NCBI GenBank assembly: GCA_027334565.1
Contig: DAHWUP010000006.1
Coordinates: 1-46,620, forward strand
Length of the DNA: 46,620 nt
DNA from: Candidatus Levyibacteriota bacterium
GTDB lineage: Bacteria; Patescibacteriota; Microgenomatia; Levybacterales; UBA12049
Reading direction: 5' to 3'
Shown here: piece after piece, positions 1 through 46,620 of the stretch
How positions within the stretch are numbered: the stretch's first letter is position 1
How the letters are laid out: every line of letters begins with the position of its first letter
Translations under genes and position numbers: made by a program
Notes under the pieces: generated by a model
Told to the model about the DNA's origin: nothing
Database searches by the model: none
The model's input: the letters and a program-made list of their open reading frames with translations, nothing else

Positions 1-1
1 T

Positions 2-1237
2 ACAAAAAGCAACGAAGAAAACAAATCAAAACGCGGCAAAGCTGCCCAGGCGATAAAAAAGGGTCAAAACTTAAATAAAAATCTAAACCAGCAACAAAGC
101 CATAACCAACCCGAAAAACAATCGGTACAAGATAAGGCGCGCCAGGCCATGCAGAGGGCACAAAACGCCAGGCAGAATATCCAACGGGCAAAGCAAGCGG
201 CGCAAACGGCAAAAATGGGGGCACAAGCGGCGCGCGCCGGAGCACAACTGGCCATACAGGCCGCAAGCGCCGCGGTAGATTTGTTGGCCGCAACGGTTGA
301 GATCTGGGGGCCGATTCTGCTGGTAGCTATCGTGATTCTTTTGGCAATGTCGATATTTACAATACTCATAGGTGCTCCGCCCGAAGGAGAAGGCTTACAG
401 AACTCCTGTCCGGGCACTTGCGCCAGTTCGTGCGCACCCCCTTCGGTTGAAGATGCAACCTATAACCCAACCTGTACGTCGGGGGGTGTTTGCTGTGTCA
501 CTCCGGCACAAATAACCTGCCCCGATATCGGAGGCACTTGCGTAATAAAACCCAACTGTGTTGCGCCAAACCACATTGACATGTCGGTTGCATGCCCCCA
601 ACTTCCCATTCCCTCGCCACCCGCACCACCACCCCCTCCGGTAGTATGTTGCGTTCCGCCCTCTGGCCCGTACAACTTTAAGTTTTACTGCCAATATGAC
701 CATTCACATGATAGTAGCGCGTGTGATATTTCGGCCTATGGTTGTTCCCCTACATCAATCGCCATGGTGGCCGCTTCGTGGGGGTTACCGTGGAATCCCC
801 TGACGCTGGCCGAAGCGAATGGATACATCGGGTGCAGCACCGGAACTACCTATAACCAGAGCATGTCCGCCATTGCCAACACATTTCCCAAGCCGCCGTT
901 TTCCGTTATCTACGGCCTCGTCTCGCCGTCGACGCACCAGCTGAACGTATCTTTGGTTCAAGACCTTACCAGCAAGGGATATTTGGTCGTGGCAGGAGCT
1001 TGTATAACCTTTAAGGGTAACGAGCCTTATGGCGGCCATTCGTTTGTGATCCAATCGGTGAACCCCAACGGGACGCTTAAGGTTTATGACCCCACCTATT
1101 GTACCTCGGACACAAATTATTGGATCAGGGCCGTAAACCCGACCGTAAACGGTCCCGACATCAAGAGTTATGGTTTCTGTGGGAACGACGGGTGGGGATG
1201 GTACTATGCGGTTGCAATTAAAAAATTACAGCCGTAA
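2..1237 (+). CDS. Membrane-anchored Cys-rich protein with C-terminal C39-like (papain-fold) peptidase domain; 5' end runs off the window
   Basis: Frame is open from position 2 (TKSNEENK...) into the 149..1237 ORF. Ala/Gln-rich N-terminus, TM helix (IWGPILLVAIVILL), two 6-Cys repeats, then YCQYD...CSPTSIAMV...GGHSFVI...VYDP (Q/C/H/D residues of C39-like peptidases). Confidence 0.7.
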   Translation, partial: TKSNEENKSKRGKAAQAIKKGQNLNKNLNQQQSHNQPEKQSVQDKARQAMQRAQNARQNIQRAKQAAQTAKMGAQAARAGAQLAIQAASAAVDLLAATVEIWGPILLVAIVILLAMSIFTILIGAPPEGEGLQNSCPGTCASSCAPPSVEDATYNPTCTSGGVCCVTPAQITCPDIGGTCVIKPNCVAPNHIDMSVACPQLPIPSPPAPPPPPVVCCVPPSGPYNFKFYCQYDHSHDSSACDISAYGCSPTSIAMVAASWGLPWNPLTLAEANGYIGCSTGTTYNQSMSAIANTFPKPPFSVIYGLVSPSTHQLNVSLVQDLTSKGYLVVAGACITFKGNEPYGGHSFVIQSVNPNGTLKVYDPTYCTSDTNYWIRAVNPTVNGPDIKSYGFCGNDGWGWYYAVAIKKLQP

Positions 1238-1248
1238 AATAAACTAAA

Positions 1249-1659
1249 ATGCAAAACGCCAACTTGACTATTTTAAGCAAAAGGGTTCTGGTCATATTGA
1301 TTGTGGCGGGGGTAATTGTAACCTGTCTGCTTTTTATTTTCGGCCTGGGGGGAGGAAGAAACAATAAACCAACCTCAAGCAACATCATTCCGACCGGACC
1401 GGCCACATCAAACGATTTTAAAATCACGAACCAAGACAGGGAACAAATGAACAAACAGTATCTGGTGAGTTCTTTAATGAACAAGCTTCCATACAAAGGG
1501 GTCGATTTCAGTTTCGATTTTAATTATGATACGGGTAACTTTATTTTGGTTTTAAACAAAAACGCGGTTAATCAGGGGTATGCGGAGTTCAATACTTTTT
1601 TAAAACAAAACGGCGTACAAAGCTCTTGGATTTCCAACCTCAACACATATACCCAATAA
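1249..1659 (+). CDS. Hypothetical protein with N-terminal membrane anchor
   Basis: 136-aa ORF 11 nt after the previous gene; single hydrophobic helix at residues ~13-32. Confidence 0.7.
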   Translation: MQNANLTILSKRVLVILIVAGVIVTCLLFIFGLGGGRNNKPTSSNIIPTGPATSNDFKITNQDREQMNKQYLVSSLMNKLPYKGVDFSFDFNYDTGNFILVLNKNAVNQGYAEFNTFLKQNGVQSSWISNLNTYTQ

Positions 1660-2766
1660 TTATCCCTGAAGCCTGATCGGCATAACCAGATGAAGGAAAG
1701 AGCTGTCGCCTTTTAACCTGAATATTCCGGGGTTTAAGGGGCCGTTCATTTCAAAAACCACCTCTTCTTCGTCAAGGGTTGAGAGTATATCCAATACGTA
1801 TTTTGCGTTAAAGGCGATTTCGTTGGTTTCGCCTAGGGTTTTTGCCTCTACCTCCACGGAGTCCTGTCCTACCGACGGGGAGTTTGCCGAAACGGTAATT
1901 TTGGCTTTCTCGATTGAAAACCTGATAATGTTTGCTGTCTCCCTGGCAAATACGGCAGCTATTCTAATTGCTTTTAACAGCTCTTCGCGGTTTGCCTCCG
2001 TCTTCGTGTTGAAGTCCTGGGGAATTATCTTTTGATATTCGGGGTATTCGGCCTCGATCAATCTTCCAACCAGGGTCGTGTCCTGCAAAAAAAACAGCGC
2101 TTGATTATTTTTTTCCGAAACGCTAATTTTAACCTCTCCCCCTTCTTTAATCAAAAAAAGTTCTCTGATAACCCGGGACGGTATTATAAGTGGCTTTTTA
2201 AGCCCCTGTCCGGTCGCAAAAACATTTTTTTGCAAAGAAAGCCGATAACTGTCTGTTGCCACCAACATTGCCTTACCATCGTCGTCGTCAACCAAAACCC
2301 CCGACAACGCCGGCCTTGTGGTCTCGGTCGAAGAGGCGGCAAAAACCACGCGCATAAAATATTTCTCCACATCTTCCTTTTTAAGCAAGATTTGTCCGCT
2401 TCCCTTGTCGTCGTACAGCTTGGGGAATTCGTCCTCGGGCATGGTCTGAAAAGACGCCCGAACCTTTTCTCCTTTTAGCTCAAGCGTGTCTCCTTGTTTT
2501 GTTAGCGTTATTTTTTGACTACCAAGGTTTGCTAAAAGTTCGGTAAAGTTTTTGGCCAAAACGGCAACCGCCCCCTCTCTTTCAACCTTGGCTACAATGG
2601 TAGAGGAAATTCCGATTTCAAGATCTGTTGCCATAATCGTTAGTTTTCCCGACCCTGCTTTCAAAAGAAAACAGGATAAAATAGGAAGTTGTCCGCGTAA
2701 AGAAACGGCGTGATTTAAGAAGAGCAGTTTCTCTTGAAGCTTGTCGGAAAGAAAAGAAACTTCCAT
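1660..2766 (-). CDS. dnaN: DNA polymerase III beta clamp
   Basis: LPILSCFLL, ATDLEIGI, VATDSYRLS, RLIEAEYPEY, FNAKY, LVMPIRL motifs. Start placed at ATG 2766 (MEVSF), since the longer ORF runs into oriC. Confidence 0.97.
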   Translation of the reverse strand: MEVSFLSDKLQEKLLFLNHAVSLRGQLPILSCFLLKAGSGKLTIMATDLEIGISSTIVAKVEREGAVAVLAKNFTELLANLGSQKITLTKQGDTLELKGEKVRASFQTMPEDEFPKLYDDKGSGQILLKKEDVEKYFMRVVFAASSTETTRPALSGVLVDDDDGKAMLVATDSYRLSLQKNVFATGQGLKKPLIIPSRVIRELFLIKEGGEVKISVSEKNNQALFFLQDTTLVGRLIEAEYPEYQKIIPQDFNTKTEANREELLKAIRIAAVFARETANIIRFSIEKAKITVSANSPSVGQDSVEVEAKTLGETNEIAFNAKYVLDILSTLDEEEVVFEMNGPLNPGIFRLKGDSSFLHLVMPIRLQG

Positions 2767-2902
2767 AATATATATTTGTAGTTGTAGTAGTGTATATGGA
2801 AAAGTGGAAAAAAGCAAGAACCCGAGGCAAAAAACATGTGGATAATCGGTGGATAAAAAGGTGGATAAAAAGTTTATAAGGCCAAGGGGGCACTAATCCA
2901 CA
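2767..2902. promoter_or_regulatory. oriC: DnaA boxes, DnaA-trios and AT-rich unwinding element between dnaA and dnaN
   Basis: TGTGGATAA 2837-2845 (perfect box); GGTGGATAA 2848-2856 and 2860-2868; TAATCCACA 2894-2902; degenerate boxes 2795-2811; TTG-TAG-TTG-TAG-TAG trios 2776-2790; AATATATAT 2767-2775. Confidence 0.85.
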
Positions 2903-4251
2903 CTTTGTTCAACAACGGGTTTGTTTATCCGCAAAATATCCTCCGGAATTAAGGAGTTTTCGATCATGTTTTCCACTTTTTCTACACCGTGCATTACGGT
3001 TGAGTGGTCTCTTCCGCCAAGCAGGTTCCCGATTTCAACAAAGGTTAGCCCCAACTCCTTTTTCAAAAGAAACATTGCCACCTGCCGCGGCTTAACCAAG
3101 AAGGCGTCTCTTTTAGCGCTTTTAACCTGGGTGGGTTTAACCCCGAAATAATCACAAACGTTTTTGATCAGCTCGTCGGGATGGAAGGAGTTGATGCTTT
3201 CGTCCTTGTTTGCGGATAGCACGGAGTTTGCCAGCGCTTCGGAGATATCCTCCCCACGACCTTCGGCAATGGTCATGACCCTCAACAGCAACCCCTCAAG
3301 TCCCCGGGCATCGGTTGTTTTTTGGGCGATTATTTTTGCCGCGTCGATGCTTAGTGTGGCGCCGTGCTTTTTTGCTTTGATTAATAAGATTGCGGTTCTT
3401 AGCTCAAAATCCGGCGGCTCGATGTCTACGGTAAGTCCGCCGGAGAACCTTGAAATTAGTCTTTTTTCAACCTGTTTGATTTCTTCCGGCCTTCGATCGG
3501 AAGAAAGAACGATTTGCGAACTTTTGTCTACCAGAATATTAAAGGTATGAAACAGCTCCTCTTGGACCTTTTCTTTTCCGGCTATGAATTGTATGTCGTC
3601 GATGATTAAAAGATCGAGACCCCTGAACCTTTTTTTCATATTGGTGGTGTTGTTGGTTCTGATCGCCTCAACCACCTCGTTGGTAAATTCCTCGCTGGTG
3701 GTATATAGGATTTTCCCTTCGGGTTTTTTGGCGTAAACCTCGTTGGCAATGGCTTGCATAAGGTGTGTTTTTCCAACCCCGGTCGGACCATAAATAAAAA
3801 GCGGGTTATAGGTTTCCCCGGGTTTTTTGGCGACCGTAGAGGCGCTGACAAAAGCTAATTGATTACTGGATGAAACTGCCATGTTTTCAAAAGTATAATC
3901 CGCTCTTACCCTGGGTAGGTGTCCAAAAGAAAGGGGCCCTTTTACCACTTCTGTATCAAAAAGAGTTCCCGATGGCGTTTGTTGCGTGTCGACAATTGAC
4001 ACGATAGTTTTTGGAACAAAAATAATTTTAGTCCCCTCCCCGATATGTCTGTCCGCGGAGCTTTTAATTACCTCATAAAAACGTCTTTGTAAAAGGTCGA
4101 TGATCATGGCCGAAGGCGCAGCAACGGTTACAACGCCGTTTTCAATCGAAACGATCTGGGTTTGCTTGAAGAGGGTTAGGAAATTGGCTCTTGAGACCTC
4201 GAGTTCTATCTCCGCCAGGATCTTATCCCAAAGTTCTTGATAATTTTGCAT
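2893..4251 (-). CDS. dnaA: Chromosomal replication initiator DnaA
   Basis: YNPLFIYGPTGVGKTHL Walker A, LLIIDDIQF Walker B, QEELFHTFN, GGRDHSTVMH domain IV. Confidence 0.99.
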   Translation of the reverse strand: MQNYQELWDKILAEIELEVSRANFLTLFKQTQIVSIENGVVTVAAPSAMIIDLLQRRFYEVIKSSADRHIGEGTKIIFVPKTIVSIVDTQQTPSGTLFDTEVVKGPLSFGHLPRVRADYTFENMAVSSSNQLAFVSASTVAKKPGETYNPLFIYGPTGVGKTHLMQAIANEVYAKKPEGKILYTTSEEFTNEVVEAIRTNNTTNMKKRFRGLDLLIIDDIQFIAGKEKVQEELFHTFNILVDKSSQIVLSSDRRPEEIKQVEKRLISRFSGGLTVDIEPPDFELRTAILLIKAKKHGATLSIDAAKIIAQKTTDARGLEGLLLRVMTIAEGRGEDISEALANSVLSANKDESINSFHPDELIKNVCDYFGVKPTQVKSAKRDAFLVKPRQVAMFLLKKELGLTFVEIGNLLGGRDHSTVMHGVEKVENMIENSLIPEDILRINKPVVEQSVD

Positions 4252-4257
4252 CGTGTG

Positions 4258-4292
4258 TTATGCACAATATAATGTGGATAACTTTTTGTCAA
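4258..4292 (-). promoter_or_regulatory. dnaA sigma70 promoter overlapped by two DnaA boxes
   Basis: Minus strand TTGACA (4292-4287), 17 bp, TATTGT (4269-4264). DnaA boxes TGTGGATAA 4273-4281 and TTATGCACA 4258-4266. Confidence 0.75.
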
Positions 4293-4376
4293 GATAACGA
4301 AAATAGATAAAACTATATCGTTTGTTTAAGACGCGCTGCTTTTAAAATTTTCTAACTTTTGATATACTTATCGTTA

Positions 4377-4511
4377 ATGGAAAAATTCAGAAAGCTAAAA
4401 AAAGCTAAACGGGCGAGAAAGCACGGCTTTTTGCAAAGGACAAAAACCCGCTCCGGCAAAAAAATTCTCAAAAGAAGAAAAGCGGTGAAAAGAAAAAAAC
4501 TGACCGTTTAG
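4377..4511 (+). CDS. rpmH: 50S ribosomal protein L34 (absent from ORF track, 44 aa)
   Basis: Translated by hand: MEKFRKLKKAKRARKHGFLQRTKTRSGKKILKRRKAVKRKKLTV; canonical position between dnaA and rnpA. Confidence 0.93.
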   Translation: MEKFRKLKKAKRARKHGFLQRTKTRSGKKILKRRKAVKRKKLTV

Positions 4512-4841
4512 ATGTTAAAGAAATACAACCGTCTCGCGGGCTTAAAAATAAGGACAAAAGGCCAAAGCCTGGATACTCCCCTATTTAAGATAAAGGTGTT
4601 TGCAGGCAAAAATGATGAGTTAAAATTCGGTTTTGTTGTATCGAAGAAAATTGACAAAAGGGCAGTGATCAGGAATAGAACCAAGCGTGTTTTGAAAAAT
4701 GCGGCCAGAAGGTATTTGAAAAAAGCGATGGCCGGGCAAAGATTAATTATCTACGCAAAAAAGAGTCTGGATTTTTCCCAAGCGGATACAGTTTCCAAAG
4801 AGTTGGAACGCGTTTTGGAGGACAAAAGAAAAAATAAATGA
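4512..4841 (+). CDS. rnpA: Ribonuclease P protein component
   Basis: KFGFVVSKKIDKRAVIRNRTKR (RNR motif); synteny. Confidence 0.93.
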   Translation: MLKKYNRLAGLKIRTKGQSLDTPLFKIKVFAGKNDELKFGFVVSKKIDKRAVIRNRTKRVLKNAARRYLKKAMAGQRLIIYAKKSLDFSQADTVSKELERVLEDKRKNK

Positions 4842-5047
4842 AAAAATCAATCATATTATTTTTAAAAACTTATCAAAGGATTATCTCTCCCCTGTTACAC
4901 CAATTGCTGGGGATTAAAAGCGCCTGTCGCTTTTCACCGACCTGCTCCGAATATGCGATAACCGCTGTTTCACAAAAAGGCGCAATAAAAGGAACTTGCC
5001 TTTCGTTGGTAAGGCTCTTAAAATGCCAACCTTTTTACAATAATTAA
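4838..5047 (+). CDS. yidD: Membrane protein insertion efficiency factor YidD
   Basis: YQRIISP...CRFSPTCSEYA...RLLKCQPF. Confidence 0.95.
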   Translation: MKKSIILFLKTYQRIISPLLHQLLGIKSACRFSPTCSEYAITAVSQKGAIKGTCLSLVRLLKCQPFYNN

Positions 5048-5051
5048 TTTT

Positions 5052-5882
5052 ATGAATATCTTTAATACAATTATCGTTATTCCGATCACCAACGCCCTGT
5101 TGTTTGTATATTATTTCTTACATCTTATTGGGGTGCCGTTTGCGCTTGGTTTTTCGATCGTTGTCCTGACGGTAATTATCAGATTAGTTTTATACCCACT
5201 GACCTCATCGCAGATTACGGCCTCGAGGAAAATGATGGAACTTAGTCCCCATTTGAACAAATTGAAAGAAAAATACAAAAATGACGCTAAAACACTTCAG
5301 CAGGAAACAATGCGGCTTTATAAAGAACACGGAGTGAATCCGGCAGCGGGTTGTTTGCCGCTTTTGATCCAACTCCCGATCATCTGGGGTTTGTATTCGG
5401 TTTTGAACAAGATAATTAACGTCAGCACAAATAATTTGTCGCAAATCAATAACACCGCATACGTTGATTTTATAAAATTATCAAAAGCTTGGGATGTGAA
5501 TTTTTTCGGAGTTTCGCTGGCGCAGAATCCTTCACATTTGATTTCAATCGTTGGCCCGTTGGTGCTTTTGATACCGTTATTAACGGGTGTATTCCAGTTT
5601 ATTCAGTCGAAAATGATGGTGGTTGTTCCTCAGCAAGCCGGTGATAAAAAGTCGGATCTATCCAAAAAAGATGGTAAGAGTTCCGATGATTTCTCACAAG
5701 CGATGCAAACGCAAATGGTTTATTTGATGCCGGTAATGATCGGACTTTTTTCTTATAATTTTCCGGTTGGACTTTCGCTATACTGGAATACGTTCACAAT
5801 TTTTGGTATCATACAGCAGTATCAAATCTCGGGTTTAGGGGGTTTGAAGGAATGGATAGATAAAGTGCATGGCAAAGTATAA
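5052..5882 (+). CDS. yidC: Membrane protein insertase YidC/Oxa1
   Basis: LTVIIRLVLYPL, LYKEHGVNPAAGCLPLLIQLPI, GLSLYW. Confidence 0.96.
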   Translation: MNIFNTIIVIPITNALLFVYYFLHLIGVPFALGFSIVVLTVIIRLVLYPLTSSQITASRKMMELSPHLNKLKEKYKNDAKTLQQETMRLYKEHGVNPAAGCLPLLIQLPIIWGLYSVLNKIINVSTNNLSQINNTAYVDFIKLSKAWDVNFFGVSLAQNPSHLISIVGPLVLLIPLLTGVFQFIQSKMMVVVPQQAGDKKSDLSKKDGKSSDDFSQAMQTQMVYLMPVMIGLFSYNFPVGLSLYWNTFTIFGIIQQYQISGLGGLKEWIDKVHGKV

Positions 5883-6312
5883 ATATATTAAGCAAATTGA
5901 AAAATTTTTTAACACTCTGGGAATTTCCACCGGTTTAAAGGTAACCGAGGATGAGGACTTGGTCTCGGTCGCGCTTGAGACGGAAGATACGGGGATTATT
6001 ATCGGCTACCACGGTGAAACCCTGGAAGCATTGCAAATAGTGCTTTCTTTGATCTTAGCAAAGGCGTCCGGAGAATTTAAGAGAGTATCAATAGAAGTCG
6101 GCGACTATAAAAAGAATCGGGAAGAGTGGTTGGAAAAACTTGCATATGATGCAAAAGAGAAAGCCCTCTTTAATAAAAAGGAAGTTTATCTTACCGATTT
6201 AAAAGCCTGGGAGAGAAGGGTCGTGCACATAGCTCTTCAAAATGACGAGGAAGTATCGACGGAGTCAAGCGGAGAGGGTAAAGAAAGAGTTTTAATCGTA
6301 AAGCCCAAATAA
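5869..6312 (+). CDS. jag: Jag/EloR/KhpB family KH + R3H RNA-binding protein (short form)
   Basis: IIGYHGETLEALQ KH motif; WERRVVHIAL R3H motif; synteny after yidC. Confidence 0.9.
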   Translation: MAKYKYIKQIEKFFNTLGISTGLKVTEDEDLVSVALETEDTGIIIGYHGETLEALQIVLSLILAKASGEFKRVSIEVGDYKKNREEWLEKLAYDAKEKALFNKKEVYLTDLKAWERRVVHIALQNDEEVSTESSGEGKERVLIVKPK

Positions 6313-6386
6313 TCCACTACCCCATTTTACTACCCCTTAGAATTTTTAAAACTGATATTATAAAAGTAGCAATAACATTTTTAATT

Positions 6387-6815
6387 ATGGCGGAAATAAT
6401 TATTTACACCGATGGCGGTGCGAGGGGAAATCCCGGACCCGCGGCCTTGGGAGTGCATATTACCGACAGCCAGCATCAGGTCTTGGCAAGAATTGGAAAA
6501 TATTTGGGCTATGCCACAAACAACGTCGCCGAATATTCGGCAATTATCGAAGCCTTGAGCTGGTCGATTGAAAATAAGCAAAAAAGAGGGATCGATAAAA
6601 TCAATGTTTATATGGATTCACAACTTGCTTATTCCCAATTGGTAGGTTTATATAAAATAAAGAACGATAAAATAAGAGAACTGGTTTTTGAAATCAGAAA
6701 AAAAGAGCAGGAGCTTACGGTTCCGATTCTATATCACCACGTTCCGAGGGAAAGAAATAAACAAGCCGATGCGCTTGTTAACCTCGCGCTAGACAACGCG
6801 CAAAATAGAATTTAA
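6387..6815 (+). CDS. rnhA: Ribonuclease HI family protein
   Basis: YTDGGARGNPGPAA, TNNVAEY, DSQL, HVPRERNKQADALVN. Confidence 0.93.
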   Translation: MAEIIIYTDGGARGNPGPAALGVHITDSQHQVLARIGKYLGYATNNVAEYSAIIEALSWSIENKQKRGIDKINVYMDSQLAYSQLVGLYKIKNDKIRELVFEIRKKEQELTVPILYHHVPRERNKQADALVNLALDNAQNRI

Positions 6816-6822
6816 AATTAAG

Positions 6823-8562
6823 TTGATGGAAGTCGTAAATTATTTTACCACCGAAAACAAGAACGAAAACCCGGTTTTGATAATTGACTCAAGAGGCGAT
6901 ATCGGCGAAAAATTGGCGAGTAAAATCGCTGACAAATTAACAGTTATTGTATTAAGTAATTTGAAATTTGCAGCTATGGATAACGTAATCCCACTACCGT
7001 TTGACAAAGGATTGTCTCAAATCCCCCACAACGTTTTTTCCCAAGTAATCGTGATTGACGAAAGACTCGAGCTTGGTGATAAGAACCTTGGGAAATTAGT
7101 TAAGATAACCCAAAAAAACAAAACGCCACTGTTTATTGCGGCTGGCCGCCAATTTGTTACAGACAGCTTTTTTATTAAAAATATTTCTGCCAACGTGAAC
7201 ATTAAGCTTGGAATATTAGGTGATGTTTTTGCTACGGACAGAATAATAGATAAAAATAGCGATGTCGGATTTATTTTAGCAGAAGTTAAAAAATATGGAA
7301 AAATAGACATACCGGGAAACGGAACCATCGAACTCTTTCCGGTCTTCTTGGAAGATGCGGTAGATGCAATAATGGAAATATGTTTTTCCGGACTCCCGGA
7401 AAAGACATATTACATCTCACCCAAAAATAAGATAAGTTTTTTATCTTTTGCACTAACCCTCAAAAAGGTATATCCAGAAATAAAGCTAGATTTTGTAGAA
7501 GAAGGAAAGCGACGCATCTTTCAACCCCCAACATTAAAAGGAAAATATATTTTAGGCGATGACTATGATTTGGTTAAAGCCTTGAAGCAAATAAATTTTC
7601 AAGCAATGGAGCATTTTAATAAGCCGGAGATCGTTAAGAAAAATAGTTCCAAAACCTCAATTTTTTTAACCAGCCTATTCTTCTTATTTCTGCTTTGTTT
7701 GCCGTTGGTTACTACCCTAACCTGTTTATTTGTTGGAGAAACGTTAATCAATTATTCAAAAGAGGATCTGGTGCGAAACGATAGCCTACAGGCTGAAAGC
7801 AAATCAATTGTATCTTATCGAGTGTTATCGTTAGCCAGCATTTCGATGGACATATTAAGGCAAGAAGTTTCAACGTTTGTTCAAGTGAGCTTAATCGAAA
7901 GGCTGAGCGATAGTGTAGACACAAATTATCGTTTAAGCAAGAACCTGGTGTATTTTTCCAGGTTTATAAATAAAATTAACGTTGTGCTGGCCGGAAAATC
8001 CGCAAATCCAAATATTGATTTAGACGATGCCACCATGGCTTTTAAAAATTCATACTTGATGTTTAATGAACTGACCCCGACAGTTTATCCCCAGGATATA
8101 TCTCAGAAAGCGTCGACAATATATGCATTTACGTCTGCCACCGAAAATTTTTGGCCCGAGTTTTTTGGCTTTTTCGGTACGAAAAAATATTTAATTTTAA
8201 TTGAAGACAATACTCAGAATGCTTCGGCAAGCGGTTCGGTAAATAATTACTTCATAATCGGTTTTGATAAGGGAAAAGTTACCAAATACGATTTTGGCTT
8301 CGCTTTGCCTAAAAATGCTACCGACTCAGCTATGCTGCAAGAAATAACTACACTCCAAAATTTTGACGGAATTATCAAAGTGACGGACGATAAGACAACA
8401 GGAAGCCTTATTAACGAAATATCAAAGTTTTCTGCAAAAGGAGAGAGTAAAATTACTTTAGATTCTTTATATCTTTTAATAAGCAGCCTAGAAAATCAGC
8501 AACTGAAATTAACAGTTGATGATCCAGCCGAACAAGCAGCGTTATCGGCGCTTTTAAGGTGA
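6823..8562 (+). CDS. Degenerate epimerase-like N-terminal domain + TM + eroded DUF4012-like C-terminal domain
   Basis: VLIIDSRGDIGEKLA resembles a decayed Rossmann start; FPVFLEDAVDAI; one TM; FFGFFGTKKYLILIEDN resembles the DUF4012 YL(I/V)LFQN motif. Confidence 0.5.
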   Translation: MMEVVNYFTTENKNENPVLIIDSRGDIGEKLASKIADKLTVIVLSNLKFAAMDNVIPLPFDKGLSQIPHNVFSQVIVIDERLELGDKNLGKLVKITQKNKTPLFIAAGRQFVTDSFFIKNISANVNIKLGILGDVFATDRIIDKNSDVGFILAEVKKYGKIDIPGNGTIELFPVFLEDAVDAIMEICFSGLPEKTYYISPKNKISFLSFALTLKKVYPEIKLDFVEEGKRRIFQPPTLKGKYILGDDYDLVKALKQINFQAMEHFNKPEIVKKNSSKTSIFLTSLFFLFLLCLPLVTTLTCLFVGETLINYSKEDLVRNDSLQAESKSIVSYRVLSLASISMDILRQEVSTFVQVSLIERLSDSVDTNYRLSKNLVYFSRFINKINVVLAGKSANPNIDLDDATMAFKNSYLMFNELTPTVYPQDISQKASTIYAFTSATENFWPEFFGFFGTKKYLILIEDNTQNASASGSVNNYFIIGFDKGKVTKYDFGFALPKNATDSAMLQEITTLQNFDGIIKVTDDKTTGSLINEISKFSAKGESKITLDSLYLLISSLENQQLKLTVDDPAEQAALSALLR

Positions 8563-8769
8563 TATGAATCGATAGGTTTTAAGTTGCGTTTCGAATATTT
8601 TTTAACTTTTTAAAGCCTATGCCCCATTCAGATAGTCTTTTGAAGCATTTGAGAACAAAATAAAATTATTTTACGGATAGTTTCCTGAGATTAAAATTTA
8701 CACGCCTTTTTGTCTTGCATAAAAATGCATCAACAACGAAAGGGATAAAAACATCGCTTAAAAGCAAAA

Positions 8770-9152
8770 TGTCTAAGATTTTAAAGGATTGTCCAACTAT
8801 ATTTACTGCCAAAAGAAATACAAACCAACCCTAAGTGAGCCTTTGTATTAACGCTGTCGTTAATGAATTATTAATTTGAATAGATTTCAATATTTTACTG
8901 AAAATTTGAAAACAATCGACTTGGCAGAATAACTCTACGCATAAATAAACAATAAATTTATAAGTATTATTTTCATGTGTCTTTTTAAACACTAATGTCG
9001 ATTTATCGGATAGAAAGTTAGTATTTGAGTTTATTGTATTGATCAGCATTCTAAATTATCTGCATTTTGGAAAAAAGCAACAAGAAATAACACATATAAT
9101 CCAAGGACAATACATTTATTTGTCCAAGATTATAATGATTTGTCCAACTTTA
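8770..9152. repeat. Two imperfect 32-bp direct repeats (8770-8801, 9121-9152), each containing TGTC(C/T)AA twice at 20-bp spacing
   Basis: TGTCTAAGATTTTAAAGGATTGTCCAACTATA vs TGTCCAAGATTATAATGATTTGTCCAACTTTA, 26/32 identical by hand alignment. Confidence 0.7.
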
Positions 9153-9271
9153 AATAAATAGTTGACAAAATTTTGTATCGGTATTTGTGGTTTTAAGGAT
9201 AAGGTTTTAAGAATGTTCAAATGTTAACACTAAACCTATTCTTATAATTTTCTGAGAACGGAGAGTAAATT

Positions 9272-9496
9272 TTAAACCTCAATCGGTTTAGTTTTAATTA
9301 TTCTGGCCCCGGTTGTGCCAACCTTAATTTCTCCTCGAGGATCGTGTATAAAGATAGGAATTTCCTTTCCTTCCCTATCCATTATCCCGTGACCTTCGTT
9401 TAGGGCAATTCTTTCTCCCGGCGCAAGTGTAGCCGCCAACGGCTGTCGTTTTAATGCACCCCTCTTTTGGTATTGTTGTCCTTCAAGTGCTATCAT
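9272..9496 (-). CDS. Small hypothetical protein
   Basis: 74-aa ORF with protein-like composition; -10-like TAAACT 8 nt upstream of ATG. Confidence 0.6.
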   Translation of the reverse strand: MIALEGQQYQKRGALKRQPLAATLAPGERIALNEGHGIMDREGKEIPIFIHDPRGEIKVGTTGARIIKTKPIEV

Positions 9497-9532
9497 ATTG
9501 AATTAGTTTAAAGTAGATCATCAAAACCAGCT

Positions 9533-9602
9533 TGACTATTCGCAGACTCGTTTTTGACAAAAACCTGACACCATTGAATATCTTTCCTGTTCTTACTAAA
9601 AT
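9533..9602 (+). promoter_or_regulatory. Four 11-bp-phased (T/A)GAC(T/A) half-sites followed by a sigma70 promoter
   Basis: TGACT 9533, AGACT 9544, TGACA 9555, TGACA 9566; then TTGAAT 9574-9579, 17 bp, TAAAAT 9597-9602. Confidence 0.6.
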
Positions 9603-9611
9603 AGACAGGTA

Positions 9612-10913
9612 ATGAATCAAAGTTCAATTCTTGGGAATCTCCCCTTAATTTTTAGATACGAGGACGCTAAAGAGTTGGGAAGCCACATAGTTAACCGTCG
9701 TTCAATAGTTCTGATCGGGATCAAAAGGGTCGGTATCGGGAGCTTCCTGAGTTTTTTTATCAACCGGAAGGACGTAATTAAGGCTTATATCCAGGATCCC
9801 GATGATTATCTATTTATTCCTGTTGATATGCACGACCTGATCGAATTAGAGGTTGCCCCTTTTTGGTCACTAACTTTAAAGAGAATTGTCGATGCGGTTG
9901 ACAGCTCAAGGGCAAGAGAAGAAACAAAAAAAGAAATTAGAGAGCTTTTCCTTGAAAGTATTCAGTTACAGAATCTATTCTTTACAATCGACAGCGTGCG
10001 CCGGTCGATTAAAAAAATTATCGATGAAGGCCTTATGCCAACTTTATTTTTCATAAGGTTTGACAGGCTTAAAAACTCGCTGACACCTGAGTTTTTTGCA
10101 AACCTTGAGGGATTAAGAGACTCTACTCATCAGCAACTTACGTATGTGTTTACCAGCTATTTGCCTTTTAGGAGGACGTTTCCTAATATTCTTACACAGG
10201 CCACCCTTTCGGTTTTAAATAAAAATGTATATTTGAAGCCCGCCAAGAAGGAGGACAGGGACTTAATTTTCAGATCGTATAAAAAAAGGTATGAAATAAA
10301 ACTTTCCAACGAGCTGGAAAAATATTTTTTAAATTTGGTCGACGGTCATTTCCAATACCTTCATTTGGGATTAATTTCTTTACATAATCCTCACCGGGAA
10401 ATAATAACGGAAGAAGATTTAAAAAAATATTTGCTTAACGATGAGGGTATCAAATTGCAGTCGGAGGAACTATGGGAATGTTTAAATCAAGATGAACAAA
10501 AAGCGCTGATTAAAATAGTTTCCGAAAAAAACATTGCCAGGGAAGAAAAATTCAAAACAATATATCTATGGAATGTCGGTTTCGTCAAAAGCGAAGGTAA
10601 AAAGTTAAAAATTTTTTCACCACTTTTTTCCTATTACGTTAAGGAGAGAATATTGGATAAATCAAAAGATAGCGGGGCGGAATTCAGCAAAAAGGAACTA
10701 ATATTTTTCGAATACCTTAAAAAAAATTTAAATGAAATTTGTGAAAGAGAAAGAATTATCGAGAATGTATGGTCCGAATCGTCCGAGTTGGGGATTTCCG
10801 ATTGGGCTATAGACAAGCTCGCGGCAAGGGTTAGAACGAAACTGAAAATGCAAAATAACCAATATGAACTTCAAACCGTTAAGACCAGAGGCTTCAAATT
10901 GACCGAGGTCTAG
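9612..10913 (+). CDS. AAA/STAND-like P-loop domain (degenerate Walker A) fused to C-terminal OmpR/PhoB-type winged-helix DNA-binding domain
   Basis: SIVLIGIKRVGIGSFL at the Walker A position; C-terminus FSKKE...ICERERIIENVW...AIDKLAARVRTKL...LQTVKTRGFKL matches the Trans_reg_C pattern. Confidence 0.75.
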   Translation: MNQSSILGNLPLIFRYEDAKELGSHIVNRRSIVLIGIKRVGIGSFLSFFINRKDVIKAYIQDPDDYLFIPVDMHDLIELEVAPFWSLTLKRIVDAVDSSRAREETKKEIRELFLESIQLQNLFFTIDSVRRSIKKIIDEGLMPTLFFIRFDRLKNSLTPEFFANLEGLRDSTHQQLTYVFTSYLPFRRTFPNILTQATLSVLNKNVYLKPAKKEDRDLIFRSYKKRYEIKLSNELEKYFLNLVDGHFQYLHLGLISLHNPHREIITEEDLKKYLLNDEGIKLQSEELWECLNQDEQKALIKIVSEKNIAREEKFKTIYLWNVGFVKSEGKKLKIFSPLFSYYVKERILDKSKDSGAEFSKKELIFFEYLKKNLNEICERERIIENVWSESSELGISDWAIDKLAARVRTKLKMQNNQYELQTVKTRGFKLTEV

Positions 10914-10949
10914 TTGGACGACCCTCGTGGCTTATGTTAGAATAACTTC

Positions 10950-13127
10950 ATGGATAAGGTCTATAACCAAAAAGGGGTTGAGGAAAGAATTTATCGACAA
11001 TGGGAAGAAAGAGGGTATTTTTCACCCAATAAAGATAAAACCGGTAAGGAATATTCAATAATCTTACCACCAACCAACGCCAACGGAGCACTTCATTTCG
11101 GTCATGCGATGTATGTGGTTGAAGATATATTAATTCGTTTTCACCGAATGAAAGGGCTTAACGTCTTGTGGCTTCCCGGAACGGACCATGCCGGAATTGA
11201 AACCCAGTTTGTTTTCGAAAAAAAACTTAAAGAAATAGGAAAATCTAGATTCGATTTTGACAAAGACACTTTATACGAGATGATTAAGCAATATGTTGAT
11301 CAGAATCGTGGAGGGATCGAAAAGCAATTAAGAAGCCTGGGGTTTTCTCTGGACTGGACAAAAGAGAAATACACGCTCGATGAGGATATAGTTAAAATTG
11401 TTTATGATACTTTTAAAAAATTATTCGACGATGGATTGATTTACCGCGCAGAAAAATTGGTTAATTATTGTACTTTTGACGGAACCTCCTTCTCGGACCT
11501 AGAGGTAGTTTATGAGGAAAGGAAAGACCCGTTATATTATATAAAATACGGCCCTTTAGTTTTGGCAACAACCAGGCCCGAAACAAAATTTGGCGATACC
11601 GCTGTAGCCGTAAACCCCGATGATCAACGGTTCCGAAAATATATCGGAAAGGAAATCGAGATTGAAACGGTCTTGGGGAAGACCAACATGAAAGTGATCG
11701 CCGATAAAATGGTGGATATGGGATTTGGAACGGGGGTAGTAAAAATAACACCTGCCCATGATTTTGATGATTATGAAGTTTCTTTAAGACATAACCTGCC
11801 TATGGTGCGAGTCATAAATTATGACGGCACTATGAACGAAAAAGCGGGGAAGTTTAAAGGCATGTATGTTAAGCAAGCCAGAAAAGCAATTGTTGAGGAA
11901 ATGCAAAAAAAAGAGTTAATAGACCACATAGACGAAAACTATGTCCACCGGATCGGACTTTGTTATAAATGTAAAAATCCGATAGAGCCACTGCCATTAG
12001 AACAATGGTTTATAAATATGCAGCCATTAAAAAAAGATGCTGTCGGAGCGGTTAAGAAAGGTTTAATTAAAATTCATCCCAAAAAATTCGAAAAAACTTA
12101 TTACCAGATTATCGATAATTATAAGGATTGGAACATCTCAAGACAAATAGTCTGGGGAATAAAAATTCCCGCCTGGAAATGTAGAGAATGTCAGAAATGG
12201 ACCGTTACTAACGGAGAAGCTCCGGAAAAATGTGCGAACTGCGCATCCAAAAAAATTTTTCAAGATCCGGATACCTTTGACACCTGGTTTTCTTCAGGTC
12301 AGTGGCCCTATGCGACTTTAAAAACGACAAATAGTTTAAAATTTTATCCGACTTCGGTCATGGAGACCGGTTACGATATTTTGCGTGCTTGGGTTGTAAG
12401 GATGACAATGCTCGGTATCTATATTCAAAAGAGACTTGGCGTCGAGAATAAGGAAAAACAAATTCCTTTTCGGAATGTGGTTCTACACGGTTTGGTTAAT
12501 GATCCGTTTGGCAAGAAAATGAGTAAGTCCAAAGGTAATGTGATTAATCCCATTGATCTGGTGGACCAGTATGGAGCGGATGCTGTCAGGTTTGCGCTTG
12601 TTTACGGTACCGCCTTAGGAAACGACCAGTCGCTTTCTTACCCAAAGCTTGATGCAATGCGAAAATTTACCAACAAACTCTGGAACATGGCAAGACTAAT
12701 TGAATTGAAAAGGGCCCAAGCCAAATGGAGCTCAGCTAGCTTCTATGGGTTCGACGATTTAAGAAATCTTAAGCTGAATAAATCTGATAAAGAATGGATT
12801 GAAAAAGTGGAAGCTCTCTCCGAAAACGTAACGAAGCTTATTGATAAATATGATTTTAATCATGCATCACAAAATTTATATGAATTTACCTGGCACCAAT
12901 TTGCCGATATTTACCTTGAAGATGTAAAAAAAAGGATAAACGAAGAATTTAACGCAAGTATTGACCCTGCTTCGATGATTGTACTTGAATCGTTATATTT
13001 GGTCCTGCTTAAATTGTTACATCCGTTTGTGCCATTTGTCACAGAAGAAATTTATAAAAGGTTATGGGGAAAAGATGATTACCTTATTGTCAGTAAATGG
13101 CCTTATGATGAAAAAACCAAAGATTAA
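10950..13127 (+). CDS. valS: Valine--tRNA ligase (short, lacks C-terminal coiled-coil arm)
   Basis: LHFGH, PGTDHAGIETQ, TTRPET, GTGVVKITPAHD, DWNISRQIVWG, DTWFSS, KMSKS. Confidence 0.97.
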   Translation: MDKVYNQKGVEERIYRQWEERGYFSPNKDKTGKEYSIILPPTNANGALHFGHAMYVVEDILIRFHRMKGLNVLWLPGTDHAGIETQFVFEKKLKEIGKSRFDFDKDTLYEMIKQYVDQNRGGIEKQLRSLGFSLDWTKEKYTLDEDIVKIVYDTFKKLFDDGLIYRAEKLVNYCTFDGTSFSDLEVVYEERKDPLYYIKYGPLVLATTRPETKFGDTAVAVNPDDQRFRKYIGKEIEIETVLGKTNMKVIADKMVDMGFGTGVVKITPAHDFDDYEVSLRHNLPMVRVINYDGTMNEKAGKFKGMYVKQARKAIVEEMQKKELIDHIDENYVHRIGLCYKCKNPIEPLPLEQWFINMQPLKKDAVGAVKKGLIKIHPKKFEKTYYQIIDNYKDWNISRQIVWGIKIPAWKCRECQKWTVTNGEAPEKCANCASKKIFQDPDTFDTWFSSGQWPYATLKTTNSLKFYPTSVMETGYDILRAWVVRMTMLGIYIQKRLGVENKEKQIPFRNVVLHGLVNDPFGKKMSKSKGNVINPIDLVDQYGADAVRFALVYGTALGNDQSLSYPKLDAMRKFTNKLWNMARLIELKRAQAKWSSASFYGFDDLRNLKLNKSDKEWIEKVEALSENVTKLIDKYDFNHASQNLYEFTWHQFADIYLEDVKKRINEEFNASIDPASMIVLESLYLVLLKLLHPFVPFVTEEIYKRLWGKDDYLIVSKWPYDEKTKD

Positions 13128-13530
13128 TATTCAGGAATTCCCGAAGATATTCCGAACAATTCCCGAAAACAAATTGTTTAAAAAGGCGCTGAAATCCAAA
13201 ACGTTTAAATATTTGTCGCTGGGATTTATCTCGGTTTTGTGTATATTGCTGGCTTTATCGATAATAATCATTGGAACAGTAGTCTACAGAAATGTAAGTA
13301 TACTAATCCAAACTTCAAATCAAAGAAAGGAAATCAGAGACAAGATAGCTTTTTGGCAATCGGTCGTAGAAAAATACCCGGCGTATAAAGACGCCTATTT
13401 TCAAATAGCGGCTCTGGAGTATCGGCTTGGGGACTTTGAAAATGCAAGACAAGCTAACAATAAAGCATTGCTGCTTGACCCGAGTTTTAAAAATGCAGAG
13501 GAATTGGAGAGTTTGTTAAATGGCAATTAG
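13105..13530 (+). CDS. Membrane-anchored TPR-containing protein
   Basis: Start placed at MMKKPK (13105); TM helix, then YPAYKDAYFQIAALEYRLGDFENARQANNKALLLDP TPR. Confidence 0.75.
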   Translation: MMKKPKINIQEFPKIFRTIPENKLFKKALKSKTFKYLSLGFISVLCILLALSIIIIGTVVYRNVSILIQTSNQRKEIRDKIAFWQSVVEKYPAYKDAYFQIAALEYRLGDFENARQANNKALLLDPSFKNAEELESLLNGN

Positions 13531-14261
13531 GACTTTGCGGCGTCCACCGGTTGTTTAGAAGCTTCCGGCTGTGTTGCTGCACCTTCTGGCTGAGAAGCTT
13601 GCGCTTCGGTTGTTTCGCCTTCGGCACCTTCGACAGCCACTTCTCCGGCTTCAGCTTTGGCTGCTTCCGCTGCCTCTTTTTCCGCCGCTGCCTCTTCTTG
13701 AGCCTCCTTGGTTATCAGTTCGGCAATTTTTGAGACCACTTGCTCTTTATCGGTTAACACTTCAACCCCCGCAGGAACTTTAAGGTCGGCGACAGTTATT
13801 TGTTCGTCAATATTGGATAGACGTTCGACATTTACTTCTATTTTTTCCGGTAATTCCTCGGGAAGTGCTTCAACTTCAATTTCCGACAAGATGTTCATTA
13901 AAAGCCCTACTTTATCTATAACCGCTTTCGGTTCGCCTACGATTTCCAGGGGAACAGCCGCTTTAACTTTTTCTTTAAGATTAACGGCATAAAAGTCCGT
14001 ATGCAGAATTTGATTCCTGAAGTTTTTGTTTACGTTTTGGATTAGGACCGGAATGATTTGTTCCCCGATTGTTAAATCAACGAGTCCGGTTTCCCCGACC
14101 TCAGCGTAAACTTTTAAAAACTCGTCCTGTTTTGTTTGAACGGATTGTGACTTGATCGTTTTCCCATAGACGTTTCCGGGAATAATCCCCTCGCGCCTTA
14201 ATTTTTTAACTTTTTTGCCTAAAACCTTTCTTTTTTCCGCCAAAAGCTTGGTGTGTTTCAT
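13527..14261 (-). CDS. rplY: 50S ribosomal protein L25/Ctc
   Basis: LRREGIIPGNVYG, ILHTDFYAV, LPEKIEVNV, acidic Ala/Glu tail. Confidence 0.96.
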   Translation of the reverse strand: MKHTKLLAEKRKVLGKKVKKLRREGIIPGNVYGKTIKSQSVQTKQDEFLKVYAEVGETGLVDLTIGEQIIPVLIQNVNKNFRNQILHTDFYAVNLKEKVKAAVPLEIVGEPKAVIDKVGLLMNILSEIEVEALPEELPEKIEVNVERLSNIDEQITVADLKVPAGVEVLTDKEQVVSKIAELITKEAQEEAAAEKEAAEAAKAEAGEVAVEGAEGETTEAQASQPEGAATQPEASKQPVDAAKS

Positions 14262-14316
14262 AAGATGATATTTTATCCTAAAATGACTTTAAACTCAAGT
14301 GTGATATTATTGGGAT

Positions 14317-14805
14317 ATGAAAATTTTAGGGATTGATCCGGGAATAGGAAGATGCGGATGGGGAATGGTCGAAAGCGAGAAGGGTAAGGCAAAGATAATA
14401 AATTGCGGTTGTATCGAAACGCCCAGCAAGTCTGAAATACCGCAAAGATTAATCACGGTTTACGAAGAGATATTAAAGATCATTGGAAATTATTCCCCTG
14501 ACGGTATGGCAATCGAAGAACTCTTTTTCAACACTAATGCCAAAACAGCTTTTGCGGTCGGTCAAGCAAGAGGGGTAGTATTGTTGGCGGCTGCGAAAAA
14601 TAAATTACCTATTTTTATTTATACGCCTCTTCAGGTAAAAATAGCACTTACCGGCTATGGTCGGGCGGAAAAAAATCAAGTGGGTCAGATGGTAAGAATT
14701 TTATTGAATTTAAAATCGGTACCCAAACCGGATGATGCCGCAGATGCCTTGGCAATTGCCTTAACCCATGTTTTTTCCAATAAATATAGGAAAATCGTTG
14801 ACTAG
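14317..14805 (+). CDS. ruvC: Holliday junction resolvase RuvC
   Basis: ILGIDPG, AIEELFF, GQARGV, GYGRAEKNQV, DDAADALAIA. Confidence 0.98.
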   Translation: MKILGIDPGIGRCGWGMVESEKGKAKIINCGCIETPSKSEIPQRLITVYEEILKIIGNYSPDGMAIEELFFNTNAKTAFAVGQARGVVLLAAAKNKLPIFIYTPLQVKIALTGYGRAEKNQVGQMVRILLNLKSVPKPDDAADALAIALTHVFSNKYRKIVD

Positions 14806-14830
14806 CTTTGTGCTATAATCTAAGCACTTT

Positions 14831-15409
14831 ATGATCGGGTTTCTAAATGGCGAGATTGAGCTTTTGTTAAGACCGCATGTTATTGTTAACGTTGGAGGGA
14901 TAGGCTATAAGGTTCTCGTTCCTGAAAATGTATATTCCAATTTTAAGCCCGGAGATAAAGTGAAATTATTTATCTATACTTACGTCAGGGAAGATGAAAT
15001 TTCGCTTTTCGGTTTTATTAAACCTGAGGATTTAAGATTATTTGAGAATTTGTTACTTGTTTCTGGCATCGGACCCAAGACCGCACTAAATATTTTCTCA
15101 TTCGGCACGAGGGCGGATATTGAAAATGCGATTATCAAAGGTGATGTTACGTTTTTCACATCTGTCCCGCGCCTTGGGACGAAAAATGCGCAGAAGATAA
15201 TTATCGAATTAAAAAACAAAATGGGAGGCTTGGCTGCCCTGGATCTTTCCGGAAAGGACTTTGAGCAAAATAAAGAAGTGGTCGAAGCTTTGAAAGCCTT
15301 CGGGTTTTCGGCAAGCGAATCGCATAAAGCGCTTAGGGAAATTAAGCAACAGGATCTTTCAACGGAAGAAAAAATACGGTTAGCGTTAAAGTCGCTGGGT
15401 AAACAATGA
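14831..15409 (+). CDS. ruvA: Holliday junction branch migration protein RuvA
   Basis: [45 protein letters not shown]. Confidence 0.98.
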
Positions 15410-16437
15410 ACAAGAAATCAAAAAATCCGGAGCTAGAAACAGAAACCCCCGAAGAGGAAGTATTATTCACCTCACTTAGAGTGACCGATTGGAATGAATT
15501 TTACGGTCAAAAAAATGTTAAAGAGTCTTTGAGGATTGCAATTGCCGCCGCCAAAAAAAGGAAAGAACCGATTGAACATATCCTGCTTTACGGACCACCG
15601 GGATTGGGCAAAACAACGCTTTCGCATCTTGTAGCTAAAGAAATGGGGGTTAATATCCGGGTAACCTCCGGGCCGGCAATCGAGAGGGCCGGAGATTTGG
15701 CGTCAATCCTTACTAACCTTGAAAAAGGTGACATTTTGTTTATCGACGAAATCCACCGTCTTAATAAAGTCGTCGAAGAGACTTTGTATCCTGCTATGGA
15801 AGATTTCGCTTTGGATATCGTTATCGGTAAGGGCCCAAGTGCCAGAACCGTTCGATTAGACCTGTCACCGTTTACGATTATCGGCGCAACCACTAGAATC
15901 GGATTATTGTCTGCGCCGCTTCGGGATAGATTCGGGGTTGTCCACAGATTATCTTTCTACGAACCGAAAGTGCTCGAGGAAATTTTGGAAAAGGCGGCAA
16001 TTAAACTAAAAGTCGGAGTTGATAAACCTTCAATTATAGAAATAGCCAAAAGAGCCAGGGGTACACCCAGAGTGGCACTAAAACTTTTAAAACGGACCAG
16101 AGATTTTGTTCAGGTTAAGGCAGACGGGAAGTTAAATAAAGAAGTCACCAAGCAGGCACTCAATTTGCTTGAGGTCGATGAGGTAGGGCTTGATTCGTCA
16201 GACATAAGATACCTTCGTGCAATTATTGAAAAGTATAACGGAGGACCGGTAGGCATAGAAACAATCGCTTCGACCATCGCCGAGGACATCGGTACAATCG
16301 AAGAAGTTATCGAGCCTTATTTGATGCAAATAGGTTTCATTAAAAAAACTACCAGGGGAAGGATGGTTACAACGTTTGCATATCTACATCTTGGGATAGA
16401 ACTCCCAAAATCTTCCTCACAAACAAAGCTTATTTAG
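15406..16437 (+). CDS. ruvB: Holliday junction helicase RuvB
   Basis: [45 protein letters not shown]. Confidence 0.99.
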
Positions 16438-16476
16438 ATTTGACACAAAACAATTTTAATGGTAAGCTCTTCGCTT

Positions 16477-16857
16477 ATGGAAAGAAAATTAAATAGGTCA
16501 AGCTGGGCATATTTGGAAAAAAACGGAAATGTGACCTTGTTGCATGTAAAAAAAGGCGTTATAAGGGAAGAAGCATTACAAACAGGGCCTGTTGCAGCAG
16601 AGGAGGCTTTAAGGGCTCAAGAAAATGACGCGGACTTAAAACATTTAACCTTAAACCATGCAGTGGTGCCAACTTTACTATTGACGGCAGTGGGTGTTGC
16701 CGCGGGACATGTAGAAGGTTCAGGCAGAAATAAATTGGTCCGCGGAGCGGTAGGTTTGGCCGCAACCGGAGTTATATTTGCAGGAAGTAGATATTTTAAA
16801 GATAAAGTGGGCCAGATTGTTAATAAAAGAATGGCAATAGAAGAATTAACTACCTAA
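16477..16857 (+). CDS. Hypothetical protein with two C-terminal hydrophobic helices
   Basis: ORF 16459..16857; start chosen at ATG 16477, preceded by TTGACA-17bp-TAAGCT and an 8-nt spacer. Confidence 0.65.
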   Translation: MERKLNRSSWAYLEKNGNVTLLHVKKGVIREEALQTGPVAAEEALRAQENDADLKHLTLNHAVVPTLLLTAVGVAAGHVEGSGRNKLVRGAVGLAATGVIFAGSRYFKDKVGQIVNKRMAIEELTT

Positions 16858-17509
16858 GCTCTTCCATAATTACAACCTTTGAATTCGTAACGAGTTTTTT
16901 AAAGTTTTCTTCAACCTCCGGATACCTATCTCCGACATTCCTTCTGTAGTGCATTGGTACAGTTATTTTTGCACATATTTCGTTTGCAGCTCGAGCCGCT
17001 TCCGTCTCGTCCATGGTGTAATGGCCACCGATAGGAAGCATTGCGATATCCAGGTTTAAGCGTTTAAGACTTTTCATCTCATCGATAAAATCCGTATCGC
17101 CGGCATGATAAACCGTTTTACCATTCAGGTCGAAAATATACCCGACCCAATTATTTGTTTTGGGATGAAACGCGAGCCTTTCGGGACGGTTGTTGTAAGC
17201 AGGAACGGTGGAAAACCTAAAACCTTTAACTTCGTAACTTTTATCCGGTTCAGCGTTTACCCTCCTTCCTTCTTCAATGTCAATACCAGCCAGGATATCG
17301 GGTGGGGCTATAACGATGGTATCTTGTTTGATTAGTTCTTCGATATCTTGGGGAGAAAAATGGTCGGGATGCGCATGGGTAATAAAAATCAAATCCGCCT
17401 TATCCTTAGCCCTGTTTCGCAGTTGAAACGGGTCGATAAAATATATGCCGTTGCCGTTTTTATCGACAAAATAAAAACTTGCATGACCAAACCACTTAAT
17501 ATTTTCCAT
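16850..17509 (-). CDS. MBL-fold metallo-hydrolase (UlaG/UPF0173-like)
   Basis: WFGHASF, IDPF, ITHAHPDH, YHAGDTD, LPIGGHYTMD, VPMHY. Confidence 0.92.
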   Translation of the reverse strand: MENIKWFGHASFYFVDKNGNGIYFIDPFQLRNRAKDKADLIFITHAHPDHFSPQDIEELIKQDTIVIAPPDILAGIDIEEGRRVNAEPDKSYEVKGFRFSTVPAYNNRPERLAFHPKTNNWVGYIFDLNGKTVYHAGDTDFIDEMKSLKRLNLDIAMLPIGGHYTMDETEAARAANEICAKITVPMHYRRNVGDRYPEVEENFKKLVTNSKVVIMEELR

Positions 17510-17563
17510 AGACATATTATATCAATAACGTAAAGTGGGTCTGTAATCAGGTTAACAAAACCT

Positions 17564-17830
17564 CTAGGAACCAGGAGTTTTATCGATTTGAAAAATACCA
17601 TGATCGGTTACCAAATAAACACCCGGTTTTAGAAAAGGACGTCTTTCTTCGTGGAGAATCCGTTTGATTTCATCGGGCGCTGCTTCGCTTGTATATCCCC
17701 CGAATTGATTTGGTTGGGGCGTCGGAACAACATGCGATTTGGGGGCATATTTGGAGCCCGGAACTTGCCAGCCAAAAATTCTCTCTCGATGATCCAAACT
17801 ATCGTCCGATTCTCTGTCTCTCTCCGACAT
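17564..17830 (-). CDS. Small hypothetical protein
   Basis: 88-aa ORF, same strand as neighbours; TACACT -10-like box 8 nt upstream of ATG. Confidence 0.55.
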   Translation of the reverse strand: MSERDRESDDSLDHRERIFGWQVPGSKYAPKSHVVPTPQPNQFGGYTSEAAPDEIKRILHEERRPFLKPGVYLVTDHGIFQIDKTPGS

Positions 17831-17864
17831 TCAACCACAGTGTAAAAATTTTTTATAGTAAATG

Positions 17865-18741
17865 TCAATAGGTAATATCGGTTTCGTGACGATACTGGAG
17901 GCTTTTGGCGATATGATTAGGTTTTATTTCTTGCGGCCCTTCCAAGTCGGCGATGATTCGGGATAATTTGATAACTCTAGTAAGATCTGGCGGAAAGCCG
18001 CATTCTTAACACCGCTGATTTTAAAAGAGTAAGACAGTCATCTGATAATTGGCAAAAGGTTTTAATATCCCTGTTGGTCATTTCGGTATTTGACTTAATC
18101 TCGGATTGCTTATATCTTTTGATTTGTATGCTTCGCGCCAGCTCCGTTCTTTTTCCAATTACTTGCAGACTTTCATTCCGATTGTTATCTCCTGCGGTAA
18201 GTTTTTCTACTTTAACAGCAGTAACGTCAAGATGTATATCGATCCTATCAAGCATCGGCCCGGAAACTCTTTTTTGATATCTAAGAATTTGAGCGGCGTT
18301 GCAACGGCATTCGTGTGTCGTATCGCCGAGATATCCGCAGGGACAGGGATTTCGAGCCGTAAATAAAATAAATTTTGAGGGAAAAATCAATTTTCCGTTG
18401 GCACGGGAAATTACCACAAACCCGTCTTTCATCGGTTGTCTTAAGGCTTCTGGGACATGTCTTGGGAATTCCGGGAATTCAACCAAAAATAAAACTCCGC
18501 GATGCGCTAATTAGACCTCTCCGGGCTTAGGGTTTGCGCCTTTGCCGATAAGACCGATATGTGAAGCATCATGATGCGGACTTCTAAACAACCTTTTGGT
18601 AAATACGGGTTTATTATCCAAAAGACCCGAGATGCTGTATATCCTGTTTACTTCGAAGGCTTCGTCCAAAGTTAGTTTTGGTACGATGGTTGGGAAGGTT
18701 CTAACCAGAAGTGTCTCATCGTCCACAGGTGATCCTTACAT
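17865..18741 (-). pseudogene. comM: ComM/YifB (Mg-chelatase-like ATPase) pseudogene, N-terminal half missing
   Basis: Reads M*GSPVDDETLLVRT (eroded GPPGxGKT)...FRSPHH...KPGEV*LAHRGVLFLVEFPEF (in-frame TAA at 18513-18511; Walker B D>V)...NPCPCG...SGPMLDRID...LSARSY, then frameshift near 17978 into RVIKLSRIIADLEG...HIAKSLQYR, stop at 17865. Confidence 0.9.
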
Positions 18742-18743
18742 TT

Positions 18744-20108
18744 TTAGCTTTTGCCAACTAGTTTCGGAGCAATCCCGACATACCGTTGTGGAGAGAGTTC
18801 AAGTAAGTTTTGTTTGTCGGTTTCGGGTATTTTTAGAGAATTAACGAGCTCCTTCCAATCTTTCTTATCGAATTTTTGGCCTTTGGAAATTAAAGCGACA
18901 ACTTCATAAGCATTATGAAAATTTTTACTCCTTAAAATTGTTTGTAATGCTTCCGATAAGATTGCCCAGTTCTCATATAACTTTTCATCAGTTTTTTGTG
19001 TATCTATGTCGATTTTTCTTATTCCCGATAAAACATTTTTATAAGACAGGAGACAATATGCCAAAGCCGTCCCCAGGTTTCTAATAATCGTACTGTTTGA
19101 AAGGTCTCGCTGTAGTCTCGAGACATATAGTTTGTCAATCATCGCCTGTGTCAATCCGTTAGCAATACACAAATTTCCTTCGGAATTTTCAAAATCTATC
19201 GGATTTAATTTTTGCGGCATTGTAGAGGAACCAACTTCCTTATCAGAGACTTTATATTTTAGCCAACCGTCGCTGATATATCTCCAAACATCTTGGTTAA
19301 AATCCAACAAAATCCCGTTTATCCTTTGCAAGATTTGAAACAAAGCAATTACGTCCTCATACGGATTTATTTGGGTGGTGATCAGGTTAGGAGTTAAGCC
19401 GAATGACGACACGAATTCTTTTGAAAACTTTATCCAATCCACTCCGGGATAAACGAAATGAACAGCATTAAAATTACCCACCGCACCGTTTAACTTTCCG
19501 GTTAATTTTTGTTTTGTTAAGTTTTTAAGCTCTTTCTTCAGCCTTGACGCAAATACCGCGAATTCCTTGCCAAAGGTTGTAGGTACCGCCGGCTGACCGT
19601 GAGTTCGCCCGAGGATCACGGTCCGTTTGTGTTTTTTAGAGAATTCATCAAGTTCATCTATGATAGCTTTAAGTATAGGAACCATAACTTCAGAAACAGA
19701 TTTTTTCAGCATCAACCTGTAAGCGATGTTATTAACGTCATCCGAGGTAAGACCGAAATGGTAAAATTCTAAAATGTCTTTTAGCGAGGTTTTTGATAGT
19801 TTTTTTCTGGTAAAAATTTCAAGAGATCTAACGTCGTTAACGATGTCTTCTTCGATTTTTTTCACTTTGATTGCGTTGGAAAGGCTAAAATCGGATGCAA
19901 GATCGAGCAGATACCCCTGTTCCACATTCGTTAAGGGCCTGGTAATCTTAGATTTGGAAAGAGCAGCAAGATAACTGATTTCGATCTTAAGCCTCAACTT
20001 AATTAAGGCAAATTCCGAGACGAATTCCGAAAGTTCCAGGACCTTCTGCTTGTACCTTCCGTCAATGGTGGTAATAGAGGTTAATTCTTCCCCGATATTG
20101 TGTTTCAT
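18744..20108 (-). CDS. purB: Adenylosuccinate lyase
   Basis: IDGRY, HFGLTSDDVNN, GRTHGQPAVPTTFGKE, GSSTMPQKLNPIDFENSEGN, SRLQRDLS. Confidence 0.96.
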   Translation of the reverse strand: MKHNIGEELTSITTIDGRYKQKVLELSEFVSEFALIKLRLKIEISYLAALSKSKITRPLTNVEQGYLLDLASDFSLSNAIKVKKIEEDIVNDVRSLEIFTRKKLSKTSLKDILEFYHFGLTSDDVNNIAYRLMLKKSVSEVMVPILKAIIDELDEFSKKHKRTVILGRTHGQPAVPTTFGKEFAVFASRLKKELKNLTKQKLTGKLNGAVGNFNAVHFVYPGVDWIKFSKEFVSSFGLTPNLITTQINPYEDVIALFQILQRINGILLDFNQDVWRYISDGWLKYKVSDKEVGSSTMPQKLNPIDFENSEGNLCIANGLTQAMIDKLYVSRLQRDLSNSTIIRNLGTALAYCLLSYKNVLSGIRKIDIDTQKTDEKLYENWAILSEALQTILRSKNFHNAYEVVALISKGQKFDKKDWKELVNSLKIPETDKQNLLELSPQRYVGIAPKLVGKS

Positions 20109-20109
20109 T

Positions 20110-21393
<1,284 letters not shown>

Positions 21394-21449
21394 TTAAACA
21401 AAAAAATCGTTTAAAAGCAAGTTGTAAAAAGTGATACAATACCCTCGTT

Positions 21450-23129
21450 ATGGATGAGACACAGGAAATACGGGAAAAACTGGATCTGGTAAATTTTATT
21501 TCGGAGTATCTTCCGCTTAAAAAGGCGGGTCGTAATTTTAAGTCGAACTGCCCGTTCCATAACGAAAACACACCGTCGTTCGTTGTATCTCCGGAAAGAC
21601 AGATTTGGCATTGTTTCGGTTGCGGGAAAGGCGGAGATATATTCACGTTTTTGATGGAGTATGAAAGCATGGAATTCCCCGAGGCCTTAAGGGTCCTCGC
21701 GAAAAAAGCCGGAGTTACCCTAAGGGAATCGAGTTTTAAGCAGGGGCAATATTCGGAAAAAGAAAAGATATATTCGATTAACAGTCTGGCTTTAAAATTT
21801 TTTCATTATCTTTTAACCGAACATAAAGCCGGCCTATTTGCGCTTAAATATCTGACCGAGCAAAGAAAGGTCACCAAAGCTTCAATTAATACTTTTGAGA
21901 TAGGCTTTTCGCCAAATACCGGCACAGCTCTTTCCGACTTTTTAATTAAAAAAAAAGATTATACGAAACAAGATCTTATATTGGCAGGTATAGCCACGGA
22001 AAGGGGCGGACATGTATATGACTTTTTCAAAAACAGGCTGATGTTTCCCCTTTTTGATCACCGTGGGAACGTAACAGGATTTTCAGGACGAAGCCTGACC
22101 GACGATGACACACCAAAATATATCAATACCAAAGAAACTCCGGTGTATCATAAAGGAAGTATGTTTTTCGGGCTAAACAGTGCCAAAGACGAGATTAAAC
22201 AAAAACAGGATGTGATTATCGTTGAAGGAGAATTCGACGCGATCTCGCTTTTTCAAGAAAACATCAAAAACGTGGTGGCGATCAAGGGTACGGCGCTGAC
22301 CGAAAGTCAGGTTTCACTTCTAGCGAGGTTTACTTCCAAAGTGACCTTATGCCTGGATCAAGACACGGCGGGTTTTGAGGCAACAAGGAGAAGTCTCGAG
22401 ATTTTGGAAAAAAAGGGATTGACGTCGGACATTATTGTTTTAAATGAGGCCAAAGATCCGGATGAGGCAATCAAGGCAAATCCACAACAGTTTAAAAAAT
22501 CGGTTAAGGAAAAACACGGAGTATATGATTTTATGATTCAAAGGTTCGTCTCCTCAAATGACATTGACAGCGCACAGGGTAAAAAAGCAATTACCGACAA
22601 TCTGCTACCGCTATTTGCTAATATCCAAAACGAAATAATCAAGGAACATTATTTAAAACAATTGAGCAAAGTTTTGGACGTGACCTTTGACAGTTTAGCC
22701 AAGGAACTTGAAAAGCACCAAAATAAAGTTCAGGAAGAGAAAATAGTGGTTCCCCTTAAAAATAAAAGGGGTGAACGGGAAGTGATCGAAGAATTTACTC
22801 TGGCGTTGATTTTGCAAAGCAAGAATCCCAAGGAGATCATCGACGGATACAAAATTTTCTTTAAAAGTTATGTTTTTGAAACCGGTTCTTTGGGAAAATT
22901 ATTCAGAATGCTCATCGAATTTATTGAAACACAAACAAAATTTGACAGCAAGTTGTTTTCCAAGATCTTGCCAATCGAATTGATGCCTGCCTTTGACACT
23001 TGCAGTCTATATCCTTTATCCAAGTACGGTTTGGACGAGACAAACGAAGTGAAATATCGCCAGGAAATTACTAAAAAAATCGCCAGGCTTTCAGAGTATC
23101 ACCAAAAAGACCAGGCTAAAAAACAATAA
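21450..23129 (+). CDS. dnaG: DNA primase
   Basis: CPFHNENTPSF...HCFGC zinc finger, KYINT, VEGEFD, LCLDQDTAG TOPRIM, KDPDE. Confidence 0.98.
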   Translation: MDETQEIREKLDLVNFISEYLPLKKAGRNFKSNCPFHNENTPSFVVSPERQIWHCFGCGKGGDIFTFLMEYESMEFPEALRVLAKKAGVTLRESSFKQGQYSEKEKIYSINSLALKFFHYLLTEHKAGLFALKYLTEQRKVTKASINTFEIGFSPNTGTALSDFLIKKKDYTKQDLILAGIATERGGHVYDFFKNRLMFPLFDHRGNVTGFSGRSLTDDDTPKYINTKETPVYHKGSMFFGLNSAKDEIKQKQDVIIVEGEFDAISLFQENIKNVVAIKGTALTESQVSLLARFTSKVTLCLDQDTAGFEATRRSLEILEKKGLTSDIIVLNEAKDPDEAIKANPQQFKKSVKEKHGVYDFMIQRFVSSNDIDSAQGKKAITDNLLPLFANIQNEIIKEHYLKQLSKVLDVTFDSLAKELEKHQNKVQEEKIVVPLKNKRGEREVIEEFTLALILQSKNPKEIIDGYKIFFKSYVFETGSLGKLFRMLIEFIETQTKFDSKLFSKILPIELMPAFDTCSLYPLSKYGLDETNEVKYRQEITKKIARLSEYHQKDQAKKQ

Positions 23130-23178
23130 ACAAGAGCGTAAGGTTTTATTTGATGGTAAATTCTGCTAAAATTGTAGT

Positions 23179-24255
23179 GTGAAACAGCCCAACATTTTAA
23201 TCGAAATTGTTTCCGGTGCCAAAAAAAGAGGATACATCACCCAAGAGGAAATCCTTTCGATTTTTCCCCATCCCGAGGAACATATCAAAGAACTGGACCA
23301 GCTTTATGACAAGTTGATGCGTTCGGAAATCGATGTGTTCGAGTCGGTAGCGGCGGAGTCTGATGAAGAAAAACCGATTGAGGATTTGGAAAAAGAACTC
23401 GAAGCGCTGACGGTGTTAACCGAAGGGACGGTTTCCGATCCGGTGAGGATGTATTTGAAAGAAATCGGAAGGATCCCGCTTTTGACTTTTGACCAGGAAA
23501 TAAATCTTGCCAAAAAGGTCGAAAAAGGGGATAAGGCCTCAAAGCAAAAACTTATAAATTCTAATTTAAGACTGGTGGTCTCTATTGCCAAAAAATACGT
23601 CGGCAGGGGATTAACGCTTTTAGACCTGATCCAGGAAGGAAACCAGGGATTGATCAGGGCGGTTGAGAAGTATGACTGGAGAAGGGGCTATAAATTTTCA
23701 ACTTATGCCACATGGTGGATCAGGCAGTCCATCACCCGTGCCATCGCCGACCAAGCCAGAACCATCAGAATCCCGGTGCACATGGTCGAGAACATTAACC
23801 GTTTTTTGCGCGCTTCGAGAAAACTGATGCAGGAATTAGGCAGAGAACCCACCCCCGAAGAGGTTGCCAAAGCCTTAGGGATTGAGCCGGATAAAGCCTT
23901 GGAAATCATTAAGATCTCCCAGGAACCGGCCAGCCTTGAATCTCCCGTAGGGGATGAAGAAGATTCGCGTCTGGGTGATTTTATCCACGATACTTCCGCA
24001 CCGACTTTATTTGATACAGCGTCCAGGGAACTTTTAAAAGAGCAAATCGATCAAGTTTTATCAACCCTCTCCGATAGGGAAAAAAGGGTCTTGGAAGAAC
24101 GATTCGGACTTAAGGACGGAAGACCAAAGACCTTGGAAGAGGTTGGGAAAATGTTTGCCGTCACCAGGGAGCGCATCAGGCAAATCGAAGCAAAGGCTTT
24201 AAGAAAACTTCGCCATCCTTCTCGGGGCAATAAGCTTAAAGATTATTTGGGTTAA
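23179..24255 (+). CDS. rpoD: RNA polymerase primary sigma factor
   Basis: [41 protein letters not shown]...[16 protein letters not shown]. Confidence 0.98.
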
Positions 24256-24441
24256 GTTTTGGGACGTCAATTTCATACTCCGGTTTTACAAAATTATTAG
24301 AATACAAACAAAAAATTAATTTCACGAAGATAAAACTTAAAACGATTCAAGAACACAAAAGCAATACAAAACCCACGATATAACTTTAATCGGAGAGGTG
24401 TTTACTATTCCCTAATATGAGTAGTACTTGTGAGGATATTG

Positions 24442-24813
24442 TCAATTGAAGGGTACTCCGCGTAGGTCGTTATCTCGGGCGTAAGCATCCGCAGCTTCCG
24501 CTTGAGCTTTATCCTTTTTAAATTCAAAGATAGCTGTTAGGCGTTTGTCTCTATCTCTAACATATTTTTCCCAATCCTCTGCAGATAAGGAAAATGGGGC
24601 AGGTTCAGGGGGCGGAGGCGGAGGCGGATGCAGCAAATCGACAATGGGATAAAGTGGTCGGGCCGGAATAGTCGATGATTGTTCTGTTGGAGCGTGTCCG
24701 GACACAACGCTTAAATGCTTTTTTCTAGCATCCGCAGTTTCGGAATGATTGCCAATAAGTTCTTTAGCAGCAACCGCCATAAAATAAAATCGATACATAT
24801 ATTTTGATACCAT
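24442..24813 (-). CDS. Hypothetical Pro-rich protein (start may be ATG at 24780)
   Basis: 123-aa ORF with a poly-Pro tract; no recognisable family. Confidence 0.55.
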   Translation of the reverse strand: MVSKYMYRFYFMAVAAKELIGNHSETADARKKHLSVVSGHAPTEQSSTIPARPLYPIVDLLHPPPPPPPEPAPFSLSAEDWEKYVRDRDKRLTAIFEFKKDKAQAEAADAYARDNDLRGVPFN

Positions 24814-24904
24814 CTGTTCTTACTTGTCAAGTATTTGGATCATCGTTTTTACTAAGAAGGTGATGCTGGAATTATGATTTTTGGCATGATAAAATCTTTA
24901 GTAT

Positions 24905-24976
24905 TCCGCGATAGCTCAATGGTAGAGCGGCTCCCTGTTAAGGAGAAGGTTCTAGGTCCGAGTCCTAGTCGCGGAG
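24905..24976 (+). tRNA. tRNA-Asn(GTT), CCA not encoded
   Basis: Acceptor TCCGCGA/TCGCGGA, D-arm GCTC/GAGC, anticodon loop CTGTTAA, T-arm CTAGG-TCCGAGT-CCTAG, discriminator G. Confidence 0.93.
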
Positions 24977-25006
24977 CACTTCACTAAAGTCTGCTATCAT
25001 AAGCAT

Positions 25007-25471
25007 ATGAAGGCTCTCCCTTATGCTTTTTTAATTGGTGCTATTTTCTCCTTTTTTATATTTTTAACTAACGTTGTCTTTCCAAATAACGGACCCGATA
25101 ACGGAACAGCTGTCGGATTCACTTATTTAGTTTTATTTTCTCTTTTCGGTCTTGGTGGTTACATTAACAGCCGACAATCAAAGGATAAAATAAAAAGCGG
25201 AGCAGTGGGAGGAGCAATTACTGCCTTTATAGTTGTTGGACTGATTATGCTTACTTTTGCTTTTGTGGATAACGTTTTTTTAAGTACTGTTAGTAAGCAA
25301 GCTGATAAAATAGCAGGCTTTACTAATGCAAAGAACCAGTTTCATTCAATGCGAGATTATATAAATCACGGACTTTTGATGGGTTCAATTATCGTACTGC
25401 CGGTAGTAACAATTATTGGCGGTTTATTAGGAAGTATTGGGGCTTTTAGTAGAAGCGAGTTAAAGAAATAA
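25007..25471 (+). CDS. Four-TM hypothetical membrane protein (cassette 1 cargo)
   Basis: 154-aa hydrophobic ORF; TGc-TATCAT 6 nt upstream of ATG. Confidence 0.75.
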   Translation: MKALPYAFLIGAIFSFFIFLTNVVFPNNGPDNGTAVGFTYLVLFSLFGLGGYINSRQSKDKIKSGAVGGAITAFIVVGLIMLTFAFVDNVFLSTVSKQADKIAGFTNAKNQFHSMRDYINHGLLMGSIIVLPVVTIIGGLLGSIGAFSRSELKK

Positions 25472-25587
25472 GTTCTGACGTCGTCCATTAGGCGGAGCAA
25501 CTTATATTTATAACCTCAGAGATTGATGGACAGCATCATATTATACCTTGCTACAAATTTATCTAATAAGCTTCTATAATTAAAGAA

Positions 25588-25983
25588 GTGAAAACTCCAT
25601 CTGAAGAAACAGATGACATAATCAAGAATATACCTGATTGGCGAGGTAAAAAGTTGGCACAGCTTCGCTTTATCATTACAAAGGCTGATTCAGAGCTGGT
25701 GGAAGAAGTGAAGTGGAAAAAACCTTCCAAACCCGAAGGAGTTCCTGTTTGGTCACATGAGGGCACACTTTGTATAGGTGAGGCACTCAAAAACGCTGTT
25801 CGTTTGACATTCCCCAAGGGAGCGAAGGTTAAAGATCCAAAGAAGCTTTTCAATACACGGCTGGATAGCAGCAGTGTTCGCGCAATTGACTTCTTTGAAG
25901 ATGGAATAATTGATGAAGCTGCATTGACAAAACTTATCCAAGAAGCTGTGAAGGTAAATATGCAAAAAACAAAATTAACATGA
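25588..25983 (+). CDS. DUF1801 (YdhG-like) protein (cassette 2 cargo)
   Basis: DWRGKKLAQLR...EEVKW...GVPVWSHEG...VRLTFPKGA...DPKKLFN...RAIDF. Confidence 0.85.
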   Translation: MKTPSEETDDIIKNIPDWRGKKLAQLRFIITKADSELVEEVKWKKPSKPEGVPVWSHEGTLCIGEALKNAVRLTFPKGAKVKDPKKLFNTRLDSSSVRAIDFFEDGIIDEAALTKLIQEAVKVNMQKTKLT

Positions 25984-26351
25984 AAAGACCAATCTTCCTA
26001 ACAATATGGCTTATGTTACTGTTTCTCTTTGCTGTGGCTCTCACAGCTGATTCTCTTACCTATCTTCCTATGATACGTCTTACGAAAAATTACATTAGTC
26101 TTTTGGGAATTGCTGCTGGATTTGTACAAATATGGGCGGTAGTTCAATTACTTAGATGGAAAAAGGTAGGAGTAACACTTTTAGTATCCTCAGCAATTGT
26201 CATACTGTTGGTAACAGCTATTAATGAATTTTACCTAGTGTTAAAGATAAACCAAATACTTATCAGCATGGCAATGGTTTTGTTGGTTAACTTCATTATG
26301 TTTGGGATTTTATATTTGGCAATACGCCCAGTCTGGAAAAACTTCAAGTAA
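25980..26351 (+). CDS. Four-TM hypothetical membrane protein (cassette 2 cargo)
   Basis: 123 aa; ATGA overlap with the upstream gene; hydrophobic helices. Confidence 0.75.
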   Translation: MKRPIFLTIWLMLLFLFAVALTADSLTYLPMIRLTKNYISLLGIAAGFVQIWAVVQLLRWKKVGVTLLVSSAIVILLVTAINEFYLVLKINQILISMAMVLLVNFIMFGILYLAIRPVWKNFK

Positions 26352-26364
26352 ATAGTAAAAATTC

Positions 26365-26508
26365 CTAAATTGCTAGCGTTTTGGACCGTTGTAGCCTTTG
26401 AATTTCCTCCCACCTATGTTTCATCTCCCCAACATATCCAACATTAAACATTGGTTGTACTGCCGGTGCGTAATCTACTGGTATGAAGAAATGTGGCTCG
26501 GGGAGCAA
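26365..26508 (-). pseudogene. Antisense 47-aa peptide starting in the att-like repeat; putative recombinase C-terminal tail
   Basis: LLPEPHFFIPVDYAPAVQPMFNVGYVGEMKHRWEEIQRLQRSKTLAI*; homologous to 27320-27454. Confidence 0.55.
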
Positions 26509-26568
26509 ATTATTCTTAATATAATCTCTATTTGTTGATTTATTCCCAAATTGTGAGATGATTTAACT

Positions 26569-27330
26569 GTGGAAGAACAAATTAAGCAAAAATATCCAAC
26601 AGTTCATAAATATTTATTCACCGTAACTACTTTTTCAAAACTTCTAGCCATGTTTTTATTTATTTTTTTTCCATTTGTAGGATTTTATTTGGGAATGATA
26701 TATGAACAAGGAATCACAATAAATACATCAATTGTCTCGCTACCACAAAAAAATATAAAAATATTACTAAGTCCAACTCCAATAGCATCTATCTCGGGAA
26801 CAATTTCATCAAACTCAACCCTAAATTGGAAAACCTATACGAGCTCAAAATATAATTTATCATTCAAATATCCTTCAAATTGGAAATCTTACACAGAAGG
26901 TAAAATAACTTTGGTGCCTTTAAATAAAGTGCAGTATTTAGACTATGTCTCAGCTCCTATACAAATTGAATTTCAACAAAATCCCAATAAATTAACTTTA
27001 GATAAGTGGCAACAAGAAGAAAATGCAAAACTTATGGGAATCCCATACAATTATTACAATTCTAAATCAACACAAAAAACCACAATTAACGGATACACCG
27101 CTTATATTAATAAGAAGTCGGAAGATTGCGAACCAGTATTTTGTTACGAAGAAATAATTATGGATAATGAAAACATATTTATTTTTAAAAATTTGGATTT
27201 ATCCGGAACATTTCCAATTGGGACTGCTAGCACAGGCGCAACTTGGAAACAGATTTATTCAGAGGGAGATATTCAAACAAATCAACAAATTTTTGAAACT
27301 TTACTTTCAACCCTAAAATTCACGCGATAA
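26569..27330 (+). CDS. Membrane-anchored PsbP-like/secreted protein (cassette 3 cargo)
   Basis: TVTTFSKLLAMFLFIFFPFVGFYLG anchor; WKTYTSSKYNLSFKYPSNW and FETLLSTLKF motifs of PsbP-related CPR proteins. Confidence 0.75.
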   Translation: MEEQIKQKYPTVHKYLFTVTTFSKLLAMFLFIFFPFVGFYLGMIYEQGITINTSIVSLPQKNIKILLSPTPIASISGTISSNSTLNWKTYTSSKYNLSFKYPSNWKSYTEGKITLVPLNKVQYLDYVSAPIQIEFQQNPNKLTLDKWQQEENAKLMGIPYNYYNSKSTQKTTINGYTAYINKKSEDCEPVFCYEEIIMDNENIFIFKNLDLSGTFPIGTASTGATWKQIYSEGDIQTNQQIFETLLSTLKFTR

Positions 27331-27454
27331 GAGCATGATTTAACTGTAACTTCCTTATCTCTTCCCACCTTTCTCGTAATTCGCCAATATAGCTTAGATT
27401 TTGAAGTGAATTTATTACTTTTGCAGTTATAATAATCTAAGGACTGGGGAGCAA
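27320..27454 (-). pseudogene. Second antisense tail peptide, with one internal stop
   Basis: LLPSP*IIITAKVINSLQNLSYIGELRERWEEIRKLQLNHALIA*. Confidence 0.55.
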
Positions 27455-27485
27455 GCTTTTCTTCAAAAGCGTATACTTCTTTTAG

Positions 27486-27956
27486 GTTGTAAATCAACTT
27501 TTCAAAAGCATTCTGCATAACCTGGGCGTTGTGATAGTTGGGTTTATTTTTGCGTATATTGGTCTGGTGACAGATACATTACTAAAGATCCACGATTTTA
27601 GATTTGTTTATACATCCTTGATAGGCTTAATACTTTTAGTCATTGGGTTTTTAGTAAGGGTTTGGGCAACATACTATTTTTATAATAATTAAATGAAAGT
27701 TATTAAGCTTACGCCTCAAAATACCCTTATTACCGAAGGGCCTTTCCGTTATTCCAGAAATCCACTTTATCTCGGCGGGAATTTATTCATCTTTCTTGGA
27801 GCAGTTCTTGTTGTCGGTTCTCCGAGCTGTATCGTATTCACGTTTATTGAATTGGTATTAACAAATGTTATGATTAGCAGGGAAGAAAAACAACTAGAAC
27901 GAACCTTCGGGAGAGGATGGCTAGATTATAAAAAGCGAGTCCGCCGTTGGATATAA
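27486..27956 (+). pseudogene. Isoprenylcysteine carboxyl methyltransferase (ICMT/PEMT) family pseudogene
   Basis: In-frame upstream TM sequence VVNQLFKSILHNLGVVIVGF...LVRVWATYYFYNN, then TAA (27690-27692), then MKVI...LITEGPFRYSRNPLYLG...REEKQLERTFG...YKKRVRRWI. No start codon at the expected 5' end. Confidence 0.8.
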
Positions 27957-28084
27957 AAATAGGCATTAACGTAGTTCATCTCCCGGAACAACCCATGCTT
28001 AGATCTCTTCGGGCGGAAAAACAGTGTCTATAACCCCAAGATGAATGTTATAATGAACCTTATACGGACAACCTAAAGAAACAG

Positions 28085-28480
28085 ATGAACGCGAGTCAAG
28101 AAATAGATTCCATAATTAAAAAATCCAACGATTGGAGAGGCAAAAAATTGGCTCAACTGCGTATTGTAATCAAACAAGCAGACCAAGGGATAGTTGAAGA
28201 AGTGAAGTGGAAAAAACCGTCAAAACCTGAAGGGGTACCAGTTTGGTCGAGCAATGGCATACTCTGTGTTGCAGACATACTTAAAAACGCCGTGAGGTTG
28301 ACCTTTCCTAAGGGCGCACTTATGAAAGATCCAAAAAAACTTTTCAATACGAGGTTAGACAGTAAGACCGTTCGCGCCATCGATTTTTATGTAGATAATG
28401 TGCTAAATGAAGCTGCGCTTACAGAGCTCATTCACGAAGCAGTAATGATAAACGCTTTAAAATCAAGAAGCGATGAATGA
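28085..28480 (+). CDS. DUF1801 protein, close homologue of 25588..25983
   Basis: Shares VEEVKWKKPSKPEGVPVWS, LKNAVRLTFPKGA and KDPKKLFNTRLDS exactly. Confidence 0.85.
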   Translation: MNASQEIDSIIKKSNDWRGKKLAQLRIVIKQADQGIVEEVKWKKPSKPEGVPVWSSNGILCVADILKNAVRLTFPKGALMKDPKKLFNTRLDSKTVRAIDFYVDNVLNEAALTELIHEAVMINALKSRSDE

Positions 28481-28582
28481 GTTTCTGGCATTGATCATTT
28501 TTCGGTAATGTAAGGCGGCAGGAGAGACAACAAGAAATTATTTGAAAAAACACATTACGACACGAGATGTAGACAGGCTTAT

Positions 28583-29140
28583 ATGAAAACCACCGATCCT
28601 CAGAATGAAGTTTTTCCCATAGTTAATGAAAAAGATAAAGTCATAGGTAAAATAACCAGAAAAAAGGCACATCAAAACCACAATATTATTCATCGCGCCG
28701 TCCATGTTTTAATTTTTGATAATAAAGGAAGGCTGCTTATCCAAAAGAGGAGCCTAACAAAAGATACGGCGCCCGGTAGTTGGTGCGCGTCTTCCTCGGG
28801 TCATGTGGGATACCACGAAGATTATCTCCTTGGCGCAATTAGAGAAACAAAAGAGGAACTGGGAATAATTGTTAGGCCTGCCGAGCTTGAGTTGCTCGGG
28901 AAAATATTGGTGGTTGCCCCATGGGAGAAAGAGATGACTCAGGTATATAAGGTTATTCTCAGTAAAAAAGTTTCCATTAGTCCAAACCCGGAAGAAATCA
29001 CCAAGATACGATTTGTAGATTTAAAGACATTGCATATAATGCTAGAGCAGGAACTCTGGGCACCTTCTGATACACAAGTCTTGAATCGGTTCGTTTTGAA
29101 TCTAAATAATCTTGGCACGGATAGGAGATATAGCAGGTAA
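28583..29140 (+). CDS. NUDIX hydrolase (IDI/YfcD-like)
   Basis: IHRAVHVLIF, QKRS..KDTAPGSW, SGHV...AIRETKEELGI Nudix box. Confidence 0.9.
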   Translation: MKTTDPQNEVFPIVNEKDKVIGKITRKKAHQNHNIIHRAVHVLIFDNKGRLLIQKRSLTKDTAPGSWCASSSGHVGYHEDYLLGAIRETKEELGIIVRPAELELLGKILVVAPWEKEMTQVYKVILSKKVSISPNPEEITKIRFVDLKTLHIMLEQELWAPSDTQVLNRFVLNLNNLGTDRRYSR

Positions 29141-29197
29141 CATCGTTTATCTTCCAAATCCTGCCAGCTTTAAATACGCTTTTGATATAATTTTGGT

Positions 29198-29581
29198 ATG
29201 AAAAAATATTCCTCGGTTGAAGAGTATATTAGAAGTTATCCGCCTGATGTCAGAAAGAAACTACAGGCACTCAGAATAGCGATAAAAGAGGTGGTTCCGC
29301 CGCAAGCCATAGAAAAAATAAGTTACCAGATTCCGACGTTTTATTTAAACCAAAACCTCGTACATTTTGCGGCGTTTAAAGATCATATCAGTTTTTTTCC
29401 GACCAGCTCAGGCGTTGCCAAATTTAAGGAACAGCTATCAAGATACAAGCTATCCAGGGGGACGATACAAATTTCCTTGAATGAGGAATTGCCGATATCG
29501 TTAATTAAAAAAATTGTGAGATTCAGGGTTGAAGAAGTGTTGAAAAGGAAAGAGCAAAAAGGTTTGCTAAAAGGGTCATAG
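29198..29581 (+). CDS. DUF1801 / YdhG-type iron-chaperone-like protein
   Basis: SVEEYI...EKISYQIPTF...LVHFAAFKDHISFFP...SRGTIQ...LPISLIKKIV. Confidence 0.88.
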   Translation: MKKYSSVEEYIRSYPPDVRKKLQALRIAIKEVVPPQAIEKISYQIPTFYLNQNLVHFAAFKDHISFFPTSSGVAKFKEQLSRYKLSRGTIQISLNEELPISLIKKIVRFRVEEVLKRKEQKGLLKGS

Positions 29582-29648
29582 ATACTCTTTGAGCGGAACT
29601 TGTCCAATTTGTCGGCCCGGATTCTCAAACAACAAAAGTATAGGTTGC

Positions 29649-29897
29649 CTAGTTGTCTCCCGCTTCGCCTCCAACATTGACTCTGTACCCGGGATGTAAA
29701 ATCGGTACGGGGGTTGAGGTGGGCAACAAAGTTGGTGTGCCTGTCGGCAATGTTTGTTTAGTTGCCTGGTTAGCCGCGTTCACGCCACTGTTATTGATTT
29801 TATTCTTAGGTTGTAAATTCGTAATCGTCTGAAGGGAGCTCAATAGTACAATCAAAGCCAAAAAGATAAATAGGGCAATAATAAATTTATTATTCAT
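29649..29897 (-). CDS. Small secreted/membrane-anchored Pro-Thr-rich protein
   Basis: Signal/TM then PTGTPTLLPTSTP; TGc-TATACT 7 nt upstream of ATG. Confidence 0.65.
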   Translation of the reverse strand: MNNKFIIALFIFLALIVLLSSLQTITNLQPKNKINNSGVNAANQATKQTLPTGTPTLLPTSTPVPILHPGYRVNVGGEAGDN

Positions 29898-29923
29898 TCA
29901 TATAAGTATAGCATAGCTTAAAA

Positions 29924-31444
29924 TTAGACATATCCGGGAAAGAAGTCTTTTTTTATTTGTGTTCGTGGAACTCCCATCTTTGAAAGAAGTTCTTCATATC
30001 CTGTTACCATCGGATGGGGACCAGAAAGATAGAAGATGCATTTCTTATGGTCCGGTATAATTTCGTTGATCATCTCGGATGTGACCCGGCCAATTTTCCC
30101 CGTCCATCCCTTGGGAGCCGCTTTTTCATCGGTAAGGGTTAAGACGGTTTTTACGCCAACTTTTTTTGCTTCTTCCAAAACGTCAAGGTATGCGATTTCG
30201 GATTGGATTTTATTGGCATAGAACAGGACGATTGGACGATTCTGACGCGTATCAAGGCAGTATTTAATCATACTTCTAAAAGGAGTTATCCCTATGCCCC
30301 CGGCTAAGAAAACAAGTTTAACTTCCCGATCGTTAGGTAATGTGAAGTCGCCCGCGAGGTTTCCCGCAACAATCGGAGTGTTCCCGTCAAGGTTTATCAG
30401 CGCTTTCTTGAAGCTACTGCCCTGAGGATTAAATTTTACACCCAGATGTATCGAATCTTCTGTCGGTGAAGAGGCTATCGTAAAAAAGCGTCTATTTCCC
30501 CTGCTGTCGGGATCGGTATGAGGTAGGGTCCATTCCATATATTGTCCGGGCGAGAAGGTGAATCTCCCCGATGACGGAGCGAAGATAAAGTCCACCACGT
30601 CAGAGCCATATTGTACTTTTTCTTTTAAATATAAAAACAGTTTTTGCTTCGGGCTTACGAGATAAGAGAAGATATTGCCCGTAACAAGGGCAAGTTCGGG
30701 GGTTGAATAAAGGGTTCCAAGGTGGACGTGTGGAGAAAATAAAAACCCGACCAAACCACCGTAAAATAACCGCAGGTCTCTTGTCGGAGGGGTTGTGAAC
30801 GGTTCGGTCAACATGATAAACGCAAAGAACAGCATAGATGAATGGAAAACAAGAGTGGTAAGTGTATTTAACATATTTCCTCCGAAATACAGGGTGAAAA
30901 AAGCTTCGGTGGCAAAAGCGACAAGGAAAAAAGATAATGCCATATCTTCGCGTCGGATTTTCCTGATTATCAAGATTCCGATAGCCAAGATAAAAGGCGT
31001 CATAGCCGTTGTGCCCAACCACCAGTTTGCGGAATCGCCTAACCAGAGAGCGGTCAAAGCTACCGCAATAGCTACGGGATTAAAAATGTGCTTGCGATTG
31101 ATCGCTAAAATATATTTTGACGACATCGCAAGAACGGGAGCCCAGAAAAGGATCAGAAGATCATTAATGCCTCTAAAGGGTGGAACAATAAGGACCAGGA
31201 TAAGGGCTGTTATATACGCGGACTCCACATTCGTCGGTGCGTTGAAAACAATTGAAAATATACCGTTGGTAACCATGGCTAAAAAAAGAATGAAAGCGGT
31301 AGAAAAAAGAATCGAGCCGGGAGAATAAGGCAAGATATTTAAAAATCCGAACAGTATGGCAATTAACACCAGCGCGATCAACCCATACAGTACCAACCGG
31401 TACATAGTGATGCGATCAAGGATATTATCTATAATCTTAGTCAT
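29924..31444 (-). CDS. NqrB/RnfD-like membrane domain fused to ferredoxin-NAD(P) reductase-type FAD/NAD-binding domain
   Basis: SKY...KHIFNPVA and FIMLTEPFTTP (RnfD-like); RRFFTIASSP, LAGGIGITPFRSM, FYLSGPHPMV (FNR family). Confidence 0.88.
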   Translation of the reverse strand: MTKIIDNILDRITMYRLVLYGLIALVLIAILFGFLNILPYSPGSILFSTAFILFLAMVTNGIFSIVFNAPTNVESAYITALILVLIVPPFRGINDLLILFWAPVLAMSSKYILAINRKHIFNPVAIAVALTALWLGDSANWWLGTTAMTPFILAIGILIIRKIRREDMALSFFLVAFATEAFFTLYFGGNMLNTLTTLVFHSSMLFFAFIMLTEPFTTPPTRDLRLFYGGLVGFLFSPHVHLGTLYSTPELALVTGNIFSYLVSPKQKLFLYLKEKVQYGSDVVDFIFAPSSGRFTFSPGQYMEWTLPHTDPDSRGNRRFFTIASSPTEDSIHLGVKFNPQGSSFKKALINLDGNTPIVAGNLAGDFTLPNDREVKLVFLAGGIGITPFRSMIKYCLDTRQNRPIVLFYANKIQSEIAYLDVLEEAKKVGVKTVLTLTDEKAAPKGWTGKIGRVTSEMINEIIPDHKKCIFYLSGPHPMVTGYEELLSKMGVPRTQIKKDFFPGYV

Positions 31445-31445
31445 T

Positions 31446-31952
31446 TTAATGCGCTTGTGCCAGAGCCGAAGCGAGTGACGCCTGGAAGGCCTGGCTTGTA
31501 TCCGACGCTCCGGACACGATGTCCACTTGGGCAGATTGTGCCTGAATTGCTTCTTGTTTGAGATAGGGCATTGCCTGTGTATTTATTGCAATCGAAGTGC
31601 TTCTGTCATTGGGATATTGTAAAAAAACCACGTCCGTTATTCTCCCCCCGCCAATAACCACCTGTATTTGAACATTTCCGTAAAATGCATCCGCAACGCT
31701 CCCGGTATAAGTACCGTCTTTATATTGACCCTGCGAAGTCGGAGGCGTGGTTGATCCGCTCGCCTGGGTAGTTGTAGGAGTTGACTGTGAAGACGGATTT
31801 CCCAGACTGTTTTGCGTAGAGCCAGTAACCTGGTTATTTGCGTTCTGCGGCGGCGGAATAGTTAAGGGGGTGGAATTCGCCAACTCTTGCCTCAATAATC
31901 CGTTAACAATAAACAAGCCTATCACAAACGTGGAAAGTAGTAGTTTTTTCAT
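31446..31952 (-). CDS. Extracytosolic FMN-binding (flavinylated) protein
   Basis: Signal MKKLLLSTF, S/T-rich linker, YKDGTYTG...YGNVQIQV...VDIVSGASDTS ([S/T]GA[S/T] flavinylation motif). Confidence 0.9.
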   Translation of the reverse strand: MKKLLLSTFVIGLFIVNGLLRQELANSTPLTIPPPQNANNQVTGSTQNSLGNPSSQSTPTTTQASGSTTPPTSQGQYKDGTYTGSVADAFYGNVQIQVVIGGGRITDVVFLQYPNDRSTSIAINTQAMPYLKQEAIQAQSAQVDIVSGASDTSQAFQASLASALAQAH

Positions 31953-32177
31953 ATAAAACCTCAGGATAAAAAATCTTTTATAAGTATACATTTTTTTAGC
32001 GACAATAACCATGTTTTAGGCCGTGAATATAAGTGAAATAAAATCTTATAAAAACCGATCTTTTCATGAATAGCCGGTTTATTGCGCAGGATCTATAAAA
32101 CGAAATACAAGGTTTTTAGCCCCAGCTTTGAATTATTGAAATATAGTGAGATAATAAAACCGGAGCGGAAAGTTTTT

Positions 32178-32831
32178 ATGAATAATCCAGTAAGTGGTGA
32201 AGCGGAAAAATTTCAATTAGGGCATCATATTTGTTCCATATTTAATACAAACGAGCAGCAGTTTTTGCCATTAATTTCTTTTTTCAACGAAGGTTTAACT
32301 TCCAAACAAAAATGTTTATATATTCTTGGCGCACAGACAGCATACGATGTTATTAACGAATTTGATTCAAGAGGGGTAAGGGTCAGGGATTATGCCGATT
32401 CCAAACAACTCGTATTCCTTACAAAAGACGAGACTTATCTAAGGGACGGATATTTCGAGGCGGATAAGATGATATCGATCATAAAAAAAATTGAAAATCA
32501 AAGTCTTTCTGAAGGCTATACGGGAGTCCGGGGCAGCGGTGATATGACATGGGCAATCGGTGACCCCTTGGTTAAAGAAAAAATGTTCAATTATGAAATT
32601 AAATTAAACCAATTATTATCCGAAGGGAAAATAGCAGCGTTCTGCCGTTATGATGAGCGTAAATTTCCAAAGGAATTACTAATTAAAGCAATCAGGACCC
32701 ATCCTTACCTAATAATCTACGGAAAATTTTATGAGAATAAATATTTCTATTCTCCACCCGAATACGTTTCTAATGAGGATTTACCGGACGAGTCTTACGA
32801 AACGATTATAAGCTTGATAACGGAAAACTGA
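32178..32831 (+). CDS. Stand-alone MEDS (DcmR-type sensory) domain protein
   Basis: GHHICSIF...FFNEGL...ETYLRDGYFEADKM...GYTGVRGSGDMTW...YE...CRYD...THP. Confidence 0.85.
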   Translation: MNNPVSGEAEKFQLGHHICSIFNTNEQQFLPLISFFNEGLTSKQKCLYILGAQTAYDVINEFDSRGVRVRDYADSKQLVFLTKDETYLRDGYFEADKMISIIKKIENQSLSEGYTGVRGSGDMTWAIGDPLVKEKMFNYEIKLNQLLSEGKIAAFCRYDERKFPKELLIKAIRTHPYLIIYGKFYENKYFYSPPEYVSNEDLPDESYETIISLITEN

Positions 32832-32939
32832 TTATTTTCAGTTAATCGATGCATTATCGGATTGAATATCCAAACCCCGAACAAATAAGAATGGCAGGCT
32901 TGATTAAAAAGTGCTTGTCTGCTATTGTATCCTGTGCCT

Positions 32940-34367
32940 ATGTTCCCAAAGTCTATTTGTTTTGTAGACGTTGAAACCTCCGGTATCAGTCCCAGGTTTA
33001 ACCGGATCATCGAAATCGGGATAATAAAAGTCGTTAACGGTAAAGTGGTTAAAGAATTCAGCAGTCTTGTTAATCCGGGGTCGTTTGTCGATCCTTACAT
33101 AGAAGGATTAACCGGTATAAGCAGGGATGATCTTAAGAGAGCACCATTTTTTTATGAGGTCAAAGACGAACTTCTGGAAATGTTCGAGGATTCAGTTTTT
33201 GCGGCTCACAGCGTCCGGTTCGACTACGGTTTTGTCCGAAACGAATTCCGCAGACTTGGTGTTAATTTCACAGCTAAGCATCTTTGTACGGTCAAACTCG
33301 CCCGGTTATTATATCCAAACCTGAAGAAATTTAACCTGGACAGCATCATCGAAAATTTTGACATCGAATGCAAAAGAAGACACCGGGCTTTGGATGATGC
33401 AAAAGTGATTTACAAGTTTTACGAGCAATCAAAGGCGGGCATACAGAAAGATTTATTCAACAAGGCTGTTATGATGGTATTAAGGCGCCCAAGCGTTCCG
33501 ATCGGTATTAATTCAACTGACATTGATAATCTTCCGGAAGCCGCCGGAGTTTACATCTTTTACGGCGATAACGGTTCCATTCTTTATATCGGCAAGAGCA
33601 TAAATATTAGGGAGAGGGTGCTGTCACATTTTTCCAATGACCACCTTTCCTTGACCGACATGAAAATTTCCCAGCAGGCAAGGTCGGTCGAGGCAATCGA
33701 AACAGCAGGGGAATTGAGCGCGCTTTTATTGGAATCAACCTTAATCAAAAATCACCGGCCATTATATAACCGGATGTTAAGGGATGCCCAAAAAGTAGTG
33801 GTGCTTTTAAAAGGTGCAAATGCAAAAGGTTATTCCACGGGTTCGAAGAAGATTTTAGACAAAGTCCCGGCAGAGCAAGCAACGAGCATATTGGGAGTGT
33901 TCCGTTCGGAAAGACAGCTTAACGATTTCTTATATAATCTCGCCAAGGAAAATAAACTTTGTCCTAAACTGTTGGGCCTTGATAAAAGCACCAAGCATTG
34001 TTTTTATTATCATCTGGGGCAATGCAACGGCGCCTGCTGTCAAGAGGAATCTAGCTTAAAATACAACCTTCGTTTCGAACAAGCATTTTATAAAACCAAG
34101 CTTAGACACTGGATTTTTGACAGCCCCGTTTTGATAAAAGAAAAAGGCAATAAAGAAGAAATACACCTAGTCGATAAATGGTGTTATTTAGGAAGCGTCA
34201 AAAAAGGTGAGGAGGGCAATATTGATCTGAATAGGGAATACCGCTTCGACCTTGATACCTATAAAATCTTGGTAAAATATATGATGAACCCGCGAAACCA
34301 GAAAAATATTTCGCCTTTAAGACCAAGGATAGCCGGCAGGTTCTCAAAAGTAACCTTAAATGATTAA
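32940..34367 (+). CDS. DEDDh 3'-5' exonuclease (Pol III epsilon-like) fused to GIY-YIG (Cho/UvrC-like) domain
   Basis: VDVETSG, AHSVRFDYGF, HRALDDA; LPEAAGVYIFY...LYIGKSINIRERVLSHF...PLYNR; Cys cluster. Confidence 0.9.
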   Translation: MFPKSICFVDVETSGISPRFNRIIEIGIIKVVNGKVVKEFSSLVNPGSFVDPYIEGLTGISRDDLKRAPFFYEVKDELLEMFEDSVFAAHSVRFDYGFVRNEFRRLGVNFTAKHLCTVKLARLLYPNLKKFNLDSIIENFDIECKRRHRALDDAKVIYKFYEQSKAGIQKDLFNKAVMMVLRRPSVPIGINSTDIDNLPEAAGVYIFYGDNGSILYIGKSINIRERVLSHFSNDHLSLTDMKISQQARSVEAIETAGELSALLLESTLIKNHRPLYNRMLRDAQKVVVLLKGANAKGYSTGSKKILDKVPAEQATSILGVFRSERQLNDFLYNLAKENKLCPKLLGLDKSTKHCFYYHLGQCNGACCQEESSLKYNLRFEQAFYKTKLRHWIFDSPVLIKEKGNKEEIHLVDKWCYLGSVKKGEEGNIDLNREYRFDLDTYKILVKYMMNPRNQKNISPLRPRIAGRFSKVTLND

Positions 34368-34372
34368 ACTGT

Positions 34373-34648
34373 TTACTTTTGGTAAAGTTTTCTGAGTTCT
34401 GCCTTTGCCTGTTCGAGAATTCTTTTTTTCTCCGGCCTTAAATTTTTTCCCGCCCGATTGATATAAAAATTCAGCATGCTCATGGCCGATTGAAATGGGG
34501 GCGCCTTTCGCCTTGTGCTTTGTTCAGCCGAATTTTTCAAGCTTTCAGCGATTTTTTTAGGATTATTCCAAGTGAACACTCCTTCTTCAAGATCAAGAGC
34601 GATACTATGCTTTGTTACTCCGGAAGACCAGTTTTTCGCTATTGTCAT
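34373..34648 (-). CDS. DUF3175 family protein
   Basis: WS..VT..S.ALDLEEGVFT...IAESLK.SAE.S.RRKA.PFQSAMSMLNFYINRAGKNL. Confidence 0.85.
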   Translation of the reverse strand: MTIAKNWSSGVTKHSIALDLEEGVFTWNNPKKIAESLKNSAEQSTRRKAPPFQSAMSMLNFYINRAGKNLRPEKKRILEQAKAELRKLYQK

Positions 34649-34694
34649 ACATTAATTTAAGTATCGATTATAAACTTGGGCTCTTTTAAATTTA

Positions 34695-35204
34695 TCATCT
34701 TGAACAGTATGGCCAGGCGCTTTGTTCTCCCCTTGAGATTTTAAAGGCGGCGGTCTTTATCGATTCTTCGGGATCGTTGCGAAGGGTAAGGCTTGTATCC
34801 TGGCCCATTAAAGCCCGGCTGTTGATCCAGGCGCTGCTTGAGAATTGAAAAAGACCAACATAATCTCCATTTACCGCATTGGGATTGAATCCGGATTCAC
34901 AACCGGCAATTTTTACCAACAGATTCCTATCAACGCTATAGAGATTGGCATATTTGGTAAATAATTCGTCAAGTTCCGCCGAACTCAGTGGTATTGGGGA
35001 AGGGGTGGGAGTCGGTGTGGGTGTCGTTGACGGAGAAGGAGTCGGTGTGGGTGTTGATGTTGGTTGCGGGGTAGGAGTAGGGAAAGCAAACCCTTTTTTG
35101 GCCAGCGGAGATACTATGATACCGTTTTGTTGGTGGTAAGACAAAAGGAAAAGACCTGAAACCAGCAATATCATTACGAAGATAATACTTAACCCGAATT
35201 TCAT
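34695..35204 (-). CDS. Membrane-anchored lysozyme-like/transglycosylase (SLT/Rpf-like) protein with PT linker
   Basis: TM, (PT)n linker, IAGCESGFNPNAVNGDYVGLFQF...AWPYC. Confidence 0.85.
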   Translation of the reverse strand: MKFGLSIIFVMILLVSGLFLLSYHQQNGIIVSPLAKKGFAFPTPTPQPTSTPTPTPSPSTTPTPTPTPSPIPLSSAELDELFTKYANLYSVDRNLLVKIAGCESGFNPNAVNGDYVGLFQFSSSAWINSRALMGQDTSLTLRNDPEESIKTAAFKISRGEQSAWPYCSR

Positions 35205-35260
35205 AGACAGGTTTTAATTGCGTTTAACGGCAGTTTTTGTTCGTATCTTTCAAACGGAAA

Positions 35261-35620
35261 TTAATCATTTGTTTGCGTTTGGGCTGCGGTCGAGATCTCA
35301 AGCATTTTTAGCCGGTCTCTTTTCTCAACCGTCTTGCTCCATTTTTCGGTTAGTTTGTTGTTTTTCTCTAAAGCTTGTTCGAAGACAGCGTTCTCGTCAA
35401 TCCGCTTATTTCTGAAATTCTTGAGTTTAGTAAAAACAGTTGCGTCGGATTTACCGGCTTTTGTTAAAAAATACACCCCAACACCGATTAAAGCAAGTGC
35501 CAAAAATAACAGTAAAATGCTGGTTCCTTTGTTCAAACCTTCGACATAAATATAGATCGTCTGAATTCCCAATGCGGATAATATTAGGCCTAAAGCCGTT
35601 CTTAACAATACCAATTTCAT
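35261..35620 (-). CDS. Two-TM hypothetical protein
   Basis: 119 aa; two hydrophobic helices then a charged coiled region; TATGCT 8 nt upstream of ATG. Confidence 0.7.
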   Translation of the reverse strand: MKLVLLRTALGLILSALGIQTIYIYVEGLNKGTSILLLFLALALIGVGVYFLTKAGKSDATVFTKLKNFRNKRIDENAVFEQALEKNNKLTEKWSKTVEKRDRLKMLEISTAAQTQTND

Positions 35621-35673
35621 CTAATTTAAGCATAACCGATTGCTAAATAATCCGCAAGACAAATATCATATAA

Positions 35674-35868
35674 TCACCCTATGTCCACGCAAGACTGATA
35701 CTGGTTGACGGTAATTATGTATATGTGGGGTTAGTTAACCTATCGACTCAAAGTTTGGATCAAAACCGTGAAATTGGAATAATGCTTTCGGGTAAGGAAG
35801 GGATTAAGTTGCTTTCGTCGACCTTTGAAAAGGACTGGAATTTGGCGATGGATTATAATTCAAACTAG
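35674..35868 (+). pseudogene. Phospholipase D (HKD) domain fragment
   Basis: Hand translation SPYVHARLILVDGNYVYVGLVNLSTQSLDQNREIGIML...TFEKDW; preceded by TAA, no start, HxK>HxR. Confidence 0.75.
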
Positions 35869-35877
35869 GCGGTTAAT

Positions 35878-36018
35878 ATGGAAGAAATTAAAGTAAATAA
35901 CAAAAAGCTCAAGAAGTTACTGCAAAGCGGTGGCAGAAAAGGGGCACAGGAGGATTTCACTGAACTATTAAAACGGTCGGTCCGCTTCAGCAGACTTATG
36001 AAGAAAGGTAAGGACTAA
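35878..36018 (+). CDS. Possible 46-aa basic peptide
   Basis: MEEIKVNNKKLKKLLQSGGRKGAQEDFTELLKRSVRFSRLMKKGKD; its stop overlaps that of the convergent IS1595-like gene. Confidence 0.4.
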   Translation: MEEIKVNNKKLKKLLQSGGRKGAQEDFTELLKRSVRFSRLMKKGKD

Positions 36019-36470
36019 CTTTTTCTTACCACCTTTAACTCAATGGTATTGAATATAACCCATTTACTTACCTGGGTATCATTTAAGAGATTCCCTTTAT
36101 TAAGCTGCATTAATTTATAAATGTTTTTTTGCATTCTCCAAGCGGTTTTGTAGGTGACTCCCAGTTCTTGCTGTAGCGTTTTTATAGAAACGTCGGCCCT
36201 TGTTTGGGTCATCAGGTATAAAGCATAAAACCAGGTCTTAAGCGGCGTAGTGGATTTTTCAAAAATCGTACCGACCAAGGGAAACGTTTGATTTCTGCAG
36301 AATTTACAGACATAAACAGGCCTTTTATGTAACTTATAATGTTTAGTGACCCTTTGACAGGTTTGGCAGACAATCCCTGAAGGGAATCTTCTTTTGACAA
36401 CTTCCTCCATACACGCTTCCTCGGAGGGAAACGTTCTTGTGAATCTGGCCAAAGTAAAATTTTTACTCAT
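36015..36470 (-). mobile_element. IS1595-family transposase N-terminal part (Zn-ribbon + HTH), no DDE domain
   Basis: FPSEEAC...CQTC...YVCKFC...GTIFEKSTTPLKTWFYALYL...LQQELGVTYKTAWRM; ends before the VEIDE catalytic motif. Confidence 0.85.
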
Positions 36471-36570
36471 AATTTTAATATATTGAAGCTATCCACGTGT
36501 TGTCAAGGGATAATTTTTAAAATTGCCTATTGACGGCTTTATAGCTTTCTGTTTTAATGGGTTTAACTTA

Positions 36571-38859
36571 ATGAAAAACACTGTCAGTTTTTATATCGAT
36601 AAAATTATCACATATTTACTCCTTGCGGTTGCAGTAATCACCCCATTACTATTTTTTAACCAAACCACAGAATTTTACGAAATGCCTAAAATGTTTTTCT
36701 TGGTGGTGGCAACCGTTGTCCTTGTAGGCCTTTGGATTTTTTCCTGGATTGTCAAGGGCAAGGTTATTATCAATAGAACGCCTTTGGATATTCCGTTGTT
36801 GGTTCTATTGGTTGTAGTTTTGCTATCCACCTATTTTAGTGCCAACATCTACCCGGCCATTTACGGGAGTTTGCCCAGGGTTCACGGGTCCGCTGTTTCA
36901 TGGGTAACTTATATTCTATTATATTTTGTGGCAGCCTCAAACCTGAAAGGCATAGCGGAAATTAAAAATTTCCTTTACGCCTTAATGGGGGGTGCGGTTG
37001 TCGTTGCCTTGGTGACGCTTGCCGCCTTCTTTAAATTATATTTGCCGTTTGATTTTGCCCAAGCCGTCAATTTCACTCCCACGGGATCGTCGTTTTCGAC
37101 CGCCGCGTTACTTCTAATGCTTTTACCCTTGCCGCTTCTGTCGCTGGCAAAACAAAATAAATATTTACCGATCCCCGTATCACTTTTTTTGACCATCCTT
37201 TTTTCGGCCGTAATTGCCTTAATTAGTTCCTTATGGGTTGATGTGCTCTTGGTCCTGGTTTATGCACTGACCGCTTTCGTTGCAAAACCGCACCAGGTAA
37301 AGAAGACTCTGGGCGTCTTCCTGGTGCCGGTTGCAACCACGGCCTTGGTGTTCATCCTAGCGTACGCGCCTTTCCCCGGTAACGTCGTGCAATCGCTTGA
37401 GGCAAATTTCCCCAAAGAGATACAATTGCCTTTAGAAGTTTCCTGGAAAATCAGCGCCTCCGCCTTTAGGGACGCACCCTTCATCGGCACCGGTCCATCA
37501 AGCTATCTATTCAACTTCACAGCCTATAAGCCGCTCGAGTTCAACCAGCTGAATGTATGGAGTTTCTCTTTTGATACCGCATTCAATGAATTCCTGCAGG
37601 TCTTGGGTACGCTTGGTTTCTTCGGATTCATGGGATTGTTGGTCCTATCACTGGTGGTTATCGCGCATGGCTGGAGATTACTCTCAGCCAATACCGCAAG
37701 CCAGGCGCAGGACGTATCAAGGATTCTAACTACCGGATTGGCAATCAGCGGATTGACGACGATCGCATTATTATTGGTACACGCGACAACACTCGTTTCC
37801 TTTGTAATAATGCTGTTTGTCCTGGCGTCATTTATGATGTCCCAGGACCACGTCAGGGAAAAAGTGCTGGAATTTTCAATCGGCATAAAAGCTTTGACCT
37901 CGGAGAATAAACAATTCGATTTATTCCCGATTGTTGTTTTTATAGTCTACTTAATACTGGCAGTACCGGTTTTATTTAAAACCGCCAGCGTGGCGATGGC
38001 GGATTACTATCATCGACAGGCCCTATCTCAGGCCAACAAGAACGGCACCTTGACCTATCAATACCTGCAAAAAGCAGAACAACTCGCCCCGGAAATGGAT
38101 CTGTACAGGGTAGATATGGCGCAGACGAACTTTGCTCTGGCAAACGCTTTGGCCTTGCAAAAAGGACCGACCAAAGACAATCCGCAGGGAACCTTAACAA
38201 ACAGCGACAAACAGACCATCCAAACCCTTTTGTCACAGGCTATCAATGAAGGCAGGGTAAGCGTTGTCTTAAGCCCGAGATCGGCAAGGAACTGGGAAGT
38301 GCTGGCATCAATTTATCAGAATATCACCGGAGTGGCCCAAAACGCACTCGCATTCGCCCTTGACGCATACAATGCGGCTATCCAAAGAGACCCGGTCAAT
38401 CCCGCCCTGAGGCTTAGCGTTGGAGGAATCTATTATGCTGTCAAAAATTATAACCTGGCGACCAGATTCTTTACCGACGCGATCAATCTAAAACCCGATT
38501 ACGCCAACGCCTATTATAATTTGGCTCTAGCAGACAGGGATAATAATGACCTTCAGGATGCAGCTTTGGTGTCCAACCAACTCGTGATACTGTTGCAGAA
38601 AAACAGTCCAAATAGCGCCAATCTTAAAGCAGCACAAACATTATATAACGATATAAAAAACCAGATAGCATCCAATAATCAAGCGGCACAAGAACAACAA
38701 GCGTCGAGCCAGAAAGCCCCTCTTCAGAACTCGAATATTTCGGGGGTGAATGTTTCCAACCTGCAAAATGCGCCTAAGGTAACGGTGCCGACCCCGGTTA
38801 AAAGTAATCCTAACGCTAACATTCCTCAATTGAGTCCGACCCCGACCCCTACGCCATAA
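36571..38859 (+). CDS. O-antigen ligase/Wzy_C-like polytopic membrane protein with C-terminal TPRs
   Basis: FYEMPK, RTPLDIP, W...PFIGTGPSSY, AFNEFLQVLGTLG, ~12 TMs, TPRs (AINLKPDYANAYYNLA), PTPTP tail. Confidence 0.85.
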   Translation: MKNTVSFYIDKIITYLLLAVAVITPLLFFNQTTEFYEMPKMFFLVVATVVLVGLWIFSWIVKGKVIINRTPLDIPLLVLLVVVLLSTYFSANIYPAIYGSLPRVHGSAVSWVTYILLYFVAASNLKGIAEIKNFLYALMGGAVVVALVTLAAFFKLYLPFDFAQAVNFTPTGSSFSTAALLLMLLPLPLLSLAKQNKYLPIPVSLFLTILFSAVIALISSLWVDVLLVLVYALTAFVAKPHQVKKTLGVFLVPVATTALVFILAYAPFPGNVVQSLEANFPKEIQLPLEVSWKISASAFRDAPFIGTGPSSYLFNFTAYKPLEFNQLNVWSFSFDTAFNEFLQVLGTLGFFGFMGLLVLSLVVIAHGWRLLSANTASQAQDVSRILTTGLAISGLTTIALLLVHATTLVSFVIMLFVLASFMMSQDHVREKVLEFSIGIKALTSENKQFDLFPIVVFIVYLILAVPVLFKTASVAMADYYHRQALSQANKNGTLTYQYLQKAEQLAPEMDLYRVDMAQTNFALANALALQKGPTKDNPQGTLTNSDKQTIQTLLSQAINEGRVSVVLSPRSARNWEVLASIYQNITGVAQNALAFALDAYNAAIQRDPVNPALRLSVGGIYYAVKNYNLATRFFTDAINLKPDYANAYYNLALADRDNNDLQDAALVSNQLVILLQKNSPNSANLKAAQTLYNDIKNQIASNNQAAQEQQASSQKAPLQNSNISGVNVSNLQNAPKVTVPTPVKSNPNANIPQLSPTPTPTP

Positions 38860-38863
38860 AAAG

Positions 38864-40507
38864 TTACTCCCCGGATGAGCTTATGAGTTCGCTTTCTTTT
38901 AAGGGTTTTCCTCCTATTTTGGACATTAGTATATTGGCATATTTTAACAGCTGCTTGTTGTCGGTTGCATATTGCAGCGTTTCAAACAGTATCACGTTAT
39001 CCTGATAAAAATTCTGGCCGTAAACCCTGTTCAGGGCGTTTTCAAGACCCTGCTCGTCTTTTCCGAAGTAATAATCTGCCAATTCCGACTCGGGAATCAT
39101 TTGCGTAATTTGTGAGATTATTTTTACATACACCGGATAACCGCCGTCGATGTTGACGTTTAAGCTATTCATAATGATTTTTCTGGCAAAATATTCGGTT
39201 AAGCCCTCTTCGAACAAGGCAACTGAAAGTGTTTTGCCGCTTTGCGCACTGCTTGCGTAATGCAGATATTCATGAGTGACCGTTTCGAAATAATCGGCAA
39301 TGCCATGCAAATTGCCGGTGTTTAGAACTATCTTTATTGAATCATCCGGTACGAAAAGGCCAAGCTCCAAAGGAATATCGACCTTTAGTGAATTGTTCAG
39401 CGTGCTTTCGTCATTAAGTACATTAACATATGCCTGGTAAACCTTCAGCAGTTTGCCGTTTTTGTTAAGTTCCTGCGTATAAAAATCGACCTTATCGCTT
39501 GCCGTTTGGATTGCCTGGTCGAATTTTTGCGCTTGAGTGTCGCAGTATGTCTTGGCATTGGTATGCACAAAAACCCCCGCCTGGTTATATTGTCCCTGGG
39601 CGATACACTGAATCTCGGCCTGGTCTCTTTGCGCGTAAGCCGATTCCACCAGGGTTTTGGATGCGGTAAGGTTGAATTGGTTTTCCTGGATTGCGGCGGC
39701 AGTTGAAGCGGTTAAACTTTTCGCTAGCTCAAGCTGTTGGTTTAAGCCCTTAAACTTTTTGGCGTAATCTTCGGTTCTGAATTTGGCATATTCAGCCTCG
39801 TTCATGATCGAAACCTTGGGGTAGTGCTTGATTTGTCGATTGGGAAAATAACTTTTGACGAATAAGTAAGCGACTACTGGTGTGATTTTTTCAAGATCTG
39901 CTTTATTGATGCTTGAAATAATCAAAGTTCTGTCAATTAAAATGGTCGAGCCGATTTTTCCGGTAGGCAGGACCGTAAAAGAGGGAATGGCCGGTAGAAT
40001 ATATTCGCCATAAAAGCTGTCGGTACCGGTGGTGGCTTGGGCGATGGCTAAAAGCTCCCTATAATGGTTGTTATCCGTGGCCGTTACAATCGGTGATAAA
40101 TCGAACTGCTTTAAAGAATTGGAGATATCATTGATGTTGGTTTGGATTCCCAAAAGGGCCGGGTTTAAGTTGATTATATAAGCTAAAGTATTTAATTCCG
40201 CATACGCCAGCAGTAGAAGCAGCAAGAAAGAAAGAAAAATTCCGGTGATAAATACGAATAGGCTTTGAGTTAAGCTAATCAATAGGTGATTCTTTTTGGG
40301 CTGAAGCCGCTCGATTCTTAGAGAACGGAGCATAAAAAAAGATACGATTACGAAACCGACCAGAAACAGAAAGAAATGCTCGCCCAAAAATCCGAGTGCG
40401 TTAAGAAAATAACCGTTGAAAAGAGTGTGATCGCTTCCTTGAGGAAGATTTAAAGTAAATGCGATCAGACCGAAAACGAAGGTGATAATAAGGACAACCC
40501 GACGCAT
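38864..40507 (-). CDS. Membrane-anchored protein with coiled coil and C-terminal gluzincin-like metalloprotease motif
   Basis: Three N-terminal TMs; VTHEYLHY followed by LFEEGLTEYF and GYP. Confidence 0.7.
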   Translation of the reverse strand: MRRVVLIITFVFGLIAFTLNLPQGSDHTLFNGYFLNALGFLGEHFFLFLVGFVIVSFFMLRSLRIERLQPKKNHLLISLTQSLFVFITGIFLSFLLLLLLAYAELNTLAYIINLNPALLGIQTNINDISNSLKQFDLSPIVTATDNNHYRELLAIAQATTGTDSFYGEYILPAIPSFTVLPTGKIGSTILIDRTLIISSINKADLEKITPVVAYLFVKSYFPNRQIKHYPKVSIMNEAEYAKFRTEDYAKKFKGLNQQLELAKSLTASTAAAIQENQFNLTASKTLVESAYAQRDQAEIQCIAQGQYNQAGVFVHTNAKTYCDTQAQKFDQAIQTASDKVDFYTQELNKNGKLLKVYQAYVNVLNDESTLNNSLKVDIPLELGLFVPDDSIKIVLNTGNLHGIADYFETVTHEYLHYASSAQSGKTLSVALFEEGLTEYFARKIIMNSLNVNIDGGYPVYVKIISQITQMIPESELADYYFGKDEQGLENALNRVYGQNFYQDNVILFETLQYATDNKQLLKYANILMSKIGGKPLKESELISSSGE

Positions 40508-40521
40508 GAAGTTATTATACG

Positions 40522-42981
40522 CTATTTCTTAAGGGTTGCCTCAAGCTCCTTGAGCTTAACGGAGGTTTTTAAAACGCTATCCGGTTGAAGACTGATTGAA
40601 TCTATGTCCTCGCTGACCAAAAACTCTGCGAAGTCGGGAAAATCCGAAGGGGCCTGGCCGCAGATTCCGACCGGCATATCATGTTGATGCGCTTCCCTAA
40701 TCAGAGATTTTACCAATTTTTTGACCGCGTCATTCTTTTCGTTTCCGACGTGGGCGACGAGTTTTGAATCCCGGTCAAGACCGAGCGTTAATTGCGTCAA
40801 GTCGTTGGAGCCGATAGAAAAGCCGTCGAAGAGTTTGCTAAACTCTTCTACCAGCAAAATGTTGGCCGGAATTTCCGCCATTACCCAGACTCTTAATTGT
40901 TCGTCAATCGTATCGCTTGCCGCTACGCGTCTTGGATGTTCATGTTTTTGATGGGGAAGTCCGTTTCTGTCCATTACCTCGAGTACTTTTTGTCCCTCTT
41001 CAACGGTCCGGCAGAATGGTATCATTACTTGAAGATTCAGCATCCCCATTTCCTCCCTGACTTTTTTTACAGCCCGGCATTCCAAAGCAAATGCCTGTTC
41101 AAAGTTAGGGTCGTAGTATCTGCTTGCGCCGCGCCAGCCAAGCATCGGATTTTCTTCCTTCGGTTCAAAATCCTGACCTCCCAAAAGCGAGGCGTATTCG
41201 TTGGTTTTAAAGTCCGAAAAACGTAGGATCACTTCGTGCGGGTAAAACGCGGCGGCAATAATGCTGATCCCGTAGGCAAGCTTTTGTACATAATAATCTA
41301 GCTTATTTTCGTAACCTCCGGTCAATTCGTTGATTTGTTTTTTGACCGCCTCATCGCTTAGATCGTCAAAATGAATCAGTGCGTTCGGGTGAATTTTGAT
41401 GAAGTTTGAGATTATAAATTCTTCGCGCGCCAGACCAACACCCTTGTTGGGAATAAAAGAATAAGCAAAAACCAGATCGGGGTCGGCGACGATCATTTTG
41501 ATTTTGGTCTTCGGCGGCTTAAAGTTCTTAAGATCCGTCTTTTGGATTTCGAATTTAAGAATTCCTTCGTACACTTTTCCCGCATCACCCTCGGCGCAGG
41601 AAACGGTGATTTCTTTTCCGGTTTCAACCGCTTTGGTCGCGTCACCGCAGCCTACCACCGCCGGGATGCCGAGTTCCCTGGAAACGATAGCCGCATGCGA
41701 GGTCCTGCCGCCGGAATTAGTGACTATCGCCGAAGCTTTTTTCATGATCGGTTCCCAGTCGGGGTCGGTAATCTCTGCCACCAGAATCTCTCCTTGTTGA
41801 AATTCGTCCAGTTGGTTGGGGTCTTTGATGAATCTGGCTTTTCCCTGGCCGATTTTCGCGCCCACCGAAGCACCTTGGGTTAACACCCTGCCGCTTTCCA
41901 GCAGTTTGTATTCCTCCAAAACCGTCAGGTCTTTTCTTGCCTGAACGGTCTCCGGCCTTGCCTGGACAACGAATAATTCATTACCGTCAAAAGCCCATTC
42001 CATATCCATCGGTTTTTGATAGTGTTCTTCGATGATCATTCCCCAACGGGCAAGCTGCAATATCTGTCCGTCATTGAGTACGAATTTTTTCCTGTCACCA
42101 TCATGCACCATCACTTCTTTGGTCGGCCTACTGCCTTCGTGTGAATAGATAAGCTTTTTCTCTTTGCTGCCCAAGCGCTTATTGATAATGGCGTTTTTGC
42201 CAAGAGCCAAAGTCGGCTTAAATACCATGTATTCGTCCGGAGTGACGATTCCTTTAACGATAAACTCACCCAAACCCCAGGAACCGTTGATAAGCACCAC
42301 ATTTCTAAACCCCGACTCGGTATCAAGCGTGAACATCACCCCCGAGCAACCCTTATCGCTTCTGACCATTTTCTGCACCGCGCAGGAAAGTGCGATTTTA
42401 AAATGATCGAAATGTTCGTCGACGCGATAAGAAATGGCACGGTTGGTAAAAAGTGAAGCAAAGGCAAGTTTGATGGCATTTAAGACGTTTGCGTTACCGT
42501 GGACGTTTAGATAGGATTCCTGCTGGCCGGCAAAGGAAGCGTTGGGAAGATCTTCGGCGGTAGCCGAACTTCTGACGGCAACGTCCAATTCCGAAACATC
42601 GATGTCCAGTTTCTCGGCTAGTTTTTTATATGCGTCGATTACCGCCTTCTCAATGTCCTTCGGGAATTGGGCGGACATGATTAAGTCGCGTACCTTTTCC
42701 CCGGCTTTCTCAAGCGCGTGGATATTGGAAGTATCCAAATCCTTTAAAACTTCGCCGATTTTGTCATCTAAACCGTTTTGTTTGAGAAAATAGCGGTAGG
42801 AATAGGCGGTAACGGCAAAACCGTAGGGAACTCTGATCTGTTCATCGGGGAAGGTTTTATTTTTGGCGTTGACCAAGGTCTGGTACATTTCTCCCAAGTT
42901 CGCGTTTTTGCCGCCGACTAGGGGAACGTCCTCTTTGGTGATTTCGTCAAACCATAAGATAAACTTTTTGCTTTTATCCAT
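40522..42981 (-). CDS. ppsA: Phosphoenolpyruvate synthase
   Basis: VGGKNANLGEM, VAVRSSATAEDLP, QARPETV, GGRTSHAAIVSRELG, ENPMLGWRG, SIGSNDLTQ, GICGQAPS. Confidence 0.98.
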   Translation of the reverse strand: MDKSKKFILWFDEITKEDVPLVGGKNANLGEMYQTLVNAKNKTFPDEQIRVPYGFAVTAYSYRYFLKQNGLDDKIGEVLKDLDTSNIHALEKAGEKVRDLIMSAQFPKDIEKAVIDAYKKLAEKLDIDVSELDVAVRSSATAEDLPNASFAGQQESYLNVHGNANVLNAIKLAFASLFTNRAISYRVDEHFDHFKIALSCAVQKMVRSDKGCSGVMFTLDTESGFRNVVLINGSWGLGEFIVKGIVTPDEYMVFKPTLALGKNAIINKRLGSKEKKLIYSHEGSRPTKEVMVHDGDRKKFVLNDGQILQLARWGMIIEEHYQKPMDMEWAFDGNELFVVQARPETVQARKDLTVLEEYKLLESGRVLTQGASVGAKIGQGKARFIKDPNQLDEFQQGEILVAEITDPDWEPIMKKASAIVTNSGGRTSHAAIVSRELGIPAVVGCGDATKAVETGKEITVSCAEGDAGKVYEGILKFEIQKTDLKNFKPPKTKIKMIVADPDLVFAYSFIPNKGVGLAREEFIISNFIKIHPNALIHFDDLSDEAVKKQINELTGGYENKLDYYVQKLAYGISIIAAAFYPHEVILRFSDFKTNEYASLLGGQDFEPKEENPMLGWRGASRYYDPNFEQAFALECRAVKKVREEMGMLNLQVMIPFCRTVEEGQKVLEVMDRNGLPHQKHEHPRRVAASDTIDEQLRVWVMAEIPANILLVEEFSKLFDGFSIGSNDLTQLTLGLDRDSKLVAHVGNEKNDAVKKLVKSLIREAHQHDMPVGICGQAPSDFPDFAEFLVSEDIDSISLQPDSVLKTSVKLKELEATLKK

Positions 42982-43026
42982 AGGGCAGTGTATTAAGCAT
43001 AACAGGTGCCGTTTATATATTCAAGA

Positions 43027-46000
43027 CTAATTAACGATCCACCAGTTAAGTTTTACGCTGTTTGCTACCGGCGCGTCAAGTTTGATCGTGAACGATTTGC
43101 CGGCCTGTTTATTTTGGGTCCAGTATCTTACCGCCGGGCTGTAATCGCCGTTGAAAGTGACATAGATAAGCGACTTGTCGGTAACCGCAGTCGTATTGAT
43201 AATTACGTTGTCACTGCCTTTATTTATAGTGGAAACACCGGCGGACGCGGACAAGGTTGCCGAAGATGAGGCGTTGGCGTTGGTGACGATGTTTAGTTTT
43301 TGGGTGTTGATTTCCGTGGCCGTTAAGCTGTTTTGGATGTTGACGTTGCCGTTTTTATCGACCACTACCTTTCCTGCCAGAATATCGATTCCGCCCAAAC
43401 CCTCGTTTTGTAGTTTAAGGTCGCCGGATAAGGTATTGATGCTGGCGGTGCCGTCGTCATTAAGTCCCTTAATGGTCAATACGCCGGCGGATATGTTTCC
43501 GGTTACTCCAAGGTCTGCGAGAGTTGTTCTTCCCAAGACAAACAGCGTCGAAGAGATTGTGGCGCTGTTAATATCCATATGGTCGAGCCCAAGCTCTTGC
43601 GAGGAAGCGGCGGTAAAGGTACTGCTTACACTTGTTAACGACTGTAAGGTTTTGAGGATCGCTTCTTCCGAGGCAACCTGAGCCGAAAGACTGCCGGTTA
43701 ACGCGGCATTTTCAGCCAGTTGGGCAGAGGTTGAAGCGATTTGCGCCGACGCGGAAGCCTGTGTTTGTTCAAGATTACCGACACGAAGGTCAAGACTGGT
43801 GAGTTTGGCATTGGACGCCAAAACGCTTTGTTCAACGCCGGCGATTTGTGTATCAACCGAGGTAAGATTTTGGGCGATTGCGGTTAAAGCGTTGGTCAGC
43901 GTACCGTTGACAACCTGTCCGTTGATGTTGATTCCCTGGGGCAGCGTTACCGAGTCGCTCGATACGTTGTTCGCTATCACATTTCCGTTTAGGTCGGTAT
44001 TGGTTACCGATAACGAGTTTGTCGGGTCGGCAAATCCGACATTGACGAACACCATGATCTTTCCGTAACCTTCGAGGTCGAAATCCTGCAAGGCTTTACC
44101 GATGACTTCTCCGGGTTTGGTCGCTTTCATCGCGACACCCGGAACCGATGACGAAGTCAGGAAGTCGCCTTTATGGATCACCCCGTTTTCGCTTGAGACG
44201 TTGACCGTCACCCTTCCGGTAAGCGCTACCGGTACCGCCTGATCGCCGCCGATTTGACCGTTAAGCTCCGATAACCTGAAACCCGGATTCTTAGAATAAA
44301 CGCCGATGATTGAATTATCGTACGGCCCATTTGATTTGACGATATGCCCGTCGTTATTGGTGTCAACAGCCACTACGTCGCCGGCCTGAAGGGTAGCGTC
44401 CTTGGTCGGATAGTCTTCGGCCAAGTCGTAATTTCCGGTAGTGGTGGTGAGCGTTCCCGAGATGGTGGCGTTTCCAAGTTGGTCGAGCGAGAAAATTTGC
44501 TGATGGTTGCTGTTGGTGATGTATAAATTGCCGGATGAGGTGCCGATCGCATAATTTCCCAGCGAAACCAGTTGAGCACTAACACTACTCGTTTGTATCA
44601 TATTGCTAGTTACTGTACCGAATGTAGCATTTGCAGATAATATACTAGAGAAGGCCTGGGTATTGGTATAGACGTTACCGGAATTATCAGTCAGATAGTA
44701 GTTGCTGGTAAGAGACGGATCGGAAGGATTGATGTTGCTTCCGCTTGAGATCTGTAATTGGCCGGCATAGTTGGTCAGGATTTCGGGAGTATTGTATGTA
44801 ACGTCGACCTTAACCATTACTTTCCCGACATAAACATACGGAGCCGTATAGGTTGAAGGTACGCCTGAAACGTTTTGCGTCGGGATAGCAAAGCAAGGAT
44901 TAGACGTATTTGAACCGTTGTCATACGGCCAGCTGTTGTTAGCATCATCCAGACTTTGGACAATCGTACAATTATTGGTATCCCAAGTTCCGACGGGTTC
45001 GATTACTTTCCCGACAGTCATTCCCGGTTGTGTTTGTTTCATGCCGACACCGGTTAAGATGCTTGAGGTGATCGGGTCGCCAGGTCCGACTGCACCGTTT
45101 AGGGAGGTGACCTTTACGGGTACGCGTCCGGTAAGAGCCACTAATGCGGCGTTACTACCGGCGGGAATACCTGCTCCTCCGATGATTTGGTTGGGACTGG
45201 TAGAGACGATTCCCATTAAGGTAGCGTCATTTGTCTGGGTTGATCTCATCACTCCGTTAGTAAGCGATGGGTCGGAAGTGAGCAAATCTCCCGGTTGGAG
45301 ACCGGTTTGGCTGGTCGGGTAGACTTCCGCAATATCCGAAGTGGTAACTTCCTGTAAGATTATATCCTGGCGGACAATGGTTGTGTTCGAAAGACTATAG
45401 CCGTTATCCGAACAGGTAGTATATTTAACGGTAGAGGCTCCTGCTCCCGGCGAATGAACATACGACCAGGAAATCACACCACTGACCCCCGAAGTAGATT
45501 CGGTGCCTACGGCGCTACCCAGCTCGTAATTGGTGGATGTGGTCGAATTGCAGGTAGGCGTATTCCCTTGGGTATTGGCCCAGATCTGTAAAGACATCTG
45601 TTTATTGGTACCGCTGGTGACACTGAAGTATACGGTACCCTGGATTAAAACAGAGTCTGTCGAGTTGACCAGCGTTACGGAAGGCGTGGCAGGCTGACTT
45701 CCTAACCACTGCCAATAATTTATCCCCAAGGTAGATGTAGCCGTTACACTGCCAAGGTCGGTGCTTGCGTTGATTGTTCTTGCGTTTGCGTCGCATTCGA
45801 AGCGCTTGGTCGTGCCGTTATAAACCAGTTTATAATTGGTATTCGTGCAGTCCGTAAGCCCTGCGCCGTCCACACCGTATACCGTGTCAAGATGAAGTGT
45901 TCCTGAGACGGTAGCGCCGTAAGTGGGATTGCCGATTTGAAGGGTACCGTTTGGATTCTGGATGCCGTTGGCATAAATATTGCCGCTATTATCGACTCTG

Positions 46001-46620
46001 AATTTGGTGGTTCCAGAGTAGGAAGCAGCGATCAAATCTCCGTTATTCAGTTGATTTAAGGTTAAAAGACTGTTTGCCCCATACCCCCCGGCAACGGTCA
46101 GAACAGATGTCGGGGTCAATCCGTTGGGTACGACACCGATACCGGTTAGGCCGCTATTTAAGGTGACAAAGTTCTGTTGGGTCTGTCCTGCGGATGCTCC
46201 TGCAAGTCTGGTAAAGATCCCTACATTCCCTGCTTGTGCCAGAACGGTTGCTCCTGAGCCTGCGGTATATTCACCGGTCCACTGGGTACCGTTATAGAAC
46301 ATATTGTCCGACAGATAAGCGGTATTACCTAAGAACCCTAATCTTCCGTAAGCTCCGTTTGCATCCGCTGCTCCCAGCACACTGGTGGTTGAGCCTGCGC
46401 CCGCTATTACGGTGAACCTTGGAGCACCGGATGAGGAGGCGGTGAAGAGGGCGCCTGAGCCGGAGTTATTGATTGCTAATGCCGCATAAGAGCTGTTGGC
46501 CGAAACCGCCGCCGCCGGATTTATACCGGCATTTATACTGCCGTAAGCGTGGAATCCTGCGGATGCAGTTGAGTTGCCTCCGACAAGAAGATCGGCTGTC
46601 GGGAAAATAGGAGAGATGGC
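43027..46620 (-). CDS. C-terminal part of a giant G/S/T/N-rich surface fibre protein with two peptidase-G2-like autocleavage chaperone domains; 5' end off window
   Basis: Frame is open from 46620 (AISPIFPTADLLVGG...) into the 46380 ORF. Repeated GxL(F/I)xASxSGxx(R/K)FxV module, DIAEVYPT... and DLAEDYPT... domains, coiled coil. Confidence 0.8.
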   Translation of the reverse strand, partial: AISPIFPTADLLVGGNSTASAGFHAYGSINAGINPAAAVSANSSYAALAINNSGSGALFTASSSGAPRFTVIAGAGSTTSVLGAADANGAYGRLGFLGNTAYLSDNMFYNGTQWTGEYTAGSGATVLAQAGNVGIFTRLAGASAGQTQQNFVTLNSGLTGIGVVPNGLTPTSVLTVAGGYGANSLLTLNQLNNGDLIAASYSGTTKFRVDNSGNIYANGIQNPNGTLQIGNPTYGATVSGTLHLDTVYGVDGAGLTDCTNTNYKLVYNGTTKRFECDANARTINASTDLGSVTATSTLGINYWQWLGSQPATPSVTLVNSTDSVLIQGTVYFSVTSGTNKQMSLQIWANTQGNTPTCNSTTSTNYELGSAVGTESTSGVSGVISWSYVHSPGAGASTVKYTTCSDNGYSLSNTTIVRQDIILQEVTTSDIAEVYPTSQTGLQPGDLLTSDPSLTNGVMRSTQTNDATLMGIVSTSPNQIIGGAGIPAGSNAALVALTGRVPVKVTSLNGAVGPGDPITSSILTGVGMKQTQPGMTVGKVIEPVGTWDTNNCTIVQSLDDANNSWPYDNGSNTSNPCFAIPTQNVSGVPSTYTAPYVYVGKVMVKVDVTYNTPEILTNYAGQLQISSGSNINPSDPSLTSNYYLTDNSGNVYTNTQAFSSILSANATFGTVTSNMIQTSSVSAQLVSLGNYAIGTSSGNLYITNSNHQQIFSLDQLGNATISGTLTTTTGNYDLAEDYPTKDATLQAGDVVAVDTNNDGHIVKSNGPYDNSIIGVYSKNPGFRLSELNGQIGGDQAVPVALTGRVTVNVSSENGVIHKGDFLTSSSVPGVAMKATKPGEVIGKALQDFDLEGYGKIMVFVNVGFADPTNSLSVTNTDLNGNVIANNVSSDSVTLPQGININGQVVNGTLTNALTAIAQNLTSVDTQIAGVEQSVLASNAKLTSLDLRVGNLEQTQASASAQIASTSAQLAENAALTGSLSAQVASEEAILKTLQSLTSVSSTFTAASSQELGLDHMDINSATISSTLFVLGRTTLADLGVTGNISAGVLTIKGLNDDGTASINTLSGDLKLQNEGLGGIDILAGKVVVDKNGNVNIQNSLTATEINTQKLNIVTNANASSSATLSASAGVSTINKGSDNVIINTTAVTDKSLIYVTFNGDYSPAVRYWTQNKQAGKSFTIKLDAPVANSVKLNWWIVN

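Follow-up and report, generated by a model that had tools for sequence, protein, structure and literature searches.

Probable scars of stacked serine-integrase islands at the 3' end of a tRNA-Asn gene in Candidatus Levyibacteriota

The window analysed here is a stretch of 46,620 nucleotides from Candidatus Levyibacteriota bacterium (GenBank assembly GCA_027334565.1, contig DAHWUP010000006.1). Behind its tRNA-Asn gene lie small cargo genes on one strand, between which a short word resembling the tRNA 3' end recurs. The following features were assigned:

24905-24977, plus strand: tRNA-Asn(GTT) (ARAGORN; Rfam, 65 bits)
24971-24978, plus strand: chromosomal attachment site, the tRNA-Asn 3' acceptor end GCGGAGCA, into which large serine recombinase (LSR) ORFs of relatives run antisense
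24978-36015, no strand: variable hotspot from tRNA-Asn to the next block conserved with the same-genus genome G001 (DNA search)
25007-25471, plus strand: cargo of unit A, a putative membrane protein of 154 aa (ORF; Pfam matches sub-threshold only)
25472-25499, plus strand: putative distal junction of a type-2 LSR island, GTTCT-N6-GTCCAT-N3-GCGGAGCA (arm and peptide match)
25500-25587, no strand: flank past the type-2 junction (similarity to G001)
25588-25983, plus strand: cargo of unit B, a DUF1801 protein (Pfam PF08818, 9.4e-18)
25980-26351, plus strand: cargo of unit B, a hydrophobic protein of 123 aa (ORF)
26365-26508, minus strand: LSR tail copy 1, an intact 47-codon frame, LLPEPHFF...GYVGEMKHRWEEIQRLQ (tail protein HMM, E 1e-19)
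26569-27330, plus strand: cargo of unit C, a PsbP-like protein (Pfam PF18933, PsbP_2, 2.6e-6)
27320-27454, minus strand: LSR tail copy 2, LLPSP*IIITAKVINSLQNLSYIGELRERWEEIRKLQ (nhmmer, 3e-34)
27455-27544, minus strand: what may be left of an LSR body, its last ~30 codons (a weak match to one of four LSR queries, with two stops)
27531-29581, plus strand: further accessory genes, namely PEMT/ICMT-like, DUF1801, NUDIX and DUF1801 (Pfam)

The cargo identities proposed in an earlier, sequence-only reading of this DNA hold: the DUF1801 and PsbP-like proteins are recognized by Pfam (the PsbP_2 match at 28 bits versus a cut-off of 27), and the two ORFs taken for membrane proteins match no family above cut-off. 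No homologue of the unit A membrane protein was found in the fetched locus of 20 relatives. The PsbP-like protein as query returned nothing from G001, G002, G024, and G005, and two weak partial matches from G021 (E 3e-7 and 6.9e-6); its gene is flanked by the 13-mer ATGATTTAACTGT, possibly by chance. Farther downstream, the PEMT/ICMT-like gene is interrupted by an in-frame TAA at 27690-27692. The same-strand genes continue to 29581 without a recognizable att site, as had been described; none was found beyond 27454, and a search at 13 or more matches in 20 positions to the tRNA end detected no far-end junction closing the last unit between 24990 and 36600. A candidate fifth junction at 27970-27999 was rejected, its type-2 arm agreeing by eye in 17 of 30 positions and 83 of 500 shuffles aligning equally well. 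The hotspot as a whole measures ~10-11 kb. Positions 20120-24256 and the tRNA match both G001 and G002, and continuous colinearity with G001 resumes at 36016, with short patches from 34711 on also matching inside the variable stretch of G001. Gene order is not shared, in agreement with the idea of repeated insertion, the locus content being unrelated in G001 and G002, both of the same genus.

The repeats lie where the sequence-only reading had placed them, with TCGCGGAGCA at the tRNA end (24969), AGGCGGAGCA at 25490 (8/10 versus the tRNA 10-mer, GTCC-N5 retained), and TCGGGGAGCA at 26498 (9/10). The fourth copy, CTGGGGAGCA at 27444, is present but agrees in 7/10 positions only and falls outside a listing with at most two mismatches. 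All four cores (24971, 25492, 26500, and 27446) are in direct orientation. The 10-mer with up to two mismatches is not enriched in the whole window (30 observed, 25.3 expected). Counting both strands, the 902,291-bp genome has 36 copies of the motif G[CG]GGAGCA, of which five lie on the plus strand of 24971-27453 (Poisson P = 1.3e-7 for at least four extra copies, a generous value, since the motif was defined post hoc). Outside ORFs of at least 90 aa, that is, in 104,081 bases, there are seven of the 36, and every one belongs to the system: the tRNA end, the three window copies, two more tails (contigs C26 and C37), and a tRNA-Asn 3' fragment on C37. The motif is thus not equally common in other non-ORF DNA, and the repeat behind tRNA-Asn is real and beyond chance. 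The claim that the copies are always intergenic fails on two counts: within plus-strand ORFs, a copy matching in 8/10 positions (25195) and two GGAGCA words (25211 and 27798) form in-frame Gly-Ala codons, and the copies at 26500 and 27446 are part of small reading frames on the minus strand. The '-10-like boxes' noted between core and cargo are background (17 promoter-like sites, 15.1 expected); with a spacing from GGAGCA to the TATAAT-like box that varies between 3 and 18 nt, a promoter reading was rejected.

The copies at 26500 and 27446 start a repeat of ~120 nt that is found five times in the genome. Copies 26500 and 27446 are each the reverse complement of the first tail codons, TTG-CTC-CCC (26500-26508 in tail copy 1); tail copy 1 was also recovered by a DNA profile built without it (nhmmer, 26388-26513, E 4.3e-7). 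Tail copy 2 has an in-frame TAG at 27437-27439, carries the core GGGGAGCAA at 27446-27454, which is the fourth repeat, and shares 81% identity over 36 residues with the C-terminus of the 578-aa LSR P0034. The tail peptide (~45 residues) has 29 small-protein homologues and occurs at 58 loci in other CPR genomes, and wobble in the third codon position is seen across 63 tail copies. It is the in-frame C-terminus of the complete LSRs L027, L045, P0034, and P0036, arranged as body, core, and tail; these LSRs have a Resolvase, a Recombinase, and a Zn-ribbon domain. Identity between LSR bodies is 25%, whereas their tails are far more alike. In an AlphaFold model of the L027 LSR (7-sequence alignment, mean pLDDT 72) the body is folded as far as residue ~480 and a low-confidence helix (pLDDT 32-51) makes up the tail, which suggests an extension past the canonical LSR fold. 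A phmmer search of the PDB with the tail gave no match, and no tail relative was present in a viral contig collection. Judged by these homologies, the two supposed att copies mark where the C-terminal coding segment of the recombinase itself begins and are not tRNA-derived DNA; a tRNA-derived origin of this repeat was rejected, the tail being not tRNA-like apart from GGAGCA. The statement that no integrase is present stands for intact genes, but two of the copies are 3' coding ends of integrase genes. Since only C-terminal coding fragments remain in the window, where a gene with Resolvase, Recombinase, and zinc-ribbon domains is absent, it is classed as island remnants and not as a live LSR island. 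In the stretch at 27455-27544, the spacing K-K-Y-T...S-LLP matches R-L-Y-A...W-LL of G015 and P0036.

The junction at 25492 is of another type. Read antisense, it gives LLRLMDDVRTYF, and its arm and the peptide [LM]LR[LR][MI][DE].[VE]RTYF recur in G002, of the same genus, and in G005, each time at the distal end of an LSR island. This copy is accordingly best read as the equivalent junction for another LSR type, one that is intact in the same-genus relative. From the core onwards, the first 19 bases are identical in 18 positions to G001 just past its displaced tRNA-Asn 3' fragment, and beyond them similarity to G001 is patchy for about 80 nt; positions 25500-25587 are probably the sequence that ancestrally followed tRNA-Asn in the genus.

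In 11 of the 20 relatives tRNA-Asn was within the fetched stretch. An LSR gene converges on it, antisense into its 3' end, in five of the 11 (G002, G005, G013, G015, and G018), and in G024 an LSR runs into an uncalled tRNA-like end. Beside the tRNA, relatives carry either a full LSR or none. The integrated LSRs finish in tRNA-antisense codons; that of G015, 46% identical to the L027 LSR, parallels it up to W-L and then changes to such codons. In G013 the tail is located at the far end of the island, 18.7 kb off, in the predicted orientation and frame, with the cores GCGGAGC at the tRNA and GGGGAGC adjoining the tail. In G002 the core GCGGAGCAT at the tRNA is repeated 11.8 kb away. Ends corresponding to attL and attR and sharing a short core with the target are thus seen in G002, G013, and the window cores, and the reading frame agrees at both island ends in all three cases (G013, G002, and G005). 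The islands, of 11.8-18.7 kb, carry their own LSR. That of G002 has Resolvase, Recombinase, and zinc-ribbon domains (Pfam) and is accompanied by an Eco57I-like methylase, a signal peptidase-CAP protein, and an HTH regulator; no phage or conjugation genes are among the 10 scanned ORFs of this island. A phage origin was rejected, given that neither viral-contig tail relatives nor phage genes in the G002 island were found. The tRNA-Asn 3' end is indeed a site-specific insertion target, as had been held, since LSRs of relatives read into it, and the view of the repeats as recombination junctions in direct orientation is supported as well.

A tRNA lies within 4 kb of the tail at nine of the 58 loci; in 9/9 it is downstream and antisense, and in 7/9 it is Asn(GTT). 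These nine are without integrase and follow the order tRNA, one to seven genes, tail, with a gap of 38-203 nt between tRNA and first cargo gene. Partial LSR pieces exist elsewhere (L021, L004, and L032). Stacking is a frequent feature: arrays of tails with a shared orientation are present in all three multi-tail contigs as well as in G013 and on the resident contig C37. No excision or deletion joint shows at any core in the contigs of three runs of a single study, one of which is probably the source, although contigs miss rare forms. In one low-depth run the contigs break at 27437-27445.

Taken as a whole, the window probably contains three or more genomic islands, stacked and since decayed, each inserted by an LSR at the 3' end of tRNA-Asn. 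The data show how the junctions are built, which homologies they have, and how the locus is laid out across relatives, and insertion of one island after another at the tRNA finds support. The attP site appears to be situated inside the integrase ORF, with C-termini differing between the free and the integrated enzyme. The island att site would lie in the LSR gene at the codons for (W/L)-L-(P/R), which on the opposite strand read ..GGAGCA(A), as does the tRNA end. Recombination, with crossover presumably at the shared GCTCC, would leave the LSR body beside the tRNA and antisense into it, and the LSR would therefore gain a short tRNA-encoded end, while its natural C-terminal segment, the tail, would be moved to the far end of the island, lying antisense and followed by a core copy. 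Later insertions, in a presumed order and with the newest possibly nearest the tRNA, would add units, each closed by tail plus core. In this genome the LSR bodies would have been lost by deletion, and the putative leftovers are the type-2 junction (25472-25499) and the type-1 tails (26365-26508 and 27320-27454) with cargo between them. Decay would be a sufficient explanation because full islands of both junction types occur in relatives.

Several observations weigh against such a stack. The window contains no LSR body, and the remnant at 27455-27544 is weak; the last unit is without a closing far-end junction. The gap between tRNA and first cargo gene is only 38-203 nt in 9/9 loci, and relatives have a full LSR or none beside the tRNA, a bimodality that random decay predicts poorly. 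LSRs normally require an intact attB, which counts against a second or third insertion at an occupied site. The array on C37 stands behind tRNA-Arg, with a tRNA-Asn fragment of just 19 nt.

The strongest competitor, an updated form of the sequence-only model and unlikely as it stands, takes the short integrase-less units as non-autonomous cassettes that are inserted and excised in trans by split-tail LSRs encoded elsewhere and would build up a gene-capture array behind the tRNA. It draws on the compact build of the units, which measure 0.5-1 kb (core, short arm, one or two genes, tail, and core) and have intact ORFs, on internal junctions that each retain tail, core, and a few LSR-end codons and would amount to an attP-like site, and also on the uniform integrase-less layout of the tRNA-linked loci and the full-or-none LSRs of relatives. 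The recombinase that the sequence-only reading expected elsewhere in the genome exists in so far as an intact LSR is present, but the resident LSRs, at tRNA-Lys and tRNA-Gln, are outside the tail family. Furthermore, no cassette recurs in a second context with high identity, and shared tail-plus-cargo units are ~80% identical, similar to rpoD, which fits vertical descent. In streamlined CPR genomes, moreover, leftover pseudogenes should disappear, which also counts against cassettes. An extended form, equally doubtful, makes the integrase-less units a natural class of minimal cassettes and not debris, captured, stacked, and exchanged in trans at tRNA ends by split-tail serine integrases, with the tails kept in them serving again to complete integrase genes that arrive or lie nearby; if this were true, ultra-small CPR bacteria would possess a serine-recombinase analogue of the integron.

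Far less probable is a view of the tails as stand-alone small genes, or as copies of some unrelated dispersed repeat, that start with TTGCTCCCC and resemble the tRNA end by coincidence. Gene callers do label them hypothetical small proteins, 55 of the 58 loci have no LSR fused upstream, and the copy at 26365-26508 is an intact frame. Against this stand the in-frame fusion to four different LSRs, the change of an orthologous LSR to tRNA codons at exactly that point, the tRNA geometry (9/9, with 7/9 tRNA-Asn), the G013 island with LSR at one end and tail at the other, and start codons and upstream sequence that are not conserved. That a short G+C-rich word simply recurs by chance in A+T-rich spacers, as the missing window-wide enrichment and the 7/10 fourth copy might suggest, is refuted by the extended homology of every copy elsewhere and by the absence of unrelated matches from 104 kb of non-ORF DNA, with 5 of the 36 octamers within 2.5 kb on one strand.

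With the stacked islands as the preferred reading, the locus can be compared with known systems. Hallmarks of integrons are attC sites, imperfect palindromes that fold single-stranded, and IntI and attI beside the array, which are absent in CALINs. Integrons and CALINs share with this locus the same-strand small genes, the recurring site between them, and, for the latter, the missing adjacent integrase. Unlike in integrons, the recurring site here is a protein-coding integrase fragment, and IntI is not found near the array: a genome search with PF00589 (Phage_integrase) detected two genes, on the other contigs C22 and C32. The proposed integron-like array without attC sites is not upheld, the junctions being those of ordinary-sized islands with their own LSR in relatives; nor is there an attC-like fold (both strands and both spacers, z +0.08 to +1.08 versus shuffles). 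A structured RNA or attC-like hairpin was likewise rejected, with no stable fold and the tRNA as sole Rfam match.

Tyrosine-integrase islands at tRNA 3' ends, such as the asn-tRNA islands of enterobacteria, resemble the locus in target, direct repeats at the far junction, and tandem accretion; they differ in recombinase class, and here the likeness of the repeats to the tRNA amounts to ~8 nt of identity plus a partial arm mimic. Elements of the staphylococcal cassette chromosome (SCC) are inserted by Ccr recombinases at the rlmH 3' end, have their att sites outside ccr, and are not known to leave a displaced recombinase tail. In SCC composites, recombinase-less PsiSCC stands beside ccr-bearing SCCs, according to 10.1101/336396. 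Here, too, serine-recombinase elements would be stacked behind a single conserved gene, at its 3' end, with some units recombinase-less, but the target is tRNA-Asn and not rlmH, so that the array is no member of SCC despite similar stacking.

The Myxococcus phage Mx8 and SSV-type integrases likewise target tRNA genes, and She et al. reportedly described captured integrase remnants in 2001 in terms of 'gene capture'. In Mx8, attP is inside int and the prophage int gets a new 3' end, as given in PMC6070905; this bacterial tyrosine precedent for an altered 3' end has in common with the present case an att site in the integrase coding sequence. Unlike Mx8, a phage with a tyrosine recombinase, the enzymes here are LSRs of islands, with no phage genes seen in that of G002, and the displaced, conserved tail of ~45 residues stays as a scar. 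The 'suicidal' SSV-type integrases, which carry the site in their own gene and are fragmented at integration, are exclusively archaeal according to a 2021 review (PMC8371274), beside which the present case should be set. They are tyrosine recombinases split mid-gene; here the enzymes carry a Resolvase (serine) domain and no tyrosine recombinase catalytic domain, and only a C-terminal extension past the LSR fold would be exchanged.

No paper describing such tail-scar arrays was found in a search outside subscription journals and supplements. The array would add a stacked, multi-type case to the serine integrases with an att site in their own gene. 'Hypothetical small proteins' at 58 CPR loci would be explained as displaced integrase ends and could therefore be used as markers of past insertions. 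The tRNA-Asn end appears as a hotspot of gene flux in bacteria with tiny genomes, ~10 kb being unrelated even within a genus. The tail swap is a possible switch between free and integrated enzyme, and because these integrases pair with short, predictable tRNA targets, they could become genetic tools for CPR bacteria. Other LSRs of this genome likewise run into a tRNA, be it tRNA-Lys or tRNA-Gln.

The tRNA-Asn(GTT) gene of this Candidatus Levyibacteriota genome (902 kb, 37 contigs, 42% G+C) lies on contig C34, the window, where the DNA downstream of it would be divided by junctions of large serine recombinase (LSR) islands as follows.

24905-24977, tRNA-Asn(GTT), directly 3′ of dnaG and rpoD
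24971-24978, tRNA-Asn core
Predicted unit A, one membrane-protein gene, ended by the type-2 junction at 25472-25499
Predicted unit B, DUF1801 and membrane protein, ended by the tail at 26365-26508
Predicted unit C, PsbP-like gene, ended by the tail at 27320-27454
Beyond unit C, accessory genes: TAA-broken PEMT-like, DUF1801, NUDIX, DUF1801

The four copies of the tRNA 3′ end noted in the sequence-only reading are all found on the + strand, at 24969, 25490/25492, 26498/26500, and 27444/27446, the fourth matching at 7 of 10 bases only. The description of such copies as always intergenic does not extend to an 8/10 copy at 25195 or to GGAGCA at 25211 and 27798, all of which are in-frame Gly-Ala codons within + strand ORFs, and the -10 boxes proposed there occur at background frequency. 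G[CG]GGAGCA is present 36 times genome-wide on both strands, five of these on one strand of the 2.5-kb stretch behind tRNA-Asn, which is clustering far beyond chance. The seven copies outside ORFs of at least 90 aa are the tRNA end, the three further window copies, homologues of the tail repeat on contigs C26 and C37, and a 19-nt tRNA-Asn 3′ fragment on C37; the motif is therefore not equally frequent in random intergenic DNA, and the sequence-only reading is not refuted on this point. Nor is it refuted by a common gene order, since synteny with the same-genus relatives G001 and G002 extends up to tRNA-Asn and resumes from ~36.0 kb, the intervening 10-11 kb being of unrelated content.

When the spacers were compared with the rest of the genome by BLAST, 27377-27455 proved to be repeated on C37 (twice) and C26, and a DNA profile from these four copies retrieved a fifth at 26388-26513 (E 4.3e-7). 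No stable fold on either strand and no matching Rfam family was found for this repeat. Its minus strand begins with TTG-CTC-CCC, the reverse complement of GGGGAGCAA, and its peptide, the tail, is LP.P.I.I...FQNLSYIGE(L/M)RQRWEEIKKLQ. The copy at 26365-26508 is an unbroken 47-codon frame with mostly conservative replacements relative to the other copies; that at 27320-27454 contains an in-frame TAG (27437-27439). The tail peptide has 29 metagenome homologues (41-92 aa) and 58 loci among species-representative genomes, mostly titled as Microgenomates-type CPR lineages, with ten titled "Gammaproteobacteria" and four Saccharibacteria/Saccharimonadales. Conservation over 63 tail copies follows a three-base period with third-position wobble, so the tail sequence evolved as coding. 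At loci L027 and L045, it is the in-frame C-terminus of proteins of 531 and 554 aa with Resolvase, Recombinase, and zinc-ribbon domains, and two further tail-LSR fusions (578 and 535 aa) came from a search of longer proteins. Two tail-bearing LSR bodies share 25% identity, their tails being much closer to each other; judged from these fusions, the tail peptide is the end of an integrase. An exact 13-mer, ATGATTTAACTGT, occurs at 26551-26563 and 27336-27348, on either side of the PsbP-like gene; the second copy codes for the last residues of the tail, LQLNH, and the first may be a stub of another tail or may be due to chance.

With rpoD as anchor (present in 38 of the 41 genomes searched, the present one included), the 5-16 kb downstream of it were compared in 20 relatives. 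The fetched stretch contained tRNA-Asn in 11 relatives, and in five of them (the same-genus G002, plus G005, G013, G015, and G018) an LSR gene is convergent with it. These ORFs enter tRNA-Asn antisense and end in ..MLRD*, ..LLRDQDSNLEP*, or ..WLLREDSNLRPIA*; G024 has a like arrangement, with an LSR at a tRNA-like end that received no ARAGORN call. The G015 LSR is 46% identical to that of L027 and runs parallel to it up to the codons W-L, from where tRNA-antisense codons replace the tail. Reading of LSRs into the tRNA, together with this switch, puts the attachment site within the LSR's own gene, in the stretch mirroring the tRNA acceptor end. Upon integration of an island, the LSR would stay at the tRNA, and the antisense tail, followed by a core copy, would come to lie at the far end. 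The layout in G013 is exactly the one predicted, with the LSR at the tRNA and a tail plus GGGGAGC 18.7 kb off; a second tail follows another 8.8 kb on. The frame relative to GCTCC is identical at both junctions in all three islands examined (G013, G002, G005). A tRNA lies within 4 kb of the tail at nine of the 58 loci, in each case downstream and on the opposite strand, and seven of the nine are tRNA-Asn. Multi-tail contigs have their tails in a single orientation (3/3 in the 58-locus survey, and also G013, the window, and C37). Besides its LSR, the G002 island encodes an HTH regulator, an Eco57I-like methylase, and secreted proteins; a scan of 10 of its ORFs found none of phage or conjugation type.

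The copy at 25492 is outside the tail family and has the arm GTTCT-N6-GTCCAT-N3-GCGGAGCA, with the antisense reading LLRLMDDVRTYF; arm and peptide recur at the far ends of LSR islands in G002 (11.8 kb) and G005 (MLRRMDYVRTYF, LLRLIESERTYF), which bears out the earlier remark that GTCC-N5 is kept at this site. The flank 3′ of the 25492 core agrees at 18 of 19 bases, then patchily, with the G001 sequence after a displaced tRNA-Asn 3′ fragment and therefore may be the ancestral flank.

In the window, the LSR bodies would have been lost through deletion. That the units are so compact speaks to some extent for a cleaner process, or for cassettes that naturally lack an integrase, as does the presence next to the tRNA of either a full LSR or none, with gaps of 38-203 nt at nine of nine loci; however, incomplete LSR pieces are present at the tail loci L021, L004, and L032, and the similarity of tail-plus-cargo units held in common is no higher than that of rpoD. 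Joints at cores were absent from the contigs of three runs of one study, contigs being blind to rare forms. A 30-codon stretch adjoining the last core might tentatively be regarded as an LSR-body remnant; a search for the closing junction of the last unit found none. The original interpretation is correct as to repeated, site-specific insertion at the end of the tRNA; the integron-like, integrase-free system that it proposed is not.

The array resembles islands accreted in tandem at a tRNA, and also SCC composite islands (10.1101/336396). The absence of an attC fold and of IntI rules out an integron or CALIN, and membership in tyrosine-integrase families is ruled out because the enzymes are serine recombinases. 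The intragenic attachment site is like that of SSV-type archaeal integrases and that of Mx8 Int (PMC6070905); integrases disrupting their own gene are exclusive to archaea according to a review (PMC8371274). No published account of the split-tail LSR design was found among the open-access main texts searched.

The LSR-into-tRNA design is general in this genome: a complete 522-aa LSR (C31:99085-100653, - strand) runs antisense into tRNA-Lys(CTT), and another, truncated by the contig end (C37:24780-25934, - strand), into tRNA-Gln(TTG). The genome has two tyrosine recombinases; the gene of one (C32:42371-42844, - strand), ~250 nt from tRNA-Ile(TAT) at 42046-42118, may mark another integrative element.

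Close to the TAG-bearing tail (TAG 27437-27439), a PEMT/ICMT-like methyltransferase gene (27531-27956, + strand) is split by an in-frame TAA at 27690-27692 into frames of 53 and 87 codons and is probably a pseudogene. Three DUF1801 paralogues lie within 4 kb (25588-25983, 28085-28480, 29198-29581), the first two sharing 70% DNA identity over 300 nt; genes for DUF1801 proteins are also found 3′ of tRNA-Asn in G019, G016, G006, and G007, so that one may be an ancestral neighbour of tRNA-Asn. An 80-nt ARAGORN call of tRNA-Arg(TCT) at 38556-38635 (- strand), within a 778-codon + strand ORF (36523-38859), is not tRNA-like in sequence and probably spurious.

A second array (C37:17940-20451, locus L002) lies behind tRNA-Arg(TCT), ~130 nt after which the 19-nt tRNA-Asn 3′ fragment, GAGTCCTAGCTGCGGAGCA, is found (~20250), followed by two genes, a tail, one gene, and a tail, a layout as in the window. 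In two loci of other CPR genomes, L003 (tails at 4001-4141 and ~4585-4734) and L004 (~1640-1766 and 4001-4135), the tails are separated by only 0.6-2.3 kb; very short units bounded by tails therefore also occur outside this genome.

Follow-up and report, generated by a model that had tools for sequence, protein, structure and literature searches.

Minus-strand peptides behind a tRNA-Asn gene as probable remnants of large serine recombinase genes that contain their own attP

Three minus-strand peptides that follow a tRNA-Asn gene in the 46.6-kb stretch of DNA analysed here (the window) are very probably remnants, left at the distal (attR-side) junction, of large serine recombinase (LSR) genes that carry attP within the 3' part of their coding sequence. 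In relatives, the recombinase body and its tail were found at opposite ends of integrated elements, on the same strand and with the core at both junctions, and the window holds tail ends alone; that a recombinase gene was split here too is what these relatives suggest. Neither a recombinase body nor a recognisable remnant of one was present in the window or beside any of the three cores, and no Resolvase catalytic domain was detected in the window. No working split gene is therefore present, and the three tails are orphan scars that are decaying or already dead.

The tRNA-Asn target site and the three tail copies

The tRNA-Asn (GTT) gene was located by ARAGORN at 24905..24977 on the plus strand (Rfam tRNA, 65 bits) and its 3' end, GCGGAGCA (24970-24977, plus strand), forms the shared core. 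This 3' end is the target site of the LSR family. The initial annotation had all three copies opening on the minus strand with TTGCTCC(G/C)C, and the exact sites were recovered: TTGCTCCSC occurs exactly three times in the window, always on the minus strand (25492-25500, 26500-26508 and 27446-27454) and at most 2.5 kb downstream of the tRNA-Asn gene, a count that is weak by itself (0.68 sites expected, three or more in 6 of 100 shuffles). Copy 1 has just 8 nt of the core in common with the tRNA-Asn of the window and copies 2 and 3 have 6+1 nt, a short overlap that is a point against an origin from split LSR genes. The block TAAATATAA(C/G)TTGCTCC is common to copy 1, to copy b of contig C37 and to the related genome G001, of the same genus, and was absent in other relatives. 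Read antisense across its 3' end (24965..24979, minus strand), the tRNA-Asn gene gives V-L-R-D-stop in the register of the tails, as had been noted, with ...SEVLRD* as the extended translation, and the integrated recombinases of two relatives (G002 and G013) terminate in the same frame.

Copy 1 (25465..25500, minus strand) comprises the core TTGCTCCGC and a short 'RTYF-type' recombinase tail, LLRLMDDVRTYF, overlapping the 3' end of a cargo ORF. Copy 2 (26365..26508, minus strand) comprises the core TTGCTCCCC and an open type-A tail of 47 codons, LLPEPHFFIPVDYAPAVQPMFNVGYVGEMKHRWEEIQRLQRSKTLAI, which is recognised by the tail profile and has a counterpart in the protein P0123, and copy 3 (27320..27454, minus strand) is a decayed scar with the same core and a type-A tail interrupted by an in-frame TAG at codon 6, LLPSP*IIITAKVINSLQNLSYIGELRERWEEIRKLQ. 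Translation reproduced the three peptides as first read (LLRLMDDVRTYF..., LLPEP...YVGEMKHRWEEIQRLQ and LLPSP*...YIGELRERWEEIRKLQ). The homology claimed for copies 2 and 3 was borne out by tblastn in the 0.9-Mb genome (E = 3.6e-6 and 9.9e-8) and by the tail profile in its six-frame translation (E = 2.7e-25 and 1.9e-14, respectively), and the 9-nt difference in their offset corresponds to one indel. Their divergence was of a coding type, in line with the past coding selection proposed for them, with differences at codon positions 1/2/3 of 41/8/64 in a 14-codon block of five copies from the window genome and of 336/68/472 among twelve copies from the window genome and related genomes. The ortholog of copy 3 in G001 retains 78% DNA identity. 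Two more type-A tails lie on contig C37 behind a tRNA-Arg(TCT) gene without such a core, which is a further point against an origin from split LSR genes.

The assignment of copy 1 to a recombinase tail depends on a short motif and is weaker than those of copies 2 and 3: the tail match had an E-value of 0.21 over all loci and of 0.0013 within a 12-kb region, and a second tail profile (tC2, built mostly from FRTFDW tails) missed copy 1 at E ≤ 5 in the genome. A pattern derived from intact recombinase tails matched copy 1 alone in the six-frame genome and had no match in 10 shuffles, a result that is partly circular because the pattern was composed after copy 1 had been seen, with L added at its first position. 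The copy-1 ortholog in G001 retains ELRGIDDVRTYLN despite synonymous changes. For this copy only, the sequence could instead be a decayed duplicate of the tRNA-Asn 3' half, the kind of tRNA fragment that a classical island displaces, with an accidental peptide. Copy 1 does align locally to the tRNA-Asn from the anticodon loop to the 3' end, with a score equalled in 20 of 2000 shuffles, and G001 carries a 13-nt exact copy of the tRNA end about 100 nt past the copy-1 ortholog. This explanation is nonetheless fairly unlikely, given that the intact-tail pattern, with the circularity just described, is unique in the six-frame genome to this spot and that DDVRTY is conserved in G001 through the synonymous pairs GTC/GTT and ACT/ACC. 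As the tail side of these att sites resembles the tRNA arm anyway, the tail and tRNA-fragment views of copy 1 can both hold.

Each copy closes a small cargo cassette. Cassette 1 (24978..25500) lacks a recombinase and carries an ORF (25007-25471, plus strand) for a 154-aa membrane protein with just weak matches to DUF4199 and DUF5518; cassette 2 (25501..26508) encodes a DUF1801 protein (25588-25983, plus strand) and a 123-aa membrane protein (25980-26351, plus strand); and cassette 3 (26509..27454) encodes a PsbP-like protein of 253 aa that has a membrane helix at its N-terminus (26569-27330, plus strand). For the annotation of the window, three minus-strand ORFs would thus become scars and not genes, and 24978-27454 a three-cassette island. 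The gene for the 123-aa membrane protein and the tail recur as a unit across genera in G013, where the cargo gene is 78% identical to that of the window and the adjacent tail only about 40%, with loss of the conserved W. In G001, other cargo lies between the same tRNA gene and the copy-1 tail. The stretch is present, in assembled contigs, in two sequencing runs of one study, one of which may be its source; no joint removing a cassette was found in these contigs, a material in which rare forms cannot be revealed.

Repeats that close promoter-less cargo cassettes in an array recall attC sites, and could in principle act as structured DNA or RNA, for instance as integron attC-like hairpins or as a small RNA, rather than derive from coding sequence. 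Such a nature is extremely improbable here: the repeats folded no better than their shuffles on either strand (z from +0.5 to +1.5), Rfam matched the tRNA alone, and the repeats show codon-periodic divergence and in-frame continuation into recombinases.

Intact recombinases, their common break point and the placement of tails

With copy 2 as query, a 552-aa open frame was retrieved from a related genome (L005/L013), coding for a 531-aa LSR with Resolvase, Recombinase and Zn-ribbon domains (L005:55-1647; PF00239, E = 3.3e-11; PF07508, E = 1.6e-8; PF13408, E = 8.5e-10) and the C-terminus ...KLWLPKPSIIIALNQAQFEIIIKGFQNLSYIGELRQRWNEIRKIQQGVAISY. The core TGGCTCCCC is read in frame in this protein (K-L-W-L-P) and is followed by the tail "...FQNLSYIGELRQRW.EI.K.Q". 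The source gene of the tail has the hallmarks of an LSR, namely a Resolvase catalytic domain with the nucleophilic serine, a Recombinase domain, a zinc ribbon and an inserted coiled coil, and R8 and S10 were invariant in all 45 aligned family members. In the AlphaFold model of the intact LSR, long helices span residues 349-381 and 387-430, the break falls within a low-confidence linker (479-492) past the last body helix, and the tail is predicted as two helices (486-505 and 507-529) with no confident docking in the model (tail pLDDT 33-61). Frames of 590 aa that also matched copy 2 (G030, G032, G033, G034 and G039; E from 1e-3 to 1e-2) were taken as chance, the one locus read (L009) encoding a PilB/GspE-type ATPase, and an apparent tblastn similarity to the recombinase upstream of the copy 3 core was discarded as alignment run-on through stops.

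The peptides had been expected to match the extreme C-termini of recombinases, and they did so for LSRs that include L005/L013, P0030, P0094, L036, P0123 and P0175, with the core in frame where the tails of the window begin. In P0123 a near-identical copy 2 tail is fused to the end of the recombinase body, and copies 2 and 3 are homologous to the residues past the ...PFDxIL(7-9 residues)W-L break, starting from the same core codons. The 'DxxRTYF'-like ending named in the initial annotation exists in P0017 (WLRGAYSVRTYF) and P0065 (WLRILNEIRTFF) and, as ...RTYF, in L071 and L081. The LSR family with these tails occurs in Patescibacteria, Chlamydiota and Verrucomicrobiota, and intact recombinases were also found within chromosomal contigs (L016 and L036).

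The break is common to most of the family: it falls directly after the W in 104 of the 120 best homologues of the 531-aa LSR, 49 of which have a stop at most six residues past this W and 55 of which run on with a DS[ND]-type antisense of the tRNA T-arm (44 classed as such, and 11 of the 14 initially classed as 'other'). Real tails are kept by nine homologues (three each with YIGELRQRW, NREIxF and xRTYF), the remainder being three with other endings and four without the motif. Examples of tRNA-antisense endings after the break are WLRD and WLPRVDSN, and the homologues P0003, P0040, P0059, P0070, P0072 and P0112 end in LRD. [quoted passage not shown] No tRNA or tmRNA was called in 27 loci, seven of which are intact genes with tails, and the match ended early in four and ran off the contig edge in two. 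The suggestion that integration replaces the C-terminus by a stop supplied by the antisense tRNA agrees with the LSRs of G002 (535 aa) and G013 (544 aa), both of which end ...LRD* in the same tRNA-Asn.

The proposed position of the tails, at the distal end of the element and on the recombinase strand, was also recovered: with the tail profile at E ≤ 0.01, and about 619 kb searched upstream and 577 kb downstream, 30 of 31 out-of-gene matches lay upstream on the same strand, the remaining one lying downstream on the other strand, with none upstream on the other strand or downstream on the same strand. Four matches were in-frame continuations of the recombinase. At 13 loci, with elements spanning 5.3-10.6 kb, the junction was compared with the start of the tail; a block of 10-17 nt was shared in seven and blocks of 26 and 70 nt in two, and four pairs shared just 6-8 nt, off the junction. 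Type-A tails downstream of and antisense to tRNA-Asn were present in G001 (at 1.5 kb), G007 (4.3 kb) and G013 (18.5 and 27.3 kb).

Tails might also have arisen without recombination at the core, if complete recombinase genes lost their 5' parts by deletion where they stood and only the 3' stump was left, at internal junctions of tandem elements or as plain pseudogenes. Body sequence does lie directly upstream of the orphan tail in some public loci (with 70 nt in common at L063 and 26 nt at L089), the tail at L032 is preceded by ...FKNRPEEWGR, and the intact recombinases within chromosomal contigs point the same way. We consider this origin quite improbable, however, in view of the five copies of the window genome, in all of which the similarity, whether to one another or to the recombinase, ends no more than a few bases from the same core; independent deletions would not stop at the same base. 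Nor was body homology found across the cores of the window at E ≤ 1e-3. Because tandem arrays need an in-gene att site too, in-place decay complements a split at the core and does not exclude it.

A profile of nine type-A tails, searched against 1.84 billion representative proteins, gave 201 matches at E ≤ 1e-3. Among the best 150 of these the tail was always C-terminal, with the end of a recombinase body directly upstream in nine, the match beginning at the core in 53, and short ORFs with unrelated upstream residues in 88. That 141 of the 150 are short free-standing ORFs also fits small proteins of 45-100 aa that form a family of their own, are encoded where cassettes end and are in some cases fused to recombinases, for example as trans-acting partners of the enzyme; the 53 that start at the core do so with a start codon, TTG is usable as a start, and copy 2 and the copy on contig C26 are open frames. 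Such a family is nevertheless highly improbable, with copy 3 carrying its stop at codon 6, two further tail copies of the window genome frameshifted, and the tail in G013 far more diverged than the adjoining cargo gene. The upstream sequence showed no conserved signal, and gene callers turn attR scars into exactly such short ORFs.

Proposed origin of the array and its implications

The location of attP inside the recombinase gene, as first proposed for this DNA, is supported by the homology of the tails to recombinase C-termini, by the break point that the family shares, by the tRNA overlap and by the distal position of the tails. On a free element, the gene would consist of the body, the core and then a tail of 12-50 residues, the core codons W-L-P/R corresponding to TGGCTCC, which is GGAGCCA of the tRNA end read antisense. 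Recombination with a tRNA or tmRNA gene at its 3' tip would bring the body next to the tRNA, and the integrated body would read into the antisense tRNA, ending at the tRNA-Asn of the window in ...LRD-stop, while the tail would end up at the opposite end of the element without changing strand relative to the recombinase. In the window just the far-end scars would remain behind the tRNA-Asn, each closing its cassette, the bodies having been lost. The array may have grown through repeated integrations and loss of bodies, or recombinase-less cassettes may have been mobilised in trans. Successive integration requires recombination at attL or attR and characterised serine integrases are not known to perform either without a directionality factor, which is a point against such growth.

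Serine integrases are prized as one-way tools for genome engineering, their direction being set by a separate protein. The LSR family described here would represent a large natural group of enzymes that rewrite their own gene through the reaction they catalyse, and would show serine integrases targeting tRNA and tmRNA 3' ends widely. The full-length enzyme would be confined to the free element and the tail-less enzyme to the chromosome; the tail may give the free-state enzyme a property absent from the integrated one, for example in stability or in how integration is regulated relative to excision, as in the possible directionality switch of the initial annotation, and its presence or absence would provide a self-contained means of telling the free from the integrated state. 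Many 'hypothetical' ORFs of 45-100 residues in candidate-phyla genomes would be explained as integration scars, and tail scars would mark the borders of variable islands in reduced genomes.

We regard as unlikely a more elaborate role, in which the tRNA-linked array of these tiny genomes is an integron-like platform where a tRNA-proximal serine recombinase and tail-plus-core sites, each able to pair with the junction of the recombinase, deposit, capture and swap cargo, the tail serves as a state sensor, and the tail peptide of the distal junction, starting at a TTG or ATG in the core, possibly acts back on the tail-less enzyme as a directionality factor. Hints in its direction are the differing cargo in G001, the cross-genus unit of cargo and tail, the C37 tails at a different tRNA and the 53 of 150 tail ORFs starting at the core.

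Comparison with known recombination systems

Integrons rely on the tyrosine integrase IntI and on folded attC hairpins. The resemblance of the window to them is one of layout only, with small promoter-less cassettes each closed by a recombination-site repeat beside a fixed primary site; IntI and attC-type hairpins are absent from the window, which does not qualify as an integron. Tycheposons of Prochlorococcus insert at tRNA genes, where repeated insertions push older elements outward, and their islands contain partial tRNAs, degraded integrases and stranded cargo (10.1101/2020.12.28.424599). They differ in their cyanobacterial hosts and in using mostly tyrosine recombinases, a large serine recombinase being present in 27 of 937 elements, and an att site inside the recombinase gene is not stated in the part of that text available to us (10.1101/2020.12.28.424599).

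The initial annotation had likened the arrangement to SSV1-type split integrases, a likeness that holds for the geometry but not for tyrosine chemistry, the enzyme being a serine recombinase by its domains. SSV1-type integrases are archaeal tyrosine recombinases; their split takes off a large part of the gene and the two parts end up at opposite ends of the provirus, whereas here the loss would be limited to a tail of about 12-50 residues that lies past the last folded domain. The integration target of myxophage Mx8 is tRNA-Asp. Mx8 is similar in having a tRNA gene as target and attP within the integrase coding sequence, and differs in that its Int is a tyrosine recombinase, compared here with a whole family of LSRs at no fewer than nine tRNA species and tmRNA and with a window that has orphan tails alone. 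An attP inside the gene is known for the tyrosine integrases of Mx8 (IntP/IntX) and SSV (PMC6070905, PMC4383910), integration of Mx8 into a tRNA gene yielding a new 3' end and a different integrase C-terminus (PMC6070905, PMC4383910), and in SSV1-type fuselloviruses the integrase gene crosses attP and is split by integration (PMC4383910).

The LSRs described here share with the integrases of phiC31, Bxb1, A118/LI, TP901-1 and SPbeta the Resolvase, Recombinase and Zn-ribbon domains, a long coiled coil and a short core between sites. In the portions of the literature covered by our search, no description was found of a serine integrase whose gene extends across its attP; such genes may be present in large att-site surveys. 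To our knowledge, the characterised large serine integrases have attP outside the gene and take their direction from a separate factor, whereas in the present family attP very probably lies within the gene itself.

Tail peptides of the three cassettes

A tRNA-Asn(GTT), placed at 24905-24977 on the plus strand by tRNA calling and RNA family search and ending in ...CCTAGTCGCGGAGCA, is followed by three cassettes with plus-strand cargo, encoding a 154-aa membrane protein (cassette 1), a DUF1801 protein and a 123-aa membrane protein (cassette 2) and a 253-aa PsbP-like protein (cassette 3). Each closes with a minus-strand tail peptide, named copy 1 (25465-25500), copy 2 (26365-26508) and copy 3 (27320-27454), which, read from the core (the short word common to the tRNA end and the in-gene att site), give LLRLMDDVRTYF..., LLPEPHFFIPVDYAPAVQPMFNVGYVGEMKHRWEEIQRLQRSKTLAI and LLPSP*IIITAKVINSLQNLSYIGELRERWEEIRKLQ, respectively. 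The initial annotation's observation that all three begin TTG-CTC-C(C/G)C was reproduced, TTGCTCCSC occurring three times in the 46.6-kb window and on the minus strand only (25492-25500, 26500-26508 and 27446-27454), a count weak by itself (0.68 expected; three attained in 6 of 100 shuffles). In the register of the tails, the tRNA-Asn antisense reads ...SEVLRD*, the VLRD* previously noticed.

Copies 2 and 3, whose tail type we call type A, matched each other with E-values of 3.6e-6 and 9.9e-8 (0.9-Mb genome) and a single 9-nt indel, bearing out their proposed homology and 9-nt offset difference. The genome has three further copies, on contigs C26 and C37, giving five type-A copies, and in all five the similarity is lost no more than a few bases before the core on its upstream side. 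Differences at codon positions 1/2/3 numbered 41/8/64 in a 14-codon block of these five and 336/68/472 among twelve copies drawn from the window's genome and its relatives, in line with the past coding selection suggested earlier. Folding of the window's copies was not above that of shuffles and the RNA family search gave no match to them. On sequence grounds, the tails are real, repeated and coding in origin.

The window's copies are to be regarded as scars. Copy 3 carries a TAG at codon 6 and both copies on C37 are frameshifted; in the related genome G013 the 123-aa membrane gene is kept at 78% identity, and the tail directly behind it (~40% identity to copy 2) no longer has the conserved W. 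The same-genus genome G001 has a copy 1 ortholog (ELRGIDDVRTYLN) with synonymous changes and a copy 3 ortholog at 78% DNA identity, with cargo between tRNA and copy 1 that differs from the window's. Support for copy 1 as a putative recombinase tail is thinner than for copies 2 and 3: the first tail profile gave E 0.21 across all loci and 0.0013 within a 12-kb region, and copy 1 alone matches the motif pattern in the six-frame genome (0 in 10 shuffles), a pattern drawn up with copy 1 known. It also aligns with the 3' half of tRNA-Asn, an equal score being reached in just 20 of 2000 shuffles. Both readings, recombinase tail and tRNA half, may hold, because the tail side of the sites resembles a tRNA arm.

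Other features of the region were recorded. The window has three DUF1801 paralogs inside a 4-kb stretch, at 25588-25983 (in cassette 2), 28085-28480 and 29198-29581 (both past the last core), the first two with 70% DNA identity over 300 nt. Directly after the last core, a PEMT/ICMT-type methyltransferase (27531-27956) is apparently split into two neighbouring ORFs (53 and 87 aa) and is possibly a gene broken at an old island border. ARAGORN alone called an 80-nt tRNA-Arg(TCT) at 38556-38635 (minus strand), with unusual geometry (anticodon at position 37). In G001, locus L096 (C38, ~1630-1790 in tRNA sense) has an extra ~110 nt from the copy 1 ortholog to the shared flank, with a terminator-like hairpin, ending in an exact 13-nt copy of the window's tRNA-Asn 3' end (TAGTCGCGGAGCA), unlike G001's own tRNA-Asn, whose acceptor stem differs (TCACGGA). 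Short contigs from sequencing run X3, in which the organism is seemingly absent, are 90-95% alike over window 26463-26504 and 27413-27454; at contig level only, they cover just 42 nt of each tail beside the core and end at or near it, as if relatives had the tail side in common and differed beyond.

The intact recombinase gene and its break point

With copy 2 as query, matches were obtained in 13 of 41 related genomes, the window's own included. One falls in a 552-aa open frame containing a 531-aa large serine recombinase (LSR) with Resolvase, Recombinase and Zn-ribbon domains. Its final 50 residues are KLWLPKPSIIIALNQAQFEIIIKGFQNLSYIGELRQRWNEIRKIQQGVAISY, and it carries the core in frame at W-L-P (TGGCTCCCC), so the window tails start exactly at that gene's core; TGG-CTC-C corresponds in antisense to GGAG-CCA, which is the tRNA-Asn end with CCA added. 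The search that had been proposed thus led to the extreme C-terminus of an LSR. Five weak matches lay in 590-aa frames, and the one inspected was a PilB/GspE-type ATPase.

Relatives of this LSR numbered 1830 (E<=1e-5) among 7999 scored candidates, and endings were sorted for the best 120 of the 1830. After the W, 49 stop within six residues (WLRD, WLPR, WLPG...), 55 continue ...DSN/DSD..., the tRNA T-arm antisense (44 classed so and 11 of 14 'other'), and nine have a real tail (three each of YIGELRQRW, NREIxF and xRTYF); three are other and four lack the break motif. The three xRTYF tails (WLRGAYSVRTYF, WLRILNEIRTFF and WLPVLNTIRTEC) match the ending proposed in the initial annotation and are the counterpart of copy 1.

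A profile of nine type-A tails, searched against 1.84 billion representative proteins, gave 201 matches at E<=1e-3 (102 at E<=1e-10). Among the best 150 of these (median length 62 aa), 53 have the core as their starting point, nine are directly preceded by the recombinase body end, as in P0123, where ...KPFDTIRLYASRQAW runs on into LPEPHFLIPIAYAPAVQPMFNVGYFGEMKQRWEEIKKLQ, a sequence almost the same as copy 2, and the other 88 are short ORFs whose upstream residues are unrelated. The short tail ORFs are gene-caller products of distal scars, and full-length members are probably masked by tail-less cluster representatives.

Layout around recombinases

We examined 80 public loci (<=10 kb flank on either side) with titles from Patescibacteria lineages, Chlamydiota, Verrucomicrobiota and others. 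The recombinase frame ends inside an antisense tRNA or tmRNA in 47 (tmRNA 12, Gln 8, Tyr 8, Asn 7, Ser 4, Leu 2, Trp 2, Glu 2, Arg 1, His 1), as had been predicted; 27 are without a called tRNA/tmRNA (seven being intact genes with tails, most others having DSN-like ends), the match stops early in four and two run off the contig end. A tail-profile scan (E<=0.01) of 619 kb of upstream and 577 kb of downstream sequence placed 30 matches upstream on the recombinase strand, none upstream on the other strand, none downstream on the same strand and one downstream on the other, besides four in-frame continuations, in keeping with the anticipated tail-then-core order at the distal end. The sole off-pattern match (L081:13921-13986, minus strand, Saccharibacteria) is a second, inverted tail copy ~2.4 kb downstream of an intact recombinase. 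Junction and tail start, compared in 13 loci spanning 5.3-10.6 kb, share blocks of 10-17 nt in seven and of 26 and 70 nt in two; in four, just 6-8 nt are in common, away from the junction. Together, tRNA overlap, same-strand distal tails and shared blocks form the pattern that would be expected with attP inside the gene.

Type-A tails lie downstream of and antisense to tRNA-Asn in G001 (1.5 kb), G007 (4.3 kb) and G013 (18.5 and 27.3 kb), and the recombinases of G002 (535 aa) and G013 (544 aa) directly adjoin tRNA-Asn, both ending ...LRD* in its antisense, the kind of ending foreseen. No recombinase was found in the window, and its genome has only two serine recombinases, both on the minus strand and reading into an antisense tRNA: one of 516 aa (C31:99085-100635) spans almost the whole tRNA-Lys 99079-99153, and one cut by the contig end (C37:24780-25934) enters tRNA-Gln 24738-24809.

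C37 begins with tRNA-Lys sequence identical to that of C31, which suggests an assembly branch there. Its two frameshifted type-A tails (17943-19000, plus strand; L101) lie between tRNA-His and tRNA-Arg(TCT), with cargo on the opposite strand as in the window; since the tRNA-Arg(TCT) end is without a TGCTCC core, both scars may have arrived there within other DNA. An orphan FRTxDW-type tail (ILRARWDNFRTLDWYEII, profile E 0.02) lies near a contig end at C2:19667-19798 (minus strand). Locus L013 (G012:C25, 1-19446) starts with TTGCTCCGCC and an open tail-like frame (LLRQWNTASTGKWLREEWFRGNYQLLNF*) and ends with a second, apparently frameshifted recombinase (17895-19386) reading ...QPGLRD* into tRNA-Asn; with the intact 531-aa recombinase mid-contig between them, the arrangement suggests a tandem or composite element.

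Proposed tail exchange and known systems

The in-frame core, common break point, tRNA overlap and distal same-strand tails are established at the level of sequence. Integration would swap the recombinase tail for tRNA-antisense residues, and the chromosome-borne gene would then yield a tail-less enzyme with all folded domains; in the predicted structure of the 531-aa LSR, a low-confidence linker (479-492) contains the break, and the tail is made up of two helices. Because the conserved motif of the tail sits at 75-135 nt from the core, past any plausible binding site, and its changes are synonymous, we infer that it has its role in the protein encoded by the free element, with direction, specificity or stability as candidate functions. 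Characterised serine integrases are not known to act on attL or attR in the absence of a directionality factor. The recombinase-less array may have arisen by successive insertions whose recombinase bodies were later lost, or from cassettes mobilised in trans.

Tycheposons, of which 27 of 937 elements have an LSR, generate islands by inserting repeatedly at tRNAs (10.1101/2020.12.28.424599). The 2014 Islander paper states that no serine integrases were known to target tRNA genes (PMC4383910), and our literature search, based largely on abstracts, found no description of a serine integrase gene spanning its own attP. An attP within the integrase gene is known for Mx8 and SSV (PMC4383910, PMC6070905); those integrases are tyrosine enzymes, whereas the window's source enzyme is a large serine recombinase, and the attP-in-gene arrangement would be common to both.
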